A DNA stretch of 64,000 nucleotides, from positions 193,753 through 257,752 of the forward strand of contig CBDBQC010000002.1 of assembly GCA_965209205.1 (NCBI GenBank), given 5' to 3'. Of the stretch, positions 1 to 64,000 are shown in pieces. Numbering within the stretch: position 1 is the stretch's first letter; each line of letters opens with the position of its first letter. The notes beneath the pieces were generated by a model, which did no database searches, had not been told where the DNA came from, and saw only the letters and a program-made list of their open reading frames with translations. The position numbers were made by a program, and so were the translations under genes. This DNA comes from Dehalococcoidia bacterium (GTDB taxonomy: Bacteria; Chloroflexota; Dehalococcoidia; Bin125).

Positions 1-504
1 CGCCGGATCGCCGCTCAGGTGGCTGAGGCCGCTGATCGGCGTCAGCACCGCGCCGAAGCCCAGGAAATCCCGGTGCGGCCCCGTCGACCCCTGCATCGGC
101 TGGTAGGCGGCGATGATGCGCGGATTCACCGCACGCAGCGACGGGTAGTCCACCCCCCACTTCGCGACGACCCGCGGGGTGTGGTTGGTCAGGAACACGT
201 CCGAGCGCTCCACCAGCCGGTAGGCCACGGCGCGCGCCCCCTCGGCGTTCATGTTGAGCAGGAACGAGTGCTTGCCCGCGTTGAAGTTGTTGAAGAAGCC
301 GCCCGTGTTGTACGTCGCGGGTTTGTCGGGCGGGACGGGCTGCGTCAGGCGCAGCGCGTCGATCTTGTATTCGCTCTCGATCCGCACCACCTCGGCGCCG
401 AAGTCGGCCAGCGTGCGGCCGACGATCGGGCCCGCGCCGAACCAGGAGAAGTCCGCCACGCGGATGCCGTCGAGCGGTCGTTTGCCACCCCCCTGCGCCG
501 TCAT
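1..504 (-). CDS. CoA-transferase family III (CaiB/BaiF-like); 3' end cut by window edge
   Basis: Manual reverse translation from ATG at 504..502 gives MTAQGGGKRPLDGIRVADFSWFGAGPIVGRTLADFGAEVVRIE... This is the same N-terminal signature as the other family III transferases here. It has an ATGA start/stop overlap with the upstream gene. It is absent from the ORF track because it is open-ended. Confidence 0.8.
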   Translation of the reverse strand, partial: MTAQGGGKRPLDGIRVADFSWFGAGPIVGRTLADFGAEVVRIESEYKIDALRLTQPVPPDKPATYNTGGFFNNFNAGKHSFLLNMNAEGARAVAYRLVERSDVFLTNHTPRVVAKWGVDYPSLRAVNPRIIAAYQPMQGSTGPHRDFLGFGAVLTPISGLSHLSGDPA

Positions 505-1772
505 ATCGCCCCCTCCGCGACGTGGACGTCGAACTCCTCGCGCGGGATGCCGACCTCGTCCACCCACACCTCCAGGTTGTGCTCACCGATCGACGGCGCG
601 GGCCGCCGCACCGTCGCCGGGGTGGCGCTGAGCCGGTAGGGCGGGCCGGGCAGATCGGCCGCGGCGCCGTCCCCCCCGACGGGCAGCCGCCAATCGCGCG
701 CGCGGAGTTGCGGGCTCTCGCTCAGGTGCTTCGGCGTCGAGACCATCCCGATCAGCAGACGCCGCCGCTGCCCCTCTTCGTAGATATCCCGGCTGGTGCG
801 CGTCGCGAAGAACGCGGCCAGCGTGTCGCGCGCGACCGGCATGAGCGACGCGAACTCCAGCGCCTTGGCCGGGTTGCGCAGGGCCTGGACGGCCGTGGCC
901 ATGTTCAGGCCGCGGAACGCCGCCTCGTGCCCGGCGACCAGCTCACCCCCCGCCCCCTCCTCGACCAGCCAATCGACCAACTCCGACCACGACGCCCCCG
1001 CGGGCCCGCCCACCATCGAGTAGACGTAGCCGTCCCGCGTCGCGTAGGTGCCGACGCCGGGCAGCGTGGCGATCTCCCCCTGCCGCTCCCGCGACGTGCG
1101 CTGGAAGTCCCACTGCTGCATCGCGGTCTCCTGCGCGATCGACAGCGCCTCCTGCATCGAGACCTCCACCAGCTGGCCCTCGCCGGTGCGCTCCTTGTGG
1201 AAGACGGCGAGCAGCGCGCCCTGCGCCGCCGACAGCGACGCCGTGATGCAGGCCTGGTTGGCGCCCAGCATCTGCGGCGCGTCCGCCGGGTCGCCCGAGA
1301 GCGTCAGCACGCCCGACGCCGCCTGCGCCACGAGTTCCGTCGCCTGCCAGCCGGCGTGCGGCCCCTCCCGCCCGAACCCGCTGATCGACACGTAGACCAG
1401 GTCGGGCCGGACGGCGCGCAGCACGTCGTAGCCCACGCCCCGCGACTCCATGTAGCCCGCTCCGTACGACTCGAGGAGCACGTCGGCGTCGCGCGCCAGC
1501 GCGCGCAGCAGCCGCTGGCCGCCGGGCAGGTCCAGGTTGCACGTCACCGAGCGCTTGTTGGCGTTGAAGTAGCGCCACGACAGGCTCGTCTCCGGGCCCA
1601 CGACGTCGCCGGCGAAGGGTCCCACGCCGCGCGCGGGATCACCGTCGGGCGGCTCGACCTTGATCGTGTCCGCCCCCAGGTCGGCGAGAAGCCGCCCGGC
1701 GTACTGCCCCGGCTCCGTGCTCAGGTCCAGCACGCGGATGCCGTCGAGGGCGCCGCCGGTCGGGTCCGCCAT
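501..1772 (-). CDS. CoA-transferase family III (CaiB/BaiF-like)
   Basis: ORF 501..1877, trimmed to the internal ATG at 1772 (MADPTGGALDGIRVLDLST...GQYAGRLLADLGADTIKVEPP). Full-length family III architecture. Confidence 0.9.
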   Translation of the reverse strand: MADPTGGALDGIRVLDLSTEPGQYAGRLLADLGADTIKVEPPDGDPARGVGPFAGDVVGPETSLSWRYFNANKRSVTCNLDLPGGQRLLRALARDADVLLESYGAGYMESRGVGYDVLRAVRPDLVYVSISGFGREGPHAGWQATELVAQAASGVLTLSGDPADAPQMLGANQACITASLSAAQGALLAVFHKERTGEGQLVEVSMQEALSIAQETAMQQWDFQRTSRERQGEIATLPGVGTYATRDGYVYSMVGGPAGASWSELVDWLVEEGAGGELVAGHEAAFRGLNMATAVQALRNPAKALEFASLMPVARDTLAAFFATRTSRDIYEEGQRRRLLIGMVSTPKHLSESPQLRARDWRLPVGGDGAAADLPGPPYRLSATPATVRRPAPSIGEHNLEVWVDEVGIPREEFDVHVAEGAI

Positions 1773-1927
1773 CGCTCGCTCTCCGTTCGCCAGCTGCCCC
1801 ACGACCGGTGCAGGCTGCCACCGGCCGTGTGGGATGTCTACGGCCTGCGGGCGGTCGCGTCCAGCCCCACCCCTCACCGCCGCGGGGCGCTACGCTCTGC
1901 TTCGGTATCGGACCAGGGAGGCGCGAC

Positions 1928-2803
1928 ATGTTCGAGGGATTCACGGAGCAACGCATCGCGACGGGCGGCGCAGAGATCCACGCGGTCGTCGGCGGCGACG
2001 GGCCGCCGCTGGCGCTGCTGCACGGCTACCCCCAGACGCACGTGATGTGGCATCGCGTCGCGCCGCGGCTGGCCGAGGCGTTTACCGTCGTCGCGCCGGA
2101 CCTGCGCGGCTACGGACGCAGCTCGAAGCCGCCCGGCGGCGAGGGCTCCGCCAACTACGCGAAGCGGGCCATGGCCCGCGACATCGTCGAGGTGATGGCC
2201 GCCCTGGGCCACGACCGCTTCCTGCTCGCCGGGCACGACCGCGGCGGCCGCGTCGCCTACCGCCTTGCCCTCGATCACCCCGACCGCGTCCGCCGCCTGG
2301 CGACGCTCGACATCATGCCGACGCTCGAACAGTTCGATCGCATGGACCGCCGGGGCGCGCTGGGATCCTTCCACTGGTTCCTGCTGGCGCAGCCGTCGCC
2401 GCTGCCCGAGCGGCTGATCGGCGGCGACCCCGTGTCGTTCCTGCACGACATGCTGTCGCGCTGGAGCGGCACGGACGCCTTCGCGCCGGAGGCGCTGGCC
2501 GACTACGAGCGCAGCTTCGGCGACCCCGAGACCGTCCGCGCCACCTGCGACGACTACCGCGCCGGCGCGACGATCGACTGCGACCTGGACGCCGCCGATC
2601 GGGACGCGGGGCGCCGCATCGGCTGTCCCATGCTGGCGCTCTGGGGCGATCGTCGCGGAGACCGCCGGGCGGCCATGATGGAGGTCTGGGGGCGCTGGGC
2701 GTCGGACCTGCGCGGCGCCGCCATTCCCTGCGGCCACTTCCTGCCCGAGGAGGCCCCCGACGAGACGGCCGCCGCGCTGCTGGAGTTCTTCGGGGAGGGC
2801 TGA
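1928..2803 (+). CDS. alpha/beta hydrolase, haloacetate dehalogenase / epoxide hydrolase-like
   Basis: ORF 1808..2803 trimmed to ATG 1928, with GGAGG 7 nt upstream. Contains LLHGYPQTHVMWHRVAP...LAGHDRGGRVAYRLALDHP, the HGxP and nucleophile-Asp pattern typical of this subfamily. Confidence 0.85.
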   Translation: MFEGFTEQRIATGGAEIHAVVGGDGPPLALLHGYPQTHVMWHRVAPRLAEAFTVVAPDLRGYGRSSKPPGGEGSANYAKRAMARDIVEVMAALGHDRFLLAGHDRGGRVAYRLALDHPDRVRRLATLDIMPTLEQFDRMDRRGALGSFHWFLLAQPSPLPERLIGGDPVSFLHDMLSRWSGTDAFAPEALADYERSFGDPETVRATCDDYRAGATIDCDLDAADRDAGRRIGCPMLALWGDRRGDRRAAMMEVWGRWASDLRGAAIPCGHFLPEEAPDETAAALLEFFGEG

Positions 2804-2821
2804 CCCGCAAGCGCGTGCCGC

Positions 2822-3616
2822 TCAGACCACGGGCGACGCACCGCCGTCGATGTTGACCGACGTGCCCGTCAGATAGCTGGCCCGCGCCGAGGCCAGGAAG
2901 CAGATCACGTCACCGGCCTCGCGGGCCTCGCCGACACGGCCCAGCGGGATGGCGGCGCCCAGGCGCTCGTAGAAGAGCTCGGCCGTGAGCGAGGGGTCGT
3001 CGTCGCGCATGCGCTCGAAGCGGGCGTGGATCTGGCCGCTCTTGATCAGGCCGATGCAGACCGTGTTGACCAGGACGCCGTCGCGGGCGTAGTCGCGCGA
3101 CATGGCCTTCGTGAGGGCCAGCCCGGCCGCCCGCGCCGCCGACGTCGGCAGCGATCCGGCCCCCGGCGCCTTGCCGCCGGGCGTCGTGATGTTGATGATC
3201 CGGCCGCCGTCCTCGGCCTGCTTGAGGTGCGGCAGCGCCGCCCGGCTGCAGTAGATCGCGCCGTACAGCTTGAGTTGCAGGTCGCCGACCCAGACATCGT
3301 TGCTGACGTCCTCGAACTTGCCCGCCGCCGACGTGCCGGCGTTGTTGACCAGGATGTCCAGCCGGCCCCACTCCGCGACGACCTGCTGCACCATCGCCTG
3401 CACCTGCGCCTCGTCGGTCACGTCGCAGGGGATGGCGAGGACGTCGCCCCCGCCGGCGGCCCGGATCTCCGCCCCCGCCGCCTCCAGCACGTCGCGGCGC
3501 CGCGCGCAGATCGCGACCCGCGCCCCCTCCCCGGCCAGCGCCGTCGCCGCCGCCTTGCCGATCCCGTCGCTGCCCCCCGTCACGATGGCGACTCTGCCGC
3601 TCAGTCCCAGGTCCAT
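2822..3616 (-). CDS. short-chain dehydrogenase/reductase (SDR)
   Basis: ORF 2822..3616. Contains the TGGSDGIGK Rossmann motif and NNAG. Convergent with the preceding hydrolase. Confidence 0.9.
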   Translation of the reverse strand: MDLGLSGRVAIVTGGSDGIGKAAATALAGEGARVAICARRRDVLEAAGAEIRAAGGGDVLAIPCDVTDEAQVQAMVQQVVAEWGRLDILVNNAGTSAAGKFEDVSNDVWVGDLQLKLYGAIYCSRAALPHLKQAEDGGRIINITTPGGKAPGAGSLPTSAARAAGLALTKAMSRDYARDGVLVNTVCIGLIKSGQIHARFERMRDDDPSLTAELFYERLGAAIPLGRVGEAREAGDVICFLASARASYLTGTSVNIDGGASPVV

Positions 3617-3776
3617 GATCCTGCCCTTCGCCCTGCTGCCCGATCCGGTGTTCGCGACAGTCTAGACCGCCCGGCGCGGGCGCCCGGCCCGATGCCCGAC
3701 CGGCGCGGGATGGTACGTACGGCCCGGCGGCGCGACGATCGGCGTCGGCTGCGGGCCGCTCCGCCGCCCCGCACAC

Positions 3777-5273
3777 GTGAGCCAGGACCAGATGACCAGA
3801 CGCGCACGAGGCGACGAGGCGCAGGTCCAGGGCCCGGCCGTCTTCGGCGTTCCCTATCCGTGGCTGGCGCTGAGCCTCGTCTGCCTGGGCGTCTTCCTCG
3901 CCAACGTCGACACGTCGATCATCACCATCGCGCTGCCCACGCTCGCGCAGGAGTTCGGCGTCGCGCGGGACGAGGTGCTCTGGGTCAGCCTGATCTACAT
4001 CCTCGTCGGCACCGGCCTGAGCCCGATCATGGGCCGCCTGGGCGACCTCTACGGCCGCAAGCGCCTCTACGTCGTGGGCTTCGCCTGTTTCACGGCCGCG
4101 ACCGGGCTCTCCGCGATCGCGGGGTCGCTGCCGGAGTTGCTGGCGGCGCGCACGGTGCAGGCCATCGCCGTGTCGACGGTGATCGCCAACGGCGCCGCGA
4201 TCGTTACCGACAACTTCCCCGCCCCGCGACGGGGGCAGGCCCTGGGGATCATGATCGGCACGGTGGGCGTGGGGGTGGCCATCGGGCCGGTGCTCGGCGG
4301 CGTCCTGATCGACATCCTCGACTGGCGGGCCATCTTCTGGACCCGCATCCCGCTGGGCGTCATCGGGTCGCTGTTGGTCATCGCCTTCCTGCGCGACACC
4401 CCCGCCCACCAACGTCCCACCGGCCTCGACCTGCCGGGCTCGTTCGCCCTGTTCTTCCTGCTGAGCGCGGTGGTGCTGGCGGTCAATCGCGGAGCCGCCT
4501 GGGGCTGGGGCAGTCCGGCGATCGTCGGGCTGTTCGCCGCGACGGCCGGGCTGGTCGTCCTGTTCATCCGCATCGAACGCCGCTCCCGCAGCCCCGTCGT
4601 CGACCTGGCCCTCTTCCGCCGCGTGCCGTTCAGCGGCGGCATCCTCTCCGTGGTGCTGCAGTTCTTCGGCCTCACCGGCGCGATCACCCTGATCCCGTTC
4701 TACCTGGTCGACGCGCGCGGCTTCAGCACGCTCGAGGCCGGCGCGGTCATGGTCGGGTACCCCCTGGCGATGCTGGTCGTCTCGCCGCTGTCCGGGCGCC
4801 TGGCGGACCGCGTCGGTCCCCGGCCGGTCGCCATCGCCGGGCTGGTCGTCGTGGCGGCCGGGTTGCTGTCCCTGTCGACGCTCAGCGCCACGACGCCGGT
4901 CGCGGGCATCGTGCTGCGCATGGCAATCATGGGGACGGGCACGGCCATCTTCTTCGCGCCCAACACGATGGTGATCATGCAGAGCGTGGGGCGCGATCGC
5001 GTCGGCACCGCTGCGGCCGCCCAGCACACGGCGCGCACGATGGGCAACGCCATCGGCATCGCCGTCGGGGGGGCGCTCTTCACCTCCCAGGCCGCCCGCT
5101 ACGCCCTCGATCGATCCCCCCTCGGCCTCGACGACCCGCTGGTCTCGCCCGACGCCCTGGTCGACGGCATCCGGCTGGCCCTCCTCGTCGCGGGCCTCGT
5201 CACCGTCCTCGCCATTCCCCCCGCGCTCGCGCGCGGGCGCGCCCGGCCGCCCGGCTCGGACGCCACGGCATAG
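3777..5273 (+). CDS. MFS transporter, DHA2 (EmrB/QacA-like, 14-TMS) family, copy 1
   Basis: ORF 3777..5273 (GTG start; alternative ATG at 3792). Contains LDTSIITIALPTL and GRLGDLYGRKRLY motifs and is multi-TM hydrophobic throughout. Confidence 0.9.
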   Translation: MSQDQMTRRARGDEAQVQGPAVFGVPYPWLALSLVCLGVFLANVDTSIITIALPTLAQEFGVARDEVLWVSLIYILVGTGLSPIMGRLGDLYGRKRLYVVGFACFTAATGLSAIAGSLPELLAARTVQAIAVSTVIANGAAIVTDNFPAPRRGQALGIMIGTVGVGVAIGPVLGGVLIDILDWRAIFWTRIPLGVIGSLLVIAFLRDTPAHQRPTGLDLPGSFALFFLLSAVVLAVNRGAAWGWGSPAIVGLFAATAGLVVLFIRIERRSRSPVVDLALFRRVPFSGGILSVVLQFFGLTGAITLIPFYLVDARGFSTLEAGAVMVGYPLAMLVVSPLSGRLADRVGPRPVAIAGLVVVAAGLLSLSTLSATTPVAGIVLRMAIMGTGTAIFFAPNTMVIMQSVGRDRVGTAAAAQHTARTMGNAIGIAVGGALFTSQAARYALDRSPLGLDDPLVSPDALVDGIRLALLVAGLVTVLAIPPALARGRARPPGSDATA

Positions 5274-5336
5274 CACGTACGGCTCCGCGGCGCGACGATC
5301 GGCGCCTGCCGCGGGCCGCACTGCCGCCCGGCACAC

Positions 5337-6821
5337 GTGAACCGGGACCAGATGACCGGACGCCCTCGAGCCGAAGACGCGCGTGTCCAGGGACCGGACG
5401 TGCTCGGCGTCCCCTACCGATGGATGGCCCTGGCCCTCGTCTGCCTGGGCATCTTCCTGGGCACGCTCGACACCTCGATCATCAACATCGCCCTGCCGAC
5501 CCTCGCCGACGAGTTCGGCGTCGCCCGCGACGAGGTGCTCTGGGTCAGCCTGATCTTCATCCTCGTCAGCACCGGCCTGGGGCTGATTATGGGCCGCCTG
5601 GGCGACATCTACGGGCGCAAGCGCCTCTACGTCGTGGGCTTCGCCTGCTTCACCGCCGCGACCGGGCTCTCCGCGATCGCGGGATCGCTGCCGGAGTTGC
5701 TGGGCGGCCGCACCGTGCAGGCCATCGCCGCCTCGATGGTGATCGCCAACGGCGCCGCCATCGTCACCGACAGCTTCCCCGCCTCGCAGCGGGGGCAGGC
5801 GCTGGGCATCATGATCGGCACCGTGGGCGTGGGGGTGTCCCTCGGGCCGGTGCTCGGCGGCGTGCTGATCGAGATCCTCGACTGGCGGGCCATCTTCTGG
5901 ACGCGCATCCCGCTGGGCGTGATCGGGTCGCTGCTGGTGCTCGCCTTCCTCCGCGACACCCCCGCCGACGAACGCCCCACCGGGCTCGACCTGCCGGGCT
6001 CGTTCACCCTCTTCTTCCTGCTGTGCGCGGTGGTGCTGGCGGTCAATCGCGGCCAGGCGTGGGGCTGGGGCAGCCCGGTCATCGTCGGGCTGTTCGCCGC
6101 GACCGCCGCGCTGGTCGTCCTCTTCATCCAGATCGAACGCCGCTCCCGCAGCCCCGTCTTCGACCTCAGCCTCTTCCGTCAGGCGCCGTTCAGCGGCGGC
6201 ATCCTCTCCGCCGTGCTGCAGTTCTTCGGCCTCACCGGGTCGTTCACCCTCGTGCCCTTCTACCTGATCGACGCGCGCGGCTTCAGCACGCTCGAGGCCG
6301 GCGCGATCACCGTCGGCTTCCCCCTGGCGATGCTGGTCGGCTCGCCGCTGTCCGGGCGTCTGGCCGACCGTGTCGGGCCGCGCCTCGTCGCCGTCGCCGG
6401 ACTCGTCGTCGTGGCCGTCGGGCTGCTCTCCATGGCGACGCTGGATGCCGAGACCTCGGTCGCGGGCATCGTCCTGCGCATGATCGTCATGGGCGCCGGC
6501 GCGGCGATCTTCCTGACGCCCAACACGATGGTGATCATGGCCAGCGTGGGCCCCGAGCGCGCGGGCACCGCCTCGGCCGCCCAGACGACGGCGCGCACGA
6601 TGGGCAACGCGATCGGCATCGCCGTCGCCGGGGCGCTGTTCACCTCCCAGGCCGCCCGCTACGCCCTCGAGCGATCCCCCCTCGGCCTCGACGACCCCAT
6701 GGTCGAGCCCGACGCCCTGGTCAGCGGCATCCGCCTGGCCTTCCTGGTCGCGGGCGTCGTCGCCGTAGTGGCGATCCCGCCGGCGCTGGCGCGCGGGCGC
6801 GGCCAAGCCCCCGATCGCTGA
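5337..6821 (+). CDS. MFS transporter, DHA2 family, copy 2 (tandem paralogue)
   Basis: ORF 5337..6821 (GTG; alternative ATG at 5352). Collinear with copy 1. Confidence 0.9.
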   Translation: MNRDQMTGRPRAEDARVQGPDVLGVPYRWMALALVCLGIFLGTLDTSIINIALPTLADEFGVARDEVLWVSLIFILVSTGLGLIMGRLGDIYGRKRLYVVGFACFTAATGLSAIAGSLPELLGGRTVQAIAASMVIANGAAIVTDSFPASQRGQALGIMIGTVGVGVSLGPVLGGVLIEILDWRAIFWTRIPLGVIGSLLVLAFLRDTPADERPTGLDLPGSFTLFFLLCAVVLAVNRGQAWGWGSPVIVGLFAATAALVVLFIQIERRSRSPVFDLSLFRQAPFSGGILSAVLQFFGLTGSFTLVPFYLIDARGFSTLEAGAITVGFPLAMLVGSPLSGRLADRVGPRLVAVAGLVVVAVGLLSMATLDAETSVAGIVLRMIVMGAGAAIFLTPNTMVIMASVGPERAGTASAAQTTARTMGNAIGIAVAGALFTSQAARYALERSPLGLDDPMVEPDALVSGIRLAFLVAGVVAVVAIPPALARGRGQAPDR

Positions 6822-7238
6822 TCAGTCGCGCCGTTCCAGCACGACGACCGGGATCTCCCGGTCGGTCTGCGCCTCATACTCGGCGAAGAAGGGATAGCGC
6901 TGCTTCTGAGCGCTCCAGATCGCCTCGCGCTCCGCGCCGGCGGTCACGCGCGCGGTCACGGCCACGACCTCGCGCCCCACTTCGACCGTCGTCTGCGGAT
7001 GCGCGACGAGGTTGTGGAACCAGGCCGGGTGCCGCGGCGACCCGGCGTACGAGGCGAAGATGGCGAAGTCGCTCCCCACGGCCTGATACATCAGCGGGTG
7101 CAGCCGCGCCTCGCCGCTCTTCGCGCCCGTGCTGTGCAGCAGCAGCACCGGCGCCCCCGCCAGCGCCCCGCCGACCTCGCCCCCGTTGGCGCGGAACTCC
7201 GCGATGACCTGCGCGTTGAACTCGTTCGGATCCGCCAT
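6822..7238 (-). CDS. deazaflavin (F420)-dependent nitroreductase family protein (Ddn-like)
   Basis: C-terminal 138 codons of the artefactual ORF 6822..9401, starting at ATG 7238 with GAGGAGG upstream. Sequence MADPNEFNAQVIAEFRANGGEVGG...LLLHSTGAKSGEARLHPLMY..HPAWFHNL is typical of the family. Confidence 0.85.
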   Translation of the reverse strand: MADPNEFNAQVIAEFRANGGEVGGALAGAPVLLLHSTGAKSGEARLHPLMYQAVGSDFAIFASYAGSPRHPAWFHNLVAHPQTTVEVGREVVAVTARVTAGAEREAIWSAQKQRYPFFAEYEAQTDREIPVVVLERRD

Positions 7239-7358
7239 GGCTGCCTCCTCGGGTCGATCGGCGATGCCGTCGCCGGGCCCGGCGCCCAGTATCCCACGCC
7301 CGCGCGTCGCGCGTCGCGCGCCCTGCCGTATACTCCGCAGCGAGCCAAGGAGGCAGCG

Positions 7359-8249
7359 ATGACGATTGCAGAACTCGGGACGGCGCCGGCCACGGACAGC
7401 GTCATGTTGGAGTTGGAGAAGTACGGTCTCGTCCAATACGCGCTGGAACTGACGGCCTACGGCGTGACGATCATCCCGCCGGAGAAGATGCGCTCGGCGC
7501 CGGGCTTCGTCGACCGGCTGAAGAGCGCCATCCTGCGCGCCTGCGAGCGGCGCAACAACCTGGAGATCGGCGACCCCGACAGCTGCACGATGCGCTTCAG
7601 CACGCTCAACCAGCGCATCTGGAACCTGCTCAAGGAGGACGAGGTCTTCGTCGAGGCCGCCACCAACCCCTGCACCCTCGCCATGGCCCGCTGGCTGCTC
7701 GGCAGCAGCTGCGTGCTCTCCTCGACGAACTGGATCATCAAGCCGCGCAACCGCGCGCCCCTCAACCTGCACAGCGACGCCCACGGCATCCCGCCCGGCG
7801 GGGGCCACATCGCCCACACCGCGAATCTCTCCTGGCTCTGCACCGACTACACCGGCACCGACGACGGCCCCACCGTCTTCGTGCCCGGCAGTCACCGCTA
7901 CGGCCGTGCCACCCTGCCCCACGAGCAAGACCTCGAGACGACGCCGTTCAAGACGATCTCGCTCAACGCGAAGGCCGGCTCGATGGCGATCTGGCACGGC
8001 GGCACCTGGCACGGCGCGATGCCCCGGGAGGAGATCGGGCTGCGCGTGACGCTGGTGCTCAACTACATGCGCCGCCACATGCGCCCGATCCACGAGTGGA
8101 CCGCCGACGACTTCTCGCCCGAGATCCGCGCCAAGTACCCGGAGATCGAGCGCATCCTGCCGCCGCGCTTCTACCCCTGGGAGGACGAGAACGAGCACCC
8201 GGAGCGCGGCGAGGCCCTGATCCGCACCGGCGCCGACCCGTTCGCGTAG
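7359..8249 (+). CDS. phytanoyl-CoA dioxygenase (PhyH) family Fe(II)/2-oxoglutarate oxygenase
   Basis: ORF 6999..8249 trimmed to ATG 7359, with AAGGAGG upstream and a TATACT -10-like box at 7329. Contains an HSD...H facial-triad context (LNLHSDAHG ... WHGGTWHGA). Confidence 0.85.
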   Translation: MTIAELGTAPATDSVMLELEKYGLVQYALELTAYGVTIIPPEKMRSAPGFVDRLKSAILRACERRNNLEIGDPDSCTMRFSTLNQRIWNLLKEDEVFVEAATNPCTLAMARWLLGSSCVLSSTNWIIKPRNRAPLNLHSDAHGIPPGGGHIAHTANLSWLCTDYTGTDDGPTVFVPGSHRYGRATLPHEQDLETTPFKTISLNAKAGSMAIWHGGTWHGAMPREEIGLRVTLVLNYMRRHMRPIHEWTADDFSPEIRAKYPEIERILPPRFYPWEDENEHPERGEALIRTGADPFA

Positions 8250-8269
8250 GTGCGTTCGAGCAGGCCCCG

Positions 8270-9469
8270 TCAGACGCGGACCCGGTCGTCGTCCGGGTCG
8301 AGCGCCCCGATCGACGCCGCCATCTCGGCCGTGCCCTCGGGCGGGGCGGGCAGGCCCACCACCGCCGCCTCGATGGTCATCGCCGGGCGGGCCGTCGGTG
8401 GCAGGGGCGTGTCGTACTGGTAGCCGGGCTCGGCGAGTTGGCGCAGCCAAGCGCCGCGCATCTCGCGCCAGGCGCCGAGCACCGAGCGCGGCCGCGGCAG
8501 GTCGTCCGCGATCTCGTGGCTGAGGCGCTTCAGGTTGTAGCAGGGCACGCCCGCGTACATGTGGTGCTCGATGTGCCGCTCCATGTGCCAGTACAGGAAT
8601 GAGGACAGCGGATCGGCCTTGACCGTGCGGACGCAGAGCCGGAAGTCGGGCACGTTGTCGCGCAGGCCGGCGTGCTGCGTCAGCCCGTGGAAGTACACCC
8701 AGGCGTTGGCCACGAAGACGCCGCCGCTGACCAGGATCATGAGCCACCAGAGCTGGAGCGCGATCGACAGCACGATCACCGCGCCGTGGAAGAGCAGCAG
8801 GAAGCGCGCCCAGCGCACGGCCGCGCGGTACGTCTCGGGATGCACCTCGGAGAGCGCCGCGGTCCACTGCGTCGCGTGCACGCCGCTGTGTGAGCTGACC
8901 GTGTGCATATCGAAGCGTCCCAGCGCCGTCAGCCCGACCGAGCGCAGGAGCCGGAACATGCCCCGCACGTTGACGGTGCACATCTCCAGCAAGAGCAGCG
9001 GATGCAGCGATGGTTCCTTGGGCAGCAAGACCTCGCGGTCGCCGTCGGGGAAGAGCGTGTAGCGATGGTGATACGTGTGGCTCATCCGGTACTCGTTGTA
9101 GTTCCACCAGCCGGGGACGCTGAACAGCCGCATGAAGAAGCGGTTGAGCGCCGGCGTCCGGAACACGGTGCCGTGCGCCAATTCGTGCGTCGCGAGGCCG
9201 GGGAGGAAGGCGATCACGGCCCCGTAGAACCACAGCGCGACGCCGAACACGGCCCACCAGCCCTGCTCGAAGGCGACCGCCGTCAGCGCCCCCAGCGCCA
9301 CGATCAGCCCCAAGTGCCCCAGCGCGTGGGTGAGGCCCTTGCGGTCGCTGCGCTCCATCAACTCCCACAGCGTCGGCTTGTCGATCGGCGAGCGGTACCA
9401 CTTGACGCGCAGGCGCTTGCGCACCTCGCTCAGCGGCTCCCAGGTGCGGGTCGCGGTGGCGGTCGTCAT
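8270..9469 (-). CDS. membrane fatty-acid desaturase family protein
   Basis: ORF 8270..9469. It has three His boxes (HELAH, HTYHH, HIEHH) plus hydrophobic segments. Confidence 0.85.
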   Translation of the reverse strand: MTTATATRTWEPLSEVRKRLRVKWYRSPIDKPTLWELMERSDRKGLTHALGHLGLIVALGALTAVAFEQGWWAVFGVALWFYGAVIAFLPGLATHELAHGTVFRTPALNRFFMRLFSVPGWWNYNEYRMSHTYHHRYTLFPDGDREVLLPKEPSLHPLLLLEMCTVNVRGMFRLLRSVGLTALGRFDMHTVSSHSGVHATQWTAALSEVHPETYRAAVRWARFLLLFHGAVIVLSIALQLWWLMILVSGGVFVANAWVYFHGLTQHAGLRDNVPDFRLCVRTVKADPLSSFLYWHMERHIEHHMYAGVPCYNLKRLSHEIADDLPRPRSVLGAWREMRGAWLRQLAEPGYQYDTPLPPTARPAMTIEAAVVGLPAPPEGTAEMAASIGALDPDDDRVRV

Positions 9470-9531
9470 TGCCGATTCTCCTGTCGGTCTTGGTCTGGCC
9501 CCACGGGCCGGGACGAGGATAGCGCCCGCGG

Positions 9532-10461
9532 CTAGCGGATGTTGCGCAGGCGCGGATCGAAGGCGTCCCGCACGCCGTCGCCGACGAAGTTGAACGACAT
9601 CACGAGCAGGATGATGGCCGCGCCCGGCGCGACGATCGGCCAGAACGAGAAGAAGATCTCCTGGTACCCCGTGGCCACCATGCCGCCCCAGGCGGGCGTG
9701 GGCGGCTGCACTCCCGCGCCGATGAAGCTGAGCCCGGCTTCGACCAGGATGATGCCGGCGGCCGAGAGCGAGGCCAGCACCATGATCGGCGCGACGACGT
9801 TGGGCAGCAGGTGGCGCGCCATGATCCGGGCCGGGGTCGCGCCGATCGCGCGGGCGGCGTCGATATAGACCTCTTGCTTGAGGGAAAGGACGAGGCTGCG
9901 GGTGAGCCGGGCGTAGCCGGGCGACCAGACGAACCCGACGATGATCATCGTGTTCGTGATGCTGGGCCCGAGCGCCGCCGTGATGGCGAGGATGAGGACC
10001 AGACCGGGCATCGCCATAAGGGCATCGACGATCCGCATGATCACGAGCTCGTCCAGCTTGCCGCCTACGTACCCGGCGATGAGCCCCAGCGGGACACCGA
10101 TCCCGATGGCGACAGCGAGCGCGGCGAGCACCACCTGCCAGGCGATGCGGGCGCCGAAGATCGTGCGGCTGAGCTGGTCACGGCCCAGCGTGTCGGTGCC
10201 GGCGATGCGGTCCCAACTCGGAGCGCCGAGGAGGTTGTCGTAATCGGGGGCCAGGGGATCAGACGGCGCGATCAGCGGCGCGAACGCCGCCACGATGCCG
10301 AAGCCGAGCAGCAGCAGCGCCCCCACCACCGCGGGCCGGTTGCGCGCGTACACGCGCGCAATCCCGCGCACCTGCGCGATCCGGGGATGGTCGCGCAGGC
10401 GTGCCTGCCCGAACGCGGGCAGCCGGGCGTCAACGCCGGCGGGCGCCGATGTCTTGCGCAC
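9532..10461 (-). CDS. ABC transporter permease, Opp/Dpp/Nik C-type
   Basis: ORF 9532..10479 trimmed to GTG 10461, with GAGGGGGG upstream, 1 nt after the stop of the B-type permease. Paralogue of 41643..42578. Confidence 0.9.
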   Translation of the reverse strand: MRKTSAPAGVDARLPAFGQARLRDHPRIAQVRGIARVYARNRPAVVGALLLLGFGIVAAFAPLIAPSDPLAPDYDNLLGAPSWDRIAGTDTLGRDQLSRTIFGARIAWQVVLAALAVAIGIGVPLGLIAGYVGGKLDELVIMRIVDALMAMPGLVLILAITAALGPSITNTMIIVGFVWSPGYARLTRSLVLSLKQEVYIDAARAIGATPARIMARHLLPNVVAPIMVLASLSAAGIILVEAGLSFIGAGVQPPTPAWGGMVATGYQEIFFSFWPIVAPGAAIILLVMSFNFVGDGVRDAFDPRLRNIR

Positions 10462-10462
10462 G

Positions 10463-11419
10463 CTACCCCCCTCGCCCAACGCGGATCCGCGGATCGATGA
10501 AGGGGTACGAGAGATCGATGATCAAGTTGACCAGGATCGTCATCACCGCGAAGAACATGACGGTGTTCTGGACGACGGAATAGTCCTTCCGGACCACCAC
10601 CGCCTCGACGAACAGACTTCCCATGCCGGGAATGGCGAAGACCTGCTCCACGATCACCGCCCCGCTGAAGATCAACCCCACCTGGAACCCGAACACGGTG
10701 ATGATCGGGACGAGGGCGTTGCGCAGCGCGTGCCGCACGAGCACCGCCCGTTGCGAGAGCCCCTTGGCCCGCGCCGTGCGGATGTAGTCATCGTTGAGCA
10801 CGTTGATCATGGCCGAGCGCGTCTGGCGCATCAGCAGCGTCGTCGCGGTCAGCGAGATGGCGATGACCGGCAGCGCCATGTGCCGCAGGTTCTGGACGAG
10901 ATCCTCCCAAATGGGCTCGTAGCCGACGACCGGGAGCCAGCCGAGCTCCAGGCTGATCACGATGATCAGCCCGATGCTGGTCAGGAACTCCGGGATCGAA
11001 TTGCCCGCGATCATGAGCGTGCTGGCGGCCACCTCCGTCCGAGAGCCGGGACGCAGCGCCGCAAGGACGCCGACCGGAATGGCGACGGTCACGATCACGA
11101 TCAGCGCGAGCAGCCCCAATTCCAGTGTGGCGGGAGCGCGATGCTCGAACAGCTCCGTGATCGGGATTCCGGTGAGCATGCTCGCGCCGAGATCGCCGTG
11201 CATGGCCCCCGTGAGCCAGTCGGCGTACCGCTCCAAGAGCGGATCGTTCAAGCCCAGACGCTCCCGAAACTCCGCAATGTCGGACGGGGTGGCGTTGATC
11301 CCCAGCAACGCCGAGGCCGGGTCGCCGGGGAGGATATTCATCAGCGCGAAGGCGATGACACTGATCATCCAGAGCACCAGGATGGACGAGAGTATTCGCA
11401 TGGTGGCGTAACGGATCAT
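10463..11419 (-). CDS. ABC transporter permease, Opp/Dpp/Nik B-type
   Basis: ORF 10463..11509 trimmed to ATG 11419 (MIRYATMRILSSILVLW...). Contains the RTARAKGL EAA-loop motif. Confidence 0.9.
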   Translation of the reverse strand: MIRYATMRILSSILVLWMISVIAFALMNILPGDPASALLGINATPSDIAEFRERLGLNDPLLERYADWLTGAMHGDLGASMLTGIPITELFEHRAPATLELGLLALIVIVTVAIPVGVLAALRPGSRTEVAASTLMIAGNSIPEFLTSIGLIIVISLELGWLPVVGYEPIWEDLVQNLRHMALPVIAISLTATTLLMRQTRSAMINVLNDDYIRTARAKGLSQRAVLVRHALRNALVPIITVFGFQVGLIFSGAVIVEQVFAIPGMGSLFVEAVVVRKDYSVVQNTVMFFAVMTILVNLIIDLSYPFIDPRIRVGRGG

Positions 11420-11443
11420 GGTGGGTGACCCTTGCCGGGAAGC

Positions 11444-11515
11444 GCGGTGCGCGAGCGGCGGACGCGCGCACCGCAGAGGCGACCCCTGCCCGAATCGGGC
11501 GGGCGCCACCTCTGC
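11444..11515 (-). other. GC-rich hairpins between the SBP and permease genes
   Basis: A 10-bp perfect stem (gcggtgcgcg 11444-11453 / cgcgcaccgc 11465-11474). It is followed by a long imperfect hairpin gcagagg...cctctgc (11473-11515) with an inner gcccg-aat-cgggc. Confidence 0.45.
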
Positions 11516-11530
11516 GGTGCACGCGAGTGC

Positions 11531-13840
11531 CTACAGGTCGAACCAGACGGTATGGGCGTCGTCTTTCAGGATCCCGTCGACGTCGCGCCAAGCAAGGCCT
11601 TTGACGTAGTCTGGCGCCATCTCGACGTTGCTGTACTGCACGTAGGTGCTTTGCCACTCGTTCTCGAGTATCGCTTCGAACCATTTGTGGTACAGGGGGG
11701 TTCGCTCCTCGGGAGTCGGTACCCGGGCGGCAGCGTCCATCAGGTCAAACAGGTCGTTCGCCTCTGCCCCAAGGGCCGTGGATCGATCGGCCTTCTCCTC
11801 GCCGAAATAGCCAATCTGGTAACCCCGATGGTTCTCGGCGATGCCTCGGAACACGGGGTCTGGGTCGTAGGGGGACTCCCAGGTATAGAACGCCATATCC
11901 CACGGCCCAGACTGGCCGCCCGAGAACAGCCGCTCGACCGAGACAGGGATCTCCTCCGCGATGACTTCGAAGTTGATGCCGATCTCCCGATTCTGGGCCT
12001 GCAGGGCCTCGGCCATCCTTGGCTGGGGCTGGAAGCTGAAGGTGATCATCGTGAGATCGACGCCGTCGCCGTACCCTGCCGCGTCCAACAACTTCCGCCC
12101 CTCGGCCGGGTCGTACGAGTTCTCGTAGAAGTCCCTGCCGCCCTCGTGATACCAGGCCTGGACCGCCCCAATGCCCCTGCTGACGGCGCCAGACTCATGG
12201 AACCCGACCTTCCGGAGTTGCTCCCGTTGGATCGCCGCCGTGTGGGCCTTGCGGACCCGGACATCCCCCATCGGACTTTCCTGCGCCGGGTCCATGTTGT
12301 ACCAGTTGTTCACCCAAGTCTGGTACAGCCCTGTGAGGACCTGGAAACCGTCGGCCTCCAAATCGGCAACTTGATCGGTGGGAAGGGCATAGCCGATCGG
12401 TTTCCCCATGTCGAATTCGCCGGCCTGGAACGCGGCGAAGCCCGAGTTTTCGTCAGGGACCGTGAACGCATGCCACCCGTCCAGCCAGATGTTCTCCGCA
12501 TTCCAGTAGTCGTCGAACCGGCTGCTCTCGAAGACGTCGTTGTCGATGTTGCGGTCGAACTTGAACGGACCGGCCCCCACCGGGTTGGTGGACGCATCAT
12601 CGAAGTTGGCCGGCGAGATCATCATGCCGGCGGCCGGGCGCCCGAAGAAGCCCGCCAGCGTTGGCGCGAACGGCTCGCTGTTCACCAGCCGGAACGTGGA
12701 GGCGCTTACTGCCTCAAGCGAGTCCGCGCTCGCGAGTCCGGATTTGATGCTGGTGGGACTGATCTCCTGGATCCGCTCCATGTTCAGCCGGACCGCCTCC
12801 GCGTCGACGACGCTCCCGTCGTGGAAGAGGGCGCCGCGCATGTGCAAGTTGTACGTCACCGGGTCTGGGATTTCCCAGCTGTCCGCCAGCATCGGGATCG
12901 CATTGCCATTGCTGTCGTAGTCCAGGAGGCGGTCGAAGACGCGGTTGAGGAACCAAAAGTGAGCGCCGCCGTGGGTGTTTATGGCCGGGTCCCACCCCTC
13001 AATCGCCTGGGTGTTGTAGGCGCGCGCGATCCCGCCCCGGCGGGGGCCGGTGGCGGCGGCTGGCGCCTCGTCCTCCTCCGCCGCCATGGCCGCGCTCTCG
13101 GCGGCCTCCTGGGCCGCGTCCGCGGCCTCTTGGGCCGCGGCGACGGCCGCGGCGGCGGTCTCGGCCGCGGCTTCGGCGGTCTCCTGGGCGGTGGCGGCGG
13201 CCGCCCCGGCGGCGGCGGACGCCTCCCCGGCAGCAGCCGCAGCCGCGGCTGCCGCCTCGGCAGCCTCGTCGATGGCGGCCTGGGCGGCGGCGGCGGTGGC
13301 CGTGCCGGCCTCGACCGCGGCGGCCGCGTCACGGGCGGCCTGGGCGGCCGCTTCCGCGGCCTCGGAGGCGGCGGCCGCGACAGCCGCGGCAGCCTGATCG
13401 CCGGCCGCGGATGCGGCGGCGGCCGCGTCGGCGGCAGCCGCAGCGGCGGCTTCCGCGGCCGCGGCCGCGTTGGCGGCGTCCTCCGACTCGGCCGCCTGGG
13501 CGGCCAGGGCGGCGGCCGCATCGGCGGCGTCGGCCGCCTGCGAGGCCGCGGCGGAGGCCTCGGACGCGGCGGCAGCCGCCTCAGCGGCGGCGTCCGCGGC
13601 GGCCTCGGTTTCGGCGGCCCGCGCCTCGCCGGCGGCGATGGCCGCGGCGGCGGCCTCCTCCGCGGCCGAGGCGGCCCGTTCGGCCGCCGCGGTCCCGGCG
13701 GCGGCGGCATCGTCGTCGTCGCCGCAGCCGACGAGCGCGAGGCCCGCAACTCCAACGCCGGCTTTGGCGCTGGCTCCCAACATGGTGCGGCGCGAGATCT
13801 TTCGCTGTCGCAGGGTCGTCCAATGCTTCTGCGTGCTCAT
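11531..13840 (-). CDS. ABC solute-binding lipoprotein, family 5 (Opp/Dpp/Nik type), with ~230-aa Ala/Glu/Asp-rich tether
   Basis: ORF 11531..13918 trimmed to ATG 13840 (AAGGAA upstream). It has a Tat-like RKISRRTML motif, the lipobox LALVGC, then DDDD and a poly-Ala acidic linker (about 13046-13723), followed by a canonical family-5 SBP core. Confidence 0.9.
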   Translation of the reverse strand: MSTQKHWTTLRQRKISRRTMLGASAKAGVGVAGLALVGCGDDDDAAAAGTAAAERAASAAEEAAAAAIAAGEARAAETEAAADAAAEAAAAASEASAAASQAADAADAAAALAAQAAESEDAANAAAAAEAAAAAAADAAAAASAAGDQAAAAVAAAASEAAEAAAQAARDAAAAVEAGTATAAAAQAAIDEAAEAAAAAAAAAGEASAAAGAAAATAQETAEAAAETAAAAVAAAQEAADAAQEAAESAAMAAEEDEAPAAATGPRRGGIARAYNTQAIEGWDPAINTHGGAHFWFLNRVFDRLLDYDSNGNAIPMLADSWEIPDPVTYNLHMRGALFHDGSVVDAEAVRLNMERIQEISPTSIKSGLASADSLEAVSASTFRLVNSEPFAPTLAGFFGRPAAGMMISPANFDDASTNPVGAGPFKFDRNIDNDVFESSRFDDYWNAENIWLDGWHAFTVPDENSGFAAFQAGEFDMGKPIGYALPTDQVADLEADGFQVLTGLYQTWVNNWYNMDPAQESPMGDVRVRKAHTAAIQREQLRKVGFHESGAVSRGIGAVQAWYHEGGRDFYENSYDPAEGRKLLDAAGYGDGVDLTMITFSFQPQPRMAEALQAQNREIGINFEVIAEEIPVSVERLFSGGQSGPWDMAFYTWESPYDPDPVFRGIAENHRGYQIGYFGEEKADRSTALGAEANDLFDLMDAAARVPTPEERTPLYHKWFEAILENEWQSTYVQYSNVEMAPDYVKGLAWRDVDGILKDDAHTVWFDL

Positions 13841-13929
13841 GATCGGTTCCTTTCCGGGAACTACCGTTGGTCCCCCCGGGGGACCGTCGGGCTGGTGAGC
13901 ACGCGCAGTATGGCACATCCAGAAGCGAG

Positions 13930-13946
13930 CCCCCCCCCCCCCCCCC
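13930..13946. repeat. 17-nt homopolymer (C17 on + strand, G17 on - strand)
   Basis: Counted directly. It lies about 90 nt upstream of the SBP start codon and directly abuts a TTGACA hexamer (minus strand, 13949-13954). Confidence 0.95.
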
Positions 13947-13974
13947 TATGTCAAGTAAGAAGGAAATTATGGGG

Positions 13975-14004
13975 TTATCCACGGGATTTCCCAAGTTATC
14001 CACA
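13975..14004 (+). promoter_or_regulatory. two direct GTTATCCAC repeats (DnaA-box-like) 21 bp apart in an AT-rich island
   Basis: TTATCCACG at 13975-13983 and TTATCCACA at 13996-14004. The latter equals the classical DnaA box consensus. The surrounding 13947-14030 is conspicuously AT-rich for this sequence. Confidence 0.3.
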
Positions 14005-14075
14005 TGATTCTTCGGATTCGGGCGTCGTGGGACGGCCCGCTGTGTCACTCGAGCGGTTCCGGCGTGCGATCGCGG

Positions 14076-14127
14076 GGGAACCTCACCCCCTAACCCCCTC
14101 TCCATTGCAGAGCAATGGAGAGGGGGG
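14076..14127. repeat. REP-like palindromic element (GGGAACCTCACCCCC..CCCCCTCTCCATTGC-aga-GCAATGGAGAGGGGG)
   Basis: A perfect 15-bp inverted repeat (14094-14108 / 14112-14126) with a 3-nt loop. Related copies are at 14187-14217 and, inverted and degenerate, at 49704-49750. Confidence 0.6.
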
Positions 14128-14186
14128 ATCGGAAGGGGAGGAAGCGGGAGGATCCGCGGCGGCGCTCCGAAACCCTCCCTCCGGTC

Positions 14187-14217
14187 CCCCCTCTCCAGCG
14201 TCCAGCTGGAGAGGGGG
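14187..14217 (-). terminator. hairpin immediately 3' of the hydrolase stop codon (REP-like core)
   Basis: CCCCCTCTCCAGC (14187-14199) pairs with GCTGGAGAGGGGG (14205-14217) around a 5-nt loop. It abuts the TAG stop at 14218-14220. Only a weak U-tract follows on the minus strand. Confidence 0.45.
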
Positions 14218-15102
14218 CTAGGGGCCGCCGTCCCCCCCGAAGAACTCCCGCGCGGCGTCGATCACCAACTCGGGCTCGTCGTGGTGGACCCAGTGGCCCG
14301 CCCCCGGCATGACCAGCGCCCGCGCGTTCGGGAAGTGCTCGACGGCCGACTGCATGTTCTGCTTCGCCCCCGACTCCCCCCCAACGATGTACAGCACCGG
14401 CCGGTCGATCCGCGCGAAGAAGGCCTTCGCCTCGTCCAGACTGACCTCTTCGTTGCGCACGCCGGGCCGCGCCCAGTTGTCGAACTTCCACACGTACCCG
14501 GCCTCCCCCGCGTCCGACTCGACGGGCCGCACGGCGTGCTCGGCGATGTGCCGCGCCAGCGGCGGGCTGAGGCGCGGGTTCTGCTGCGAGAGGCGGCGCC
14601 GGGCGGCCTCGATCGACGGGTAGACGCGCGGCGTCCGCGTCTCCAGGCCGCGCCGCGTCACGACGGCCTGGCGCAGCAGGTCGGGCGAGAACGGCCGCCG
14701 CTGCGTCCAGCCGGCCAGCCGGCCCTCGATCGCGACGATGCTGTGGAAGCGCTCCGGGACGGCGCCCGCCGCCATGAACGTCACGTGCCCGCCGAAGGAG
14801 TGCGCCAGCACCCGCACCGGCCCGTCGAGCCGGTCGACCAGCGCCATCAGGTCGACGACGTTCTGCGAGGTGCTGTACTCGCCGCCGATGGCCCACTGCG
14901 AGTCGCCGTGGCCGCGCAGGTCCGGCGCGACCACGTAGTAGGCGTCGCTCAGCGCCTCCGCCATCCGATCCCAGCTGCGGGCCTGATCGACGCCGCCGTG
15001 CAGGCAGATGCAGGGCGGATGCGATGGGTCCCCCCAGGCCCAGTAGGCGAGCCGCAGCCGCTGCGACTCGAAGAAGTGCTGCCGGGGCGCGTCGCTGGTC
15101 AT
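14218..15102 (-). CDS. alpha/beta hydrolase
   Basis: ORF 14218..15102. Contains CLHGGVDQARSW, the nucleophile elbow HSFGG, and C-terminal GAGHWVHHD. ATGA overlap with the upstream CoA-transferase. Confidence 0.85.
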   Translation of the reverse strand: MTSDAPRQHFFESQRLRLAYWAWGDPSHPPCICLHGGVDQARSWDRMAEALSDAYYVVAPDLRGHGDSQWAIGGEYSTSQNVVDLMALVDRLDGPVRVLAHSFGGHVTFMAAGAVPERFHSIVAIEGRLAGWTQRRPFSPDLLRQAVVTRRGLETRTPRVYPSIEAARRRLSQQNPRLSPPLARHIAEHAVRPVESDAGEAGYVWKFDNWARPGVRNEEVSLDEAKAFFARIDRPVLYIVGGESGAKQNMQSAVEHFPNARALVMPGAGHWVHHDEPELVIDAAREFFGGDGGP

Positions 15103-16340
15103 GCCGTGCGGATCGCGCCGCTGTCCTTCAGCGTCTCGATCTCATCCCAGCCGTAGCCGATCGACCGCAGGATCTCCTCCGTGTGGAAGCCCAGGATGGG
15201 ACCGCTGCCCTGCACGCGCGGCGGCGTCGCGGTCATGTGGATGGGCGGCCCGGGCACCCGCATGGGCCCCAGGTGCGGCGTCTCGATCTCCTGCAGGTAG
15301 CCGTTCGCCCAGTACTGCGGGTGGGCGCTCATGCCGGCGTAGTCGAGCACCGGCGCGTGCGGCACGTCGTGCCGCTCCAGGGGCGCCAGCCAGTCGGCCA
15401 GGGGCCGGGTGCGGAAGACGGCGTCGAGCGCCGCGACCAGCGCGTCCTTGTGCCGATCCCGCCCGAACGGCTCCGCGAAGCGCGCGTCGCTCCTGAGCTG
15501 CGGCGCGTCGAGGGCGTCGCAGAGGCGCTCCCACATGTCCTGCGTGTTGGCGGCGATGGCCACGTGGCGGCCATCGGCACAGGCGTAGTTGGTGTACGTC
15601 GCCGCCCGGCGGCGCTGGAAGCCGCGCTGCCGTCCGCTGCGCAGGAACTCCGTGATCTGCTTCGACTGCATCGCCACCATGCCGCCGATCAGCGAGCCGT
15701 CGATGTGCTGGCCGACGCCGTCGCGCTGGCGCACGTACAGCGCCGACGCGATGCCGAACGCCAGCAGCATCGCGCCGACCTGATCGGCGAAGCCGCCGAT
15801 CAGCGCCTGCGGTTCGCCGCCGGGGCCCTCGCCCTGCTCGTACATCACGCCGCTCAGCGCCTGCGCCACGTGGTCGTAGCCCCCGCGTGACGCCCAGGGG
15901 CCGTCTCGTCCCCAGGCCGACGCCGACGCGAAGACGATGTCGGCCCGCAGCCGCCGGCAGTCCTCGTAGCCAATGCCCAGCCGCTCCATCACGCCCGGCC
16001 GGAAGTTCTCCACGACGACGTCGCAGGTCGGCACCAGCCGGCGCACGACGCCGACCGCGCCCGGGCGCTTCAGGTCGAGCGTGATGCTGCGCTTGCCGCG
16101 GTTGTGCCCCTCGAAGTAGGAGGAGAAGCCCTCGGGGTTCAGGCCGCTGGCGCGGCCCATCTCGCCGCCGGGTGGCTCGACCTTGATCACCTCCGCCCCC
16201 ATGTCGGCCAGCAGCAACGTCGCGAAGGGTCCCTGCTGGGCGCGCGTGAAGTCGAGCACCCGTACCCCCGTCAGCGCCGACGCCGGGGCGTCGTCCGGGG
16301 GTGGGATGATCGTGTCGGGGCGTGTGTCGAGTGTCGTCAT
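15099..16340 (-). CDS. CoA-transferase family III (CaiB/BaiF-like)
   Basis: ORF 15099..16385 trimmed to ATG 16340 (MTTLDTRP...LTGVRVLDFTRAQQGPFATLLLADMGAEVIKVEPP). Confidence 0.9.
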   Translation of the reverse strand: MTTLDTRPDTIIPPPDDAPASALTGVRVLDFTRAQQGPFATLLLADMGAEVIKVEPPGGEMGRASGLNPEGFSSYFEGHNRGKRSITLDLKRPGAVGVVRRLVPTCDVVVENFRPGVMERLGIGYEDCRRLRADIVFASASAWGRDGPWASRGGYDHVAQALSGVMYEQGEGPGGEPQALIGGFADQVGAMLLAFGIASALYVRQRDGVGQHIDGSLIGGMVAMQSKQITEFLRSGRQRGFQRRRAATYTNYACADGRHVAIAANTQDMWERLCDALDAPQLRSDARFAEPFGRDRHKDALVAALDAVFRTRPLADWLAPLERHDVPHAPVLDYAGMSAHPQYWANGYLQEIETPHLGPMRVPGPPIHMTATPPRVQGSGPILGFHTEEILRSIGYGWDEIETLKDSGAIRTA

Positions 16341-16483
16341 GGTTCGGCTCCGTCCCGGCAGGGTACCGATCAACCCCCCGCCCATCCCAGCCCGTCGCCG
16401 TCACGGCTGACGCAGCCCCGCATCGCGGCTAGGGTTGCGGCGGCGCCGGACCCCCGGCCAGGATCACATGAAGGGTGGAAGCC

Positions 16484-17194
16484 ATGCAGCTCGAGGGCAA
16501 GGTCGCGGTCGTCACCGGCTCGGGGCGCGGTATCGGCCGCGCGATCGCGATCGCCTACGCGAGGGAGGGCGCCAAGGTCGTCTGCTCGGCACGCTCGGTC
16601 GGCGAGATCGAGGCGGTGGCCGCCGAAGTCGGCGGCACGGCCATCCGCTGCGACGTCACCGACGAGGCCGAGATCCGCGCCCTCATCGACGGCGCGCTGG
16701 CCGCCTACGGCCGCCTCGACATCCTGGTCAACAACGCCGGCGCAGTCGCCCGCCTGCCCGTGCACGAGCTTCCCGTCGAGGACTGGGACCACGTGATGAA
16801 CGTCAACCTGCGCGGCGTCTTCCTCTGCACCAAGTACGCGATCCCGCCGATGCTGGCGCAGGGCAGCGGGTGCATCATCAACATCAGCTCCGGCGCCGGC
16901 GTCGTGGGGCCCGCCAACCGCTCGGCCTACGCGGCCTCGAAGCACGGCGTGATGGGCCTGACGAAGACCTGCGTCGCGGAGTACCTGCACCAGGGTGTCC
17001 GCACGCACGTCATCCTGCCCGACGCCACCGTCTCCCGCATGCGCCACGAGGGCTTCCCCGACGAGGACCCCGAGTCCCTCATCCAGGCCGAGGACATCGC
17101 CGACGCCGCGGTCTTCCTGGCCACGCAGCCCGCCACCGCGCACACCTTCGAGTTGCGCGTCAGCCAGGGGCTGCCGACCCGCTTCGTCTCCTAG
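16484..17194 (+). CDS. short-chain dehydrogenase/reductase (SDR)
   Basis: ORF 16475..17194. ATG 16484 is preferred (AAGGGTGG upstream). Contains TGSGRGIGR, NNAG and YAASK motifs. Confidence 0.9.
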   Translation: MQLEGKVAVVTGSGRGIGRAIAIAYAREGAKVVCSARSVGEIEAVAAEVGGTAIRCDVTDEAEIRALIDGALAAYGRLDILVNNAGAVARLPVHELPVEDWDHVMNVNLRGVFLCTKYAIPPMLAQGSGCIINISSGAGVVGPANRSAYAASKHGVMGLTKTCVAEYLHQGVRTHVILPDATVSRMRHEGFPDEDPESLIQAEDIADAAVFLATQPATAHTFELRVSQGLPTRFVS

Positions 17195-17214
17195 ACGGGC
17201 CGCGACCGCCGCCC

Positions 17215-18378
17215 TCAGCGGATCGGGATCGGCACGTACGGCATGTTCTTCGCCGGGTCCAGCGGCCGCCGCTCGAGGAACGCCGTGCGCCGCTCCCGGC
17301 ACTCCTCCGACGCCAGGAAGTCGGGGATGTGCTCGGCCACAGGGCTGCGTTCGGGCTTGATGAAGTCGTCGTGCTGGTTGAACGAGATCTTCTGCATCTG
17401 CAGGATCACCGGGCTCACGTTCTTGATCGCCGCGACGAAGCGGTCGACCTCCGCCCACAGTTGATCCGGCTCGACCACGCTGTTCACCAGGCCCATCTCC
17501 AGGGCCTGCTGCCCGCTGTACTGCTGGCACAGCATCCAAATCTCCCGCGCGCGCTTCTGTCCCACGCGCGCCGCCAGCATCGCGACGCCGTGGCCGGCCG
17601 CCGGACTGCCCACCCGCGGCCCCGTCTGCCCGAAGCGGGAGCGCGTCGTGGCGATCGTGAAGTCGCTCTCGTAGGCCAGGATGTTGCCCGACCCGATCGC
17701 GTAGCCGTCGACCGCCGCGATGACGGGCTGCGGCATCTGTCGCAGCACTTGGCTGTAGGTCACGCCCGCCGTGCCGGCGTAGGCCGCGTACTCCTCGCTG
17801 GGGTCGTAGCTCTGATCGTTGCCGGTGCAGAAGCCGTTCGGTCCCGCCCCGGACAGCACGACGGCGCGGATGTCGTTGTCGCCGGCGGCGTCGAGGAGGG
17901 CGTCGGCCATCTCGTCCATCGTGATCCCGCGCTTGGCGTTGAACGTCTCGGGCCGGTTGAGCATCAGCCAGGCGACCCCGTCCCGCTTCTCGAAGACGAT
18001 GTCCGAATACCGCGGCGCGTCCACGACGCTCTCCCGGTAGCCGCTGAACTTCTGGTCGATCATGTCGATGGCCGCGCGCGCGACCTCAAGCAGTTGCGCC
18101 GAGGAGAGGCCCTCGCGCGCGGTCCCGGTGATCGCGTCCTCCCCGCGGATCGCGCTGACGCCGCGCGTCGCCAGCCAGCGGGTGTAGCCGCGCGTGAAGT
18201 CGTGCAGCGCCGCGCACGTCTCGTGGTCGAACGACAGCCGCTGCCCCGTCGCCGGGTTGTCCGCCGTGAGGGAGAACGCGGCCCCCCCGCCGTCCTCCGT
18301 CCCGCCCAGTGACACCTGAAATCGCAGCCCAGCCGTATCGTATGCAACCGTCGTTTGGAATTCGAAGCTCGCGGACAT
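17215..18378 (-). CDS. enoyl-CoA hydratase/isomerase (crotonase) family protein with ~120-aa N-terminal extension
   Basis: ORF 17215..18378 (GGGGAGGG upstream). The crotonase core starts at ..SDIVFEKRDGVAWLMLNRPETFNA.. with a GSG oxyanion region. I do not recognise the N-terminal 120 aa. Confidence 0.8.
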   Translation of the reverse strand: MSASFEFQTTVAYDTAGLRFQVSLGGTEDGGGAAFSLTADNPATGQRLSFDHETCAALHDFTRGYTRWLATRGVSAIRGEDAITGTAREGLSSAQLLEVARAAIDMIDQKFSGYRESVVDAPRYSDIVFEKRDGVAWLMLNRPETFNAKRGITMDEMADALLDAAGDNDIRAVVLSGAGPNGFCTGNDQSYDPSEEYAAYAGTAGVTYSQVLRQMPQPVIAAVDGYAIGSGNILAYESDFTIATTRSRFGQTGPRVGSPAAGHGVAMLAARVGQKRAREIWMLCQQYSGQQALEMGLVNSVVEPDQLWAEVDRFVAAIKNVSPVILQMQKISFNQHDDFIKPERSPVAEHIPDFLASEECRERRTAFLERRPLDPAKNMPYVPIPIR

Positions 18379-18447
18379 GGTTCCCTCCCCGCAGGTTCTC
18401 GATCCTGGATTGACGGGAGTCTAGGGCGTGCCGCGGCCGCGGCGCGC

Positions 18448-18454
18448 TAGCCTG
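18448..18454 (+). promoter_or_regulatory. TAGCCTG motif (candidate -10-like element) upstream of the DUF3179 gene
   Basis: One of six same-orientation TAGCCT(G) hexamers found only in 5' intergenic regions (see finding). Confidence 0.25.
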
Positions 18455-18505
18455 CACTCGGAGCGCCCCGCCCCCCGGCTGCGCGGGTATCGACGGAGAT
18501 GTCTT

Positions 18506-20260
18506 GTGACCTGGTCCCGCACCATGATCGCCGCGCTGCTGGCCGCCGTCGCGCTCGTCGCCCTGCTCGCGGCGGCGTGCGAATCGGAGGATCCGAGTCC
18601 GGCTGACGACGCCCCCGCGCCCCCTGTCGAAGAGCCCGCCGCGTCCGAGGCGACGGACGCCGCCGCCGAGGCCCAGGCCGCCCCCGCCGATGAAGCCGCC
18701 GATGAGGCCCCCGCGGACACCGAAGCGGCGGAAGATGCCGCCGATGAGGCCCCCGCGGCCACCGAAGCGCCCGAAGATGCCGCTGAGGAGGCCCCCCCCG
18801 CCGACGATCCCGCCCCCACCGAGGAACCCGCTGCGGCTGACGTAGAAGAAGATGCGGCCGAGGACGAGCCTGCCCCCACCGATGAAGCCGCCGACGAGGA
18901 ACCCGCTGCCGCTGAGGCGGCCGAAGATGCGGCCGAGGAGGAGCCCGCCCCCGCCGACGATCCCCCTCCCGCCGCCGCCCCCCTCTCCGACGGGTCCATC
19001 GTGCCGCCCGCGCCCGCGGTCCCGGACGGCCCGCTCGACCCCCGGCTCGCGTCTGACCTCGACCGCGTCTTCGGGGCGGAGGGCGTCGATCTCGATGCGC
19101 TGGCGCGGGTGGGCGGGTCGGGGGACGCGCGCGTCGCCTGGCTGCTCTCCGATCTGCTGCGCTTCGTCCAGGTCGGCGAGACATCCGACGCGGCGGTCCT
19201 GGCCTTTGAGCGGCTGACGGGCACCGACGTCCCCCGGGGTTTCGCCTGGCCCCTCGTGACCAACTGGCTGATCGCCTGGGACCTGCCCGCCCCGCCCGAC
19301 TACGTCTCCTGGAAGCGCATCTTCTTCGAGTTCGTCGAGCCGGATTGGATCCCCTTCTTCGACGACGCCGACGCGGACATCGACTGGCGCTTGCTGAGCT
19401 GGGGCGGCGTCTTCATGGACGACCGCCAGCCCCACCAAGTGAACTCCCCCTGTATACGGGGGTGCATCCCCGCGATCAACGACCCCGCCGTCACGGACGC
19501 GGCGGGCGGGGACTGGTACCCCGATGAACGGCTGGTCTTCGGCGTCGTGGTCAACGGCGAGGCCCGCGCCTACCCGAAGAACATCATGGAAATCCACGAG
19601 ATGGTGAACGACACCGTCGGCGGCAGGCGCATCGGCATGCCCTATTGCACGCTGTGCGGCTCGGCCCAGGCCTACTTCACCGACCGCCCGCCGCCCGGCT
19701 TCCGGAACATCGAGTTGCGCACCTCCGGCCTGCTCTCCCGGTCGAACAAGGTGATGTTCGACTACAACACGAAGTCCGTCTTCGACACGTTCCGCGGCAT
19801 CGCCGTCTCAGGCCCGCTGCAGGATGAGGACTACGTCCTGGAGATGCTCACGGTCGTGACGAGCACCTGGGGTGAGTGGAAGGCCGCGTACCCGGGCACC
19901 ACCATCGTCGCCGCCGATGGCGGACTCGGGCGCTTCTACCCGTTCGATCCGCTGGGCGGCCGCGACGACGACGGCCCCATCTTCCCGGTCGGCCGGGTCG
20001 ACATCCGGCTGCCGGTGCAGGAGCAGGTGCTCGGCATCGAGACGCCCGACGGCCAGCACGTCGCCTTCCCGGTCGGCCAGGCGCGCGCCGCGCTCGAGGA
20101 CGGGGCCGACGTGATGCTGGCCGGCATCCGCGTCCTGATGGACGCGGGCGGGCTGCGCGCGGAACTGGCGGACGGGACCCCCGTCGCCAGCCATCAGGCG
20201 TTCTGGTTCGCCTGGAGCCAGTTCCACCCCGATACGTTCGTCTGGACGCCGCTCTCGTAG
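18506..20260 (+). CDS. DUF3179-family lipoprotein with acidic Ala/Pro/Glu/Asp tether
   Basis: ORF 18428..20260. GTG 18506 is preferred (GGAGA 6 nt upstream; alternative ATG at 18524). It has a signal peptide plus lipobox LLAAAC and a linker of about 150 aa. The C-terminal domain carries the PYCTLCGS motif that I associate with DUF3179. Confidence 0.75.
   Translation: MTWSRTMIAALLAAVALVALLAAACESEDPSPADDAPAPPVEEPAASEATDAAAEAQAAPADEAADEAPADTEAAEDAADEAPAATEAPEDAAEEAPPADDPAPTEEPAAADVEEDAAEDEPAPTDEAADEEPAAAEAAEDAAEEEPAPADDPPPAAAPLSDGSIVPPAPAVPDGPLDPRLASDLDRVFGAEGVDLDALARVGGSGDARVAWLLSDLLRFVQVGETSDAAVLAFERLTGTDVPRGFAWPLVTNWLIAWDLPAPPDYVSWKRIFFEFVEPDWIPFFDDADADIDWRLLSWGGVFMDDRQPHQVNSPCIRGCIPAINDPAVTDAAGGDWYPDERLVFGVVVNGEARAYPKNIMEIHEMVNDTVGGRRIGMPYCTLCGSAQAYFTDRPPPGFRNIELRTSGLLSRSNKVMFDYNTKSVFDTFRGIAVSGPLQDEDYVLEMLTVVTSTWGEWKAAYPGTTIVAADGGLGRFYPFDPLGGRDDDGPIFPVGRVDIRLPVQEQVLGIETPDGQHVAFPVGQARAALEDGADVMLAGIRVLMDAGGLRAELADGTPVASHQAFWFAWSQFHPDTFVWTPLS
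18695..18778 (+). repeat. 42-bp tandem repeat x2 (14-aa unit AADEAPA-TEA-ED) inside the lipoprotein tether
   Basis: gccgccgatgaggcccccgcggacaccgaagcggcggaagat (18695-18736) is followed by a near-identical copy (18737-18778). Degenerate units continue downstream. Confidence 0.85.
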
Positions 20261-20268
20261 CGAGGCCG

Positions 20269-21108
20269 CTATTCGGAGTCCTTCACGGGGATGGCGTCGC
20301 CCTCCGGCCGCGGGTGGTTCGCCCAGTGGCCGCTCGGCTCCACGCCCCGGCACACGATCGAGTGCTGGTTCCACCCCAGCGACGCCCGCACGTCCGATGA
20401 GAGGAAGCGCATCGCCAAGCCGCAGCGTCGCCGGTTCGACTCGTTGGGCTCCGAGCCGTGCAGGATCCAGTCGCTGTGTAGCGAGATCTGCCCGGCCCGC
20501 AACTCCAGCGCCACCGGCGCGTCGCCGTACGCTTCCGGATTGGCGACGGTCTGGTTGAGTACGTTGTTCTCCTCGGCCGTGCTGTCGGCGAACCCGATCT
20601 GCGCGTTGCGGTGCGACCCCGGGATCACCTGCATCGCCGCGTTCTCGACGTCCACGTCGTCGATCGCCAGCCACGCCGACACGACCTTGCTCGGCGAAAG
20701 CGGCCAGTACGACGCGTCCTGGTGCCAGCTCACCCGCTTGCCGTCGCCGGGCAGCTTGGCGAAGAAGTGGCTGTGCCGCAGGATCACCGTCTCGCCCAGC
20801 AGGTCCTGGATGTGGTCGAGGATCCGGCTCTCCGTGACGATGTCCCACACGCCGCGGCAGTGCTTGTGCCAGTTCGTCATCTCGTAGCTGTTCCAGCCCG
20901 CCGCCAGGGCCGACTCCAGCAGGCCGTCGAAGTAGCGCCGGATCTCCGCGATCTCCGCCGCGGAGAAGATGTCGATCGGGTAGACGTACCCCTTCTCGTT
21001 GTAGTGCGCGATCTGCTCCCGCGAGAGCGTGCGCGGGTCGTCGACACCCAGGGGGAAGAATCGCAACTCCCGGTCGAGGCCGGGATAAGCATCGGTGTGC
21101 AGCGTCAT
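20269..21108 (-). CDS. phytanoyl-CoA dioxygenase (PhyH) family oxygenase
   Basis: C-terminal 279 codons of the artefactual ORF 20269..23010, from ATG 21108. Contains WHQDASYW...VIPGSHR...LHGSEPN motifs. The start shares 1 nt with the upstream stop (TGATG). Confidence 0.85.
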   Translation of the reverse strand: MTLHTDAYPGLDRELRFFPLGVDDPRTLSREQIAHYNEKGYVYPIDIFSAAEIAEIRRYFDGLLESALAAGWNSYEMTNWHKHCRGVWDIVTESRILDHIQDLLGETVILRHSHFFAKLPGDGKRVSWHQDASYWPLSPSKVVSAWLAIDDVDVENAAMQVIPGSHRNAQIGFADSTAEENNVLNQTVANPEAYGDAPVALELRAGQISLHSDWILHGSEPNESNRRRCGLAMRFLSSDVRASLGWNQHSIVCRGVEPSGHWANHPRPEGDAIPVKDSE

Positions 21109-21923
21109 CAGGACTCCTCCAGTTGCTCCCGCACGAGCGCCAGCAAGCGATCGTGCTCCGGATTGCCGACCTCGGGGAGGCGCGCCGCGCAGACGACCGT
21201 CCGCCAGTCGCGCCGCTCCTGCGGGTCCGGCTGCGCCAGTTGCCGATAGCGGGCCGCGTAGACCTCGGTGAAGTACCGGCGCGCTCGCCCCAGCACCGCG
21301 ATCTTCCATCGGTTCATGTAGTCGGGCAATGTGCCCGCGGCGAAGAGCACGGTGGTGCGACCGAAGTCCGCGACCGGGTTGCCCGCCTGCGCCTGGATCC
21401 AGTCGATGATCACAGGACCGCGCGGCGTCATGATGACGTTGTCGGGGTGGAAGTCCCAGTGGCAGAGGCGGTCCCCCGCGGGCAGGCGGTCCAACAGGTC
21501 GCGCACGGCCGCGCGCTCGCGGTCGCTCAGCGCCACGCCCCGCTCGATGTCGTGCCGCAGCTCCCGCTTCTGATCGCGCAGCCCCTCCGCGGGCAGTTGG
21601 TGCAGGTCCCACTGCAGCTCCGCCAGCAGCCGGGAGTAGCCGCGCGCGCGCCAGGGCTTGCGCACCATCAACGCCAGCATCGACTCCCCCTCGACCCGCT
21701 CCATCACGATCCCCGGCCGCCCCTCCACCTCCTCCAATCCAAAGACCTCCGGGACCGGCGCTCCCCGCTCCCGCGCCAGCCGCGTCGCGGCGTACTCCTC
21801 CTCCGCGTCCTTGGCCCAGTCGGGGCGGAACAGCTTCAGCGCGCGCCCGCGCTCCCAGGCGTAGATCACCGCCGTGTGGCCGGAACCGATCGGCGCCCCC
21901 AGGTCCGCCAGTGATCGTCCCAT
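21108..21923 (-). CDS. phosphotransferase (APH / choline-kinase-like) family protein
   Basis: ORF 21108..21929. ATG 21923 is preferred (GGAGAGG upstream). Contains the catalytic-loop-like CHWDFHPDNVIM and IIDW. Confidence 0.8.
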   Translation of the reverse strand: MGRSLADLGAPIGSGHTAVIYAWERGRALKLFRPDWAKDAEEEYAATRLARERGAPVPEVFGLEEVEGRPGIVMERVEGESMLALMVRKPWRARGYSRLLAELQWDLHQLPAEGLRDQKRELRHDIERGVALSDRERAAVRDLLDRLPAGDRLCHWDFHPDNVIMTPRGPVIIDWIQAQAGNPVADFGRTTVLFAAGTLPDYMNRWKIAVLGRARRYFTEVYAARYRQLAQPDPQERRDWRTVVCAARLPEVGNPEHDRLLALVREQLEES

Positions 21924-21986
21924 GCTCACCTCTCCGCGCGGCCCATGCGCAGGGCCAGCCTACCCCCGCGACCGACCTGCCGGGAG

Positions 21987-23285
21987 TCAGCGCCGGCAGG
22001 GACGTTCCGGCGCCAGCAGTTGCAGCGGCGCGATCGTCCGGAACGCCGGGGAGAGCGTCCGCTCCACCAGGCAGATCCCCTCCCGCGCGGCCCACGCCGT
22101 GGCCACGATGTGCGCGCCGTGCTGGTTCTGCTCGATCACCATCCGGCCGGCCAGCAGCTCCAGCGTCTCCAGTAGGACGCCGTGCTCGCCGCGGAACTCC
22201 TCCGGCGGCTGCAACACGCGCAGGGCCGTCTGGGCGCGGCGCAGATCGGCGAAGCGCGCCTCGAGCCGGGCCTCGGCCAGGGCGCGGTCCTCCTCCGGGG
22301 TCATGGACGCCAGCGGGGGCGGTCCGTCCCCCGGCAGCCGCGGCGCCGCGAGTTCCCGGATCACGGCGTTGACCGACGCGCCGTATGCGCCGCCCGGGAT
22401 GGTCGCCGGCTGCCAGCAGAACGGCAGCGGGCCCACGAAGGCTGTGCAGGCGGCCTCGCTCAGCCGGGCGGCGCGGATTCGCTCCAAGCGCTGCAACTCC
22501 ACTCCGGCCAGCAGGAAGGCGTGCCGGTCTCGCCCCTCCCCGGTCCGCGGGCCGATGGCACTGAGATCGATGGCCGTGGTGTAGTAGTCCCGCAGGACGG
22601 CGTGATCGGCCGCGAAGGCGTCCGGCGGCGTGACTGCCGCGAGCACGTCGAGCCCGTCCCGCAGCGCGGTGCGGATGTGCGACAGGGGCCGCGCGAAGAC
22701 GCGGTCGTCTTGCCTGGCCCAGTGCCAGCGGCCGGGGCCGGGGTAACGCAGGCCCTCGGCGAAGATCGACTCCAGTTGACCACGCACCCCCCACGAGACG
22801 TCCCGCACGGTCTGCAGGTACTGCGCCTCGGCCTCGGCGGCCGTGGCGGCCGACGGCGGGGCCGTCCGGTCGGCCGGGGCGGTGGCGGTCGTCTGGTTCT
22901 GCGACGCCGTGTCCGGCTGCGCCTCCGCCGCCGAGGCGGCGACGCCGGCGGGCCCCCCCTCGGGAGCGACTGCGGACACCACGATCAGCGCCGCCACGAC
23001 CACCCCGCACGCGGCGGCCGCGCCCACCACGACGCGCCGCCGCATCACCCGCCGGATGCCCGCTCCCGGAACCGGTTCCAGCGCATCGAGCCGCTCAGGC
23101 GCGGCGTCGTCCCGCGCGGCCGGCCGCCGCGCCCGCGGTCGGGGGCCCGCAGCCACGGCGGCGCCGGACTCGCGCAGCGCCTGGAAGCTGCGCGGGTCGG
23201 CGGGATTCCAGAGGTAGTCGCTGCTCGGCGGCGGCGCGGCGTCGTTCCCGCGCCGGCGGCGACGCAGCTCGCGCACGAACCTCAC
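21987..23285 (-). CDS. hypothetical single-pass membrane protein
   Basis: ORF 21987..23285. The GTG start follows AAGGA that overlaps the upstream stop. It has an Arg-rich N-tail, one TM segment (VVVGAAAACGVVVAALIVVSAV), a Thr/Ala/Pro spacer, then a domain with two PP(D/E)xF..(D/E)HxVL repeats. No family recognised. Confidence 0.55.
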   Translation of the reverse strand: MRFVRELRRRRRGNDAAPPPSSDYLWNPADPRSFQALRESGAAVAAGPRPRARRPAARDDAAPERLDALEPVPGAGIRRVMRRRVVVGAAAACGVVVAALIVVSAVAPEGGPAGVAASAAEAQPDTASQNQTTATAPADRTAPPSAATAAEAEAQYLQTVRDVSWGVRGQLESIFAEGLRYPGPGRWHWARQDDRVFARPLSHIRTALRDGLDVLAAVTPPDAFAADHAVLRDYYTTAIDLSAIGPRTGEGRDRHAFLLAGVELQRLERIRAARLSEAACTAFVGPLPFCWQPATIPGGAYGASVNAVIRELAAPRLPGDGPPPLASMTPEEDRALAEARLEARFADLRRAQTALRVLQPPEEFRGEHGVLLETLELLAGRMVIEQNQHGAHIVATAWAAREGICLVERTLSPAFRTIAPLQLLAPERPCRR

Positions 23286-23294
23286 ACGCTGTCC

Positions 23295-24382
23295 TTACGG
23301 CAGGATGATACTCCGCGCGACCTCGCCCGAGAGCATGTCCTCGAAGGCCTCGTTGATCTCGTCGAGCGGCCGGAAGCGCGAGTACAACTCGTCCAGCTTC
23401 AGCCGCCCCTGCTGGTACAACTCGATGAACCAGGGGAAGTCGACCCGCGGGCTGGCGCTGCCGGACGAGGAGCCGATCAACCGCCGGTCGAGGAACAGCG
23501 GCACCATCGGGATCGACACCTCGCCGCCGGTCGGCGGCACGCCCACGGCGCAGGCCGTGCCGCCCGGCCGCGTCGCCTCGAATGCCTGGCGGACGGTCGG
23601 CGCCCTGCCGATCACCTCGAAGGCGTACTCCACGCCGCCGCCGGTCAACTCCCGCACCGCCTCCACGGGGTCGACCTCCGAGGCGTTGATCGTGTCCGTC
23701 GCCCCGAACTGCGTCGCGAACTCCAGCTTGCGAGGCACCAGGTCGATCGCGATGATCCGGCTCGCCCCGGCGATCACGGCCCCCTGCACCACGTTCAGCC
23801 CCACGCCGCCGCAGCCCCAGACCGCCACCGTCGCCCCGCGCGCACTTGGGCGGTCCGCACCACCGCCCCCACCCCCGTCGTCACCGCGCAGCCCAGCGAC
23901 GCCAGACGCTCGATGGGCACCGTGTCCGTCACTTTGACGAGTTCCCACTCCGGAACGACCGTGTACTGCGAGAAGGTCGACGCCCCGTGCTGCAACGGCT
24001 CGCCGTCGAGCGTGTGAAAGCGAGTCTTGCCGTCCATCCGCCGCCCCGGCGGCGCGGTGATGCCGTTGCAGAGGTTGGGGCGACCGCTGCTGCAGTACTC
24101 GCACCAGCCGCACATCGGCCGGATCGCGAACACCACGTGGTCGCCGGGCTCGAACCCGCTCACGCCCGGCCCCAGCTCCTCCACGACCCCCGCTCCCTCG
24201 TGGCCCATCACAAAGGACCCCGGCACCGCGAGGTGCCCGTCCACGGCGTGATAGTCGCTGTGGCAGGCGCCCGTCGCCGCGACGCGGACCAGCAGCTCGC
24301 GGTGGTGCGGCGGGTCGAGCTCCACCTCCTCCACACGGATCGGTTCGTGCGCGGCGTAGAAGATCGCGGACTTGGTGCGCAT
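23295..24382 (-). pseudogene. zinc-dependent alcohol dehydrogenase (MDR), disrupted by a 1-nt frameshift
   Basis: The N-terminal part lies in ORF 23795..24694 (from ATG 24382, GGGAGGA upstream) and the C-terminal part in ORF 23295..24113. The frames switch within gtgcgcgcggggcgacggtgg (about 23835-23850). Adding one G to the GGGG run restores ..VRAGATVAVWGCGGVGL.., matching the intact paralogues. The length of 1088 nt is one short of a multiple of 3. Confidence 0.8.
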
Positions 24383-24406
24383 GGCTTTCCTCCCGGTTGC
24401 GGGCGG

Positions 24407-24413
24407 CAGGCTA
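24407..24413 (-). promoter_or_regulatory. TAGCCTG motif, 24 nt upstream of the ADH start
   Basis: caggcta on the + strand; same orientation as the downstream gene. Confidence 0.25.
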
Positions 24414-24563
24414 CCCGACGCCGGGGACGGGCCGCAAACACCGGGCGGTGGGGCGACGGGCGCCGCCGCCGACCCGTGGGCTAGACTCGACCGGCCGGCG
24501 CCCGCGTCCCGGATCGGGCCCGGCCGGCGCGCCGTCATCACGGACGGCGCATGGGAGGCCGAT

Positions 24564-25652
24564 GTGCGGATCACGAACGTCACGGTGGAGATCGCGAACT
24601 GGACGGTCGAGCCCTGGCAGATTGGCGCCGGCAGGTTCTTGGGCGGGAACGAGCAACTCGGCGTCGTCACAGTCTCGACCGACGAGGGGATCAACGGGCA
24701 CGCCTTCCTCAGCCGGCCCCAGCACCACGCGAGCGGCCTGATCGCCTACGCCAAGCCCACGGTCATGGGCCGTGACCCCCAGGACATCGGCGCGATCTGG
24801 CGCGACCTCTGGAAGCTGGAGCACTCGCTTCACACCTACGCCATGGGCGCCATCGACATCTGCCTGTGGGACATCAACGGCAAGATCGCCGGCCAGCCCA
24901 TCCACCGCCTGCTGGGCACCTGCAAGGAGTCGGCGCCGGTCTACTCCAGCACGGCCTACTGGGAGACCCCCGAGGAGTACGCGGAGGAGGCGCTGCGCTT
25001 CCGCGACGCCGGCTGGACCGCCCACAAGATCCACCCCCACACCGAGCCGCGCGCCGATGTCGAGATCTGCCGCGCCGTGCGGGAGGCCGTCGGCGACGAC
25101 ATGATCCTCATGCTCGACTCGATGTGGGCCTACCAGTACGAGGACGCGCTGCGCGTCGGCCGCGCCATCGAGGAGCTGGACTTCTACTGGTACGAGGATC
25201 CGCTCGTCGCGCAGGACATCTACAACTACGTCAAGCTGCATCAGAAGCTCGACATCCCCATCATGTCCACCGAGGCCGCCCCCGGCGGCTTCTACGGCAT
25301 GGCGCAGTGGATCACGCAGCAGGCCACCGACTACCTGCGCGGCGACGTCGCGGTGACCGGCGGCATCACGCCCACCGTGCGGCTCTGCCACCTGGCCGAG
25401 GGCTTCAACATGAAGTGCGAGATCCACCACGGCGGCAACTCGCTCAACAACGTCGCCAACCTGCACGTCACGATGGCCGTGCCCAACTGCGAGTTCTTCG
25501 AGTTCTTCCCCAGCACCGGCGACATGCAGTACGGCCTCGTCGAGGAGATCGACATGACCGGCGGCGTCGTGCACGCCCCCACCGAGCCCGGCCTCGGCTA
25601 CGCGATCGACTGGGACCGGATCCGGCGCGAGCACGTCGCGACCCTCGAGTAG
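24564..25652 (+). CDS. enolase superfamily enzyme (mandelate racemase / muconate lactonizing family)
   Basis: ORF 24372..25652 trimmed to GTG 24564 (GGGAGG 5 nt upstream). Contains AIDICLWDINGK, an LMLDSMW..YWYEDP metal-ligand pattern, and a TIM-barrel C-terminal half. Confidence 0.85.
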   Translation: MRITNVTVEIANWTVEPWQIGAGRFLGGNEQLGVVTVSTDEGINGHAFLSRPQHHASGLIAYAKPTVMGRDPQDIGAIWRDLWKLEHSLHTYAMGAIDICLWDINGKIAGQPIHRLLGTCKESAPVYSSTAYWETPEEYAEEALRFRDAGWTAHKIHPHTEPRADVEICRAVREAVGDDMILMLDSMWAYQYEDALRVGRAIEELDFYWYEDPLVAQDIYNYVKLHQKLDIPIMSTEAAPGGFYGMAQWITQQATDYLRGDVAVTGGITPTVRLCHLAEGFNMKCEIHHGGNSLNNVANLHVTMAVPNCEFFEFFPSTGDMQYGLVEEIDMTGGVVHAPTEPGLGYAIDWDRIRREHVATLE

Positions 25653-25693
25653 CCGGCGGCCTCTGCGCCGCGGCCTGGAGAGTGCAGCGACCC

Positions 25694-26077
25694 ATGATCT
25701 CGACCGAAGACCGGCTCGCGATCCTCGATCTCTGCGCGCGCTACAACTACGCGATCGATACCGGCGCCTCGGAGGCCTGGGCCGGCACGTTCACGGCCGA
25801 CGGCGTCTTCGACGGCCCCGCCGGCCACGCCGAAGGCCGCGACGCGCTCGTCGCCTTCTGCGATCAGCTCGCCAAGGACTTCCCCGGCGCGATGCACTTC
25901 ACCGACAACCACCTCTTCGAGCGGGCCGGCGACGGCGTCCGCCACCGCTGCTTCCTCAGCTTCCAGGTCCCCGTCGAGGGCCGGACCGACATCTGGCTCC
26001 TGGCCTACGAGGACGACCTCGTCAGCGTGGACGGCGAGTGGCGCTTTCGCAGTCGCCGGGTCGCGCCGCTGCGCTAG
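25694..26077 (+). CDS. SnoaL-like / NTF2-fold protein
   Basis: C-terminal 127 codons of ORF 24866..26077 from ATG 25694 (MISTEDRLAILDLCARYNYAIDTG...). Typical SnoaL_4-type N-terminus. Confidence 0.7.
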   Translation: MISTEDRLAILDLCARYNYAIDTGASEAWAGTFTADGVFDGPAGHAEGRDALVAFCDQLAKDFPGAMHFTDNHLFERAGDGVRHRCFLSFQVPVEGRTDIWLLAYEDDLVSVDGEWRFRSRRVAPLR

Positions 26078-26111
26078 CATGCGGGTCGGATCCCCGGGAA
26101 GGGAGCGCGGC

Positions 26112-26582
26112 ATGGCGGACGACGGCTTCACCTACGTCAGCAAGAACCGATTGATCTTCAAGGGCGGCCTGCGACACGCCTACCTGGGTGACGTTGCCGA
26201 GCCGGTGCCGTATGGCGTGCAGGGCGCGCTGCGCGAGTACTACGGCGTCGGCGAGGGCCCGCCCATCGCCGCGACGCTGGATCACATCGTGGCCGCGGTC
26301 GGCGGTTGAATGTACGGCACTTTCGCGCGTGCGCTGAGCGCCCGCAAGGTCGAGTTCGACCGATCCAGCTTCACCGCCGACGTCGAGGGGACCATCGAGG
26401 GGACGGGCAACGACACCATCCGCATCACCAGGATCCACGTCACCTACCACGCGTCGATCCCAGGCGAGCAGCGGGAGGCGTTCGATCGCGCGTTGCGCAT
26501 GCACCCGGCGGCCTGCCCCGCGCACGAGAGCGTGAAGGCCGCGATCGACATCACGTGCTCGGCGGAGGTGGCGGAGCGCTAG
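26112..26582 (+). CDS. OsmC/Ohr-family peroxiredoxin-like protein with an in-frame TGA (26307-26309) at the first conserved Cys: selenocysteine candidate or Cys-to-stop pseudogene
   Basis: ORFs 26079..26309 and 26310..26582 are the same frame split by one TGA. ATG 26112 has AAGGGAG upstream. The joined product is ~156 codons with ..IVAAVGG[TGA]MYGTFA.. and ..HPAACPAHESV.. . Confidence 0.6.
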
Positions 26583-26600
26583 CCGCCGGGCTTCGCCGGC

Positions 26601-28088
26601 CTACGCGGACCGCACCCGCGACACCGCCTGGCGCCAGCCCGCCAGCAGCGCCTCCCGGCGCTCCGGCGGCATCGACGGCCGGAATCGCGCCTCCCGCCGC
26701 CAGTGCGCCGCGCCCGCCTCCAGTGAGTCGAACACGCCGCTCTGCACCCCGGCCAGGCAGGCCGCGCCCAGCGCCGTCGCCTCCGCCACCGCCGACCGCT
26801 CGACCTCGATGTTCAGCACGTCGGCCAGGAACTGCATCAGCCAGTCGTTCGCCGCCATCCCCCCGTCGACGCGCAGCGCCGCCGGCTGGGCCCCGTCGCC
26901 CCGCATCGCCGCGATCAGGTCGTGCGTCTGGTACGCGGCCGCCTCGAGCGCCGCGCGGGCCAGGTGCGCGGGTCCGGTGTCGCGCGTGAGGCCGAACAGT
27001 GCGCCGCGCGCGTGCGCGTCCCAGTGCGGGGCGCCCAGCCCCACGAAGGCCGGCGCCAGGTACACCCCGCCGTTGTCGGGCAGTGCCCGCGCGAGCCGTT
27101 CCGTCTGCGCCGCCGTTTCGATCACGCCGAGGCCGTCGCGCAGCCACTGCACCGCCGCTCCCGCCACGAAGATCGACCCCTCCAGCGCATAGCTGGTGTG
27201 GCCGTCGATGCGGGTGGCGACGGTCGTGAGCAGTCGGCGCTGTGATTCCACTGCCTGCGCGCCGGTGTGCAGCAGCACGAAGCAGCCCGTGCCGTAGGTG
27301 CTCTTGACCATGCCCGGACGGATGCACGCCTGCCCCACCGCCGCCGCCTGCTGGTCGCCGATCATCCCGCCGATCGGCAGCGGCCGCCCGAACAGCGCCG
27401 CCTCCGTCTCGCCGTAGTGGTGCGCGCAGTCGTGGACCTCCGGCAGTAGGGAGCGTGGCACGCGGAACAGCTCCAGCAGGTCGTCGTCCCAGCGCTGGCG
27501 GTGGATGTCGAACAGCATCGTGCGGGAGGCGTTCGTGGCGTCGGTGGCGTGCGCGCGACCCCCGGTCAGCCGCCAGAGCAGGTACGTGTCGATCGTGCCG
27601 CAGGCCAGCTCCCCCCGCTCAGCCGCGGCGCGCGCGCCGGGCGCCTGGTCCAGGATCCAAGCGATCTTGGTCGCCGAGAAGTACGGGTCCAGCACCAGAC
27701 CGGTGCGTGCCCCGACGGCCGGCTCGTGCCCGGCGCGTCGCAGCGCATCGCAGACGTCGGCCGTGCGCCGGTCCTGCCACACGATCGCGTTGCCCAGCGG
27801 CCGCGACGTCGCCCGCTCCCACACGACGGTCGTCTCGCGCTGGTTCGCGATCCCGATCGCCGCGACGGCGTCCACCAGGCCGGACCGCGCGGCCAGCGCT
27901 TCGCGGCACACCGCGACGGTGCTGCGCCAGATCTCCTCCGGGTCCTGCTCCACCCAGCCGTCGCGCGGATAGATCGGCGTCAGCGCGCGCTGGGCGCTCG
28001 CGACGGGCGTCGCGTGCGCGTCGAAGACAACGGCCCGGCTGCTGGTCGTGCCCTGGTCGATCGCGAGCAGATGGGGATCGGCCGTCAT
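26601..28088 (-). CDS. glpK: glycerol kinase
   Basis: ORF 26601..28343 trimmed to ATG 28088 ([23 protein letters not shown]...). Collinear FGGY kinase with [19 protein letters not shown] and GDQQAA motifs. Confidence 0.92.
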
Positions 28089-28135
28089 GGCCGCATCATG
28101 CCCGCTTGAGGCTGCAACCGCACGTTCGGCCGGCG

Positions 28136-29215
28136 TCAGTCGAACATCAGCACGGTCCGCGCGACCTCCCGCTGACGGATCGACTCGAAGGCGTCGTTCA
28201 GATCCTCGAGCCGGCCGCGCTTGCTCACCATCTCGTCCAGCTTCAGCCGGCCCTGGCGGTAGAACTCGATGTAGTTCGGCATGTCGATCTTGAAGTGGTT
28301 CGAGCCCAGCGCGGAGCCCACCAGCGTCCGCTGGTAGATCCACTCGGCGGGGATCTCGAGCTTCTCGCCCAGCGGGACCATCCCGATCGACGTCGTCATG
28401 CCGCCGTTGCGGATCGACTGGAAGGCCTGCTCCACCGTCTGCTTCAGCCCGATCGCCTCGAATGAGAAGTCCACGCCCGATCCGCCCGTCAGATCCCGGA
28501 TCTGCTCCACCGGGTCCCCCGCCGAGGCGTCGACGCTGTGCGTGGCGCCCAGGTCGCGCGCCGTGCGCAGCTTGTGCTCCTCCACGTCCACGGCGATGAT
28601 CATCCGCGCCCCCGCGATGCGTGCGCCCTGAATCACCGAGAGGCCCACGCCGCCCGTGCCGTACACGGCGACCGTCGAGCCGGGCGTGACGCGGGCGGTG
28701 TTGAGGGCCGCGCCCACACCCGTCGTCACGCCGCAGCCGATCAGCGCCGCGACGTCGAAGGGCACGTCCTTGTCGATCGCCACGACGCCGCTCTCGTGCA
28801 GGAGCATCTGCTCCGCGTAGCCTCCCACCTCCGCGAACTGCGCCACCGCCTGCCCGTCCAGCGAGAGTCGCGGCGGTTGCTCCGGCGTGCGCGCCGGGCG
28901 GTTCTCGCAGATGTACGTCTCGCCGGTCAGACAGCGGTCGCAGCGCCCGCAGTAGACCGACAGACAGGCGATGACGTGATCGCCCGGCGCGACATCGGCC
29001 ACGTCAGGCCCCACTGCCTCCACGACGCCCGCGGATTCGTGGCCCAGGATCGCCGGGCCTTCGAGGGGCCAGAGCCCATCGACGAAGTGCAGGTCGGAAT
29101 GACAGACGCCGCTGGCCGCCGTGCGCACGAGCACCTCGCGCCCAATTGGCTCCGCGATCTCGACCTCCTGGAAAACCTGCTCCTCGTGTGGTGCGTGGTA
29201 TACGGCGGCTCGCAT
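28136..29215 (-). CDS. zinc-dependent alcohol dehydrogenase (MDR), copy 1
   Basis: ORF 28136..29215. Contains [14 protein letters not shown], the structural-zinc motif CGRCDRC, and the Rossmann motif GTGGVG. Confidence 0.9.
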
Positions 29216-29265
29216 CGATCTGCTCCCTCGGCTGACCCGCGGGCACGGCCGGCCCGCGGGGGCCG

Positions 29266-29272
29266 CAGGCTA
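29266..29272 (-). promoter_or_regulatory. TAGCCTG motif, ~50 nt upstream of ADH copy 1
   Basis: caggcta on the + strand. Duplicated at 30531-30537. Confidence 0.25.
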
Positions 29273-29399
29273 GCAGAATGAGGCGTCACCGCGCGAGACT
29301 TGAAACGCGGTGTCCAGGCCGTCGATCACACCGTCCACGCAGCGGCCGTCATGGCCGCGGGATGCCCGCTTGGGCGTGCAGCCGCGCGCTCGGTCGGCG

Positions 29400-30479
29400 T
29401 CAGTCGAACATCAGGACGGTCCGCGCGACCTCCCGCCGCCGGATCGACTCCAACGCGTCGTTCAGGTCCTCCAGCCGGCCGCGCCTGGTCACCATCTCAT
29501 CCAGCTTCAGCCGGCCCTGGCGGTAGAAGTCGATGTATTTCGGCGTGTCGACCTTGAAGCGGTTGGAGCCCAGCGCGGAGCCCACCAGCGTCCGCTGGAA
29601 CAGCCACTGGGCCGAGATCTCAAGCTTCTCATCCAGCTCGATCCCCCCGATCGCCGTCGTCATACCGCCGTTGCGGATCGAGTCGCAGGCCTGCTGCAGC
29701 GTGCGCTTGAGCCCGATCGCCTCGAACGAGTAGTCAACGCCCAGGCCGTCCGTCAGATCGCGGATCTGCTCGACCGGGTCCCCCGCCGAGGCGTCGATGC
29801 CGTGCGTGGCGGCCAGGTCGCGGGCCGTGCGCAGCTTGTGCTCCTCCACATCCACGGCGATGATCATCCGCGCTCCCGCGATGCGCGCGCCCTGCATCGC
29901 CGAGAGGCCCACCCCGCCCGCGCCGTACACGGCGACCGTCGAGCCGGGCCTGACGCGGGCCGTGTTCAGCGCCGCGCCCATCCCCGTCGTCACGCCGCAG
30001 CCGATCAGCGCCGCCGCGTCGAACGGCACGTCCGTGTCGATCCGCACCACCCCGCTCTCGTGCAGGAGCATCTGCTCCGCGAACCCGCCGACGTGCTCGA
30101 ACTGCACCACCGGCTCCCCGTTCAGCGAGAGTCGCGGCGGCTCCTCCGGCGAGCGCGCCGGCCGGTCCATGCAGAGGAACGTCTCGCCGGTCAGACACCG
30201 GTCGCAGCGCCCGCAGAAGGCCGACAGGCAGGCGATGACGTGATCGCCGGGCGCGACCTCGGTCACGTTCGGCCCCACCGCCTCCACGACGCCCGCCGAC
30301 TCGTGTCCCAGGACCGCCGGAGCCTCCAGCGGCATGAGCCCATCTACGAATTTCAGGTCGGAATGGCAGACGCCGGCGGCCGCCGTGCGCACAAGCACCT
30401 CGTAACCAATCGGCTCCGCGATGTCGAGTTCCTGGAAGACCTGCTCCTGGTGTGGTCCGTTGTACACGGCGGCTCGCAT
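29400..30479 (-). CDS. zinc-dependent alcohol dehydrogenase (MDR), copy 2
   Basis: ORF 29400..30479. Collinear with copy 1 and about four-fifths identical by eye. Confidence 0.9.
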   Translation of the reverse strand: MRAAVYNGPHQEQVFQELDIAEPIGYEVLVRTAAAGVCHSDLKFVDGLMPLEAPAVLGHESAGVVEAVGPNVTEVAPGDHVIACLSAFCGRCDRCLTGETFLCMDRPARSPEEPPRLSLNGEPVVQFEHVGGFAEQMLLHESGVVRIDTDVPFDAAALIGCGVTTGMGAALNTARVRPGSTVAVYGAGGVGLSAMQGARIAGARMIIAVDVEEHKLRTARDLAATHGIDASAGDPVEQIRDLTDGLGVDYSFEAIGLKRTLQQACDSIRNGGMTTAIGGIELDEKLEISAQWLFQRTLVGSALGSNRFKVDTPKYIDFYRQGRLKLDEMVTRRGRLEDLNDALESIRRREVARTVLMFD

Positions 30480-30530
30480 TGACCTGCTCCCTTCGCTGAC
30501 CCGCGGGCGCGGTCGGCCCGCGGGGGGCCG

Positions 30531-30537
30531 CAGGCTA
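30531..30537 (-). promoter_or_regulatory. TAGCCTG motif, ~50 nt upstream of ADH copy 2
   Basis: caggcta on the + strand, just 3' of the halogenase-like gene stop. Confidence 0.25.
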
Positions 30538-30543
30538 GCAGAT

Positions 30544-32205
30544 TCAGGCGCCCCCGCGCGAGGCTTCGAGCGCCGCGTCGAACCCGTCGATCACGCCGTC
30601 GACGTAGAGGATGCCCAGCGTCGCGAGGAGCGGCGCGCCCATCCGTCCGGCCCGGTCCGCGGGCAGATCCGCCACCACGTCCTCCAACGCCTCGGCCAGG
30701 CTGCGGCGGCCGTCGAGCGCGGCCAGCAGCCGGGCGACCAGCGCGCTGATCGGCGTCCCCTCCGGGCGATTGCCGCTGACCAGCACGTCTCCCCAGACGA
30801 ACTCGCCGCCCTCCAGCACCGGCTTGCGCTCCACCCGTACCCCCTCCGCCGGTCGGGCGATCGCCGCCAGCAGCGCCGCCGGTGGGCGCCCTCCCGGCAG
30901 CGCAGCGTCCCAGGCCCGGCGGCGCGCCGCCCGCGCCGACTCCAGCGCGCGCACGTCGCCGGCGAAGTCCGCCGGGGCGTCGCCGCGTTCCAGCACGACC
31001 CGCTCGTAGCCCTGCGGCGGCTGCCCGGCGACCGCCCGCACGAAGGCCTCGCGCGGCGTGCCGGCGCCGTCGTCGCCCACGATCTTGCGCGCCTCCCAGA
31101 AGTACGACTCGACGGACCGGTTGCTCGCGTAGAACAGCCGCGCCAGCTCCCGGAAGTGCCCGTACTGCTGCAGATAGAGCTCGGCGTAGACATCCGCCGC
31201 GGCGGCTCCCATCTCGGGGCGGCGCAGCGACGTCGTGGCGTAGGCCGCCGCCAGCACCGCCGACGACAGCGCCAAGTGCACCCCCGACGAGAACAGCGGG
31301 TCGACGAAGCAGGCGGCGTCGCCGACGAGCACATGCGCCTCGCCCGCCAGCCGCTCGGCGACGTACGACCAGTCGCGCGCGACGTGCGGCCCGTCCACGC
31401 GTCTCGCCCCGGCCAGCAACGCCGCCGTGCGTGGGGCCTGGGCCAGCTGCGCCTCGTAGAAGCCCTCGGTCCCCATCTCGGCGATGCCGCGCTGCCCCCG
31501 AGCGCTGTCGACGACGGCGCCCACGCTGCTGTGCCCGCCGCCCAGCGGGATCGTCCAGCACCAGCCGTCGCTCGTGGACTCGATGAAGATGTTGCCCGCG
31601 TCGGGTGGGGGCAGGTGGGCGGCGCCCTGGTGGTAGGCGTAGACGGCCAGATTGCGGAAGGCGTCGTCGTAGCGGCGCAGCGACTGCGCGCGGGCGATCA
31701 GCCCCGCCTGCCCGCTGGCGTCGACGACGAAGCGCGCCCGCTCCTCACCCGCGCCGGCGGTTTCCCCGGCGATGCGCACGCCGATCGCTCGCTCTCCATC
31801 GAACAGCACCTCCACGACGCGGCAGCCCTCCCGCACCGAGACGCCGGCCTCGCGCGCGTTGTCGAGCAGCAGTTGATCGAAGCGGGGCCGCCAGACTTGG
31901 TAGGCGTGTGGATGGGTGCGGTTCGTCTCGCGGAAATACCACGACCAAGGCGCTGTGTCGCGGCCCCAGACCATCGTCGCGCCGGGCTTCTCGACGAATC
32001 CCTCGCGCTCGACCGCCTGCAGTACGCCCAGCGCGTCGAGGATCGGCAGCGACGCCGGCAGCAGGGATTCACCCACGTGCGCCCGCGGGAAGCGCTCGCG
32101 CTCGCAGCAGAGCACCCGCCAGCCCTGGCGCGCCAGCAGCGTGGCCGTCGCGGCGCCGCCCGGCCCGCCCCCAACGACGATCACGTCCCAGGGGTCGCGG
32201 GGCAC
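30544..32205 (-). CDS. FAD-dependent oxidoreductase, flavin-dependent halogenase-like, with ~150-aa C-terminal extension
   Basis: ORF 30544..32205 (GTG start). Contains the GGGPGG dinucleotide fold, FPRAHVGESLLP, FVEKPGATMVWG (candidate catalytic Lys), GWCWTIP (the WxWxIP motif) and FVDPLFSSG (the FxxPxxSxG motif). Confidence 0.75.
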   Translation of the reverse strand: MPRDPWDVIVVGGGPGGAATATLLARQGWRVLCCERERFPRAHVGESLLPASLPILDALGVLQAVEREGFVEKPGATMVWGRDTAPWSWYFRETNRTHPHAYQVWRPRFDQLLLDNAREAGVSVREGCRVVEVLFDGERAIGVRIAGETAGAGEERARFVVDASGQAGLIARAQSLRRYDDAFRNLAVYAYHQGAAHLPPPDAGNIFIESTSDGWCWTIPLGGGHSSVGAVVDSARGQRGIAEMGTEGFYEAQLAQAPRTAALLAGARRVDGPHVARDWSYVAERLAGEAHVLVGDAACFVDPLFSSGVHLALSSAVLAAAYATTSLRRPEMGAAAADVYAELYLQQYGHFRELARLFYASNRSVESYFWEARKIVGDDGAGTPREAFVRAVAGQPPQGYERVVLERGDAPADFAGDVRALESARAARRRAWDAALPGGRPPAALLAAIARPAEGVRVERKPVLEGGEFVWGDVLVSGNRPEGTPISALVARLLAALDGRRSLAEALEDVVADLPADRAGRMGAPLLATLGILYVDGVIDGFDAALEASRGGA

Positions 32206-32226
32206 GGCGGTCTGGGGCGCCGGGCG

Positions 32227-33543
32227 CTAGGCGCGGGCGTCCGCCGCGACGGGCTGCAGCGTCTGCGGGTCCATCTCGAAGGGGCCCTGCAGGTCCAGCT
32301 CCTTGCCCATCTCGCGCACCGCGGGGATGACTTCCTCGCCCATCAGCCGCAGCGAGCGCATGGAGTCTTCGTGCGTCATCGCGCCGTCGCCGTCCCAGAA
32401 GAAGATCGAGCCCGGCCGCAGCGTCTCCAGGACGTGCCGCACCTTGGGGATCACCGTCTTGGGCGTGCCGGTGATGATCGTGTAGCGCTCCTTCTGCGAC
32501 TGGTAGGCGCCGAATGGATCGCCGAGGTCCACCTTGTCCAGATCCGCCTGCGTGGCGGTCCCACCGCCCAGCTTGACGTGGTCGTCGGCCCGGCCGCGCG
32601 ACTGGAGGGCGGCGAAGCTGGAGATGGTGGGCAGCACTTGCGTGCGGGAGGTCAGCCCCGGCAGATTCTGCAGGTTGCTGAGCACCGTGCCCTGGTTGCC
32701 CTCCAGGAACGGGTTGCTGGGCCCCTGGACGTACTTGCGGCCCACCTCGTCGGCGAGCTCGTCGGTCTCGTCCACGTGCACCTTGAAGAGATAGCCGTGG
32801 TGCTGGGTGCCGGCCTCGTAGCCGCGCTCGCGCGCCTGCTCGTCGTAGTACTCGAACGACTTCTTCGTCGGCTCCAGGTCGGTCGCCAGCATGATGTAGG
32901 GGTAGCGATGCTTCGCCGCCCAATCGACGGTGTTGCGGGAGAGGATGCCGGGGATCCAGATCGGCGGGTGCGGATCCTGGTAGGGGCGCGCCCACGGGTT
33001 CACGTAGCGGAACTGGTAGTGCTCGCCCTCCCAGCGCCAGGGCCCGGGCGTGGTCCAGGCCTTGACGATGAAGTCGTGCGCCTCCTGGAAGCGCTCCCAG
33101 TTGTACGGCGACTGCGCGTTGTGCGCGACGCTCTCCCGGCCCGTGCCGCGCACCCAGCCCGTGACCAGCCGCCCGCGCGAGATCATGTCGATCTCCGCCA
33201 GCTCCTCGGCCAGCCACAGCGGGTCGTCCCAGATCGGCAGCACGTTGCCCAGCAGCACGATCTTGGCCCGCTTGGTGATCCGCGCCAGGATCGCCGCCTC
33301 CACGTTCATCACGCCGCCCATGCAGAACGGCGTGCTGTGGTGCTCGTTGAGCATCAGGCCGTCGAAGCCCATCTCCTCGGCGTAGAGCTTCTCGTCGAGG
33401 TAGCGGTTGTACAGGTCGGCGCCCAGCTTGGGGTCGTAGTCGGCGTTCGACATCGACAAGTCGGTGATCTCCCGGCCGGTCGAGCCGAACCAGCCGGAAC
33501 GCTCGTCCTGATATGGGCGCTCGGTGAAGTAGCCAATGAACAT
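32227..33543 (-). CDS. luciferase-like monooxygenase (LLM class flavin-dependent oxidoreductase)
   Basis: ORF 32227..33543 (GAGAGG upstream). Contains GFDGLMLNEHH and the overall LLM TIM-barrel pattern over 438 aa. Confidence 0.85.
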   Translation of the reverse strand: MFIGYFTERPYQDERSGWFGSTGREITDLSMSNADYDPKLGADLYNRYLDEKLYAEEMGFDGLMLNEHHSTPFCMGGVMNVEAAILARITKRAKIVLLGNVLPIWDDPLWLAEELAEIDMISRGRLVTGWVRGTGRESVAHNAQSPYNWERFQEAHDFIVKAWTTPGPWRWEGEHYQFRYVNPWARPYQDPHPPIWIPGILSRNTVDWAAKHRYPYIMLATDLEPTKKSFEYYDEQARERGYEAGTQHHGYLFKVHVDETDELADEVGRKYVQGPSNPFLEGNQGTVLSNLQNLPGLTSRTQVLPTISSFAALQSRGRADDHVKLGGGTATQADLDKVDLGDPFGAYQSQKERYTIITGTPKTVIPKVRHVLETLRPGSIFFWDGDGAMTHEDSMRSLRLMGEEVIPAVREMGKELDLQGPFEMDPQTLQPVAADARA

Positions 33544-33565
33544 AGCGGGGCCTCTCGACCGCGGG

Positions 33566-34354
33566 CTAGGCGCCCGCGAATTCCGTGATCAGCGACGCCA
33601 GCGTATCCGGCGCTTCCAACTCGACAAGGTGACCGGCGCCCGGCACGATCTCCAGCCGGGCGTTGGGCAGCGCGGCCGCGTACTGCCGGCCGCAGTCCAG
33701 CGGCACGACGCGGTCCTCCGCGCCCCAGACCAGCAGCGCCGGGACGTCCACCTCGGGCAGCAGCGGCGCCAACTGCCGGTTGAACATCCACGGCTTCCAG
33801 GTGAGGCGGCTGGTCATCTCGCGGCTGAAGTCCCAGAGCTCTTTGTGCTCCTTCGACCCGTCGGCGCCGAAGAACTCTTCGAAGGCGGCGGCGTCGTGGA
33901 ACCCCTCCTTCATGTAGTCGCTGAACGTGAAGAAAATATGGTCGGCGATCTCGCCCTCGTCCGGCTTGAGGCCGGCCGCCCCGACGAGCACGAGGCCGCG
34001 CAGCGCCGAGGGGTTCATCGTCGCCAGCTCCGCGGCCACCCAGCCGCCGAAACCGTGTCCGATCAACAGCGTCGGCTCCAGGTCGAGCTTCGCGATGGCG
34101 CGGCCCAGCAGCAGCGCGATGTCGCGGGGATGCCGCGCCCAGACGGGCCGCTCCGACTGCCCGTAGCCGGGCATGTCGGGGGCCGAGACGTGCAGATGCT
34201 CGGCCAGACGCTCGTGCAGCGGCAACCAGCCCAGCGGCCCCGTCGAGTGGTGCAGCCAGACCGCGCTGGCTCCGTCGCCCCCCTGGATCACGCGCATCGA
34301 GAGGCCGGCCACGGAGACCGTGCATTCGCTGAAGGTCGTTGGGGTCGTGGTCAC
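33566..34354 (-). CDS. alpha/beta hydrolase (C-C hydrolase / BphD-like)
   Basis: ORF 33566..34354. Contains the GHGFGG nucleophile elbow, PDMPGYGQS, and C-terminal GAGHLVELE. Confidence 0.85.
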   Translation of the reverse strand: MTTTPTTFSECTVSVAGLSMRVIQGGDGASAVWLHHSTGPLGWLPLHERLAEHLHVSAPDMPGYGQSERPVWARHPRDIALLLGRAIAKLDLEPTLLIGHGFGGWVAAELATMNPSALRGLVLVGAAGLKPDEGEIADHIFFTFSDYMKEGFHDAAAFEEFFGADGSKEHKELWDFSREMTSRLTWKPWMFNRQLAPLLPEVDVPALLVWGAEDRVVPLDCGRQYAAALPNARLEIVPGAGHLVELEAPDTLASLITEFAGA

Positions 34355-34538
34355 TCCACCCTCCGTCGCTGCGCCCGCGCGACCGTCCTCGGCCGGCGCC
34401 GATCGTTTCCGCGTGCGGACCCTTGGGCGATTGCGGCAGATCGTAGTGGCGTTCGGTCCCCTTGCATACCCCCGAGCAGTGCTGGGGGGTTGGCGCTACC
34501 CTGCCTGCACGCGCGCGCCTCGACGAAGGGATGCAGCC

Positions 34539-35408
34539 ATGCGCATCGGCGCCGTCCTGCCCACCACGGAGATCGGATCGGACCCGGCGGCGCTGCGCGA
34601 CTTCGCGCAGGCCGTCGAGGCGCTGGGCTTCTCCCAGCTCCTCCTCTACGACCACGTCCTCGGCGCCGACCCCGATCGCCCCGGCGGCTGGCAGGGCCCC
34701 TACACCATCGCCCACCCCTTCCACGAGGTCTTCGTTACCATCGCCCATCTCGCCGCCGTGACCAGCACGCTCGAATTCGCGACCTGCGTGTTGGTCCTGC
34801 CGCAGCGGCAGACGGCGCTTGTCGCCAAGCAGGCGGCGCAGATCGCGGTCCTCTCCGGCGACCGCTTCCGGCTCGGCATCGGCAGCGGTTGGAACCACGT
34901 CGAGTACGAGGCCCTCGACCAGAACTTCCACAACCGCGGGCGGCGTCAAGAGGAGCAGGTGGCGCTGATGCGTCGCCTCTGGAGCGAGCCCGTCGTCGAC
35001 TTCCAGGGCGAGTTCCACACCGTCTCCAAGGCCGGCATCGACCCGCGCCCGCGCCGGCCCATTCCCGTCTGGTTCGGCGGCAGCGTCGAGCCCCAACTCA
35101 AGCGCGCCGCCCGCATCGGCGACGGCTGGTTCCCCGCCTCGCCTCCCACCCCGGAGGCCGCCGCCCAGGCCGATCGCATCCGCGGCTACCTCCGCGACGC
35201 GGGACGCTCGCCGGACGATTTCGGCCTTGGCCCGCAAGCGCAGTTCGGCGGTGGCAACCCCGACCTCTGGCGGGCCCACATCCAGCGCTGGCGGGAGATC
35301 GGCGCCACGGAGATCTCCGTCGCCACGATGAACGCCGGCCTCGGCGATGCCGACGCCCACATCGACGCCGTGCGGCAGTACAAGGACGCCGTCGCGGCGG
35401 GTCCGTAG
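34539..35408 (+). CDS. LLM class F420-dependent oxidoreductase
   Basis: ORF 34173..35408 trimmed to ATG 34539 (MRIGAVLPTTEIGSDPAALRDFAQAVEALGF...). Contains GIGSGWNHVEY. Size and motifs fit the F420-dependent LLM subgroup. Confidence 0.8.
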   Translation: MRIGAVLPTTEIGSDPAALRDFAQAVEALGFSQLLLYDHVLGADPDRPGGWQGPYTIAHPFHEVFVTIAHLAAVTSTLEFATCVLVLPQRQTALVAKQAAQIAVLSGDRFRLGIGSGWNHVEYEALDQNFHNRGRRQEEQVALMRRLWSEPVVDFQGEFHTVSKAGIDPRPRRPIPVWFGGSVEPQLKRAARIGDGWFPASPPTPEAAAQADRIRGYLRDAGRSPDDFGLGPQAQFGGGNPDLWRAHIQRWREIGATEISVATMNAGLGDADAHIDAVRQYKDAVAAGP

Positions 35409-35419
35409 CGCCGCGCAAG

Positions 35420-35644
35420 TCAGTCCGCGCGGGGCAGCGGCGTGATGCGGATGCGGTCGTTCTCCAGCAGGCAGGCCTGCACGTCGTCGCGCGTGAGGCC
35501 GGGGTACTCCCGCAGGACGGCGTCCTCGGACCAACCGTCGGCCAGCAGTTCGACGACGAACGCCACTGCCAGCCGCGTCCCCTTCACAACCGGCTTCCCG
35601 GCCAAGACATCGGGATTCAACTCAATGCGTTCTTCCCATGCCAT
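35420..35644 (-). CDS. DUF433 domain protein (antitoxin-like), no partner gene
   Basis: ORF 35420..35707 trimmed to ATG 35644. Contains NPDVLAGKPVVKGTRLAV..LLADGWSEDAVLREYPGLTRDDV, a typical DUF433 pattern. Confidence 0.7.
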   Translation of the reverse strand: MAWEERIELNPDVLAGKPVVKGTRLAVAFVVELLADGWSEDAVLREYPGLTRDDVQACLLENDRIRITPLPRAD

Positions 35645-35720
35645 GGGATCGAGCCTTCCCAGCATCCGCCTACAGCGTACCCGAATCCCGTCGCGGACCG
35701 CTCGCAACGCGACGGCCTGC

Positions 35721-35726
35721 TAGCCT
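35721..35726 (+). promoter_or_regulatory. TAGCCT motif, 40 nt upstream of the serine hydrolase gene
   Basis: Same hexamer and orientation rule as the other five copies. Confidence 0.25.
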
Positions 35727-35765
35727 CGCGCGACGGACCGAGCCATTCCGAGAGCGAGGCACGCG

Positions 35766-36893
35766 ATGGAGATCCACGGAACCTATGCGGACGCGTTCCA
35801 GCCTGTGCGCGACCGCTTCGAGCAGAACTTCCTCGACGGGTTGGAGGACGGCGCATCCGTCGCCGTGACCGTCGACGGCGCCCCCGTCGTCGACCTCTGG
35901 GCGGGGGAGGCCGGGCCCGACGGCGCGCCCTGGCAGCGCGATACCATCGCCAACGTCTGGTCGTCCACGAAGACGATGGCCGCCGTCTGCATGCTCATGC
36001 TCGCCGACCGCGGCCTGCTCGACTTCGACGCCCCCGTCGTCGACTACTGGCCCGAGTTCGCCGAGAATGGCAAGCAGGGCGTCCTCGTCCGGCACGTGAT
36101 GAGTCACAGCGCCGGTCTCTCCGGCTTCGACCCGCCAACCCGCCTTGAGCACCTCTACGACCGCCGCGGCGTCGCCGCCTCGCTGGCCCGGCAGGCCCCC
36201 TGGTGGGAGCCGGGCACGGCTTCTGGCTACCACGCGATCACGCAGGGCCAGCTGCAGGGTGAGATCCTGGAGCGCATCACCGGCGTGTCGCTGGGCACGT
36301 TCTTCCGCCGCGAGGTCGCGGAGCCGCTCGGCGCCGACTTCCACATCGGCCTCGACGCCGCCCACGACGGCCGCGTCGCGGAGTTGATCCCGCCGGCGCC
36401 GGACCCCGCCATGGAGGAACTCGATCCCAGCTCCATCGCCGCCCGCACCATGGCGAGTTGCCCCCTGGACGCCACCGTGACCCGCACCCGCGCCTGGCGC
36501 GCCGCCGAAATCCCGGCCGCCGGCGGGACGGGCAACGCCCGCTCCATCGCCCGCGTCCACTCGGCGCTGGCCTGCGGCGGCGCCGTCGACGGCGTGCGCC
36601 TCATGTCCCCCGAGACCGTCGAGCGCGTACGGGAGGTCCAGACCGACGGCGTCGACCTCGTCCTGGGCAAGCACGTCACGTTCGGCCTCGGCTTCGCCAC
36701 CTACATCGAGGATACGGTCGCGCCACCCAACCCGCGCCACTTCCGCTGGGGTGGCTGGGGCGGCTCCATCGTCGTCGTCGACCTCGATGCGCGGGTCTCC
36801 ATCGCCTACGTCATGAACCGCATGATGAGCGGCGCGCTCGGGGATACCCGCGGCGGCGACCTTCTCACCGCCGTCTACGACTCGCTCGGCTAG
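35766..36893 (+). CDS. serine hydrolase, beta-lactamase (class C / esterase EstB-like) family
   Basis: ORF 35766..36893. Contains the SxxK motif (SSTK) and SHSAGLSG, with the expected length and pattern. Confidence 0.85.
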   Translation: MEIHGTYADAFQPVRDRFEQNFLDGLEDGASVAVTVDGAPVVDLWAGEAGPDGAPWQRDTIANVWSSTKTMAAVCMLMLADRGLLDFDAPVVDYWPEFAENGKQGVLVRHVMSHSAGLSGFDPPTRLEHLYDRRGVAASLARQAPWWEPGTASGYHAITQGQLQGEILERITGVSLGTFFRREVAEPLGADFHIGLDAAHDGRVAELIPPAPDPAMEELDPSSIAARTMASCPLDATVTRTRAWRAAEIPAAGGTGNARSIARVHSALACGGAVDGVRLMSPETVERVREVQTDGVDLVLGKHVTFGLGFATYIEDTVAPPNPRHFRWGGWGGSIVVVDLDARVSIAYVMNRMMSGALGDTRGGDLLTAVYDSLG

Positions 36894-37579
36894 CCGCCGG
36901 GCGGGCCGCCGACGTCCTCCCCGCACAACCGCCGCGCCTGCACGACGTAGAGGGGGTCGCTGCGGCGTGGATCGGGCGACAGATCCAGCGTCTCCGCCTC
37001 GCTGAAGCCGCCCGCGTAGTGGAAGTACGCGCTCACGATCTGCGCGTGCCCCCTGTCGCCCGTCGCCGACCACAGGGCGGTCGCCTTCGTCGGGAAGCAG
37101 CGGTTCGAGAACGCGACGCTGCAGATGCCGCCCGGCTTCAGCACCCGGCCAATCTCCCGGAACACGGCGAGGGGCCGCCGCAGGTACTGCACGCTGGCCG
37201 CGATCGTGACCACGTCGAAGCTCGCGCCGTCGTAGGGCAGCGCCGGGTCGGCGTTGAGGTCGTGCACGACCCACTCCGTCAGCGCCGGGTTCGCCCCCAA
37301 CTCTGCCGCATTCATGCCCAGCCCCGCCGCCCGCGACGGCGCGAAGCCGGCCGGGAAGTGCGACACATGGCTGCTCATCAGGTCGAGCACCGCCGCGCGG
37401 GCCGGGAAGATGCGCGCGTAGTGCGCCCGCAGCGCCGCGATCGCCGGGTCGTCGATGTGCGTCACCAGGCGGGGCTCCTGGTAGAAGAGCGCGTCGTCCC
37501 GCTCGTCGGCGCAGCGGAAGTGCGCCGTCACGAATGGCGACTCGTCGGGCCAGCCGCCCGGTGGCGCGTCGCTGGGCAT
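36890..37579 (-). CDS. class I SAM-dependent methyltransferase
   Basis: ORF 36890..37579 (GGGAGGG upstream). Contains VLDLMSS...DVVTIAASVQYL...LKPGG. It starts 14 nt after the stop of the 995-aa gene. Confidence 0.8.
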   Translation of the reverse strand: MPSDAPPGGWPDESPFVTAHFRCADERDDALFYQEPRLVTHIDDPAIAALRAHYARIFPARAAVLDLMSSHVSHFPAGFAPSRAAGLGMNAAELGANPALTEWVVHDLNADPALPYDGASFDVVTIAASVQYLRRPLAVFREIGRVLKPGGICSVAFSNRCFPTKATALWSATGDRGHAQIVSAYFHYAGGFSEAETLDLSPDPRRSDPLYVVQARRLCGEDVGGPPGG

Positions 37580-37593
37580 GCATCCCTCCCGGG

Positions 37594-40581
37594 TCAGCGC
37601 TCGAACCGGGCGGCGCGGTACTCCGCGAACGCCGCGTAGAAGTCGTCGATGGTGATCCCGAAGGCGCCCTCGAAGGCCTCCCGCCAGTCGTCGGTGGTCT
37701 GCCGCAGGCGGTAGTACTCGAAGATCGCCGGCTCCCCGGCTCGGGCCACCAGCCAGTCGGCCGCCAGGAGGCCCAGCACCGCGGCCTCGCGATCAGGCAC
37801 CGTCCAGGACGAATACGGACCCGGCGGATAGGACTCGAAGTCGGGGAGTGTGCCCTCGATCCGGCTCGCGGAATTCGCCAACCCGCGTCGTCGAGCCTGA
37901 TCGAAGTTCTCAAGCTCCAGCGAATCGAAGAAGACGCGCTCCGCGTATTCGAACAGACCGAGATCGAGCCAGTAGCTCCCCAGCGGCATGTGAAGGGAGA
38001 GCGGGTCCGGCCGATGGCCCGTTACCGACGCTACCGGCGGGGGCATCATCTGTCGCAGCACGTGGTCGTAGTGGAATCGGCCCAGGCGCTCCGTGGTTCG
38101 GGTTAGTCCGGCGCAGCTTGCCACGATGACCAGAGGGCCCTCCCAGCCACGCGGTGTGTCCGTACAAACCGTCCAGATGCTGCCGCCGAGAATGTGGTCG
38201 CCGAAGACATCCCTGTGCGGTTCCGCCGCGCTTGGCGTGGCCGCGATGTACACCGTGTAGTCGACCGGCTCGCCACCAAGCCGATCGCCGAAGAACGCCT
38301 GCACGGCCTCGAATCGTGCGGGCAGGGCGGCCTTCAACCAGGAATCGAACTCACCGAGGAGCACGAGCGTCGGCCCGTCAGGCTCGTCGGGAGCATCCGG
38401 CGACGCGACCGCGCCGATCGCGGCCCGATACTCCTCGAACTCCCGATAGAAGTCATTGATCGTGATGCCGAACGCGGCTTCGAAAGCCTGCTCCCAGCTG
38501 TCGCTGGACTCCAGCAGCCGGTAGTACTCGAAGATCGACGGCTCCCCAGCCCGCGCTACCAGCCAATCGCCGGCGAGGAAACTCAGAGCCTCAGCCGCCT
38601 CGTCCAGAGACGCCCCAAGCTCTGGCGGCGCCGCGAGACTGCTCAGCGGCTCTGCCATCCCGCGCGCCAGCCGGGATCGCACGCGGCGGGCCGCATCGAG
38701 CGTCTCGATGCCTACCGCGTCCTGGTACGCGGATACGGCGTAGCCGCGCGTCGCCAGTTGTAGCCAGTGGGGCCCCGGAGGCTCGTATCCCGGCAGCACC
38801 TGGATGAACCTCTCAGCCGGCAGGACAAGGCTCAGGGCTATGTCGAAGTGATACCCGCCGAGTGAGTCTGCGAGTCGCGCCTCTTCACAGTTTGCCAGGG
38901 CCAGGAACAAGAAAGCACCGGGGATGTTCACCTTGCATATCCCGTGGGTGAAGATGCCCTCCCGAGTGCCGCCGAAGTGAGCGCGGATCACCTTCATCCC
39001 CTGCTGGTCGGCGCCCTCGAGGACGGTGTAGTCCACCGTTCTGCTCTGGTCGGCAGCCACGAAGACGGTGTAGTCCACCGGTCCGCTCGCGAAGCGTTCG
39101 TGGAACAGTTCCTGGGCCGTGTCGAACTGCTCGCGGAGGAGGGTCCGGGTGTCGGATGGAATCTCACCGAGGAAGAGCAGCAGCGGCTCGTCGCTGTCGT
39201 CGGCCAGGTGCGGCAGGTACTGCGCGCCCAGCGCGGTCCGGTATTCCTCAAACTCCTCATAGAAGTCGTCGAGCGCGATGCCGAAGGCCGCCTCGAACGC
39301 CTCCTCCCAACTCGCCGATTCCGGCAGCAGGCGGAAGAACTCAAAATGGGCGTCGTGGTCCGGCCGGGCCACCATCTCCGGCGGCTCCAGCGGCGCAAAG
39401 GGCGTCCCCGTGGACAGTGCTGCCGCTCGCCGGACCAGCCAGTCCGTTGCGAGCGCACCGACGTTGTACCCCACGTAGACGGCCTCGTCCCCCTGCCATC
39501 CGTGGTCGAAGACCCAGTGACCCAGCGGTAGGGACTCTATGCTGGACCCGGTCGCGCGTTGCCACCAGTACGCGCGGATCCCACTGCCCGTCCACCCCAG
39601 CCGTTCCCGGTGGTACACGTCCTCGGCGTACACGGCCGTCCCTTCGATCAGCCAGTTCGGCAATTCGAAGAAGTTCGCGGGAGCCTGCACCCAGTGAAAC
39701 TGCAGAACATGGAAGTACTCGTGCGCGATAGGGAAATCCGGCTCGGCGGTGTTGTGGGTCTGCCTGCCGATGCTGATCTCTCCTACCCACGCGTTGGCGC
39801 CCATTGGAAGATCCCGAACAGTAGTCACCAAGAGCTCGACGGGTTCCAGCCCGTAGTTCTCGTAGAAGAACGCCAAGACGCTCGCCACTTCCCCACGAAG
39901 CGCCGACTCCGTCTCGGGATGCAGGGGCACCTCGAAGACGAACTCCGTTCCCGCCGTGCCCGACTGCCACCAGATCGCGTCCTCCGACAGTCGCACCCAG
40001 AGCGCGTCGCCGTGGTTCAGCGTGCGCAGCGTGTTGGCGGCGGGTGCCGCGCCGGGGCGGTAGCGCTCGCTCGCGCGCGTGTCCGCGTTCCAGCGCGACG
40101 CCCCCACGACCGCGTCGCCCAGCCAGTCGAGCGCCTCCTCGATCGGTGTCCCGTCGGGCCCGCCCCAAGTGACCAGGTTGTTACCGGCGCGCAGGGGGAG
40201 CAGCACGACGCCCTCGGCCGCCGGGCGCGTCCACTCGACGGCGGCCTCGCCGCCGATGTGCAGGGCGAGGCCCCGGCCCTGCTGGATCCAGGGCAGCGCC
40301 TGCAGCCCCAGACTCGCCCGCCAGACCCACCGGTAGCGCTGCGCGCCGCCGTCCCACGCGACGATAAAGTTCAGCACCGGGATGGCGTCGAAGAGTTCGG
40401 CGGCGGTCGTGTCGGGGCCCAGCCAGCCGATCAGGTTCCAGCCGGGCTGCAGCTGCGTCGTGATCGTGCCGGACGGCGGCGCCTGCGCCGACGCGGTCGC
40501 GTGCGTCGAGGCCAGCCCGGCGCCCAGCGCCAGCAGCACCACACTCGCGACGAGCGCGCGTCGGAGGCCCGGTAGCGCCAT
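37594..40581 (-). CDS. secreted 995-aa protein: two GWNL-type N-terminal repeats plus three MA-clan metallopeptidase-like modules (only module 1 keeps HExxH)
   Basis: ORF 37594..40581. It has a signal peptide (..LALGAGLASTHATASAQA). Module 1 contains IAHEYFHVLQ plus WLIEGTAVYAE. Each of the three modules ends in ..DWLV.RAGEP.IFEYYRL....W.EAFE.AFGI...DFY..F.EYR.A. Confidence 0.75.
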   Translation of the reverse strand: MALPGLRRALVASVVLLALGAGLASTHATASAQAPPSGTITTQLQPGWNLIGWLGPDTTAAELFDAIPVLNFIVAWDGGAQRYRWVWRASLGLQALPWIQQGRGLALHIGGEAAVEWTRPAAEGVVLLPLRAGNNLVTWGGPDGTPIEEALDWLGDAVVGASRWNADTRASERYRPGAAPAANTLRTLNHGDALWVRLSEDAIWWQSGTAGTEFVFEVPLHPETESALRGEVASVLAFFYENYGLEPVELLVTTVRDLPMGANAWVGEISIGRQTHNTAEPDFPIAHEYFHVLQFHWVQAPANFFELPNWLIEGTAVYAEDVYHRERLGWTGSGIRAYWWQRATGSSIESLPLGHWVFDHGWQGDEAVYVGYNVGALATDWLVRRAAALSTGTPFAPLEPPEMVARPDHDAHFEFFRLLPESASWEEAFEAAFGIALDDFYEEFEEYRTALGAQYLPHLADDSDEPLLLFLGEIPSDTRTLLREQFDTAQELFHERFASGPVDYTVFVAADQSRTVDYTVLEGADQQGMKVIRAHFGGTREGIFTHGICKVNIPGAFLFLALANCEEARLADSLGGYHFDIALSLVLPAERFIQVLPGYEPPGPHWLQLATRGYAVSAYQDAVGIETLDAARRVRSRLARGMAEPLSSLAAPPELGASLDEAAEALSFLAGDWLVARAGEPSIFEYYRLLESSDSWEQAFEAAFGITINDFYREFEEYRAAIGAVASPDAPDEPDGPTLVLLGEFDSWLKAALPARFEAVQAFFGDRLGGEPVDYTVYIAATPSAAEPHRDVFGDHILGGSIWTVCTDTPRGWEGPLVIVASCAGLTRTTERLGRFHYDHVLRQMMPPPVASVTGHRPDPLSLHMPLGSYWLDLGLFEYAERVFFDSLELENFDQARRRGLANSASRIEGTLPDFESYPPGPYSSWTVPDREAAVLGLLAADWLVARAGEPAIFEYYRLRQTTDDWREAFEGAFGITIDDFYAAFAEYRAARFER

Positions 40582-40668
40582 TGGTCGACTCCGCCCCAGC
40601 GTCGGCGATGCCGCGGCGCAAAGTGCCCGCGACCGGCGTACGTGGGTCGTACCCGTCCCGTCCGGCGT

Positions 40669-40675
40669 CAGGCTA
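40669..40675 (-). promoter_or_regulatory. TAGCCTG motif, ~88 nt upstream of the 995-aa gene
   Basis: caggcta on the + strand, in the divergent intergenic region 40582-40762. Confidence 0.25.
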
Positions 40676-40762
40676 GCCGATCGCGCGGCGGCGGGGCCCA
40701 GCGTCCGCGGGGTGTCGGCCCTCTAGACTCCCGCACACGACCTCAGCGAAGGGAAGGCCGCG

Positions 40763-41632
40763 ATGCCCGCAGTACCGGACCGATCCGCCGCCGGGGAGGC
40801 CGGCGGCGCCCCCGTGAAGATCATCTGCTGGAATATCGGCCGCCGACACGCGGCGTGGCGCTGTTTGCTGGAGATGGACGCGGACCTGGCGCTCCTGCAG
40901 GAGGCCGGCGAGCCGCCGCCCGACGTCGCCGAGCGCGTTGAGGCCGACCCAGGGCCTTGGCGCACCCCTGGGTCGGACGGCAACCGACCCTGGCGCGCGG
41001 CGGTGGCGCAGCTCTCGGATCGAGTCGAGGTGGAGTGGATCGAGTCCAAGTCCCTTACGGATGCAGAGTGGAAGGAACTGGGCGTCAGCCGGCCCGGCTC
41101 CCTGGCCGCCGCGCATGTGAAGCCACAGCATGGGGAGCCCTTCATCGTGGTCTCCCTGTACGCACTCTGGGAAAGCCCCCACTCCTCCACCGACAGCAGT
41201 TGGGGATTCGTCGACGCCTCGGCGCACCGTCTCATCTCCGACCTATCCCGCTTCATCGGGGCCCAGCGCGGGCACCGCGTCATCGCGGCCGGGGACCTCA
41301 ATACCGCCCGGGACAACCCAGCGTGGGGCCCCTATTGGGCCGCGCGTGACCGGACGGTGTTCGACAGGATGGAGGCGCTGGGGCTGCCCTGCGTCGGGCC
41401 CGAGGCCCCCCACGGGCGGCAAGCGGATCCGTGGCCGGATGCGCTCCCCAGAGACAGCAAGAACGTGCCGACGTACCACCACAACAAGCAGACGCCCGCG
41501 GAGGCGACGATCCAGGGCGACTTCGTCTTCGCATCCTGGGGAATGATGGATTCGGTGCAAGTACGAGCCCTGAACGACCCGGAGCAGTGGGGTCCCAGCG
41601 ACCACTGTCGCGTGGAGATCGAGGTGTCTTGA
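40763..41632 (+). CDS. endonuclease/exonuclease/phosphatase (EEP) family protein
   Basis: ORF 40763..41632 (GAAGGGAAGG upstream). Contains VKIICWNIG..., LLQEA, AGDLN, and C-terminal GPSDHCRVEIEV. Confidence 0.75.
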   Translation: MPAVPDRSAAGEAGGAPVKIICWNIGRRHAAWRCLLEMDADLALLQEAGEPPPDVAERVEADPGPWRTPGSDGNRPWRAAVAQLSDRVEVEWIESKSLTDAEWKELGVSRPGSLAAAHVKPQHGEPFIVVSLYALWESPHSSTDSSWGFVDASAHRLISDLSRFIGAQRGHRVIAAGDLNTARDNPAWGPYWAARDRTVFDRMEALGLPCVGPEAPHGRQADPWPDALPRDSKNVPTYHHNKQTPAEATIQGDFVFASWGMMDSVQVRALNDPEQWGPSDHCRVEIEVS

Positions 41633-41642
41633 CGGTCCGTTG

Positions 41643-42578
41643 CTAGCGGATGTTGCGCAGGCGCGGGTCCATCGCGTCGCGGACGCCGTCGCCCACGAAG
41701 TTGAACGACATCACCATCAGGATGATCGCCAGCGCCGGCGCGAGGATGGGCCAGGCGCTGCGCGTCATGATCGTGATGTAGGCCTTGGCGACCATGCCCC
41801 CCCAGGCCGGCGTGGGCGGTTGCACGCCCGCGCCGATGAAGCTCAGCCCCGCCTCGACCAGGATGATGCCCGCCGCCGAGAGCGACGCCAGCACCAGCAC
41901 CGGCGCCACGACGTTGGGCAGCATGTGGCGCAGCATGATCCGGCGCGGTCCGGCCCCCACCGCGTGCGCCGCGTCGATGTAGACCTCCTGCTTGATCTGC
42001 AGCACGACGCCGCGCGTGAGCCGCGCGTAGCCCGGCGACCAGACGAAGCCGATGATGATCATCGTGTTCTGGATGCTCGGTCCCAGGGCGGCGGTGACCG
42101 CGAGGATCAGCACCAGCCCCGGCATCGCCATGAGCGCGTCGACGATGCGCATGATGATCAGCTCGTCGAGCTTGCCGCCGATGTAGCCGGCCAGCAGCCC
42201 CAGCGGCACGCCGACGACGATCGCCACGCCGATCGCCGCCAGCACGATCTGCCAGGCGATGCGGGCGCCGAAGATCGTGCGGCTCAGGACGTCGCGGCCC
42301 TGGCTGTCGGTACCGGCGATGTGATCCCAGGCCGGCGGCTGGTAGATGCCTTCCAGGGTGAGGTTCGTCTTCAGCGGATCCGCGGGCGCGATCACCGGCG
42401 CCAACGCGGCGACGATGCCGAAAGCCACCAGCAGCACGGCGCCCAGCACGGCCGGGCGATTGCGCAGATAGACGCGCAGGATGCCCCGCGCCTCGCGATA
42501 CCAGTGCTGTTCGCGAACCCCCGCCAGGGAGAGGGCGGGCGGGGCGACATCTGGCCGGGGAGCCGTGGCGCCGGTCAT
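41643..42578 (-). CDS. ABC transporter permease, Opp/Dpp/Nik C-type
   Basis: ORF 41643..42578. ATGA overlap with the upstream B-type permease. Paralogue of 9532..10461. Confidence 0.9.
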   Translation of the reverse strand: MTGATAPRPDVAPPALSLAGVREQHWYREARGILRVYLRNRPAVLGAVLLVAFGIVAALAPVIAPADPLKTNLTLEGIYQPPAWDHIAGTDSQGRDVLSRTIFGARIAWQIVLAAIGVAIVVGVPLGLLAGYIGGKLDELIIMRIVDALMAMPGLVLILAVTAALGPSIQNTMIIIGFVWSPGYARLTRGVVLQIKQEVYIDAAHAVGAGPRRIMLRHMLPNVVAPVLVLASLSAAGIILVEAGLSFIGAGVQPPTPAWGGMVAKAYITIMTRSAWPILAPALAIILMVMSFNFVGDGVRDAMDPRLRNIR

Positions 42579-43531
42579 CCGCTTCGCCCCTCACGGATGC
42601 GTGGATCCAGGAATGGATATGAGAGGTCGACGAGCAGATTCACCAGCACGACGCAGACGGCGAAGAACATGACCACGTTCTGCACGATGTTGAAGTCCTG
42701 GCTGTTGACCACGTTCTCGACGAAGAGTCGGCCCATGCCCGGGATGCCGAACACCTGCTCGGTGATCACGGCCCCGCTGAAGATCAAGCCCGCCTGGAAG
42801 CCGAACACCGTCACGATGGGGATGAGCGCGTTGCGCAGGCCGTGCCGCACGACCACGACCCGCGTGCGCAGCCCCTTGGCGCGCGCCGTGCGGATGTAAT
42901 CGTCGTTGAGCACGTTGATCATCGCCGAGCGCGTCTGGCGCATCAGGAGCGTCGTGGCGGTGAGCGCCACCGCCGTGACCGGCATCGCCATGTGCTTGAA
43001 GTTCTGGACCGGGTCCTCCCAGAACGGCACGTAGCCCACCACGGGCAGCAGATCGAGGTGCAGCCCGATCAGCAGCACCAGCCCAATGCCGGTGATGAAT
43101 TCGGGGATCGAGTTGCCCACGATCATCAGCGTGCTGCCCGTCACCTCCCGCTTCGACCCGGGCCGCAGCGCGGCCAGCACCCCGATGGGGATCGCCACGC
43201 AGATCACCACCAGCAGGCTGAGGATGCCCAGGTTGAGCGTGGCCGGGATGCGCCGCCCGAACGTCTCGCTGATGGGCAGTTGGTTGATGGTGCTCTCGCC
43301 CAGGTCGCCCTGCAGGGCGTTGAAGATCCAGTCGCCGTATCGCTCCGGCAACGGCTTGTTGAGCCCCAGCCGCTCCTTGGTCAGATCGATCGATTCCGGC
43401 GTTGCGTTGATCCCTACGATCCGCGCCGCCGGATCGCCCGGCAAGACGTTCATCAGCAGAAAGGCCAGGACGCTGATGATCAGCAGGATGACGATCGACG
43501 AGAGGGTCCGCGTGATGGCGTAGCGAATCAT
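42575..43531 (-). CDS. ABC transporter permease, Opp/Dpp/Nik B-type
   Basis: ORF 42575..43531 (MIRYAITRTLSSIVILL...). Contains RTARAKGL. Confidence 0.9.
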   Translation of the reverse strand: MIRYAITRTLSSIVILLIISVLAFLLMNVLPGDPAARIVGINATPESIDLTKERLGLNKPLPERYGDWIFNALQGDLGESTINQLPISETFGRRIPATLNLGILSLLVVICVAIPIGVLAALRPGSKREVTGSTLMIVGNSIPEFITGIGLVLLIGLHLDLLPVVGYVPFWEDPVQNFKHMAMPVTAVALTATTLLMRQTRSAMINVLNDDYIRTARAKGLRTRVVVVRHGLRNALIPIVTVFGFQAGLIFSGAVITEQVFGIPGMGRLFVENVVNSQDFNIVQNVVMFFAVCVVLVNLLVDLSYPFLDPRIREGRSG

Positions 43532-43605
43532 GCGCGCGACTCCCGCTCAGAAAGGCTGGACGGCGCCGCAGCGACGACAAGCCATGCCGGGTCCGGCGAA
43601 TGATA

Positions 43606-43634
43606 GAGGGGTGCGCGCACGGCGCGCACCCCTC
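43606..43634 (-). terminator. strong hairpin 26 nt after the SBP stop (attenuator or mRNA-stabiliser candidate)
   Basis: A perfect 13-bp stem, gaggggtgcgcgc (43606-43618) / gcgcgcacccctc (43622-43634), with a 3-nt loop. It is followed on the minus strand by UAUCAUU. Confidence 0.5.
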
Positions 43635-43659
43635 GTCATGCCCGGCCGCAGGGGGCGGT

Positions 43660-45504
43660 CTAGGTACTGAACCAGAGGTACTTGACCCCGTCGCCGAAGA
43701 CCCAGCCGTCGACGTCGCGGAACTCGAACCCCTCCAGGTTGCCTTGCCCGGCCCAGCCCGAGTTGTACTGGGCGATGTGGTAGTTCCAGCCGTTGTCGGT
43801 CCAATTCTGGAACAGCGCATCGTAGTGCGGGATGCGGTCTTCCTGGCTCGGCCCCACGGCGGAGGCGTTGACCAGCTTGTCGGTCTCCGCCAGCGCCTGC
43901 AGGAGGTCGTCGTTGGGGTGCAGCGCCGGGTCGGCCCGGCCGGTGCGCGGGCCACCCTCGGGCGAGCCGTGCTGCCAGTTCATCAGGCCCGCGATGGAGT
44001 TGCGCAGCACCGGGTCCGGGTCGAAGGGCGACTCCCACGTGAGCACGGCCATCTGCCAGTCCTCGGTCGCCAGCAGCCGGTCGATGATCACCGCCTCGGA
44101 GTTCTCCACGAACTGGAAGTCGAACCCGGCCTCCCGGAGCTGGTTGTGCACCGGCTCGGCCATGCGCCGGTGGAACTCCGTCGCGAAACTCAGGTAGGTG
44201 CCGGTGATGCCGTCGCCGTAACCGGCCGCGTCCCGCAACTGGAAGGCCTCGTCGAGGTTCGGCGAGTCCCCGTAGTAGTCCTTGTCCGGCAGCAGCGCCC
44301 AACTCTCCTGCGAGACCGGCGCCCGCGACGCTTTGCCCAGGTTCTCCGTCGCGATCGCGTTGATCGCGGCCCGGTCGATGCTCAGGTGCGCCGCGCGGCG
44401 CAGGCGCGGGTCGCGGAAGAGGTTGATCTCCGGCGGCCGCTCCGGGTTCAGGTTGAACCAGGTCTGCTGCCACGTCTGGGCCGTCCCGCTCAATGCCTGG
44501 AAGCCGTCCGCGATCAACTGATCCTTCACCGCCTGCGTCATCCCGCCGGGCGGGCCGGACCAGGCGACCTCGCCGGAGAGGAAGGCGTTCCACTGCGAGT
44601 TCGCGTCGGGGATGATCAGCTTCTCGAGCCCGTCCACCCACACGTTGTCGTTGTCCCAATAGCCGTCCCAACGCTCCGTGACCCAGTTCTCACCCTCGTT
44701 GTAGTCGGTCTGCCGCATCGGCCCGGCGCCGACCGGGTCGGTGATCGTCGTCTCGAAGTGCGCCGGCGAGATCAGCATGCCCGTCCCCGGCGAGGCGAGG
44801 AAGTTCACCAGCGTTGGCGCGAACGGCTCCGAGTTGACCATCCGCCAGGACAGATCGTCGACCACCTCGCGCGAGACGGCCTTGGAGATGCCGGCCTGGG
44901 CGCGGTCCTGGCCGGCCAGGTCCTCTGTGTTGCTCAGGTAGTCCATGTTCGCTTGCAGGGCGTGCGCGTCGCACGCCGCGCCGTCCTGGAAGATGGCCCC
45001 CGGCCGCATGTTGAAGATGTAGGTGACGTCGTCGGGCAGTTCCCAACTCTCCGCCAACTCCGGCTCGATGCGGCCCGCCTTGTCGAAGCCCAGCACCGAG
45101 TCGTAGAGGTAGATCAGGTAGCCCAGGTGGTCCGCCCCACTCAGCGAGATGTACGGGTTGAACCCGCCGTAGATCGACTCGGACCAGGTCAGCCCAATTG
45201 TGCCGCCGCGGACGGGCCCGTCGCCGGCGGCCGCGACCGCCTGCTCCTCCTCCTCGTCGTCCATGGCCTGTTCTGCGGCCTGGGCCTGCTCGTCCTCGTC
45301 CATCGCCTGTTCTTCGGCCTGCGCCTCGGCCTGTGCCTCGGCGGCCGCGGGCGCGGGCGCGGGCGCGGCGTCGTCATCGTCGTCGTCGCCCCCGCAGCCG
45401 ACCAGCGCCAGCCCGGCGGCGCCGACGCCCGCCCTGGCGCTCGCCCCCATCAGCGTGCGTCGCGAAATCCTCCGTCGCCGTGCATTCGTCCAGTAGTTGC
45501 TCAT
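43660..45504 (-). CDS. ABC solute-binding lipoprotein, family 5, with ~75-aa acidic tether
   Basis: ORF 43660..45504 (GAGAGGA upstream). Contains RRRISRRTLMG...LALVGCGGDDDDDD followed by a family-5 core. Confidence 0.9.
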   Translation of the reverse strand: MSNYWTNARRRRISRRTLMGASARAGVGAAGLALVGCGGDDDDDDAAPAPAPAAAEAQAEAQAEEQAMDEDEQAQAAEQAMDDEEEEQAVAAAGDGPVRGGTIGLTWSESIYGGFNPYISLSGADHLGYLIYLYDSVLGFDKAGRIEPELAESWELPDDVTYIFNMRPGAIFQDGAACDAHALQANMDYLSNTEDLAGQDRAQAGISKAVSREVVDDLSWRMVNSEPFAPTLVNFLASPGTGMLISPAHFETTITDPVGAGPMRQTDYNEGENWVTERWDGYWDNDNVWVDGLEKLIIPDANSQWNAFLSGEVAWSGPPGGMTQAVKDQLIADGFQALSGTAQTWQQTWFNLNPERPPEINLFRDPRLRRAAHLSIDRAAINAIATENLGKASRAPVSQESWALLPDKDYYGDSPNLDEAFQLRDAAGYGDGITGTYLSFATEFHRRMAEPVHNQLREAGFDFQFVENSEAVIIDRLLATEDWQMAVLTWESPFDPDPVLRNSIAGLMNWQHGSPEGGPRTGRADPALHPNDDLLQALAETDKLVNASAVGPSQEDRIPHYDALFQNWTDNGWNYHIAQYNSGWAGQGNLEGFEFRDVDGWVFGDGVKYLWFST

Positions 45505-45681
45505 GGGAGTTCCTCTCGTGGAAACGCGGGTCGGGCATGCGTCGACCTCGTGGCAGGAGCGGGTGTATTGTCACTGAGACGGGGCTGGGTTGTCAACCGG
45601 TTAACGGAATAAGTATAGAGGCAAGCACAGACACCATCAGCGCGCGCCGGATGCGTCGGTGCGCGCGCGGTCGGGGCCGGT

Positions 45682-47487
45682 CTAGGTGTCGAACCAGAGG
45701 TACTTGACCCCGTCGCCGACGATCCAGCCGTCGACGTTGCGGAACTCGAAGCCCCGCAGGTTGGGCTGTCCGGCCCAGCCCGCGCTGTACTGGGCGATGT
45801 GGTAGTTCCAGCCGTTGTCCGTCCAGTCCTGGAACAGCGCGTCGTAGTGCGGGATGCGGTCGTCCTGGCTGGGCCCGACGGCGGCTGCCTCGACGAGCTT
45901 GCGGCTCCCCTCCAGCGCCTGCAGCACGTCGTCGTCCGGGTGCAGCGCCGGATCCGACCGGCCGGGCTCGCCGCCGTACTGCCAGCTCATCAGCGCGGAG
46001 ATGGAGTTGCGCAGCACTGGGTCCGGGTCGAACGGGGACTCCCACGACAGGACGGCCATCTGCCATTCCTCCGTCCCCAGCATCCACTCGATGATCACCG
46101 CCTCGGAGTTCTCCAGGAACTCCAAGGCGAAACCGGCCTCGCGCAACTGGCTGTGCACCGGCTCGGCCATGCGCCGGTGGAACTCCGTCGCGAAGCTCAG
46201 ATAGACGCCGGGGACGCCGTCGGCGTAGCCTGCCGCGTCCCGCAGCTGATACGACTCCGCCAGGTTGGGCGCGTCGGCGTAGTAGTCCTGGTCCGGCAGC
46301 AGCGCCCAGCTCTCCTGCGAGACGGGCCCGCGCGACGCCTTGCCCAGGTTCTCCGTCGCGATCGCGTTGATCGCCGCCCGGTCGATGGCCAGGTGCACCG
46401 CCCGGCGCAGGCGTGGGTCGCGGAACAGGCTGATCTCCGGCTCGCGGCTGGGATCGATGTTGAACCATGTCTGCTGCCAAGTCTGGGCGGTGCCCGTGAG
46501 CACCTGGTAGCCGTCGGCGAGCAGATCCTCCTGCAGCCGCTTCGTCATCCCCCCGGGCGGCGCCGCCCACGAAACCTCGCCTGCGAGGAACGCGTTCCAC
46601 TGCGAGTTCCCGTCGGAGACGATGACCTGCTCTACTTCGTCCACCCAGACGTTGGCGTTATCCCAGTAGCCGTCCCAGCGCTCCGCGGTCCAGTTCTCGC
46701 CCTCGTGGTAGCCGGTGTGGCGCAGCGGTCCCGCCCCCACGGGGTCCGAGGCGGCCGTCTCGAAGTGCGCCGGCGAGATCAACATGCCCGTGCCCGGCGA
46801 GGAGAAAAAGTTCACCAGCGTGGGCGCGAACGGCTCCGAGTTCACCATCCGCCAGGACAGGTCGTTGATCACCTCGCGCGACACCGCCTTCGAGACCCCC
46901 GCCCGCGCCGTGCTCAGCCCCGCGATGTCCGGCGTCTCGCTCACGTAGTCCATGTTCGCCTGCATGGCGTGCGCGTCCACGGGGGCGCCGTCCTGGAAGA
47001 TGGCCCCCGGCCGCATGTTGAAGACGTAGGTGACGTCGTCGGGCAGCTCCCAGCTCTCCGCCAACTCCGGCTGAATGCGCCCCTGCTTGTCGAAGCCCAG
47101 CACCGAGTCGTACAGGTAGCCCAGATATCCCAGGTGGTCCGACGTGGTGATGGCGATATACGGGTTGAAGCCGCCCGAATTCGACTGCGCCCACGTCAGG
47201 TTGAGCTTCCCGCCACGGGTGGGGCCGCCGATCCGCGCCGCCGCGACCGCTTCCGTCTCCTCGTCGCCCTGCTCCCCGTCCTGCGCCGTGGCCCCTGCGG
47301 CTTCCTCCTCCGCCTCGGGTAGGGCGAGCACGAGGGTGTCGTCGTCGTCGCCGCAGCCCACCAGCGCGAGCCCGGCCGCGCCCACACCCGCCTTCGCGCT
47401 CGCGCCGAGCATGGCGCGGCGCGAGATCCGTCGGCGCCGCGCGCCGCTCCAATAGTTGCGGTCGCTTGTGACCGGCCGTGCTCCCAC
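45682..47487 (-). CDS. ABC solute-binding lipoprotein, family 5 (tandem paralogue), with ~50-aa tether
   Basis: ORF 45682..47487 (GTG start, GGAGGG 6 nt upstream). Contains RRRISRRAMLG...LALVGCGDDDD. The core is collinear with 43660..45504. Confidence 0.9.
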   Translation of the reverse strand: MGARPVTSDRNYWSGARRRRISRRAMLGASAKAGVGAAGLALVGCGDDDDTLVLALPEAEEEAAGATAQDGEQGDEETEAVAAARIGGPTRGGKLNLTWAQSNSGGFNPYIAITTSDHLGYLGYLYDSVLGFDKQGRIQPELAESWELPDDVTYVFNMRPGAIFQDGAPVDAHAMQANMDYVSETPDIAGLSTARAGVSKAVSREVINDLSWRMVNSEPFAPTLVNFFSSPGTGMLISPAHFETAASDPVGAGPLRHTGYHEGENWTAERWDGYWDNANVWVDEVEQVIVSDGNSQWNAFLAGEVSWAAPPGGMTKRLQEDLLADGYQVLTGTAQTWQQTWFNIDPSREPEISLFRDPRLRRAVHLAIDRAAINAIATENLGKASRGPVSQESWALLPDQDYYADAPNLAESYQLRDAAGYADGVPGVYLSFATEFHRRMAEPVHSQLREAGFALEFLENSEAVIIEWMLGTEEWQMAVLSWESPFDPDPVLRNSISALMSWQYGGEPGRSDPALHPDDDVLQALEGSRKLVEAAAVGPSQDDRIPHYDALFQDWTDNGWNYHIAQYSAGWAGQPNLRGFEFRNVDGWIVGDGVKYLWFDT

Positions 47488-47615
47488 GCGTCACCCTCCG
47501 GCCGACCCGGGATCGTTGGCTGCTGGGCCGAATATCGCCACGCCCGGCCCGGATGTCAAGCGAACCACCGGCCCCGTACGCCACCGGGCCCGCGCATCAC
47601 CTTCCCTCTTGGGCC

Positions 47616-48785
47616 TCATTCAGTGTCCCCGAAGCCCCGCCGCGGGAACAGTTCCCGCGGCGACCGCGCCAGCGCGGCCTCGTCGAGGTCGATGCCCAGC
47701 CCCGGACGATCGGAGAGCGTGATGTGACTGTCCACGACCTCGAACGGCGGATCGGCCACCGCCCGGCCCCACGGCTCCAGGTTCAGGAAGTACTCGGTGA
47801 TGATGAAGTTGGGCATCGTGGCGGCGGCCTGCAGCGTCGCCGCGAGGCCCACGGTCGTGCTGTTGTAGTTGTGCGGCGCGACGGCCACGAAGTAGACCTC
47901 GGCCATCGCCGCGATCTCCTTCAACTCCAGGATGCCCCCCACGTTGCAAACGTCCGGGTTGATGATGTCCGCCGCGCCGCGCTCGAACACCTCGCGGAAC
48001 TCGAACTTCGTGTAGAGCTCCTCGCCGGTGACCACCGGCAGATCGATCTCGGCGCGGGCGTCGGCCAGCGCGTCGATGTTCTCGGCCAGCACCGGCTCCT
48101 CGAACCAGTACGGCCGGAACTCCTCGACCCGGCGCGCGATGCGCACCGCGTGTATCGGCGCCAGCCGGCGATGGATCTCCAGCAGGATGTCCACGTCCGG
48201 GCCGACGGCGTCGCGCACGACCGCCACCCGCGCGACGGTCTCGTCCTCCTGTTCGCGCGTGATGAACGACCGCCAGGGGCCGGGCACCGGGTCGAACTTC
48301 AGCGCCGTGAAGCCTCGCGCCACGACGGCGCGGGCGCGGGCCGCCAGCTCCTCATGACTCGTCGTGCGGGCCCAGCCGTTGGCATACACCCGCAGCCGCT
48401 TGCGCATCGCCCCGCCCAGCAGTTCGTACACGGGCGCGCCTGCCCGCTTCCCGGCGAGGTCCCACAGCGCCTGCTCGATCCCGCTCACCGCCGAGTAGTA
48501 GTCCATCGCGCCGCGCCGCGCCGCGAAGTCGTTGTAGGCGGCGTCGGTGAACGGCTTGATGCGGCGCGCGTCCCAGCCCACGACGTAGCGCTCCAGCTGC
48601 CGCAGATGCGCCTCGACCTGGATGTCGCGGTCGGCCTGGGTGTAGCACTCGCCCCAGCCGTGCAGGCCGTCTTCCGTCTCCAGTCGGACGAAGAGCAGGT
48701 TCTTGGCGGCGGTGTAGATGTCCGGGATCGCCGCCGGATCGACGTCGGGCCGGACGAGGAAGCTGCGGAAACCGGTGATGCGCAC
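47616..48785 (-). CDS. enolase superfamily enzyme (galactonate-dehydratase-like subgroup)
   Basis: ORF 47616..48863 trimmed to GTG 48785 (AGGAGG 5 nt upstream). Contains VRITGFRSFLV, GIEQALWDLAGK, and an EIH..EEP..TGE metal-ligand pattern. Confidence 0.85.
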   Translation of the reverse strand: MRITGFRSFLVRPDVDPAAIPDIYTAAKNLLFVRLETEDGLHGWGECYTQADRDIQVEAHLRQLERYVVGWDARRIKPFTDAAYNDFAARRGAMDYYSAVSGIEQALWDLAGKRAGAPVYELLGGAMRKRLRVYANGWARTTSHEELAARARAVVARGFTALKFDPVPGPWRSFITREQEDETVARVAVVRDAVGPDVDILLEIHRRLAPIHAVRIARRVEEFRPYWFEEPVLAENIDALADARAEIDLPVVTGEELYTKFEFREVFERGAADIINPDVCNVGGILELKEIAAMAEVYFVAVAPHNYNSTTVGLAATLQAAATMPNFIITEYFLNLEPWGRAVADPPFEVVDSHITLSDRPGLGIDLDEAALARSPRELFPRRGFGDTE

Positions 48786-48914
48786 GAGGCCCTCCTGGCT
48801 GGCGACTGGATGCGGTCGGCGACCCCGCCAATCGTAGGCCACGATCCGCGCCGGTTCCCCCAACCGCCTCGATCCCCGACAATCGCCCGACTACCAGCAC
48901 GAACGGAGCGCCCC

Positions 48915-49697
48915 ATGTCCGAATCCCTGCACGACCGCGTCGCCGTCATCACCGGCGGCGGCACCGGCATCGGCCGCGCCACGGCCGAGATGATGGCCGC
49001 CCTGGGCGCGACCGTCGTCGTCGCCGGGCGCCGGCAAGCCCCCCTCGACGAGGCCGTCGCGGCCATCGCCGCGGCGGGCGGCCCCCCTGCTTCGGCCATC
49101 ACCGCCGACCTCGCCGACCCCGAGTCGGCGGCGCAGCTCGCCCACGACGTGCTGGCGGGCCACGGACGCTGCGATATCGTCGTCAACAACGCCGGCTTCT
49201 CCTCGAAGGTCCGCAACCCCCGCTACATCAGCGCCGAGGAGTGGCGCGCCGTGATGGACGTCAACACCACCGGTCCCCTCGTCCTCACCCGCGAACTGCT
49301 GCCCGGCATGATCGAGCGCGGCTACGGTGACGTCGTCCTCGTCTCCTCGATGGCCGGCCTGCGCCCCGGCATCATGCCCGGCGTCGCCTACTCCGCCGCC
49401 AAGACCGCCGCCAAGATCTACATGGACGTGCTGCGCGAGGAGGTCCGCGGCCACGGCATCCGCTGCACGACCGTCTACCCGGGCGAGGTCGATACGCCTA
49501 TCCTCGACAACCGCCCGCTCCCCCCCGGCCCGGCCGAGCGCGCCACGATGATGCAGTCCGAGGACATCGCCGAGGTCATCCTGCTCGCCTGTACGCTGCC
49601 CCGCCGCGCAACCATGCTCGACGTGACCATCGGCGCCACTCAGCCCCGCGACTTCACCGCCGACAACGCCGCCTCCCGCGAGAAGCGGACGCCGTAG
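48915..49697 (+). CDS. short-chain dehydrogenase/reductase (SDR)
   Basis: C-terminal 260 codons of ORF 47478..49697 from ATG 48915. Contains TGGGTGIGR, NNAG and YSAAK. Confidence 0.9.
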   Translation: MSESLHDRVAVITGGGTGIGRATAEMMAALGATVVVAGRRQAPLDEAVAAIAAAGGPPASAITADLADPESAAQLAHDVLAGHGRCDIVVNNAGFSSKVRNPRYISAEEWRAVMDVNTTGPLVLTRELLPGMIERGYGDVVLVSSMAGLRPGIMPGVAYSAAKTAAKIYMDVLREEVRGHGIRCTTVYPGEVDTPILDNRPLPPGPAERATMMQSEDIAEVILLACTLPRRATMLDVTIGATQPRDFTADNAASREKRTP

Positions 49698-49703
49698 CAC
49701 GCT

Positions 49704-49750
49704 CCCCCTCCGTCGTTCAGATGGAGAGGGGGGCCGGGGCTGAGGTTCCC
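49704..49750. repeat. degenerate inverted copy of the REP-like element
   Basis: The reverse complement reads GGGAACCTCAGCCCCGGCCCCCCTCTCCATC... Compare 14076-14105 GGGAACCTCACCCCCTAACCCCCTCTCCAT. Only a 7-bp stem is retained. Confidence 0.5.
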
Positions 49751-49757
49751 AGTCCGC

Positions 49758-50723
49758 CTACGCGCAGGCCGGGTCGTCGGACGACCAGCGGTTGTACGTC
49801 GGGTCGTCCTCCTGCGCGAGCCGATCGCGCGTCGCCCGCCACGATTCCTCCCAGGCCACGGGGTCGTGCAACTCCGATGCCGGATTCGTACGGCTCCGCG
49901 CGACGAAGCCCGGGAACCCGGGCCGTCCCGTCGGCTGGCCGATCGGCTGGTAGCGCAGGTCAAGGCTCCAGCGGATCTCGTCGCTCACGTTCGGCAGGGC
50001 GCCGTGGATCGTACGGCGGTGCATGAACAGCACATCGCCCGCCCGCATCGGCAGCGCCCGCGCCGACTCCTCGTCGAACAGGGCGCCGGGAATCTGGATC
50101 CCCGCCGCGCCGCCGCAGTGCGTCAGCACCTCGCCCCGGTGCGTCCCCGGCGCCACGTGCAGGCAGCCGTTCTCCACGCCCGCGTCGCGCAGCGGGAACC
50201 AGACCGTCAGCATCTCCGTGTCGTCCGCCTCCTCCGTGACCACGCCGCTGTCCTGATGCCACGGCGTCGCGCCGAAGATCACGTCGCCCGCCTCCGTCCG
50301 CGGGCAGTCGCGCTCGGGCACCTTGATGCGCACGTGCTGCACCGGGTTCGAGTAGATTTCCGGCCCGATCACCGACTCCACCGCGTCGAGCAGCGGCGGC
50401 GCCGTCAGCGTGCCGAAGACCGCCGGGCCGGCCCAGAACGGCGTGTCGGCCCGAACGTCCTTCTGGGGCAGCGAGAAGTCGAAGTACTGGTGGTGGACGG
50501 CGCCGCTCTCGGCGTAGATCCGCGTCACGCGCGGCCCGAAGGGCAACTCCTCGTACGCCGACTCGATCGACCCCGCCGCGACCAGATCCCGCGCCAGCCG
50601 GTCGAGCACGCCGTGGTACTCCGCCGTGATCGGCCCCAGGTGCTCCCCGGGGTCCAGCAGCCCCTCCGCGACCACGTAGCCGTACGTGTCGAGGTGGTCC
50701 AGTTGCATGCTCGTCAGCGGCAT
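49758..50723 (-). CDS. phytanoyl-CoA dioxygenase (PhyH) family oxygenase
   Basis: ORF 49758..50723 (AAGGGGAG upstream). Contains WHQDSG..., HVAPGTHRG and RTIHGALPN. Confidence 0.85.
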   Translation of the reverse strand: MPLTSMQLDHLDTYGYVVAEGLLDPGEHLGPITAEYHGVLDRLARDLVAAGSIESAYEELPFGPRVTRIYAESGAVHHQYFDFSLPQKDVRADTPFWAGPAVFGTLTAPPLLDAVESVIGPEIYSNPVQHVRIKVPERDCPRTEAGDVIFGATPWHQDSGVVTEEADDTEMLTVWFPLRDAGVENGCLHVAPGTHRGEVLTHCGGAAGIQIPGALFDEESARALPMRAGDVLFMHRRTIHGALPNVSDEIRWSLDLRYQPIGQPTGRPGFPGFVARSRTNPASELHDPVAWEESWRATRDRLAQEDDPTYNRWSSDDPACA

Positions 50724-50783
50724 GGCGATCTCCCCTTCGCGTCGCGCCGATGAGTGCGTGATAACAGACGCCGCCCTACGCCG

Positions 50784-51560
50784 CTAGGCCCCCGCCCCCA
50801 GTTCTGCCCGGAGGAAGGCCAGCGTGCGGAACCACGAGCCCACTGCCGCGTCGTACCACTCGTGCCCGGGGTCGAAGGCGGAGTGGCGCATGAAGCCGTG
50901 CCCCACGTTCGGGTAGATCGTGTAGTCGAACGTGACGCCCCGATCGGCCAGCGCCCGCCCGAAGCGCTCGACCGGCTCGACGCCGACGAGGGCGTCGTCC
51001 GCGCCGAAGAAGCCCAGGATGGGGCCGTGCATCGCGTTGACCAGCTCCAGCGGGACCGGCGAGGCGTGCTCGCCCTGGCCCGAGCCCTGCGGGAAGCCGT
51101 AGAAGCAGACCGCCGCGATGTCGGCCCGGCGGGCCGTCAGCACCAGGGCGAACGTCCCGCCCATGCAGAAGCCCACCGCGCCCACGCGGTCGCCGCTCAC
51201 GGCGGGGTGGGCGAGCAGCCAGTCGGCGGCGTGCGAGAGGTCGTCGATCGTGGTGGGCATGTGCAGATGCCGGGCGCGGGGACCTGCGTGCTCCAGCGTG
51301 AGCTCGGGCAGGGGGCCCTGCCGGAAGAAGTACTCGGGATCGAGCGCGACGAAGCCCGCGGCGGCGAAGCGCGCGGCCAGATGCTCGTAGTACGGGCTGC
51401 GCCCCACGACATCGTTGCCGATCACAACGGCTGGGGCGGGCAGCCGCGCCGGCAGGGCCAGGAAGCCGGGCATCCGCTCCCCGCCGCCGACCGGAACCAG
51501 CACTTCTTCCACCGCCACGTTGGGCGGGATGGCGTCGGTTGGGGCGTCGGGGTGGCACAT
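50784..51560 (-). CDS. dienelactone hydrolase family protein
   Basis: ORF 50784..51560. Contains GFCMGG (Cys nucleophile elbow), the expected DLH length, and C-terminal GHGF. Confidence 0.85.
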   Translation of the reverse strand: MCHPDAPTDAIPPNVAVEEVLVPVGGGERMPGFLALPARLPAPAVVIGNDVVGRSPYYEHLAARFAAAGFVALDPEYFFRQGPLPELTLEHAGPRARHLHMPTTIDDLSHAADWLLAHPAVSGDRVGAVGFCMGGTFALVLTARRADIAAVCFYGFPQGSGQGEHASPVPLELVNAMHGPILGFFGADDALVGVEPVERFGRALADRGVTFDYTIYPNVGHGFMRHSAFDPGHEWYDAAVGSWFRTLAFLRAELGAGA

Positions 51561-51760
51561 TGGGGGGAACCTCTCGTCTCTCGGGCGGGCCCGCGGACCA
51601 TACCAGCCGCGGGCGCCAGTGAGCGGCCGTTGCTTGACCCTCGTCCGGCCCGACGATAGACAAAGGCTCGCATCGAGTCCCTTCGCCGAGTGTCGGGCGG
51701 CGGCCGGCGGTGACGCCGACTCCGCCTCGCAGCCGGCCCTTGCAGAGGAGCAGCGAGCCC

Positions 51761-52912
51761 ATGCCCAAGATCGTCGCAGTCGAGCCGTTCGCCGTGAGTC
51801 TGGGGCGCGGCAACATGGTGATCGTGCGGATCCGTTGCGACGACGGGATGGAGGGCTACGGCGAGGGCACGCTGCCGCACAAGGCGCGGGCCATCATGGG
51901 AGCGGTGCAGGACTTCGCCGAATACCTCGTCGGCCAGGACGACAGCCAGATCGAGCGCCACTGGCAGGTGCTCTATCGCAACAGCTTCCAGCGCGGCGGC
52001 GTGATCCTCTCCACGGCGCTCAGCGCCATCGATCAGGCCCTCTGGGACATCGCCGGCAAGCGCCTCGATCGACCCATCTGGAGCCTCATGGGCGGCGCCG
52101 TCCGCGACCGCATCTGGCTCTACACTCACCCCGGCCGGCGGGCGAACGACCCGAATACGCTCGTCGAGAACTGCCTCGAGCGCGTGGCCGAGGGCTACAC
52201 CGCGATCAAGCTCGGCATCCCGGGGACGCCGGAGTTGGTCCGCGACCCCCGCAAGGCGGCGGAGACCCACGACAACATCGCCGGCGTGCGCGACGCCGTG
52301 GGCCCGGACATCGCCCTGATGGTGGACGCGCACGGCAAGTCGACGCCCACGGTCGCGCTGGAGATCGCGCACGCCATCGCCCCGCTGGACCTGCTCTTCT
52401 TTGAGGAGCCGGTGCCGCCCCGCAACGTCGAGGCGCTGCTGCAGGTCAGCCGCTCCTGCCCCATCCCCCTGGCGACGGGCGAGCGGATGTACAACCGTTG
52501 GGACTTCCGCACGACGATCGAGTCTCAGGCCGTGTCCATCCTGCAGCCCGACCTCGGCCACGCCGGCGGGATCTCGGAGACGCGCCGCATCGCCGCCGCC
52601 GCCGAGACCTACTTCATGCAGATCGCGCCGCACAATCCCCGCGGCCCCGGGGTGACCCTGGCCAGCCTGCACATCGGCGCTTGCACGCCCAACTTCCTCA
52701 TCCAGGAGAGTCTCATTCCGCCCGGGGGCCAGTCGGAAATCTGGGACGAGATGCTGGTCGAGCCGCTGAACATCGTCGATGGCTACGTCGACCTGCCGCG
52801 CGCGCCCGGCCTCGGCATCCGCTTCGACGAGTCGCTGGCCGAGCGCTTCCCCTTCCAGGGCGCCGATACCCAGCACCCGGTGCTCAAGGATGGGGGCGTT
52901 GGTGACTGGTGA
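51761..52912 (+). CDS. enolase superfamily enzyme (galactonate-dehydratase-like subgroup)
   Basis: ORF 51710..52912 trimmed to ATG 51761 (GAGGAG upstream). Contains AIDQALWDIAGK and MVDAHGK..FEEP..TGER..HNP. Confidence 0.88.
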   Translation: MPKIVAVEPFAVSLGRGNMVIVRIRCDDGMEGYGEGTLPHKARAIMGAVQDFAEYLVGQDDSQIERHWQVLYRNSFQRGGVILSTALSAIDQALWDIAGKRLDRPIWSLMGGAVRDRIWLYTHPGRRANDPNTLVENCLERVAEGYTAIKLGIPGTPELVRDPRKAAETHDNIAGVRDAVGPDIALMVDAHGKSTPTVALEIAHAIAPLDLLFFEEPVPPRNVEALLQVSRSCPIPLATGERMYNRWDFRTTIESQAVSILQPDLGHAGGISETRRIAAAAETYFMQIAPHNPRGPGVTLASLHIGACTPNFLIQESLIPPGGQSEIWDEMLVEPLNIVDGYVDLPRAPGLGIRFDESLAERFPFQGADTQHPVLKDGGVGDW

Positions 52913-53651
52913 CGGCCCGCCCGGCCCCGAGACGCGGCTCATGGTCTTCGGCGCGCACGCCGCCGACTGGTGCTTCCGCGCCGGCGGTACCGCGACCCGC
53001 TACCTCCAGGCCGGCGCGCAGGTGAAGGTCGTTTGCGCGACCTTCGGGGAGCGCGGCGAGTCGGCCCCCCAGTGGCAGAACCCCGAGGCCACCGTCGAGT
53101 CGGTCAAGGCGATCCGCCGCGCCGAGTCGCAGCGCGCGGCCGACATCCTCGGCGTCGACATCGAGTTCCTCGACCTCGACGACAACCCGCTCGTGATCGA
53201 CGCGGAGCGCATGCAGCTCTACGTAGACCGCATCCGCGACTTCCGCCCCGACATCATCCTCACGCACTGGAATTACGAGCCCACCAACCGCGACCACCAG
53301 ACGGTGAGCGAGACGGTCGTGCGGGCGACGAGCCTGGCGCGCGTGGCCGCCGTCCAGGCCCGCGAGGCGGGCCCGGGGCGCGCCCGCATCTTCCTCTTCG
53401 AACCCGACGTCATGGCGCAGCCCATCCTCGGCTTCGCCCCGGACACGTACATCGACATCACGCCGGTGTGGGACCTCAAGATCGAGGCGCTGGAGAGCTA
53501 CCGGCCCACCCAGCCGGGGCTGCTGGAGCGCTGGCCCGAGCGGGGCCAGTTGCGCGGCGTCGAGGCGCGGGCGATCGGCGGCATGCCCGGCTGCCAGTAC
53601 GCCGAGGCGTTCCGGCGCTTCCAGCCCTACGCGGGCGAGTACTTCGTCTAG
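52890..53651 (+). CDS. PIG-L / LmbE-family deacetylase
   Basis: ORF 52779..53651 trimmed to ATG 52890 (alternative GTG at 52902), overlapping the end of the enolase gene. Contains VFGAHAADW (a variant of AHPDD) and NRDHQTV. Confidence 0.8.
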   Translation: MGALVTGDGPPGPETRLMVFGAHAADWCFRAGGTATRYLQAGAQVKVVCATFGERGESAPQWQNPEATVESVKAIRRAESQRAADILGVDIEFLDLDDNPLVIDAERMQLYVDRIRDFRPDIILTHWNYEPTNRDHQTVSETVVRATSLARVAAVQAREAGPGRARIFLFEPDVMAQPILGFAPDTYIDITPVWDLKIEALESYRPTQPGLLERWPERGQLRGVEARAIGGMPGCQYAEAFRRFQPYAGEYFV

Positions 53652-53663
53652 CCCACCGCCGGG

Positions 53664-54701
53664 TCAGCCCAGCCGCACGGCGTGCAAGGCGTACCAGCCG
53701 CGCCAGGTCGCACCCGGCGCCAGCACGGTGAGGCCCGGGTCGGGCCGGTCTGGGCCGGTCAGGTTGAAGGCGTTGGGGATGCAGGTGTGCGGCTCCAGCG
53801 ACGCCGTCGCGATGCCGGGCGGTGTGTAGAACACCATCGCCGGGAACTCCGGGCTGCATGTCACCACGGCCTCCACGCCGTTCGCCCGGTCGATCAGGCG
53901 GCCGGTCGCCCCCCGCTCCCCGCCGGGCGACCGGCGCAAGAACGTCGCGTTGCGGCTCACCCCCGCCTCGGAGCGACGGATGGGCGCGATGTCCGCCAAC
54001 GGCAGCGGCCGCCGCGGCCACTCGTCCTCCGCGACCGATGTCACCGTGGCGGGCGGCTCAAGGAAGTCCCACCAGCGCTCCGTCGCATCGATCTGGGCCT
54101 CGCAGGCGTCGGCCTCGCCGTGCGGTCCCAGCGGCGTGGGGAGGTAGGGGTGGAAGCCCAGGCCGAAGGGCATCGCCGCGTCGCCCGTGTTGACGATCGT
54201 CACGTCGCTGCGCAGTCGTCCCCCGCGCAGTGTGACCCGCAGCGACAGCCGGAACGGGAACGGCCACTCCGCCGGGCTGACGGCCTCCTCCCGCGTCGCG
54301 ATCTCGGTGGTCACCCACGCCCCCGTCTCGGGCGACGCGCCCATGTCGATGACGCGCCAGGCGCGGCGACGCGCCAGCCCGTGCATGGCGTTCTTGGTGG
54401 CCGGGTCGGGTGGCAAATCGACGCGCCGGCCGCGGAACTCGAAGCCGTCGCCGCCCACGCGGCCGGGATACGGGAAGAGCACTCCCGCCCCGTAGCGGGT
54501 CGGCAGCGCCCGCAGCGTCGCGAGGTCCGGCGGTGATCCGATCACGTCGATCGGCCGCCCGCCGAGCGTCGTGCGGAAGCGGGTGATGTTGCTGCCCAGG
54601 CCGGGCACGACTTCGGCCCGGGAGCCGGTGGCGGGCTCTCGCAGCACCACGATCGGTTCCCCCTCCCACTTGCCGAAGCCGGCGGCCGGGGGCTGGGTCA
54701 C
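53664..54701 (-). CDS. aldose 1-epimerase (galactose mutarotase-like) family protein
   Basis: ORF 53664..54767. The start is uncertain: GTG 54701 avoids a 50-nt overlap with the upstream gene, and GTG 54767 is the alternative. Contains YPGRV..F.F.G and GFHPY. Confidence 0.75.
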   Translation of the reverse strand: MTQPPAAGFGKWEGEPIVVLREPATGSRAEVVPGLGSNITRFRTTLGGRPIDVIGSPPDLATLRALPTRYGAGVLFPYPGRVGGDGFEFRGRRVDLPPDPATKNAMHGLARRRAWRVIDMGASPETGAWVTTEIATREEAVSPAEWPFPFRLSLRVTLRGGRLRSDVTIVNTGDAAMPFGLGFHPYLPTPLGPHGEADACEAQIDATERWWDFLEPPATVTSVAEDEWPRRPLPLADIAPIRRSEAGVSRNATFLRRSPGGERGATGRLIDRANGVEAVVTCSPEFPAMVFYTPPGIATASLEPHTCIPNAFNLTGPDRPDPGLTVLAPGATWRGWYALHAVRLG

Positions 54702-54717
54702 GTCGGGGGAATCCGCG

Positions 54718-55569
54718 TCAGGGGACAAGGCCGCGCCAGCTGTATTGCGGCCGGTAGCCCAGAACACGCTTCGCCTTCGCGCAGGTGATCGGCCCCTGCG
54801 TGCCGGTGAGCTGCGCGCAGACGGCCTCGCTGCCGGGGAAGCGGCGCGGGAACGCGGTGCTCAACGGCTCGCGGCAGAGCGCGTCGTCGGCCGTAATGAA
54901 GAAGCGGTCGTGCTCGATCGTCTCGTCGGCGAGCGCCAGCCGCACCGCCTGCGCGTAGTCCCGCGCGTCCACGTAGGCGAAGATGCCGTGGCCGCCGGGC
55001 CGGTCGAGCGCGGCGGGGACGCGCTCGGCGTAGTCGTCCGGCTGCAGGACGCTCGTGGGACGCAGGGAGATCGTGCGGATGCCCGTCCGGCGCGTGGCGG
55101 CGGCCAGGATCTCCTCGCCCAGCCACTTCGAGAGCCCATAGGCGTCCTGGGGGAGCAGCGGGTGCTCCTCGTCCATCGGCATGTAGGCCGGCGCCATGTC
55201 GCGGAAGCGGAAGGCGAAGCCCAACGCCGATCCGCTGCCGCTGTAGATCACCTTCCCCGCGCCGGCCCGCATCGCCGCCTCCACGACGTTGAACGTGCTC
55301 AGCATGTTGTTGGCGAAGACCTGCTCTGGCGGGTGGTTGAGGGGAGAGGGAATGGCGGCGAGGTGCACGACGGCGTCGACGCCGGCCGCCGCGCTCGCGA
55401 CCGCATCGGGATCGGTCAGGTCGACCTGCAGGTAGCGAGGCCCCCCGTCGTCGCCGGCCGCCGGGCCGGCGGCGACGTCGGCCACGACGATCTCGTGGTC
55501 GCCCTTCAGCTCCTCGACGACCCAGCGGCCGAGGCGCCCGTTGCCGCCGGTGATCAGCAGACGCGTCAT
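54718..55569 (-). CDS. NAD-dependent epimerase/dehydratase (extended SDR)
   Basis: ORF 54718..55569. Contains ITGGNGRLG and a YGLSK catalytic Tyr-x3-Lys. Confidence 0.85.
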   Translation of the reverse strand: MTRLLITGGNGRLGRWVVEELKGDHEIVVADVAAGPAAGDDGGPRYLQVDLTDPDAVASAAAGVDAVVHLAAIPSPLNHPPEQVFANNMLSTFNVVEAAMRAGAGKVIYSGSGSALGFAFRFRDMAPAYMPMDEEHPLLPQDAYGLSKWLGEEILAAATRRTGIRTISLRPTSVLQPDDYAERVPAALDRPGGHGIFAYVDARDYAQAVRLALADETIEHDRFFITADDALCREPLSTAFPRRFPGSEAVCAQLTGTQGPITCAKAKRVLGYRPQYSWRGLVP

Positions 55570-55603
55570 CAGCCCGCCTTCTCGGTCGCGCCGTACGTCG
55601 CGG

Positions 55604-56623
55604 TCAGTCGAAGTGGAAGCAGATCTTGCCGCTGGCCGCGTCGTCGGCCAACTGGAAGCCGCGCGCGCCCTCCTCGATGCCGAGGTCGTGGCTCACGACC
55701 GCGCCCAGATCGATCGACTTGCGTTGCACGAAGTCGCAGAGTTCGTCCCACATGGTCTGCGGGTAGATGGTTGAGCCGAAGAGGTGGATGTCCCAGCGGG
55801 TGATCCCGTTGAGCGAGGTCTGGAACGTATCGTTGCCCAGCCCCACCAGCGCCGCGGTCCCCCGCGGCCGCACGATGGCCGGGATCGCCTCGTGCGCGGG
55901 GGTCGCGCCGGAGGCCTCGACCAGCTTGTCGGCCCCACGCGGCCAGATCGCCTGCAGCGCCGGCCCCACGTCCCCGGCCGTCGGGTCGATCGTGGCTTCC
56001 GCGCCCAGCGATTCGGCCAGCGTCCGGCGCTCCGCGACGGGGTCGATGCCCACGACCTCCGCCCCCATCGCGCGCGCGAATTGCGTGGCCAGCAGCCCCA
56101 CCGGGCCCAGGCCCGAGACGGCCACGCGGTCCCGCCCGCCGGCGCCCAGCCGCACGAGGGGCGCGTAGGCGGTGCCACCCTGGCAGGCCAGGATGGCGCC
56201 TTCGCGGGCGCTGAGGCCGTCGGGCAGGCGCATGCTGGCGCTGGCGTCGGCGGTCATCAGCTCGGCGTCGGAGCCGTGCGCGCCGAAGCCGTAGCCGGGG
56301 CGGATGTTGGCGCAGACCTGGTTGTTGCCGCTGCGGCAGTCGTCGCACTGCCAGCATGTGCGCCGGAAGTAGACGACGGCGCGGTCGCCGGGCGCCCAGC
56401 CCTCGACGCCCTCCCCCACCGCAACGACGTCGCCGCTGCCCTCGTGGCCGGGTGTGATCGCGCGGTCGATGTAGGGCTGCGGCGCGCGGCGGTAGAGGTG
56501 CAGGTCGCTGCCGCAGATCGCGGAGGCCCGCAGGCGGATCAGCAGTTCGCCGGGGCCGGGCTCGGGTTCCGGCTTGTTCTGGACCGCGATGGTCCGTTCG
56601 CCGGTCAGGCTCAGTGCGCGCAC
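55604..56623 (-). CDS. zinc-dependent alcohol/polyol dehydrogenase (sorbitol/threonine dehydrogenase-like MDR)
   Basis: ORF 55604..56734 trimmed to GTG 56623 (GGAG upstream). Contains ICGSDLH, GHEGSG, CWQCDDCRSG and GLGPVG. Confidence 0.85.
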   Translation of the reverse strand: MRALSLTGERTIAVQNKPEPEPGPGELLIRLRASAICGSDLHLYRRAPQPYIDRAITPGHEGSGDVVAVGEGVEGWAPGDRAVVYFRRTCWQCDDCRSGNNQVCANIRPGYGFGAHGSDAELMTADASASMRLPDGLSAREGAILACQGGTAYAPLVRLGAGGRDRVAVSGLGPVGLLATQFARAMGAEVVGIDPVAERRTLAESLGAEATIDPTAGDVGPALQAIWPRGADKLVEASGATPAHEAIPAIVRPRGTAALVGLGNDTFQTSLNGITRWDIHLFGSTIYPQTMWDELCDFVQRKSIDLGAVVSHDLGIEEGARGFQLADDAASGKICFHFD

Positions 56624-56693
56624 GTTGACTCCGTTCCGCAGTTCTGGAAGGTGGCGAGAGGGGTGCGGCCTCGCCCGGAGGCCGGTCGCCAGC

Positions 56694-57647
56694 CTAGGCG
56701 ACCCGGATGCGCGGGTCGACGAAACCGTAGGCAATGTCGATCACGATGTTCGCCAGGATGAAGGAGAGGGCGTAGAGGAAGACGAGGCTCTGGATCAGCG
56801 TCCAATCCGACGACTGGATGCCCTGCACCAGCGAGAGACCCAGCCCCGGCACCGAGAAGGCGCGCTCGACGGCGACCGCGCCGCCGATCAGCCCGCCCAG
56901 CGCCAGCCCGGAGATCGTCAGCACGGGCAGCAGGGCGTTGCGCAGTACGTGCCCGACGAGCACGTTGCGACTGTTGATCCCCTTGGCCTGGGCCGTGCGC
57001 ACGAAGTCGCTGCTCAGCACGTCGAGCACGGAGGAGCGCGTGATCCGGGCGAAGACCGCCCCCAGCCCGACGCCCATTACGAACGCCGGCCCCAGGGTCA
57101 TCTGCAGGTTCTCGAGCGGGTCCGTCCAGACATGCACATAGACCAGCGGCGGCCGCCAGCCCAAGACGAGCACCGTGAAGAGGATGATCAGCAGGCCCAT
57201 CCAGAAGCCGGGCACGGCGAGCAGGAAGACCGCGGCGAAGCGCGACATGTAGTCGCTGGGTTGGTTCTGGCGCACGGCCCCGAAGATGCCCAGCGGGATG
57301 CCGATGAGCCAGGCCAGGAGGATGGCCATGATCGCGATCTGGGCGCTCACCGGGCCCCGGTGGCTGACGATCTCCGTCACCGGCGTGTCGGCGATGAACG
57401 AGGAACCGAGGTCGCCGGTGAGGATGTCGCCCACCCACTCGAAGTACTGCTCCGTCAGCGGCCGGTCGATGCCCATCTGCTCGCGAAGCCGGTCGCGCTG
57501 CTCCTCGGTGAAGACGTAGCCTCCGGCGTCGTCCTGGATGGCCGTGGGGTCGCCCGGGATGATGCGGATGGCGATGAAGATCAGGATCGAGATCCCGAGC
57601 AGGACGGGCAACCCAAGCAGCAGGCGGCGAACGACGTACTTCAGCAT
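56694..57647 (-). CDS. ABC transporter permease, Opp/Dpp/Nik B-type
   Basis: ORF 56694..57647 (MLKYVVRRLLLGLPVLLGISILIF...). Contains RTAQAKGI. Confidence 0.9.
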   Translation of the reverse strand: MLKYVVRRLLLGLPVLLGISILIFIAIRIIPGDPTAIQDDAGGYVFTEEQRDRLREQMGIDRPLTEQYFEWVGDILTGDLGSSFIADTPVTEIVSHRGPVSAQIAIMAILLAWLIGIPLGIFGAVRQNQPSDYMSRFAAVFLLAVPGFWMGLLIILFTVLVLGWRPPLVYVHVWTDPLENLQMTLGPAFVMGVGLGAVFARITRSSVLDVLSSDFVRTAQAKGINSRNVLVGHVLRNALLPVLTISGLALGGLIGGAVAVERAFSVPGLGLSLVQGIQSSDWTLIQSLVFLYALSFILANIVIDIAYGFVDPRIRVA

Positions 57648-57833
57648 GATGCGGCCGTCAGCGTAGCGCCTCCCGGCGAAGTGGTGGCGGGCATCCGGCC
57701 GCCGGGCTCAGTCCCGCGCTGCTGGGCGGGACGCGGGCTGGGGAACAAAGCGCAGCAGCCGGGCGACGGAAGCTCCATGCGCGTGGAGCCGCCGCCGCCC
57801 GGCTGCCCGGGGTCGCGTTCGCGACGGACCTGT

Positions 57834-60044
57834 CTAGGCGTTCACCCAGAACAGATCCCAGGTGCCTTCCTCGGTGTAGCCGCGGGTTTCCTCCAGGTGG
57901 CCCTGCAGCCGGTTGGACCACATGGCGTTGTGCTGCGTGAAGGCGACCAGGTAGAAGGGCGGATCCTCGTCCAGCAGGTCCATGCCCTGCGCGTAGAGGT
58001 CCTTCTTCGTCTCGAAGTCCGCCTCGGCGTCGATCCGGTCGATGATGTCGTCGACCTCCGGGTTCGAGTAGAACTCGAAGTTGTTCGAGCCGCCGGTGCG
58101 GATGCACGACTTCCAGGCGGTGACGAACTCACTCACCGGCGCGCGGAAGATGACGCCCAGCAGGAAGTCGTACGTGCCCTCCTGGTAGGCCTCCGTGCGG
58201 CCGGAGCCGGCCCGCGGATCGAGCACCGTGTCGATGTTGAGTTTCTCCTTGAGCTCGGCCTGGAAGGCCGGGGCCAGGATCTCGGAGTGCGCGGGGTTGG
58301 TGTTGCTGACGATCTGCCCACCGTCGAAGCCGTCGCTCAGCCCCACGGCGTCGAGCAACTGCTTCGCCTCGGCGATCGCCTCGGGGTCCTCGCCGCGGTA
58401 GCCCGGGATCTGCTCGAGGTCCGCCAGCGGCGTGGCGACGGGGCTGGAGTTCGACACCCAGCGGGAGCCCGCGAGGCTCATCGACTCGGTGTACACGTCG
58501 ATCAGGCCGGGCCGGTTCGGGGCCAGGAAGATCGCGCGCCGCACGCGGGGGTCGTTGAACGGCTCCTTCTCGTTGTGCATGTAGAACTGCAGCGAGGCGC
58601 GGGTGCCGTCGTGCCGGGCGACGCCGGCGACGTCGGCGAACTGGTCCCGCGTGTCGTAGAACTCGGCCGGCACGATGTTGGCGTAGTCGGCCTGCCCGCC
58701 CAGGATGGCGGTGGCGCGGTCCGGCCACGGCACCACGTGCAGCATCTCCAACTCGTCGATGTAGGGCAGCGACGGGTTCCAGTAGTCCGGGTTGCGGGTA
58801 AAGCGGGTCAGCTCCTCGGCCCGGTGCTCCTGGAACAGGTAGGGGCCGGTGCCCGGCAGCGGCTCGGCCGCGATGTTGCTCGTGTCCTGCAGGTGGGCCT
58901 CGGAGTAGATCGCCTTCTCGGGCCCCGCCAGCATCTCAAGGAAGTAGGCGCGCGGCGCGCTCAGCTTGACGACGACGGTCTGGTCGTCGACCGCGTCCGC
59001 GCTCTCCATGTAGTCGAGGTCGGTCGCGTAGCGGCTGGTGTAGTCGCTGAACTCGCCCAGGTTGCGCATGCGCCGCAGCGAGGCGGCGAGGTCGCCCGCG
59101 ACGAACGGCGTCCCGTCGTGGAAGGTCACGCCCGGGCGGATGGGCAGCGTGTAGGTAAGGCCGCCGTCCGAGATCTCCCAGCCCGCGGCCAGCCGCGGCA
59201 TGATCGTCTGCAGGCCGTCCAGCGGGTTCGCGCGCACGGCCGTCTCGTACATCTGCGAGAGAATGCCGCGGTTCCCGGACACGTGCTGGTCGAAGTTCGC
59301 GATGCGCCCCCAGAAGACGGTCCGCACCTTCCCGCCCATCTGCGTGTCGGGCAGGCCGATGATGCCCTCCTCGGGGTTGACCTCGGGACCCATCGCCTCC
59401 TCGTCCGCCATCTCATCCGCGTCCATGGCGGCGTCGGCGGCCTCGCGGGCCGCGGCGGCGGCCTCCTCGGCGGCGGCGACGGCGGCCTCGGCCGTCTCGG
59501 CGGCGGCGGCCGACGCCTCCCCGGCGGCGGCAGCGGCGGCAGCCGCGGCATCGGCCGCGGCCTGCGCGGCGGCAGCCGCGGCGGCGGTATCCTCGGCGCC
59601 CGCCTCCCGCGCGGCGGTGGCGGCGGCCTCGGCGGCATCGGCGGCCGCCTGCGCGACCGCAGCGGCGCCCGCATCGCCCGCGGCTTCGGCCGCAGCGGCG
59701 GCATCGGCGGCGGCGTCGGCGGCCGCCTGGGCGGCCGCAGCGGCCTGTTCGGCGTCATCGGATGCCGCGGCTTCGGCCGCCAGGGCGGAGGCCGACTCGG
59801 CGGCTTCGGCAGCGCGGCCCGCGGCCTCGGCGGCGTCGCTCGCGGCGGCGGCCGCGGCAGCCGCGTCGCTCGCGGCCGCGTCGACGGCGGACGAGTCGAC
59901 GACCGCCGGCGCGGCGTCGTCGTCACCGCCGCAGCCGACCAAGGCCAAGCCCGCCGCGCCCACGCCCGCCTTGGCGCTGGCACGCAGCAGCGCACGGCGG
60001 CTCAGGCGCGTGCGTCGCAATCCGTCCCAAGAACTGATGCTCAT
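57834..60044 (-). CDS. ABC solute-binding lipoprotein, family 5, with ~180-aa Ala/Asp/Glu tether
   Basis: ORF 57834..60155 trimmed to ATG 60044 (AAGGAGG upstream). Contains RTRLSRRALL...LALVGCGGDDD, a linker at about 59391-59930, then a family-5 core. Confidence 0.9.
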   Translation of the reverse strand: MSISSWDGLRRTRLSRRALLRASAKAGVGAAGLALVGCGGDDDAAPAVVDSSAVDAAASDAAAAAAAASDAAEAAGRAAEAAESASALAAEAAASDDAEQAAAAAQAAADAAADAAAAAEAAGDAGAAAVAQAAADAAEAAATAAREAGAEDTAAAAAAAQAAADAAAAAAAAAGEASAAAAETAEAAVAAAEEAAAAAREAADAAMDADEMADEEAMGPEVNPEEGIIGLPDTQMGGKVRTVFWGRIANFDQHVSGNRGILSQMYETAVRANPLDGLQTIMPRLAAGWEISDGGLTYTLPIRPGVTFHDGTPFVAGDLAASLRRMRNLGEFSDYTSRYATDLDYMESADAVDDQTVVVKLSAPRAYFLEMLAGPEKAIYSEAHLQDTSNIAAEPLPGTGPYLFQEHRAEELTRFTRNPDYWNPSLPYIDELEMLHVVPWPDRATAILGGQADYANIVPAEFYDTRDQFADVAGVARHDGTRASLQFYMHNEKEPFNDPRVRRAIFLAPNRPGLIDVYTESMSLAGSRWVSNSSPVATPLADLEQIPGYRGEDPEAIAEAKQLLDAVGLSDGFDGGQIVSNTNPAHSEILAPAFQAELKEKLNIDTVLDPRAGSGRTEAYQEGTYDFLLGVIFRAPVSEFVTAWKSCIRTGGSNNFEFYSNPEVDDIIDRIDAEADFETKKDLYAQGMDLLDEDPPFYLVAFTQHNAMWSNRLQGHLEETRGYTEEGTWDLFWVNA

Positions 60045-60221
60045 TCCGAAAACCTCCTTATTGGGGCATCTCACCGCCGATTTCCGAGCGGTACAGACCC
60101 AGCCCCGTACTTCACCGGGCGACGGTATCCCCGGATTCCACTCCGTAACAGCCATCCGCTTGACACTGGCGCCGGCCGTGTCGCGCCGCCCGAGCCCGCC
60201 GCCGCCGGCAGCGCGACGGCG

Positions 60222-61406
60222 CTACGCCCCGACCAGCGCGCGCGTCTCGATCTTCGACTCGTCCAGCTCCATGCCCAGGCCGGGCGTGTCCGGCAGCCGC
60301 AGGCTGCCGCGGTCGCGGACGACGGGGTCGCGCAGGAAGAACTCGTGGACCTGGTTCCACTTGATCAGGTCCTCGGCCATCGGGCAGAGGTTCGGCGGCT
60401 GCGACGCGATCAGGTGCGTGTTGGCGGAGACCGAGTGCCCGTGCGGGATGACGGGCAGCTCCGCGACGGAGGCCAGCGTGCAGATCTTGCGCATCTCGCT
60501 GATCCCGCCGGCCCAGTACGTGTCGGCCTGGATCACGTCGCAGGCGGCGGCGTCGATCAGCAGTTGGATGCCCCAGCGCGTGTACTCGTGCTCGCCGGTC
60601 GCGATGGGGACGGGGGAGCGGCGGCGGATCGCGGCCGTGGCGGCGATCTTGTCGGGCAGCAGCGGCTCCTCGATCCAGCGCACGTTGTAGCGTTCCACCC
60701 GGCGCGCCATCGTCAGCGCGTAGTCGGGGTCCCAGCTCATCCAGGCGTCGAACATGATGTCGGTGTCGTCCCCGGCGGCCTCGCGCACCGTGCGCACGAG
60801 CGTCTCGTTCTGCTCCATGCCCGCCTTGCCGTCGGCGGGGCCGCGCTTGAAGAACCACTTCTGCGCCCGGTATCCGGCCGCGGCGAACGCGGCCGCCCGG
60901 CGGGCGACGTCGGCCGGCTCGACGGAGAAGCCCAGCGTGCTGGCGTAGGCCGGGATCGACGCTCGCGTGGGGCCGCCCAGCAGCCGGTAGACCGGCTGGT
61001 CGAGCGCCTTGCCCTTCAGATCCCAGAGTGCGCAGTCGATCGCGCTGATCGCCATCATCGTCGCGCCTTTGCGGCCGTGCACGGCCGATCGGTGCATCAG
61101 ATCCCAAATGCGTTCCGTCGCGCGCGCGTCCTCCCCCGTCAGCAGCGGCTTGAACTGCTGCAGGATCGACTGCGCCAGCGCCCCCCCAATGGGCCCCGCC
61201 CGTCCCACGACGCCCTCCGCCTCGATCTCCAGGAAGACCCCGTCAATGCGGTAGCGGCCGTCGCCCCGTTGGGGCAGCGTGCGCGGTCCCCCCTGGCGGT
61301 GCGGCTCGTAGAGGTCGGTGGGGCGGACCAGCCGGTCCTCCCAGAACTCGCCCTCGTGCTCCAGCGTGCCGCTGACCTGGACCGCCCGGATCGCGTCAAT
61401 GTTCAT
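60222..61406 (-). CDS. enolase superfamily dehydratase (rhamnonate-dehydratase-like, tentative subgroup)
   Basis: ORF 60222..61406. Contains AIDCALWDLKGK and MFDAWMSW..IEEP..TGEHE..PHGHS. Confidence 0.85.
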   Translation of the reverse strand: MNIDAIRAVQVSGTLEHEGEFWEDRLVRPTDLYEPHRQGGPRTLPQRGDGRYRIDGVFLEIEAEGVVGRAGPIGGALAQSILQQFKPLLTGEDARATERIWDLMHRSAVHGRKGATMMAISAIDCALWDLKGKALDQPVYRLLGGPTRASIPAYASTLGFSVEPADVARRAAAFAAAGYRAQKWFFKRGPADGKAGMEQNETLVRTVREAAGDDTDIMFDAWMSWDPDYALTMARRVERYNVRWIEEPLLPDKIAATAAIRRRSPVPIATGEHEYTRWGIQLLIDAAACDVIQADTYWAGGISEMRKICTLASVAELPVIPHGHSVSANTHLIASQPPNLCPMAEDLIKWNQVHEFFLRDPVVRDRGSLRLPDTPGLGMELDESKIETRALVGA

Positions 61407-61427
61407 GGCGGCATCTTCACTGCGCCG

Positions 61428-62675
61428 TCACCCGCCCGCGCCCGCCGCGATCTGCAGCGTGGCGCAGGGGAAGACCGCGACGCGGGCGTGGTCGCCGTGC
61501 TTGTCGGACAGCCAGCGCCCCACGTCGGCCCAGTCGGTCATTAGCGTGACACGCTCCCGGGGGCCCGGCGGCAGGCCGAGCTTGGCCATGCCGGGCATGA
61601 AGTAGACCAGGTCGGGCGCGCCCGGCATCGGGCGGCCCGCGCCGGCCCCGTACATCGGCATGCCGGGGCCGTACAGCGAGTGGAAGCCGGGCCCCTCGAC
61701 GGTCGAGCCGGCCAGCACGATCGTCCCCCCCGGCCGCACGATCGGCTCGGGTGCGGTGAGCAGCGGGTGGAAGCCGCGGCCGGTCTGCTGGTACTCGGCG
61801 TCTTTGGGGTAGCTGGCCAGCACGCACACGTCGACGCCGCGGGGGACCGGCGTCGCGTAGACCCGCCGCGCCATCGCGACGCCTGCCCGGTGCGCCTCGA
61901 CGAGGTCGCCCACGACGAGCCCCGCGATCCCCCGCGTGGCATTGGGGATCACGTTAACAATGCAGTCCACGCCGGCCAGCCGCGCCGCCTCCTCGGAGTC
62001 GAGGCGCGACTCGCTTGCCGTCGCGATCAGGCCGGTCGGGGGCCCGTCGGGTCCGTGCCAGGCGTGCGCGGTGTCGATGTGCGCCACGCCCGGCAGCACC
62101 AGCTTCGAGCCGCCCGAGAAGCCGGTCTTGTTGTGCGGCATGATGCTGCCGACGAGGATGCGGCACTCGGCGGCGAGGAACTCGGAGTTCAGGCGCACCG
62201 GCGTGCCGCGGCTCGTTGTACCGACCGGGTCGCAGTTCGTCCAGGAGAAGTGCGAGCGCGTGCGGTAGGTGTCGACGACGTCTGCACCCACCTTCTTGAT
62301 GAAGTCGTCCCGCGTCAGTACGCGGTGGTTGGCGACCCCGGCCAGGATCAGGGTGTCGGACGGGGTCAGGCCCGCCGCGTGCAACTCCCGCAGGATGCGC
62401 GGCAGCAGCCGCGACGCCGGCGTCGGCCGCGTCAGGTCGTCCACGACCACGACGGCGCTGCGTTTGCCCGCCGCCAGCTCCCGGATCGGCGCGCAGCCGA
62501 TCGGGTTGTCGAAGGCGGCGGCGATCCCATCCTCGCCGATGTCGTCGCCGCCGGCGTGCTCGTGCACCGTCACGTCCCAGGCCGCCGGGAAGCGCAACGC
62601 CAGGTCGCGGTCGCCGTAGAAGGAGGCCCAGCGGATCGCGGCGGTCTGCGTGGGAGGTGGGGACGCGGTGGTCAT
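61428..62675 (-). CDS. LarA-like protein (DUF2088; nickel-pincer-cofactor-dependent 2-hydroxyacid racemase/epimerase family)
   Basis: ORF 61428..62675. Contains FDNPIG..PIRELA, VVVVDDLTRPTP, AGVANHR and GSIMPHNKTGFSGGSKLVLPG. ATGA overlap with the upstream permease. Confidence 0.8.
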   Translation of the reverse strand: MTTASPPPTQTAAIRWASFYGDRDLALRFPAAWDVTVHEHAGGDDIGEDGIAAAFDNPIGCAPIRELAAGKRSAVVVVDDLTRPTPASRLLPRILRELHAAGLTPSDTLILAGVANHRVLTRDDFIKKVGADVVDTYRTRSHFSWTNCDPVGTTSRGTPVRLNSEFLAAECRILVGSIMPHNKTGFSGGSKLVLPGVAHIDTAHAWHGPDGPPTGLIATASESRLDSEEAARLAGVDCIVNVIPNATRGIAGLVVGDLVEAHRAGVAMARRVYATPVPRGVDVCVLASYPKDAEYQQTGRGFHPLLTAPEPIVRPGGTIVLAGSTVEGPGFHSLYGPGMPMYGAGAGRPMPGAPDLVYFMPGMAKLGLPPGPRERVTLMTDWADVGRWLSDKHGDHARVAVFPCATLQIAAGAGG

Positions 62676-63592
62676 TTGACCTTCCGGCGCTCGGCGGACC
62701 GCGGGTCGGCGAAGTCACGGATCGCGTCGCCCAGCAGGTTCATCGCTAGCACTGTGATCACGATCGCCAGGCCCGGGAAGACCACCAGCCACCACGCGGG
62801 GTTGAAGATGTGACTCACGATGGCTCCCAGCATGCCCCCCCACGTCGCGGTGGGGGGCGGCACGCCCACGCCCAGGAAGGAGAGCGCCGCCTCGGCGAAG
62901 ACGGCGAAGCCGAAGTTGATCGAGATGATGACCAGGAACAGCCCCAGCGTCTGCGGCGCGACGTGACGCCATGTCACGCGGAGCCAGGGCGCGCCGATCG
63001 AGCGTGCTGCCTCGACGTACGGTTCCTGCTTGATCGAGAGCACGCTCGACCGCACCACGCGGCCGGAGTCGGGGATGCGGGTGACGGCGATTGCGATGAT
63101 GATCGTGCTCACGCCGCCGCCGATCGCCACCAGCAGCAGGAGCGCGAGGATCAGCGCCGGGAAGGCCAGCAGCACCTCTAGCACACGCTGCATGATCAGG
63201 TCGTACCAGCCGCCCGCGTAGGCGCTGACGATGCCGACGATGAAGCCCAGGCCGTCGCCGATGAGGACCGAGAACACCGCCACGACCAACGTCACGCGCC
63301 CGCCGTAGAGCACGCGCGTGAAGACGTCCCGCCCCAGGTCGTCGGTGCCGAACCAGTGCGCGCCCGAGGGGCCGACGCGGATCGCGCTGAAATCGATCTC
63401 GAGCGGGTCGAAGCGCGCGATCGCCGGCGCGAGCGCGGAGGCGGCGACGAGCGCCGCCAGCACGGCCAGCGCCACCACGCCGACCGGGTAGTAGCGCACG
63501 AACAGGCGCACCTGCGACGCGAGCGTGCGATCGGGTCGCTTGAGCGGTACGGCGAGCTGGCTCGCGCCCTCGTCCGCCATTCGCCCGGACAT
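62672..63592 (-). CDS. ABC transporter permease, Opp/Dpp/Nik C-type
   Basis: ORF 62672..63592. The ATG directly follows the TAG of the aldolase gene. Confidence 0.9.
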   Translation of the reverse strand: MSGRMADEGASQLAVPLKRPDRTLASQVRLFVRYYPVGVVALAVLAALVAASALAPAIARFDPLEIDFSAIRVGPSGAHWFGTDDLGRDVFTRVLYGGRVTLVVAVFSVLIGDGLGFIVGIVSAYAGGWYDLIMQRVLEVLLAFPALILALLLLVAIGGGVSTIIIAIAVTRIPDSGRVVRSSVLSIKQEPYVEAARSIGAPWLRVTWRHVAPQTLGLFLVIISINFGFAVFAEAALSFLGVGVPPPTATWGGMLGAIVSHIFNPAWWLVVFPGLAIVITVLAMNLLGDAIRDFADPRSAERRKVK

Positions 63593-64000
63593 CTAGGTCC
63601 CCACGACCGACCGCACCTGCTCGCGGGCCAGGGCGATGTCATCACTGGCCGCCCGGATCAGGCCGCGGAAGTCGATGCTGACGGTGATCATCTGGAAGCC
63701 GGCGCTGGCGTGCTTCGCGGCGAGCGTGGCGTCGGCGTGGATGCCGGCGACGACGCCGTGCGCCTTGCACGCCCGCGCGACCGCCTGGCGCGCCTCTTCG
63801 AACGCGCCCCCGTTGTCGAGGCCCGGCGGCAGGCCCAGCGTGATCGACAGGTCGGCCGGACCGATGTAGACCGCGTCGACGCCTTCGACGCCCAGGATCT
63901 CGTCGAGGTTTTCCACGGCCTCCTTCGTCTCGACCATGGGGATGCAGGCGATCTCGTCGTTGGCGCGCGCGCCGTAGTCGGCGCCCGCGCTGACCGAGAT
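63593..64000 (-). CDS. HpcH/HpaI-family aldolase (2-keto-3-deoxy-sugar-acid aldolase type); 5' end outside window
   Basis: ORF 63593..63937 extends open to the window edge (..NDEIACIPMVETKEAVENLDEILGVEGVDAVYIGPADLSITLG..). This is the characteristic ET...GxD..fIGp.DLs pattern. Confidence 0.8.
   Translation of the reverse strand: MSVSAGADYGARANDEIACIPMVETKEAVENLDEILGVEGVDAVYIGPADLSITLGLPPGLDNGGAFEEARQAVARACKAHGVVAGIHADATLAAKHASAGFQMITVSIDFRGLIRAASDDIALAREQVRSVVGT

Follow-up and report, generated by a model that had tools for sequence, protein, structure and literature searches.

A conserved in-frame TGA at the peroxidatic cysteine position marks a widespread, mis-annotated OsmC-like selenoprotein candidate in Dehalococcoidia

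In the DNA of a member of the Dehalococcoidia (Chloroflexota), which is 71% GC, we find a gene for an OsmC-like protein in which a single in-frame UGA codon (26307-26309) is very probably decoded as selenocysteine (Sec66); we put the probability of this reading at about 0.9. On sequence grounds, every in silico criterion in use in the field identifies it as a real selenoprotein candidate. The window, by which we mean the whole 64,000-nt stretch of DNA that was analyzed, carries on its forward strand one reading frame that runs from ATG 26112 to a TAG at 26580-26582 over 156 codons, the sole interruption being the TGA at codon 66. The gene and its main features are as follows.

26112..26582, + strand: complete gene of the candidate OsmC-like selenoprotein, 156 codons plus TAG, putative Sec at codon 66 (PF02566 match and model of a homologue)
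26099..26105, + strand: Shine-Dalgarno-like AAGGGAG, 6 nt before ATG 26112, read directly from the sequence
26280..26282, + strand: GAT, Asp57 of TLD, the acidic residue 9 before Sec (conserved in at least 90% of sequences; OsmC Glu50 in the profile alignment)
26304..26306, + strand: GGT, Gly65, a rare codon apparently held under selection (GGU in 59/74 unique family sequences)
26307..26309, + strand: in-frame TGA, putative Sec66 codon at the peroxidatic-Cys position (TGA in 81/81 orthologues; alignment with Cys59)
26514..26516, + strand: TGC, Cys135, putative resolving Cys in HPAACPAHESV(K) (invariant in alignments; aligns with OsmC Cys125)

A preliminary description of this DNA had joined ORFs 26079-26309 and 26310-26582 into one frame split by a single TGA, placed the start of a product of ~156 codons at ATG 26112 behind AAGGGAG, and given the context of the TGA as LDHIVAAVGG[TGA]MYGTFARAL. 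Our rereading of the window bears out all of this: the two ORFs lie in the same frame and are parted only by TGA 26307-26309, codon 66 is surrounded by ...TLDHIVAAVGG-[TGA]-MYGTFARALSARKVEFD..., the joined product has 156 residues, and the N-termini of homologues, MADDFEYIS... (MADDFEYISRARL...), support ATG 26112 as the start. When the TGA was translated as Cys, residues 57-149 of the product matched the Pfam OsmC domain model PF02566 with 49.4 bits (gathering score 27.5; E=6.6e-13).

To collect relatives, we searched 5.8 billion proteins and obtained 114 homologues of the window protein, most of which are half-genes broken at the TGA codon. Approximately 47 cover the C-terminal part (86-95 residues), and those inspected start with MYGT; approximately 60 are N-terminal pieces, and those inspected finish with ...AAVAG or AAVGG. 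For comparison at the DNA level, we used the best 80 of 124 confirmed species-representative genomes (GTDB representatives), nearly all of them Dehalococcoidia/Chloroflexota MAGs, with sponge symbionts, soil samples, and long-read complete chromosomes among them. The codon 66 column is TGA in 81 of the 81 genes, one from the window and the others from 80 species-level genomes, at protein identities as low as 56%, and TAA, TAG, Cys, or any other sense codon stands in this column in none of these orthologous genes. Whether orthologues carry TGA or TGC had been named in the preliminary description as a check on its reading, and close and distant relatives alike have TGA. L001-L004, which share synteny with the window and are 88-91% identical to it in nucleotide sequence, keep the TGA, and a relative with only 37% GC also has TGA at the Sec column. 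The coding sequence on both sides of the TGA (...TLDHIVAAVGG / MYGTLARAL...) is conserved under strong purifying selection. The retention of TGA in 81/81 genes is far beyond chance.

These comparisons bear on the explanation that a TGC or TGT codon became TGA and inactivated an ordinary Cys-type OsmC gene, making the gene a pseudogene, or that the TGA is a sequencing or assembly error. Damage of this kind is not foreign to the region, as at least one neighboring gene is disrupted by being split over two frames:

23295-24694, - strand: split Zn-dependent alcohol dehydrogenase gene, with ADH_N in ORF 23795-24694 and ADH_zinc_N in ORF 23295-24113

The frameshift in this gene is either that of a pseudogene or an assembly error, and one relative of the OsmC-like gene likewise has CGA at the TGA column in a frameshifted copy. 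Against inactivation or error stand the recurrence of the same TGA in 81/81 independent genomes between flanks under strong purifying selection, the cluster of C-terminal-half products with its 21 member sequences, and the conservation of the SECIS-like hairpin described below. Orthologue identities of 56-92% exclude copies of a single contaminating sequence. We regard this explanation as extremely improbable.

Sequences that show another residue at the column are few. Where database proteins have W there (P0003, P0016, and P0143), the TGA was translated under the wrong code, and these gene calls also read past the real stop. One close relative, P0002, which is located on a 598-nt contig, is a true Cys form (TGT); only one close Cys revertant of the Sec form was seen. 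P0024, with Arg (CGA) at the column, was considered as a natural non-Sec variant and rejected because the same copy is frameshifted, making it a probable assembly error or pseudogene.

Some copies of the gene have irregularities elsewhere. In L075 (OZ252215.1, ~9992-10000) the gene is otherwise intact but has an additional in-frame TGA, located two codons before the Sec codon (...AAV-TGA-GGG-TGA-ATG...), which could encode another Sec (U-G-U) or result from an error or a recent inactivation. In the N-terminal half of L055 an extra in-frame stop is found where relatives have Gln (...VVYAV*GELK...), and in L065 the first ~25 residues are exchanged for unrelated sequence; these two may be decaying copies or assembly errors. 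Some Sec-form fragments (P0033, P0057, and L077) are deposited under the names Vicinamibacterales, Methyloceanibacter sp., and Clostridia bacterium, the cause being either horizontal transfer or contamination of the bins.

With the Cys form as seed, an exhaustive HMMER search yielded full-length relatives at 30-52% identity. The Sec column is Cys in at least 90% of 31 full-length distant relatives, the non-Cys exceptions among full-length relatives being one more TGA form and one frameshifted sequence, and the second Cys (the Cys135 column) is invariant in family alignments. The preliminary description had placed the TGA on the column of Cys59 of E. coli OsmC and the retained Cys of HPAACPAHESV on that of Cys125. 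Pairwise phmmer comparisons with PDB sequences are ambiguous on the first point and give contradictory registers for the Cys column, one of them offset by 4 residues. A profile built from the 31 relatives, by contrast, aligned '...vaalagC ltgT...' to '...gaahaaC59 fsma...' of E. coli OsmC (E=2e-4) and '...argCPvhrS...' to '...kaGC125Pvsq...', and T. thermophilus OsmC and Ta0195 gave the same Cys registers as E. coli OsmC (profile, E ~2e-6). The family profile alignment therefore confirms both assignments and keeps the TGA on the catalytic Cys column, which was also a check named at the outset. The same alignment sets Asp57, conserved in at least 90% of sequences, against Glu50 of OsmC; an invariant catalytic Arg was not found in the N-terminal strands in the alignment of full-length relatives. 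The active-site signature of the family can be written as TLD...AVGG-U-MYGT...R, R...H-x3-CPAHESVK.

The AlphaFold model of the Cys-form homologue P0002, which is 60% identical to the window protein, has a pLDDT of 95.9. In this model residue 65 is located in a long helix (54-76) and residue 133 at a kink between helices 116-132 and 134-139. A Foldseek search of PDB with the model returned OsmC/Ohr-type or uncharacterized OsmC-like proteins for all of the top 50 hits, with probability 1.00 and TM values up to 0.84. As judged from the model of its homologue, the window product is an OsmC/Ohr-fold protein.

The model and the family alignments also address the idea of a split gene, in which translation would stop at the UGA and restart at the adjacent AUG, so that chains of 65 and 90 residues build the OsmC fold. 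AUG directly follows UGA in 73 of 74 unique sequences, and gene callers start the 90-aa product at that AUG. The break, however, would fall inside the long central helix (model residues 54-76) and lose exactly the catalytic residue, and the residue that follows Cys is Met in close Cys forms and Leu in distant ones, marking the Met as a family residue and not a start signal; in L056 and L092 the codon after UGA is CUG. Moreover, a split gene predicts neither a hairpin at SECIS distance nor the exclusive use of TGA over TAA and TAG. A split gene is thus highly improbable.

Under the selenocysteine reading, a bacterial SECIS element is expected shortly downstream of the UGA, and the minimum free energy (MFE) fold of the window has a hairpin at this place.

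26315..26352, + strand: SECIS-like hairpin, MFE structure, -14.8 kcal/mol, core 26325-26345
26315-18/26349-52, 26320-22/26346-48, and 26325-27/26343-45, + strand: helices of the hairpin in the MFE fold
26329-32/26338-41, + strand: upper stem, 4 bp, with a C.C mismatch (26328/26342) below it
26333..26337, + strand: apical loop GCUGA, G first, starting 23 nt after the UGA

A GC-rich hairpin at SECIS distance had been proposed in the preliminary description with its apical loop at 26331-26337; the hairpin exists, but its loop is 26333-26337. [quoted passage not shown] Its stability is nevertheless no better than chance (z=-0.23 against dinucleotide shuffles and z=+0.36 against synonymous resampling with genome codon usage); the peptide ARALSAR, encoded at 71% GC, is enough to give a hairpin. 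The hairpin, in which the C.C mismatch is present, also fails a strict 7-bp stem test, and a scan of the window against Rfam at the gathering threshold gave no match. By itself the window hairpin is not significant, as the preliminary description had cautioned.

We, therefore, turned to the family. RNAalifold applied to the in-frame stack of all 74 sequences found almost no structure because the pairing register of the hairpin differs between clades, and we instead called hairpins sequence by sequence, compared them with a synonymous-codon null, and counted pairs within each register. An uninterrupted stem of 7-9 bp is present in 68 of the 74 unique sequences, with at least six different stem sequences, and the hairpin loop starts +23 to +29 nt after the U of the UGA in ~67 of the 74. 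A stem of at least 7 bp with a loop at +21 to +30 was found in 64/71 unique sequences compared with 13.2 expected from synonymous resampling, whereas the same criterion applied to two control segments of the gene gave 5/80 and 1/78. Likewise, the mean MFE z is -1.57 for the segment after the UGA compared with -0.47 and -0.17 for the control segments. Under a strict no-bulge stem test, 62/74 sequences fall within all four bSECIS constraints.

Compensatory double changes occur inside fixed pairing registers (e.g., G-C x8 / A-U x8). In the register-82 subset (n=17), 98.3% of cells are paired compared with 85.6% in shuffles (0/500), a percentage that is inflated because the subset was chosen for that register; this choice does not inflate the double changes, and 3/7 pairs have changed on both sides (18 cells, 0/500). 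Sliding the register-82 pairing by 1-3 columns leaves only 9-77% paired. Stems of the five divergent Cys forms are 5 bp or less and lie at scattered positions, and a recent Cys convert (one sequence) retains a 7-bp hairpin. In the TGA form of the 37% GC organism, a less stable hairpin occupies this position and has a CUUGA loop, as does one GC-rich clade. The search for conserved downstream structure, another check named in the preliminary description, thus gave a hairpin that is enriched over the synonymous null and covaries across the family.

The codon immediately 5' of the UGA is GGU in 59 of the 74 unique family sequences, although GGT makes up only 4.5% of the window's Gly codons and 10.6% of those across loci; this suggests that the base 5' of the UGA is under selection, through its codon context or its pairing within a lower helix. 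A 9-mer that contains the UGA (CGGUUGAAU, 26303-26311) is complementary at 8 or more of its 9 positions to GUUCGACCG (~26353-26361, E-F-D codons). This complementarity with a site ~40 nt downstream is found, as a raw count, in 51 of the 74 sequences, and clades with ...IEIAPED... are without it. If CGGUUGAAU and GUUCGACCG pair, the hairpin would be enclosed by a lower helix of the kind seen in E. coli fdhF.

A further explanation is that the UGA is read without selenium as Cys, Trp, or Gly, either by a suppressor or near-cognate tRNA or through reassignment of the codon. TGA terminates 80 of the 131 long ORFs in the window, where it is the commonest stop, and also terminates 30 of the same 81 genes; this ordinary use as a stop excludes a genome-wide reassignment of UGA. 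Trp is the residue given by some pipelines (P0003, P0016, and P0143), but their calls ran through the real stop too. Read-through by a standard tRNA requires no hairpin at a fixed distance, and a TGA restricted to the redox Cys column is the signature of Sec used in the field (PMC13188914). On the other side, neither the window, which is 64 kb of a contig of at least 451 kb, nor the flanks of relatives showed Sec machinery: ARAGORN found no tRNA-Sec in the window and 60 loci, and tblastn with E. coli SelA, SelB, and SelD as queries found none of the three in the window or the relatives' flanks, which total 1.6 Mb. As these sequences are a small fraction of each genome, both results are uninformative. 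A paper on Cys-tRNA in Chloroflexi (PMC5424206) contains nothing relevant to a UGA-to-Cys route. Taking both sides together, we consider decoding without selenium very improbable. In BSepDB, Dehalococcoidia MAGs have 46-49 selenoproteins and are among the richest known (PMC13326102). We also searched the window for other selenoprotein genes, based on in-frame TGA codons with high GC3 on both sides, and obtained only antisense frames and ordinary gene ends.

If the UGA encodes selenocysteine, the locus would be a single intact gene whose product of 156 residues is a thiol (here selenol) peroxidase with the OsmC/Ohr fold. Based on the established bacterial pathway, SelB with GTP and Sec-tRNA(Sec) would bind the hairpin ~23 nt downstream, and Sec would be delivered when the UGA enters the A site, with release factor 2 being outcompeted. 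By the mechanism of OsmC and Ohr, the Sec66 selenolate would attack the hydroperoxide to give a selenenic acid, which Cys135 would resolve to an intramolecular selenenylsulfide, and a dithiol reductant of the lipoyl or thioredoxin type would re-reduce the latter. We infer the peroxidase activity, the substrate, and the reductant from OsmC/Ohr enzymology, and by this analogy a peroxidase function appears somewhat more probable than another role.

OsmC-like selenoproteins were described in 2005 from the Sargasso Sea based on three sequences of COG1765 (YhfA type) with the motif UxxT (Zhang, Fomenko & Gladyshev, PMC1088965), and reviews of 2022 and 2026 still give this type as the sole OsmC-like selenoprotein family. 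The preliminary description is therefore correct in tracing Sec-containing OsmC-like proteins to metagenomic surveys (PMC1088965), but the published family is a different subfamily. The Sargasso selenoprotein (PMC1088965 supplement) matches the NCBIfam model NF041052, "OsmC-related (seleno)protein," with 157.4 bits (cutoff 95). It and the window protein both belong to the OsmC superfamily, have Sec at a homologous column that starts a long helix, and keep the second Cys; U/C and the second Cys align column for column (BLASTP, hhalign), and both genes have a SECIS-type hairpin inside the coding region. They differ in that the window protein is only 22% identical to the Sargasso protein over 100 residues, has 156 residues compared with 137, and has the motif U-M-Y-G-T in its family compared with U-L-L-T. 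In addition, the window family is GC-rich and centered on Dehalococcoidia, whereas the Sargasso sequences are AT-rich and marine. The window protein scores below the curated cutoffs of NF041052 (24.5 bits, cutoff 95) and TIGR03562 (28.4 bits, cutoff 85.8), and none of the 31 relatives matched TIGR03562, TIGR03561, or NF041052 at any curated cutoff.

OsmC of E. coli and T. thermophilus (1qwi, 1nye, and 1ukk), which are two-Cys organic hydroperoxide peroxidases, have the same fold (probability 1.00, TM 0.6-0.7), and both Cys columns and the acidic residue (Asp57 vs. Glu50) align with those of the window protein. The putative Sec takes the place of Cys59 of the E. coli protein, to which sequence similarity is marginal, and the window family has conserved residues of its own (in P0002 numbering, R77, R124, H129 of H-x3-C-P, and S138). 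Ohr (6eb4, 1n2f, and 1zb9) shares the fold and the two-Cys architecture with the window family; however, the Ohr model TIGR03561 weakly matched only 3/31 relatives, and the catalytic Arg of Ohr was not identified in the window family. The putative OsmC-like protein Ta0195 from Thermoplasma acidophilum (2onf) is both the best structural match (TMt 0.84, rmsd 2.6 Å) and the best sequence-profile match (E=1.8e-6) and aligns at both Cys columns, but it is a Cys protein of 15% identity whose function is not established. By sequence comparison, the window protein falls in the same superfamily as the known OsmC-like selenoprotein and outside the NF041052, OsmC proper, and Ohr subfamilies. We tentatively suggest, at slightly less than even odds, that it represents a second selenoprotein subfamily of the OsmC superfamily, evolutionarily apart from the described one, Sec-fixed in more than 80 Dehalococcoidia species, and escaped from annotation.

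The gene is preceded by a gene of the MR/MLE enolase superfamily and a SnoaL_4 gene and is followed on the other strand by genes for an FGGY kinase and Zn-dependent alcohol dehydrogenases (Zn-ADHs).

25691-26077, + strand: SnoaL_4 gene, just upstream, missing in L001
26601-28100, - strand: FGGY-family (glycerol-kinase-like) gene, missing at that place in the syntenic L001-L004
28136-29345 and 29378-30605, - strand: two tandem Zn-ADH paralogues, with ~87% identity to each other's counterparts in relatives

Directly around the candidate selenoprotein gene, the flanks vary even among close relatives. Across the loci we found no conserved operon partner and only clade-specific synteny. In ~40 loci (the L013-L054 clade) a class I/II aminotransferase-like ORF is encoded upstream on the same strand with a median gap of 26 nt and a RibD_C-like ORF downstream, an arrangement that is absent from the window and may be a clade-specific operon. 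A RibD_C gene is also located beside the Cys form in L090, and a SnoaL_2 gene adjoins a distant Cys form (L087).

Public records that bear a name list the C-terminal half as a 90-aa "OsmC family protein" and label the N-terminal one "hypothetical protein"; among the 114 database homologues, a Sec-annotated full-length version was not found. Gene callers emit these two products because an AUG directly follows the UGA. The gene has, therefore, been deposited as two fragments in at least 124 species-level genomes (the best 80 of which were checked) and on many metagenome contigs, and it is consequently missed by selenoproteome counts for Dehalococcoidia, including sponge symbionts and soil lineages. 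No curated model rescues the gene, and a subfamily HMM with a Sec-aware rule would do so.

Proteins of this kind, with Sec at this position and decoded in this way, have been described before, and no new class of biology is involved; what is new here is a widespread and systematically mis-annotated subfamily of a known selenoprotein kind with Sec at the same catalytic position. It offers a compact system of 156 residues for comparing Sec with Cys in the OsmC/Ohr mechanism. Virtually all orthologues have kept the Sec form, which is an argument that selenium brings a real catalytic benefit at the peroxidatic position of OsmC. Should the Sec of this subfamily and that of the COG1765-type family have independent origins, the peroxidatic Cys of OsmC would be a recurrent site of Cys-to-Sec conversion.

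What the first reader, a model, noticed from the sequence alone, without database searches (positions are those of the whole stretch)
55604..64000. LarA-like nickel-pincer enzyme embedded in a sugar-acid catabolic cluster and interleaved with a Nik/Dpp-type importer
Gene order on the minus strand is:
- HpcH-type aldolase
- C-type permease
- LarA-like protein
- rhamnonate-dehydratase-like enolase
- family-5 SBP
- B-type permease
- Zn polyol dehydrogenase
- NAD epimerase
- aldose 1-epimerase

Dehydrogenase plus enolase-type dehydratase plus HpcH aldolase is the logic of non-phosphorylative sugar-acid pathways. A LarA homologue in the middle suggests a C2 epimerisation of a 2-hydroxy (sugar) acid. 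It carries D..TRPTP, G..HR and PH...GFSGG.K motifs, the last of which I recall as the Lys tether region for the nickel-pincer cofactor. LarA homologues are known to include non-lactate racemases and epimerases such as a gluconate 2-epimerase.

Two oddities stand out.
- The transporter genes are split by enzyme genes. The C permease is ATGA-coupled to larA-like, and the TAG stop of the aldolase abuts its ATG.
- No larB, larC or larE cofactor-synthesis genes are in the window.

Because PepT-family importers include NikABCDE, the transporter could import either the substrate or nickel for the cofactor.
Basis: partly seen in the sequence, partly recalled or inferred. Interest (0 to 1): 0.65.

Follow-up and report, generated by a model that had tools for sequence, protein, structure and literature searches.

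The report
Nickel-pincer epimerase in sugar-acid operon
A sponge-associated Dehalococcoidia bacterium carries a conserved operon in which an uncharacterised relative of nickel-dependent lactate racemase sits beside a sugar-acid dehydratase, an aldolase and an importer; it most likely flips one stereocentre of a sugar acid so the dehydratase can use it, which is a new candidate substrate class for a known enzyme family rather than a new kind of system.

Summary
Nine minus-strand genes (53664 to beyond 64000) encode the predicted families in the stated order, and both junction details are exact.

The LarA-like protein has a full LarA fold (pLDDT 93.5, TM 0.81 to LarA of Isosphaera pallida). It keeps every catalytic and cofactor-binding residue, but reaches the cut-off of no characterised LarAH family in NCBIfam.

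The core permease C–LarA–enolase is syntenic in at least 13 Dehalococcoidia/Chloroflexota MAGs. In one relative (71% identity) larB, larC and larE directly follow the enolase. An aldolase–LarA–enolase trio also recurs in Ca. Fervidibacter, with an unrelated aldolase.

Best reading: an NPN-dependent C2-epimerase of a polyhydroxy (aldonic or aldaric) acid that feeds a rhamnonate-dehydratase-like enzyme. This is inferred, not shown.

The nickel-import idea is not supported. The window holds three such ATPase-less Dpp-type sets, and the binding protein is far from NikA.

Whether larBCE exist in the source genome could not be tested.

Verdict: a new member of a known kind, of moderate interest.

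The parts
63593..64000 (-). HpcH/HpaI-family class II pyruvate aldolase. Only the C-terminal 135 aa are in the window; the gene runs off the window end and is the first gene of the operon.
   Evidence: Pfam PF03328, E 1e-15. The full-length orthologue in L001 (258 aa) is 38% identical to E. coli 2-keto-3-deoxy-L-rhamnonate aldolase. It is below every NCBIfam equivalog cut-off (HpaI 176 bits vs 369, GarL 150 vs 407, RhmA 145 vs 441). Upstream in the relatives is a divergent threonine synthase gene, which marks the operon start.
62672..63592 (-). DppC/OppC-type ABC permease. Its start abuts the aldolase TAG, and its TGA overlaps the larA-like ATG (ATGA).
   Evidence: Pfam PF00528; NCBIfam Opp4C/GsiD/NikC-like, none at cut-off; junction sequences. 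A permease-C gene overlapping the larA-like start (4 nt where the genes are intact: L001/L002 and L003/L004; 1 nt in L086, whose larA-like gene is called truncated) is seen in clades A, B and C.
61428..62675 (-). LarA-family (nickel-pincer nucleotide dependent) 2-hydroxyacid racemase/epimerase homologue, 415 aa.
   Evidence: Pfam Lar_N, E 1e-43. PDB by sequence: 9EID/9EIA (LarA of Isosphaera pallida) E 3e-52, Mar2 7e-44, LarA of L. plantarum 2e-30. AF2 pLDDT 93.5; Foldseek TM 0.81 to 9EID and 0.80-0.81 to L. plantarum LarA structures 6C1W/8EZF/8EZH (0.73-0.78 to 5HUQ). D80, R83, H117, H181, K191, H207 and Q297 are invariant in 46 family members. No NCBIfam LarAH equivalog is reached (best is LarAH6, 224 bits vs 500).
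60222..61406 (-). Enolase-superfamily acid-sugar dehydratase of the L-rhamnonate-dehydratase-like subgroup, 394 aa.
   Evidence: Pfam MR_MLE_N/C. NCBIfam best hit is L-rhamnonate dehydratase, 213 bits vs cut-off 393. It is 30% identical to E. coli RhmD. The DxW, IEE, GEH, QxD and PHG motifs align; from my recollection of RhamD these hold the metal ligands and the His base. Best solved relatives are uncharacterised RhamD-like structural-genomics targets.
57834..60044 (-). Family-5 (Dpp/Opp/Nik-type) solute-binding lipoprotein. It has a Tat-like leader, a lipobox (LVGC), an Ala/Asp/Glu-rich linker of about 200 aa, then the binding domain.
   Evidence: Pfam SBP_bac_5, E 3e-65, on ORF residues 318-668. 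NCBIfam GsiB 114 bits, NikA 87 (cut-off 393). PDB best hits: YliB/GsiB, AgaA, HbpA, DppE; E. coli NikA only 1e-13. Leader and linker; tandem GCN repeats.
56694..57647 (-). DppB/OppB-type ABC permease.
   Evidence: Pfam PF00528 + PF19300; no NCBIfam equivalog reached.
55604..56623 (-). Zn-dependent medium-chain dehydrogenase (about 339 aa; the ORF extends to 56734).
   Evidence: Pfam ADH_N + ADH_zinc_N. PDB best hits are Zn alcohol dehydrogenases and L-threonine 3-dehydrogenases. The orthologue is called as 340 aa in L086.
54718..55569 (-). Extended-SDR (PF01370) protein, 283 aa; possibly a sugar/uronate 1-dehydrogenase rather than an epimerase.
   Evidence: Pfam Epimerase, E 2e-27. Closest solved structures: SDR 4ID9 (1e-17) and uronate dehydrogenase 3RFT (7e-16). 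NCBIfam best hit is Azf-type glucose-6-P dehydrogenase, 59 bits.
53664..54767 (-). Aldose 1-epimerase (mutarotase) family protein, last gene of the operon. The true start is probably a little downstream of 54767.
   Evidence: Pfam PF01263, E 6e-32; PDB 4BZF aldose 1-epimerase, 3e-15; the orthologue is 357 aa in L086.
51710..53651 (+). Convergent neighbour pair, syntenic in all clades: a galactonate-dehydratase-like enolase (51710-52912) and a PIG-L/LmbE-family deacetylase (about 52932-53651). Whether it belongs to the same pathway is uncertain.
   Evidence: NCBIfam PRK14017 galactonate dehydratase, 344 bits, above the cut-off of 311. Pfam PIG-L. Synteny in L003, L007, L009-L012, L014-L016 and L018.

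Best explanation
This is one catabolic operon of a sponge-associated, SAR202-like Dehalococcoidia bacterium for the non-phosphorylative breakdown of an imported sugar or sugar acid.

Proposed steps:
1. A Dpp-type importer takes up the substrate. Its binding lipoprotein, permease B and permease C are encoded here; its ATPases are encoded elsewhere.
2. A mutarotase and one of the two dehydrogenases (the uronate-dehydrogenase-like SDR and/or the Zn-dehydrogenase) oxidise an aldose or uronate to the corresponding aldonic or aldaric acid.
3. The LarA homologue, loaded with the nickel-pincer nucleotide cofactor, inverts the C2 hydroxyl of that 2-hydroxy acid by proton-coupled hydride transfer.
4. 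The rhamnonate-dehydratase-like enolase dehydrates the correct C2 epimer to a 2-keto-3-deoxy acid.
5. The HpcH aldolase cleaves this to pyruvate and an aldehyde.

Dehydration destroys the C2 and C3 stereocentres, so the epimerase lets one dehydratase/aldolase pair consume two epimeric acids.

Shown:
- the gene families
- the intact NPN and catalytic site
- the conserved gene order and coupling
- the physical linkage to larBCE in a relative

Inferred:
- the reaction
- the substrate class
- the order of the steps
For: 1. LarA identity.
- Lar_N E 1e-43; E 3e-52 to LarA of I. pallida.
- Full-length fold match at TM 0.81 with pLDDT 93.5.
- The equivalents of L. plantarum D72, R75, H108, H174, K184, H200 and Q295 are invariant across 46 family members.

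2. Cofactor.
- In L003/L004/L017 (71% identical LarA) the order is aldolase, permease C, LarA, enolase, LarB (AIRC), LarC (Ni_insertion), then LarE (PP-loop).

3. Coupling to the dehydratase.
- Permease C-LarA-enolase is invariant in three clades covering at least 13 MAGs.
- The 4-nt ATGA overlap is in the window and in the called genes of L001/L002 and L003/L004.
- Ca. Fervidibacter loci show RraA-like aldolase-LarA homologue-enolase, with a non-homologous aldolase.

4. Dehydratase and aldolase logic.
- The enolase is 30% identical to E. coli RhmD, with the motifs I recall as its metal ligands and His base aligned.
- The aldolase is 38% identical to E. coli KDR aldolase.
- In E. coli these two enzymes are encoded together in the rhm cluster.

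5. Pocket signature.
- The orthologous clade has Asn-Lys after the second catalytic His, where lactate racemases have Phe-Phe.
- It keeps a cationic Arg at the Lys298 position.
- Paralogues at about 50% identity have Gly/Ala-Ala and Thr at these positions (specificity positions from PMC11770544 and PMC11851776).

6. Precedent.
- NPN-dependent D-gluconate 2-epimerases exist (PMC7583248, PMC11770544).

7. Organismal context.
- SAR202 genomes carry many parallel enolase / dehydrogenase / HpcH-aldolase sets for non-phosphorylative sugar and sugar-acid catabolism (PMC10444878, PMC6946804).
- The window itself has 4 MR_MLE genes.
Against: - No activity data exist, and the substrate is unknown.
- The protein is not in the characterised gluconate-epimerase groups: the LarAH14/15/16 model gives 33 bits against a cut-off of 740, and the first two signature positions are N,K rather than E,V.
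- Its nearest characterised relatives are small-acid racemases (malate racemase LarAH6, broad-spectrum LarA of I. pallida).
- The C-terminal specificity helix (W358/T359 of L. plantarum LarA) cannot be aligned, because the family is shortened there.
- No lactonase gene is in the operon.
- In clade B the aldolase is replaced by a D-2-hydroxyacid dehydrogenase. That swap fits a small-acid racemase role about as well.
- larBCE could not be located in the source genome or in the clade A/B genomes.
Confidence: 0.55

Rival explanations
1. The LarA homologue is a racemase for a small end-product 2-hydroxy acid of the pathway (lactate, glycerate, tartrate or malate) rather than for the sugar acid itself. 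For example, it would convert the L-form made from the aldolase's aldehyde product into the D-form, which a D-specific 2-hydroxyacid dehydrogenase then oxidises.
For: - The closest characterised relatives are short-chain/broad-spectrum LarA of I. pallida and the malate racemases.
- In nine clade-B genomes the operon's first gene is a PGDH/glyoxylate-reductase-like D-2-hydroxyacid dehydrogenase.
- A cationic pocket (Lys183, Arg300) would also suit a dicarboxylate such as malate or tartrate. Malate racemases use a Lys for the second carboxylate (PMC11770544).
Against: - The invariant partner across all clades and in Fervidibacter is the enolase-type dehydratase, not a 2-hydroxyacid dehydrogenase.
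- The NCBIfam scores are less than half the malate-racemase cut-offs (224 vs 500, 179 vs 462).
- Tyr294 of LarA of I. pallida, which binds the 2-OH of small D-acids, is Gln here (PMC11851776).
Confidence: 0.2
2. The interleaved Dpp/Nik-type transporter imports nickel (or a nickel-metallophore complex) to supply the pincer cofactor, rather than the carbon substrate.
For: - Family-5 binding proteins and these permease families include NikABC.
- The permeases give partial hits to NikB/NikC and Opp1/Opp2 nickel permease models.
- Permease C is translationally coupled to the Ni enzyme.
Against: - The binding protein scores 87 bits on the NikA model (cut-off 393). It scores higher on GsiB. Its best solved relatives are GsiB/YliB, AgaA (opine), HbpA and DppE.
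- The permease hits to peptide, glutathione and nickel models are all similar and all below cut-off.
- The same 64 kb holds two more SBP/permease sets of this type, with the same leader peptide. One lies directly beside another enolase gene and neither is near a Ni enzyme.
- In L003, where larBCE are present, the binding-protein and permease-B genes are not in the cluster.
Confidence: 0.05
3. The protein uses the nickel-pincer cofactor for a hydride-transfer reaction other than C2 inversion, for example another isomerisation or redox step on the pathway intermediate. Alternatively, it has lost the cofactor altogether.
For: - The C-terminal substrate-recognition region is shortened and not alignable to characterised LarAs.
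- The Lys298 equivalent is not conserved in the wider 50%-identity family.
- The LarA literature allows for other hydride-mediated reactions in atypical homologues (PMC7583248). A separate, structurally unrelated nickel-pincer enzyme family catalyses intermolecular hydride shuttling (PMC13524815 abstract).
Against: - Both catalytic histidines, the Lys tether, the Ni-binding His and the carboxylate-binding Arg/Gln are all invariant. This is the full set used for racemisation/epimerisation.
- larBCE are adjacent in a relative.
Confidence: 0.1

Closest known systems
D-gluconate 2-epimerases of the LarA superfamily (GntE1/GntE2, LarAH15; PMC7583248, PMC11770544)
   Same: An NPN-dependent LarA-fold enzyme placed in a sugar-acid catabolic context. 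The predicted reaction is inversion of C2 of a polyhydroxy acid so that it can enter a dehydratase-based route.
   Different: - A different branch of the superfamily: the NCBIfam LarAH14/15/16 model gives 33 bits against a cut-off of 740.
- About 415 aa rather than about 500-520.
- The first two signature positions are N,K, not E,V.
- The partner dehydratase is an enolase-superfamily RhamD-like enzyme.
- The substrate is unknown.
Malate racemase Mar2/LarAH6 and broad-spectrum LarA of Isosphaera pallida (PDB 6D6Z, 9EID)
   Same: These are the closest characterised sequences and structures (E 7e-44 and 3e-52; TM 0.81 to 9EID). They share the catalytic His pair, the Lys tether and the Ni-binding His.
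   Different: - Only 26-28% identity in the structural alignments.
- Below the family cut-offs (224 vs 500).
- Tyr294 is Gln and Lys298 is Arg.
- Phe/Phe (lactate racemases) or variable residues after His174 are Asn-Lys here.
- The C-terminal specificity helices are not alignable.
- The genomic context is sugar-acid, not malate or lactate.
E. coli rhmRDTA (yfaXWVU) L-rhamnonate cluster
   Same: A RhamD-type enolase dehydratase plus an HpcH-family 2-keto-3-deoxy-acid aldolase plus a dedicated transporter. The L003 relative also has an IclR-type regulator nearby.
   Different: - 30% (dehydratase) and 38% (aldolase) identity only, below the equivalog cut-offs.
- An ABC importer instead of the single putative transporter gene yfaV.
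- Added LarA epimerase, mutarotase and two dehydrogenases.
SAR202 parallel non-phosphorylative sugar / sugar-acid pathways (PMC10444878, PMC6946804)
   Same: The same lineage type (Dehalococcoidia). The same paralogue families in the window: COG4948 enolases, HpcH aldolases, Zn- and SDR-dehydrogenases, luciferase-like monooxygenases and PhyH dioxygenases.
   Different: Word searches of both papers for LarA, 'lactate racemase' and nickel found nothing. Stereochemical flexibility was attributed there to enolase-superfamily members only.
NikABCDE nickel importer
   Same: The same ABC sub-family (family-5 binding protein, DppB/C-like permeases).
   Different: - The NikA model is not reached.
- No ATPase genes.
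- Three paralogous sets in 64 kb.
- The closest binders recognise glutathione, opines or peptides.

Membership tests
LarA superfamily (NPN-dependent 2-hydroxyacid racemases/epimerases) | Lar_N domain and the two-domain LarA fold | tested here: met
   PF09861, 149 bits. AF2 pLDDT 93.5. Foldseek TM 0.81 to 9EID and 0.80-0.81 to 6C1W/8EZF/8EZH (0.73-0.78 to 5HUQ), over the full length.
LarA superfamily (NPN-dependent 2-hydroxyacid racemases/epimerases) | Two catalytic histidines (His108 and His174 of L. plantarum LarA) | tested here: met
   His117 and His181 align to them and are invariant in 46 relatives.
LarA superfamily (NPN-dependent 2-hydroxyacid racemases/epimerases) | Cofactor site: Lys184 tether, His200 Ni ligand, Asp72/Arg75 | tested here: met
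   Lys191 (in GFSGGSK), His207 (K+16), and Asp80/Arg83 in DDLTRPTP. All are invariant.
LarA superfamily (NPN-dependent 2-hydroxyacid racemases/epimerases) | Carboxylate-binding Gln295 and Lys298 | tested here: inconclusive
   Gln297 is invariant. The Lys298 position is Arg300 in the orthologous clade but Thr/Ala/Leu in paralogues at about 50% identity.
LarA superfamily (NPN-dependent 2-hydroxyacid racemases/epimerases) | larB, larC and larE present in the same genome | not testable with these tools
   Absent from the 64 kb window and from the ±10 kb flanks of the clade A/B loci. Adjacent in clade C. LarB-LarC pairs occur in other Dehalococcoidia MAGs, but none could be traced to the same assemblies.
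LarA superfamily (NPN-dependent 2-hydroxyacid racemases/epimerases) | Ni/NPN-dependent inversion at C2 of a 2-hydroxy acid | not testable with these tools
   This needs biochemistry.
D-gluconate 2-epimerase groups (GntE; LarAH14/15/16, 19, 20) | Family HMM score, and the E-V / A-H signature at positions 175, 176, 358 and 359 | tested here: not met
   NF052592 gives 33 bits against a cut-off of 740. Positions 175/176 are Asn-Lys. Positions 358/359 are not alignable.
Malate racemases (LarAH5 / LarAH6) | NCBIfam equivalog cut-off | tested here: not met
   NF052593 gives 224 bits vs 500. NF052595 gives 179 vs 462.
L-rhamnonate dehydratase (enolase superfamily, RhamD) | Equivalog score; the three metal-ligand acidic residues and the His base (roles recalled from the RhamD literature, not looked up here) | tested here: inconclusive
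   The aligned DxW, IEE, GEH, QxD and PHG motifs are conserved against E. coli RhmD at 30% identity. But NF011968 gives 213 bits against a cut-off of 393. It is therefore a member of the subgroup, not a demonstrable rhamnonate dehydratase.
NikABCDE nickel importer | A NikA-type binding protein with its own NikD/E ATPases | tested here: not met
   TIGR02294 gives 87 bits against a cut-off of 393. E. coli NikA ranks far below GsiB and AgaA. No ABC ATPase is in the window or in the syntenic loci.
HpcH/HpaI class II aldolases | PF03328 domain; equivalog to HpaI, GarL or RhmA | tested here: inconclusive
   The Pfam domain is met. The equivalog cut-offs are not met: 176 vs 369, 150 vs 407 and 145 vs 441. 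It is 38% identical to RhmA.

The most novel reading that the evidence does not exclude
The clade defines a new substrate class for nickel-pincer enzymes: an aldonate or aldarate 2-epimerase outside the known gluconate-epimerase branch. It would be hard-wired to an enolase-type dehydratase and a pyruvate aldolase as a three-enzyme module that arose at least twice, in Dehalococcoidia and in Ca. Fervidibacter. In SAR202-like bacteria it would be a dedicated stereochemistry-erasing step. That would give direct enzymatic substance to the proposal that these organisms specialise in chirally complex dissolved organic matter. It would also add a nickel requirement to that metabolism.
Probability: 0.4. 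Interest if true: 0.6.

Novelty: new member of a known kind. Interest (0 to 1): 0.45.

Why it matters
Only a handful of LarA-superfamily reactions are characterised. The published surveys assign functions to about half of the family, and sugar-acid substrates are represented only by gluconate/mannonate.

This clade offers an unusually well-defined candidate:
- an intact active site
- a conserved operon that names its likely neighbours in the pathway
- a relative that carries the cofactor genes in the same cluster

Confirming the reaction would add a new NPN-dependent epimerisation. It would also help to annotate the very large sets of enolase/aldolase paralogues in SAR202-type and sponge-associated Dehalococcoidia, and it would link their sugar-acid catabolism to nickel availability.

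It does not change any concept. The logic (epimerase feeding a dehydratase) is that of GntE.

Tried and rejected
1. Look-up of the window's own LarA protein in the assembly index found nothing on record, so the source genome could not be inspected.

2. I tried to show larBCE in the same genomes as the clade A/B loci.
- Two LarC searches were run.
- Three context look-ups were run (P0188, P0172, P0197).
- They found LarB-LarC pairs in other Dehalococcoidia/Chloroflexi MAGs.
- None came from the assemblies or contig lengths of L006-L018, so the result is inconclusive. It is not evidence of absence.

3. Mapping the W358/T359 specificity positions failed. The profile alignment to 5HUQ is unreliable there, because the family is shorter in that region. 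The tools do not expose model coordinates.

4. Promoter and terminator scans gave nothing above shuffled expectation. The scan is not designed for this phylum.

5. Threonine synthase, the divergent upstream neighbour in the relatives, was first considered a possible PLP ammonia-lyase of an amino-sugar route. It was rejected because it passes the thrC equivalog cut-off (566 bits vs 303).

6. A sulfoquinovose or specific rhamnose/fucose assignment was considered. It was not adopted, because no family-level evidence discriminates among substrates.

7. The 1656-aa plus-strand ORF 56574-61544 and other long antisense ORFs are read as artefacts of the 71% G+C content: none of them passed the GC3/GC2 coding filter that every minus-strand operon gene passes.

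8. The RNA-run search returned only runs of unknown type held as contigs, so it gave no transcription evidence.

Full report
**Observation**

The window is about 71% G+C, so long spurious ORFs abound on both strands. I selected ORFs by codon-position G+C (GC3 above 0.8, GC2 below 0.62).

| Coordinates | Gene |
|---|---|
| 63593 to beyond 64000 | HpcH/HpaI aldolase (partial) |
| 62672-63592 | OppC/DppC-type permease |
| 61428-62675 | Lar_N protein of 415 aa |
| 60222-61406 | MR_MLE enolase-superfamily protein |
| 57834-60155 | family-5 solute-binding protein |
| 56694-57647 | DppB-type permease |
| 55604-56734 | Zn-dependent dehydrogenase |
| 54718-55569 | PF01370 SDR |
| 53664-54767 | aldose 1-epimerase |

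- The last two genes lie below the stated start coordinate of 55604.
- The junctions are as described. The permease-C TGA overlaps the larA-like ATG (AAATGACC). The aldolase TAG is followed directly by the permease ATG.
- tblastn with LarB, LarC and LarE from a related locus finds nothing in the 64 kb. The 'no larBCE in the window' remark is therefore also correct.

**The LarA-like protein**

- By sequence its closest solved relatives are the broad-spectrum LarA of Isosphaera pallida (9EID/9EIA, E 3e-52), malate racemase Mar2 (7e-44) and L. plantarum LarA (2e-30).
- An AlphaFold2 model built on a 46-sequence family alignment is confident (pLDDT 93.5, pTM 0.92).
- The model superposes over its full length on 9EID (TM 0.81) and on L. 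plantarum LarA structures (TM 0.80-0.81 to 6C1W/8EZF/8EZH; 0.73-0.78 to 5HUQ).
- The alignments map the functional residues as follows.

| Role | L. plantarum LarA | This protein |
|---|---|---|
| cofactor / carboxylate site | Asp72, Arg75 | Asp80, Arg83 (DDLTRPTP) |
| catalytic His | His108 | His117 (NHR) |
| catalytic His | His174 | His181 (PH) |
| Lys tether | Lys184 | Lys191 (GFSGGSK) |
| Ni ligand | His200 | His207 |
| carboxylate binding | Gln295 | Gln297 |

- All of these are invariant in the 46 relatives.
- NCBIfam now has models for several characterised LarAH groups, and the protein reaches none of them. The scores are LarAH6 malate racemase 224 bits (cut-off 500), LarAH5 179 (462), LarA 165 (460), LarAH10 144 (540) and LarAH14/15/16 33 (740).
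- It is thus a bona fide LarA-superfamily member of an uncharacterised subgroup.

**Specificity hints**

Published work names the positions after the second catalytic His (F175/F176 of L. plantarum LarA), W358/T359, and Y294/K298 (I. pallida numbering) as substrate determinants (PMC11770544; PMC11851776).

| Position | Window protein and relatives at 58-93% identity | Paralogues at about 50% identity |
|---|---|---|
| after second catalytic His | PH-N-K-TGFSGG | PH-G-A-A-GFSGG |
| Y294 to K298 region | YQQTGRG (Tyr294 to Gln, Lys298 to Arg) | FLQYLTA |

- The orthologous clade therefore has a distinctly polar, cationic pocket entrance. That fits a polyhydroxy and possibly doubly anionic acid.
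- The W358/T359 helix cannot be aligned, because the family is shorter there.

**Relatives and synteny**

Protein search found a 93%-identical homologue in a sponge Chloroflexota MAG and a family of several hundred relatives. A scan of GTDB species genomes with the family alignment returned 80 loci. I annotated these by tblastn with the window's proteins and with precomputed Pfam. Three clades share the cluster.

| Clade | LarA identity | Loci | Gene order |
|---|---|---|---|
| A | 93-94% | L001/2/6, L007, L008 | threonine synthase (divergent) / aldolase-permC-LarA-enolase-SBP-permB-ZnADH-SDR-mutarotase / PIG-L and second enolase (convergent); the full order is seen in L007, while L001/2/6 and L008 end at or inside the enolase gene |
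| B | 74-77% | nine Dehalococcoidia MAGs, several closed chromosomes | the same, except that the first gene is a PGDH-like D-2-hydroxyacid dehydrogenase instead of the aldolase |
| C | 71% | L003/4/17, stromatolite MAG | aldolase-permC-LarA-enolase-LarB-LarC-(IS fragments)-LarE |

- Clade A has the same order as the window.
- The invariant core is permease C-LarA-enolase.
- Relatives at 58% identity or less (Acidimicrobiales, Myxococcota, Actinomycetota) lack this context.
- Independently, Ca. Fervidibacter loci have GFO oxidoreductase ... RraA-like aldolase-LarA homologue (45-47% identity)-MR_MLE enolase-AMP ligase: directly adjacent in L053 and L060, with a roughly 3-kb gap before the enolase in L058. 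This is the same aldolase/LarA/enolase trio with a non-homologous aldolase.
- The larBCE adjacency in clade C ties the clade to the nickel-pincer cofactor.

**The other enzymes**

- The enolase is best matched by L-rhamnonate dehydratase (213 bits, cut-off 393).
- It is 30% identical to E. coli RhmD. The DxW, IEE, GEH, QxD and PHG motifs align; from my recollection of RhamD these hold the acidic metal ligands and the His base.
- Its best solved relatives are uncharacterised RhamD-like structural-genomics proteins.
- The aldolase orthologue is 38% identical to E. coli 2-keto-3-deoxy-L-rhamnonate aldolase. It is below all equivalog cut-offs.
- Among solved structures, uronate dehydrogenases (3RFT, 3RFX) rank second to the SDR, after an uncharacterised SDR (4ID9).
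- The Zn-dehydrogenase resembles generic alcohol / threonine dehydrogenases. 'Epimerase' and 'polyol dehydrogenase' are therefore family labels only.
- A mutarotase implies that a free reducing sugar is handled.
- No lactonase is in the operon.

**The transporter**

- The binding protein has a Tat-like leader and a lipobox, followed by an Ala/Asp/Glu-rich linker of about 200 aa.
- Its domain scores highest on GsiB (114 bits) and lower on NikA (87 bits, cut-off 393).
- Its best solved relatives are YliB/GsiB, the agropinic-acid binder AgaA, HbpA and DppE. E. coli NikA is at 1e-13.
- The window contains two more sets of the same kind. These are SBP-permB-permC at 9.5-13.9 kb, and SBP-SBP-permB-permC at 41.6-47.5 kb next to another enolase.
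- All the binding proteins share an almost identical leader.
- No ABC ATPase gene exists anywhere in the window or in the syntenic loci.
- This pattern reads as a family of substrate importers that share ATPases encoded elsewhere. It does not read as a nickel system.
- The odd gene order (C ... A-B), with the permease-C gene overlapping the larA-like start (by the 4-nt ATGA wherever both genes are intact), is conserved across the clades. It is therefore old and stable.

**Organism and literature context**

- The closest loci are sponge-derived Dehalococcoidia MAGs.
- Several of the runs that hold the sequence are labelled sponge metagenomes; the organism names of the other runs are coded.
- The window is rich in families expanded in SAR202:

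| Family | Genes in the window |
|---|---|
| MR_MLE enolases | four |
| luciferase-like monooxygenases | two |
| PhyH dioxygenases | two |
| family III CoA-transferases | two |
| Zn-dehydrogenases | several |

- Published work on SAR202 describes parallel non-phosphorylative sugar / sugar-acid pathways built from these paralogues. It also puts forward a 'chiral complexity' hypothesis (PMC10444878, PMC6946804).
- Word searches of both papers for LarA, lactate racemase and nickel found nothing.
- A full-text search combining lactate racemase, sponge, Chloroflexi and dehydratase found nothing.

**Interpretation**

- The most economical reading is an NPN-dependent C2-epimerase that supplies the RhamD-like dehydratase with the correct epimer of an aldonic or aldaric acid. 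That acid would be made from the imported sugar. Aldol cleavage follows.
- This is the logic already known for gluconate 2-epimerase, but in a different branch of the superfamily and with a different dehydratase.
- The main rival is a racemase for a small product acid. The nearest characterised relatives and the D-2-hydroxyacid dehydrogenase of clade B favour this rival. The invariant enolase partnership disfavours it.
- Nickel import by the transporter is unlikely.
- What remains untested is the reaction itself and the presence of larBCE in the source genome. Two LarC searches and three context look-ups found larB-larC pairs in other Dehalococcoidia but could not link them to the relevant assemblies.

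**Verdict**

The feature is real and was correctly observed. It is a new member (an uncharacterised subgroup) of a known enzyme family in a coherent, conserved operon. It is of moderate interest as a well-posed target for function discovery.

Noticed in passing
window 9532-13945, 41643-47490, 56694-63592 (all minus strand): There are three Dpp/Opp-type importer sets (binding protein(s) plus permeases B and C) within 64 kb. None has an ABC ATPase gene, and no ATPase gene occurs anywhere in the window or in the syntenic loci. This suggests shared, remotely encoded ATPases.
   Followed up: partly
window 57834-60044, 11531-13945, 43660-45570, 45682-47490 (minus strand): All four family-5 binding proteins share a near-identical Tat-like leader and lipobox (RR.ISRR..LGASAKAGVGAAGLALVGCG.DDD). 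This is followed by an Ala/Glu/Asp-rich low-complexity linker whose length varies from about 20 to about 270 aa. At the DNA level it is an imperfect GCN tandem repeat (59390-59901).
   Followed up: partly
window 51710-53651 (+): A convergent pair: a galactonate-dehydratase-like enolase (it passes the NCBIfam PRK14017 cut-off) and a PIG-L/LmbE-family deacetylase. The two ORFs overlap as called. The pair is syntenic next to the operon in every locus of the three clades whose contig extends that far. Its link to the pathway is unexplained; an N-acetylated substrate is one possibility.
   Followed up: partly
L009-L016, L018/L086 (positions about 8000-9000 of each locus): In nine Dehalococcoidia genomes the first operon gene is a PGDH/glyoxylate-reductase-like D-2-hydroxyacid dehydrogenase instead of the HpcH aldolase. 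The remaining eight genes are unchanged.
   Followed up: partly
L053 7316-14212; also L058, L060: Ca. Fervidibacter (Armatimonadota) loci carry GFO/IDH/MocA oxidoreductase, RraA-like aldolase, a LarA homologue (45-47% identity), an MR_MLE enolase and an AMP-dependent ligase. This is an independent aldolase/LarA/enolase module.
   Followed up: partly
L066-L085 (e.g. L078, L080-L084): Poribacteria loci hold two LarA homologues close together on the same strand, their starts 1.3-2.3 kb apart (35-40% identity to the window protein). Several also have an HpcH aldolase plus an enolase about 8 kb away.
   Followed up: no
window 37594-40722 (-) and 21987-23294 (-): There are long ORFs with a coding-type codon G+C profile (1042 aa and 435 aa, stop to stop) that match no Pfam family.
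   Followed up: no
window 56574-61544 (+): A 1656-aa open reading frame lies antisense to the operon. It did not pass the GC3/GC2 coding filter, and I read it as an artefact of the high G+C content, not a gene.
   Followed up: yes
L008 (CBDBMW010000002.1): This contig is labelled Vicinamibacterales (Acidobacteriota) but carries the start of this operon (aldolase, permease C, LarA and the enolase, up to the contig end) at 92-99% protein identity to Dehalococcoidia MAGs. It is probably mis-binned.
   Followed up: no
L003/L004 5246-7800 and 14671-15974: The larBCE-carrying relative has transposase/IS fragments (DDE_3, HTH_Tnp, IstB-like). They lie upstream of the aldolase gene and also between larC and larE. 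This suggests recent rearrangement of that locus.
   Followed up: no
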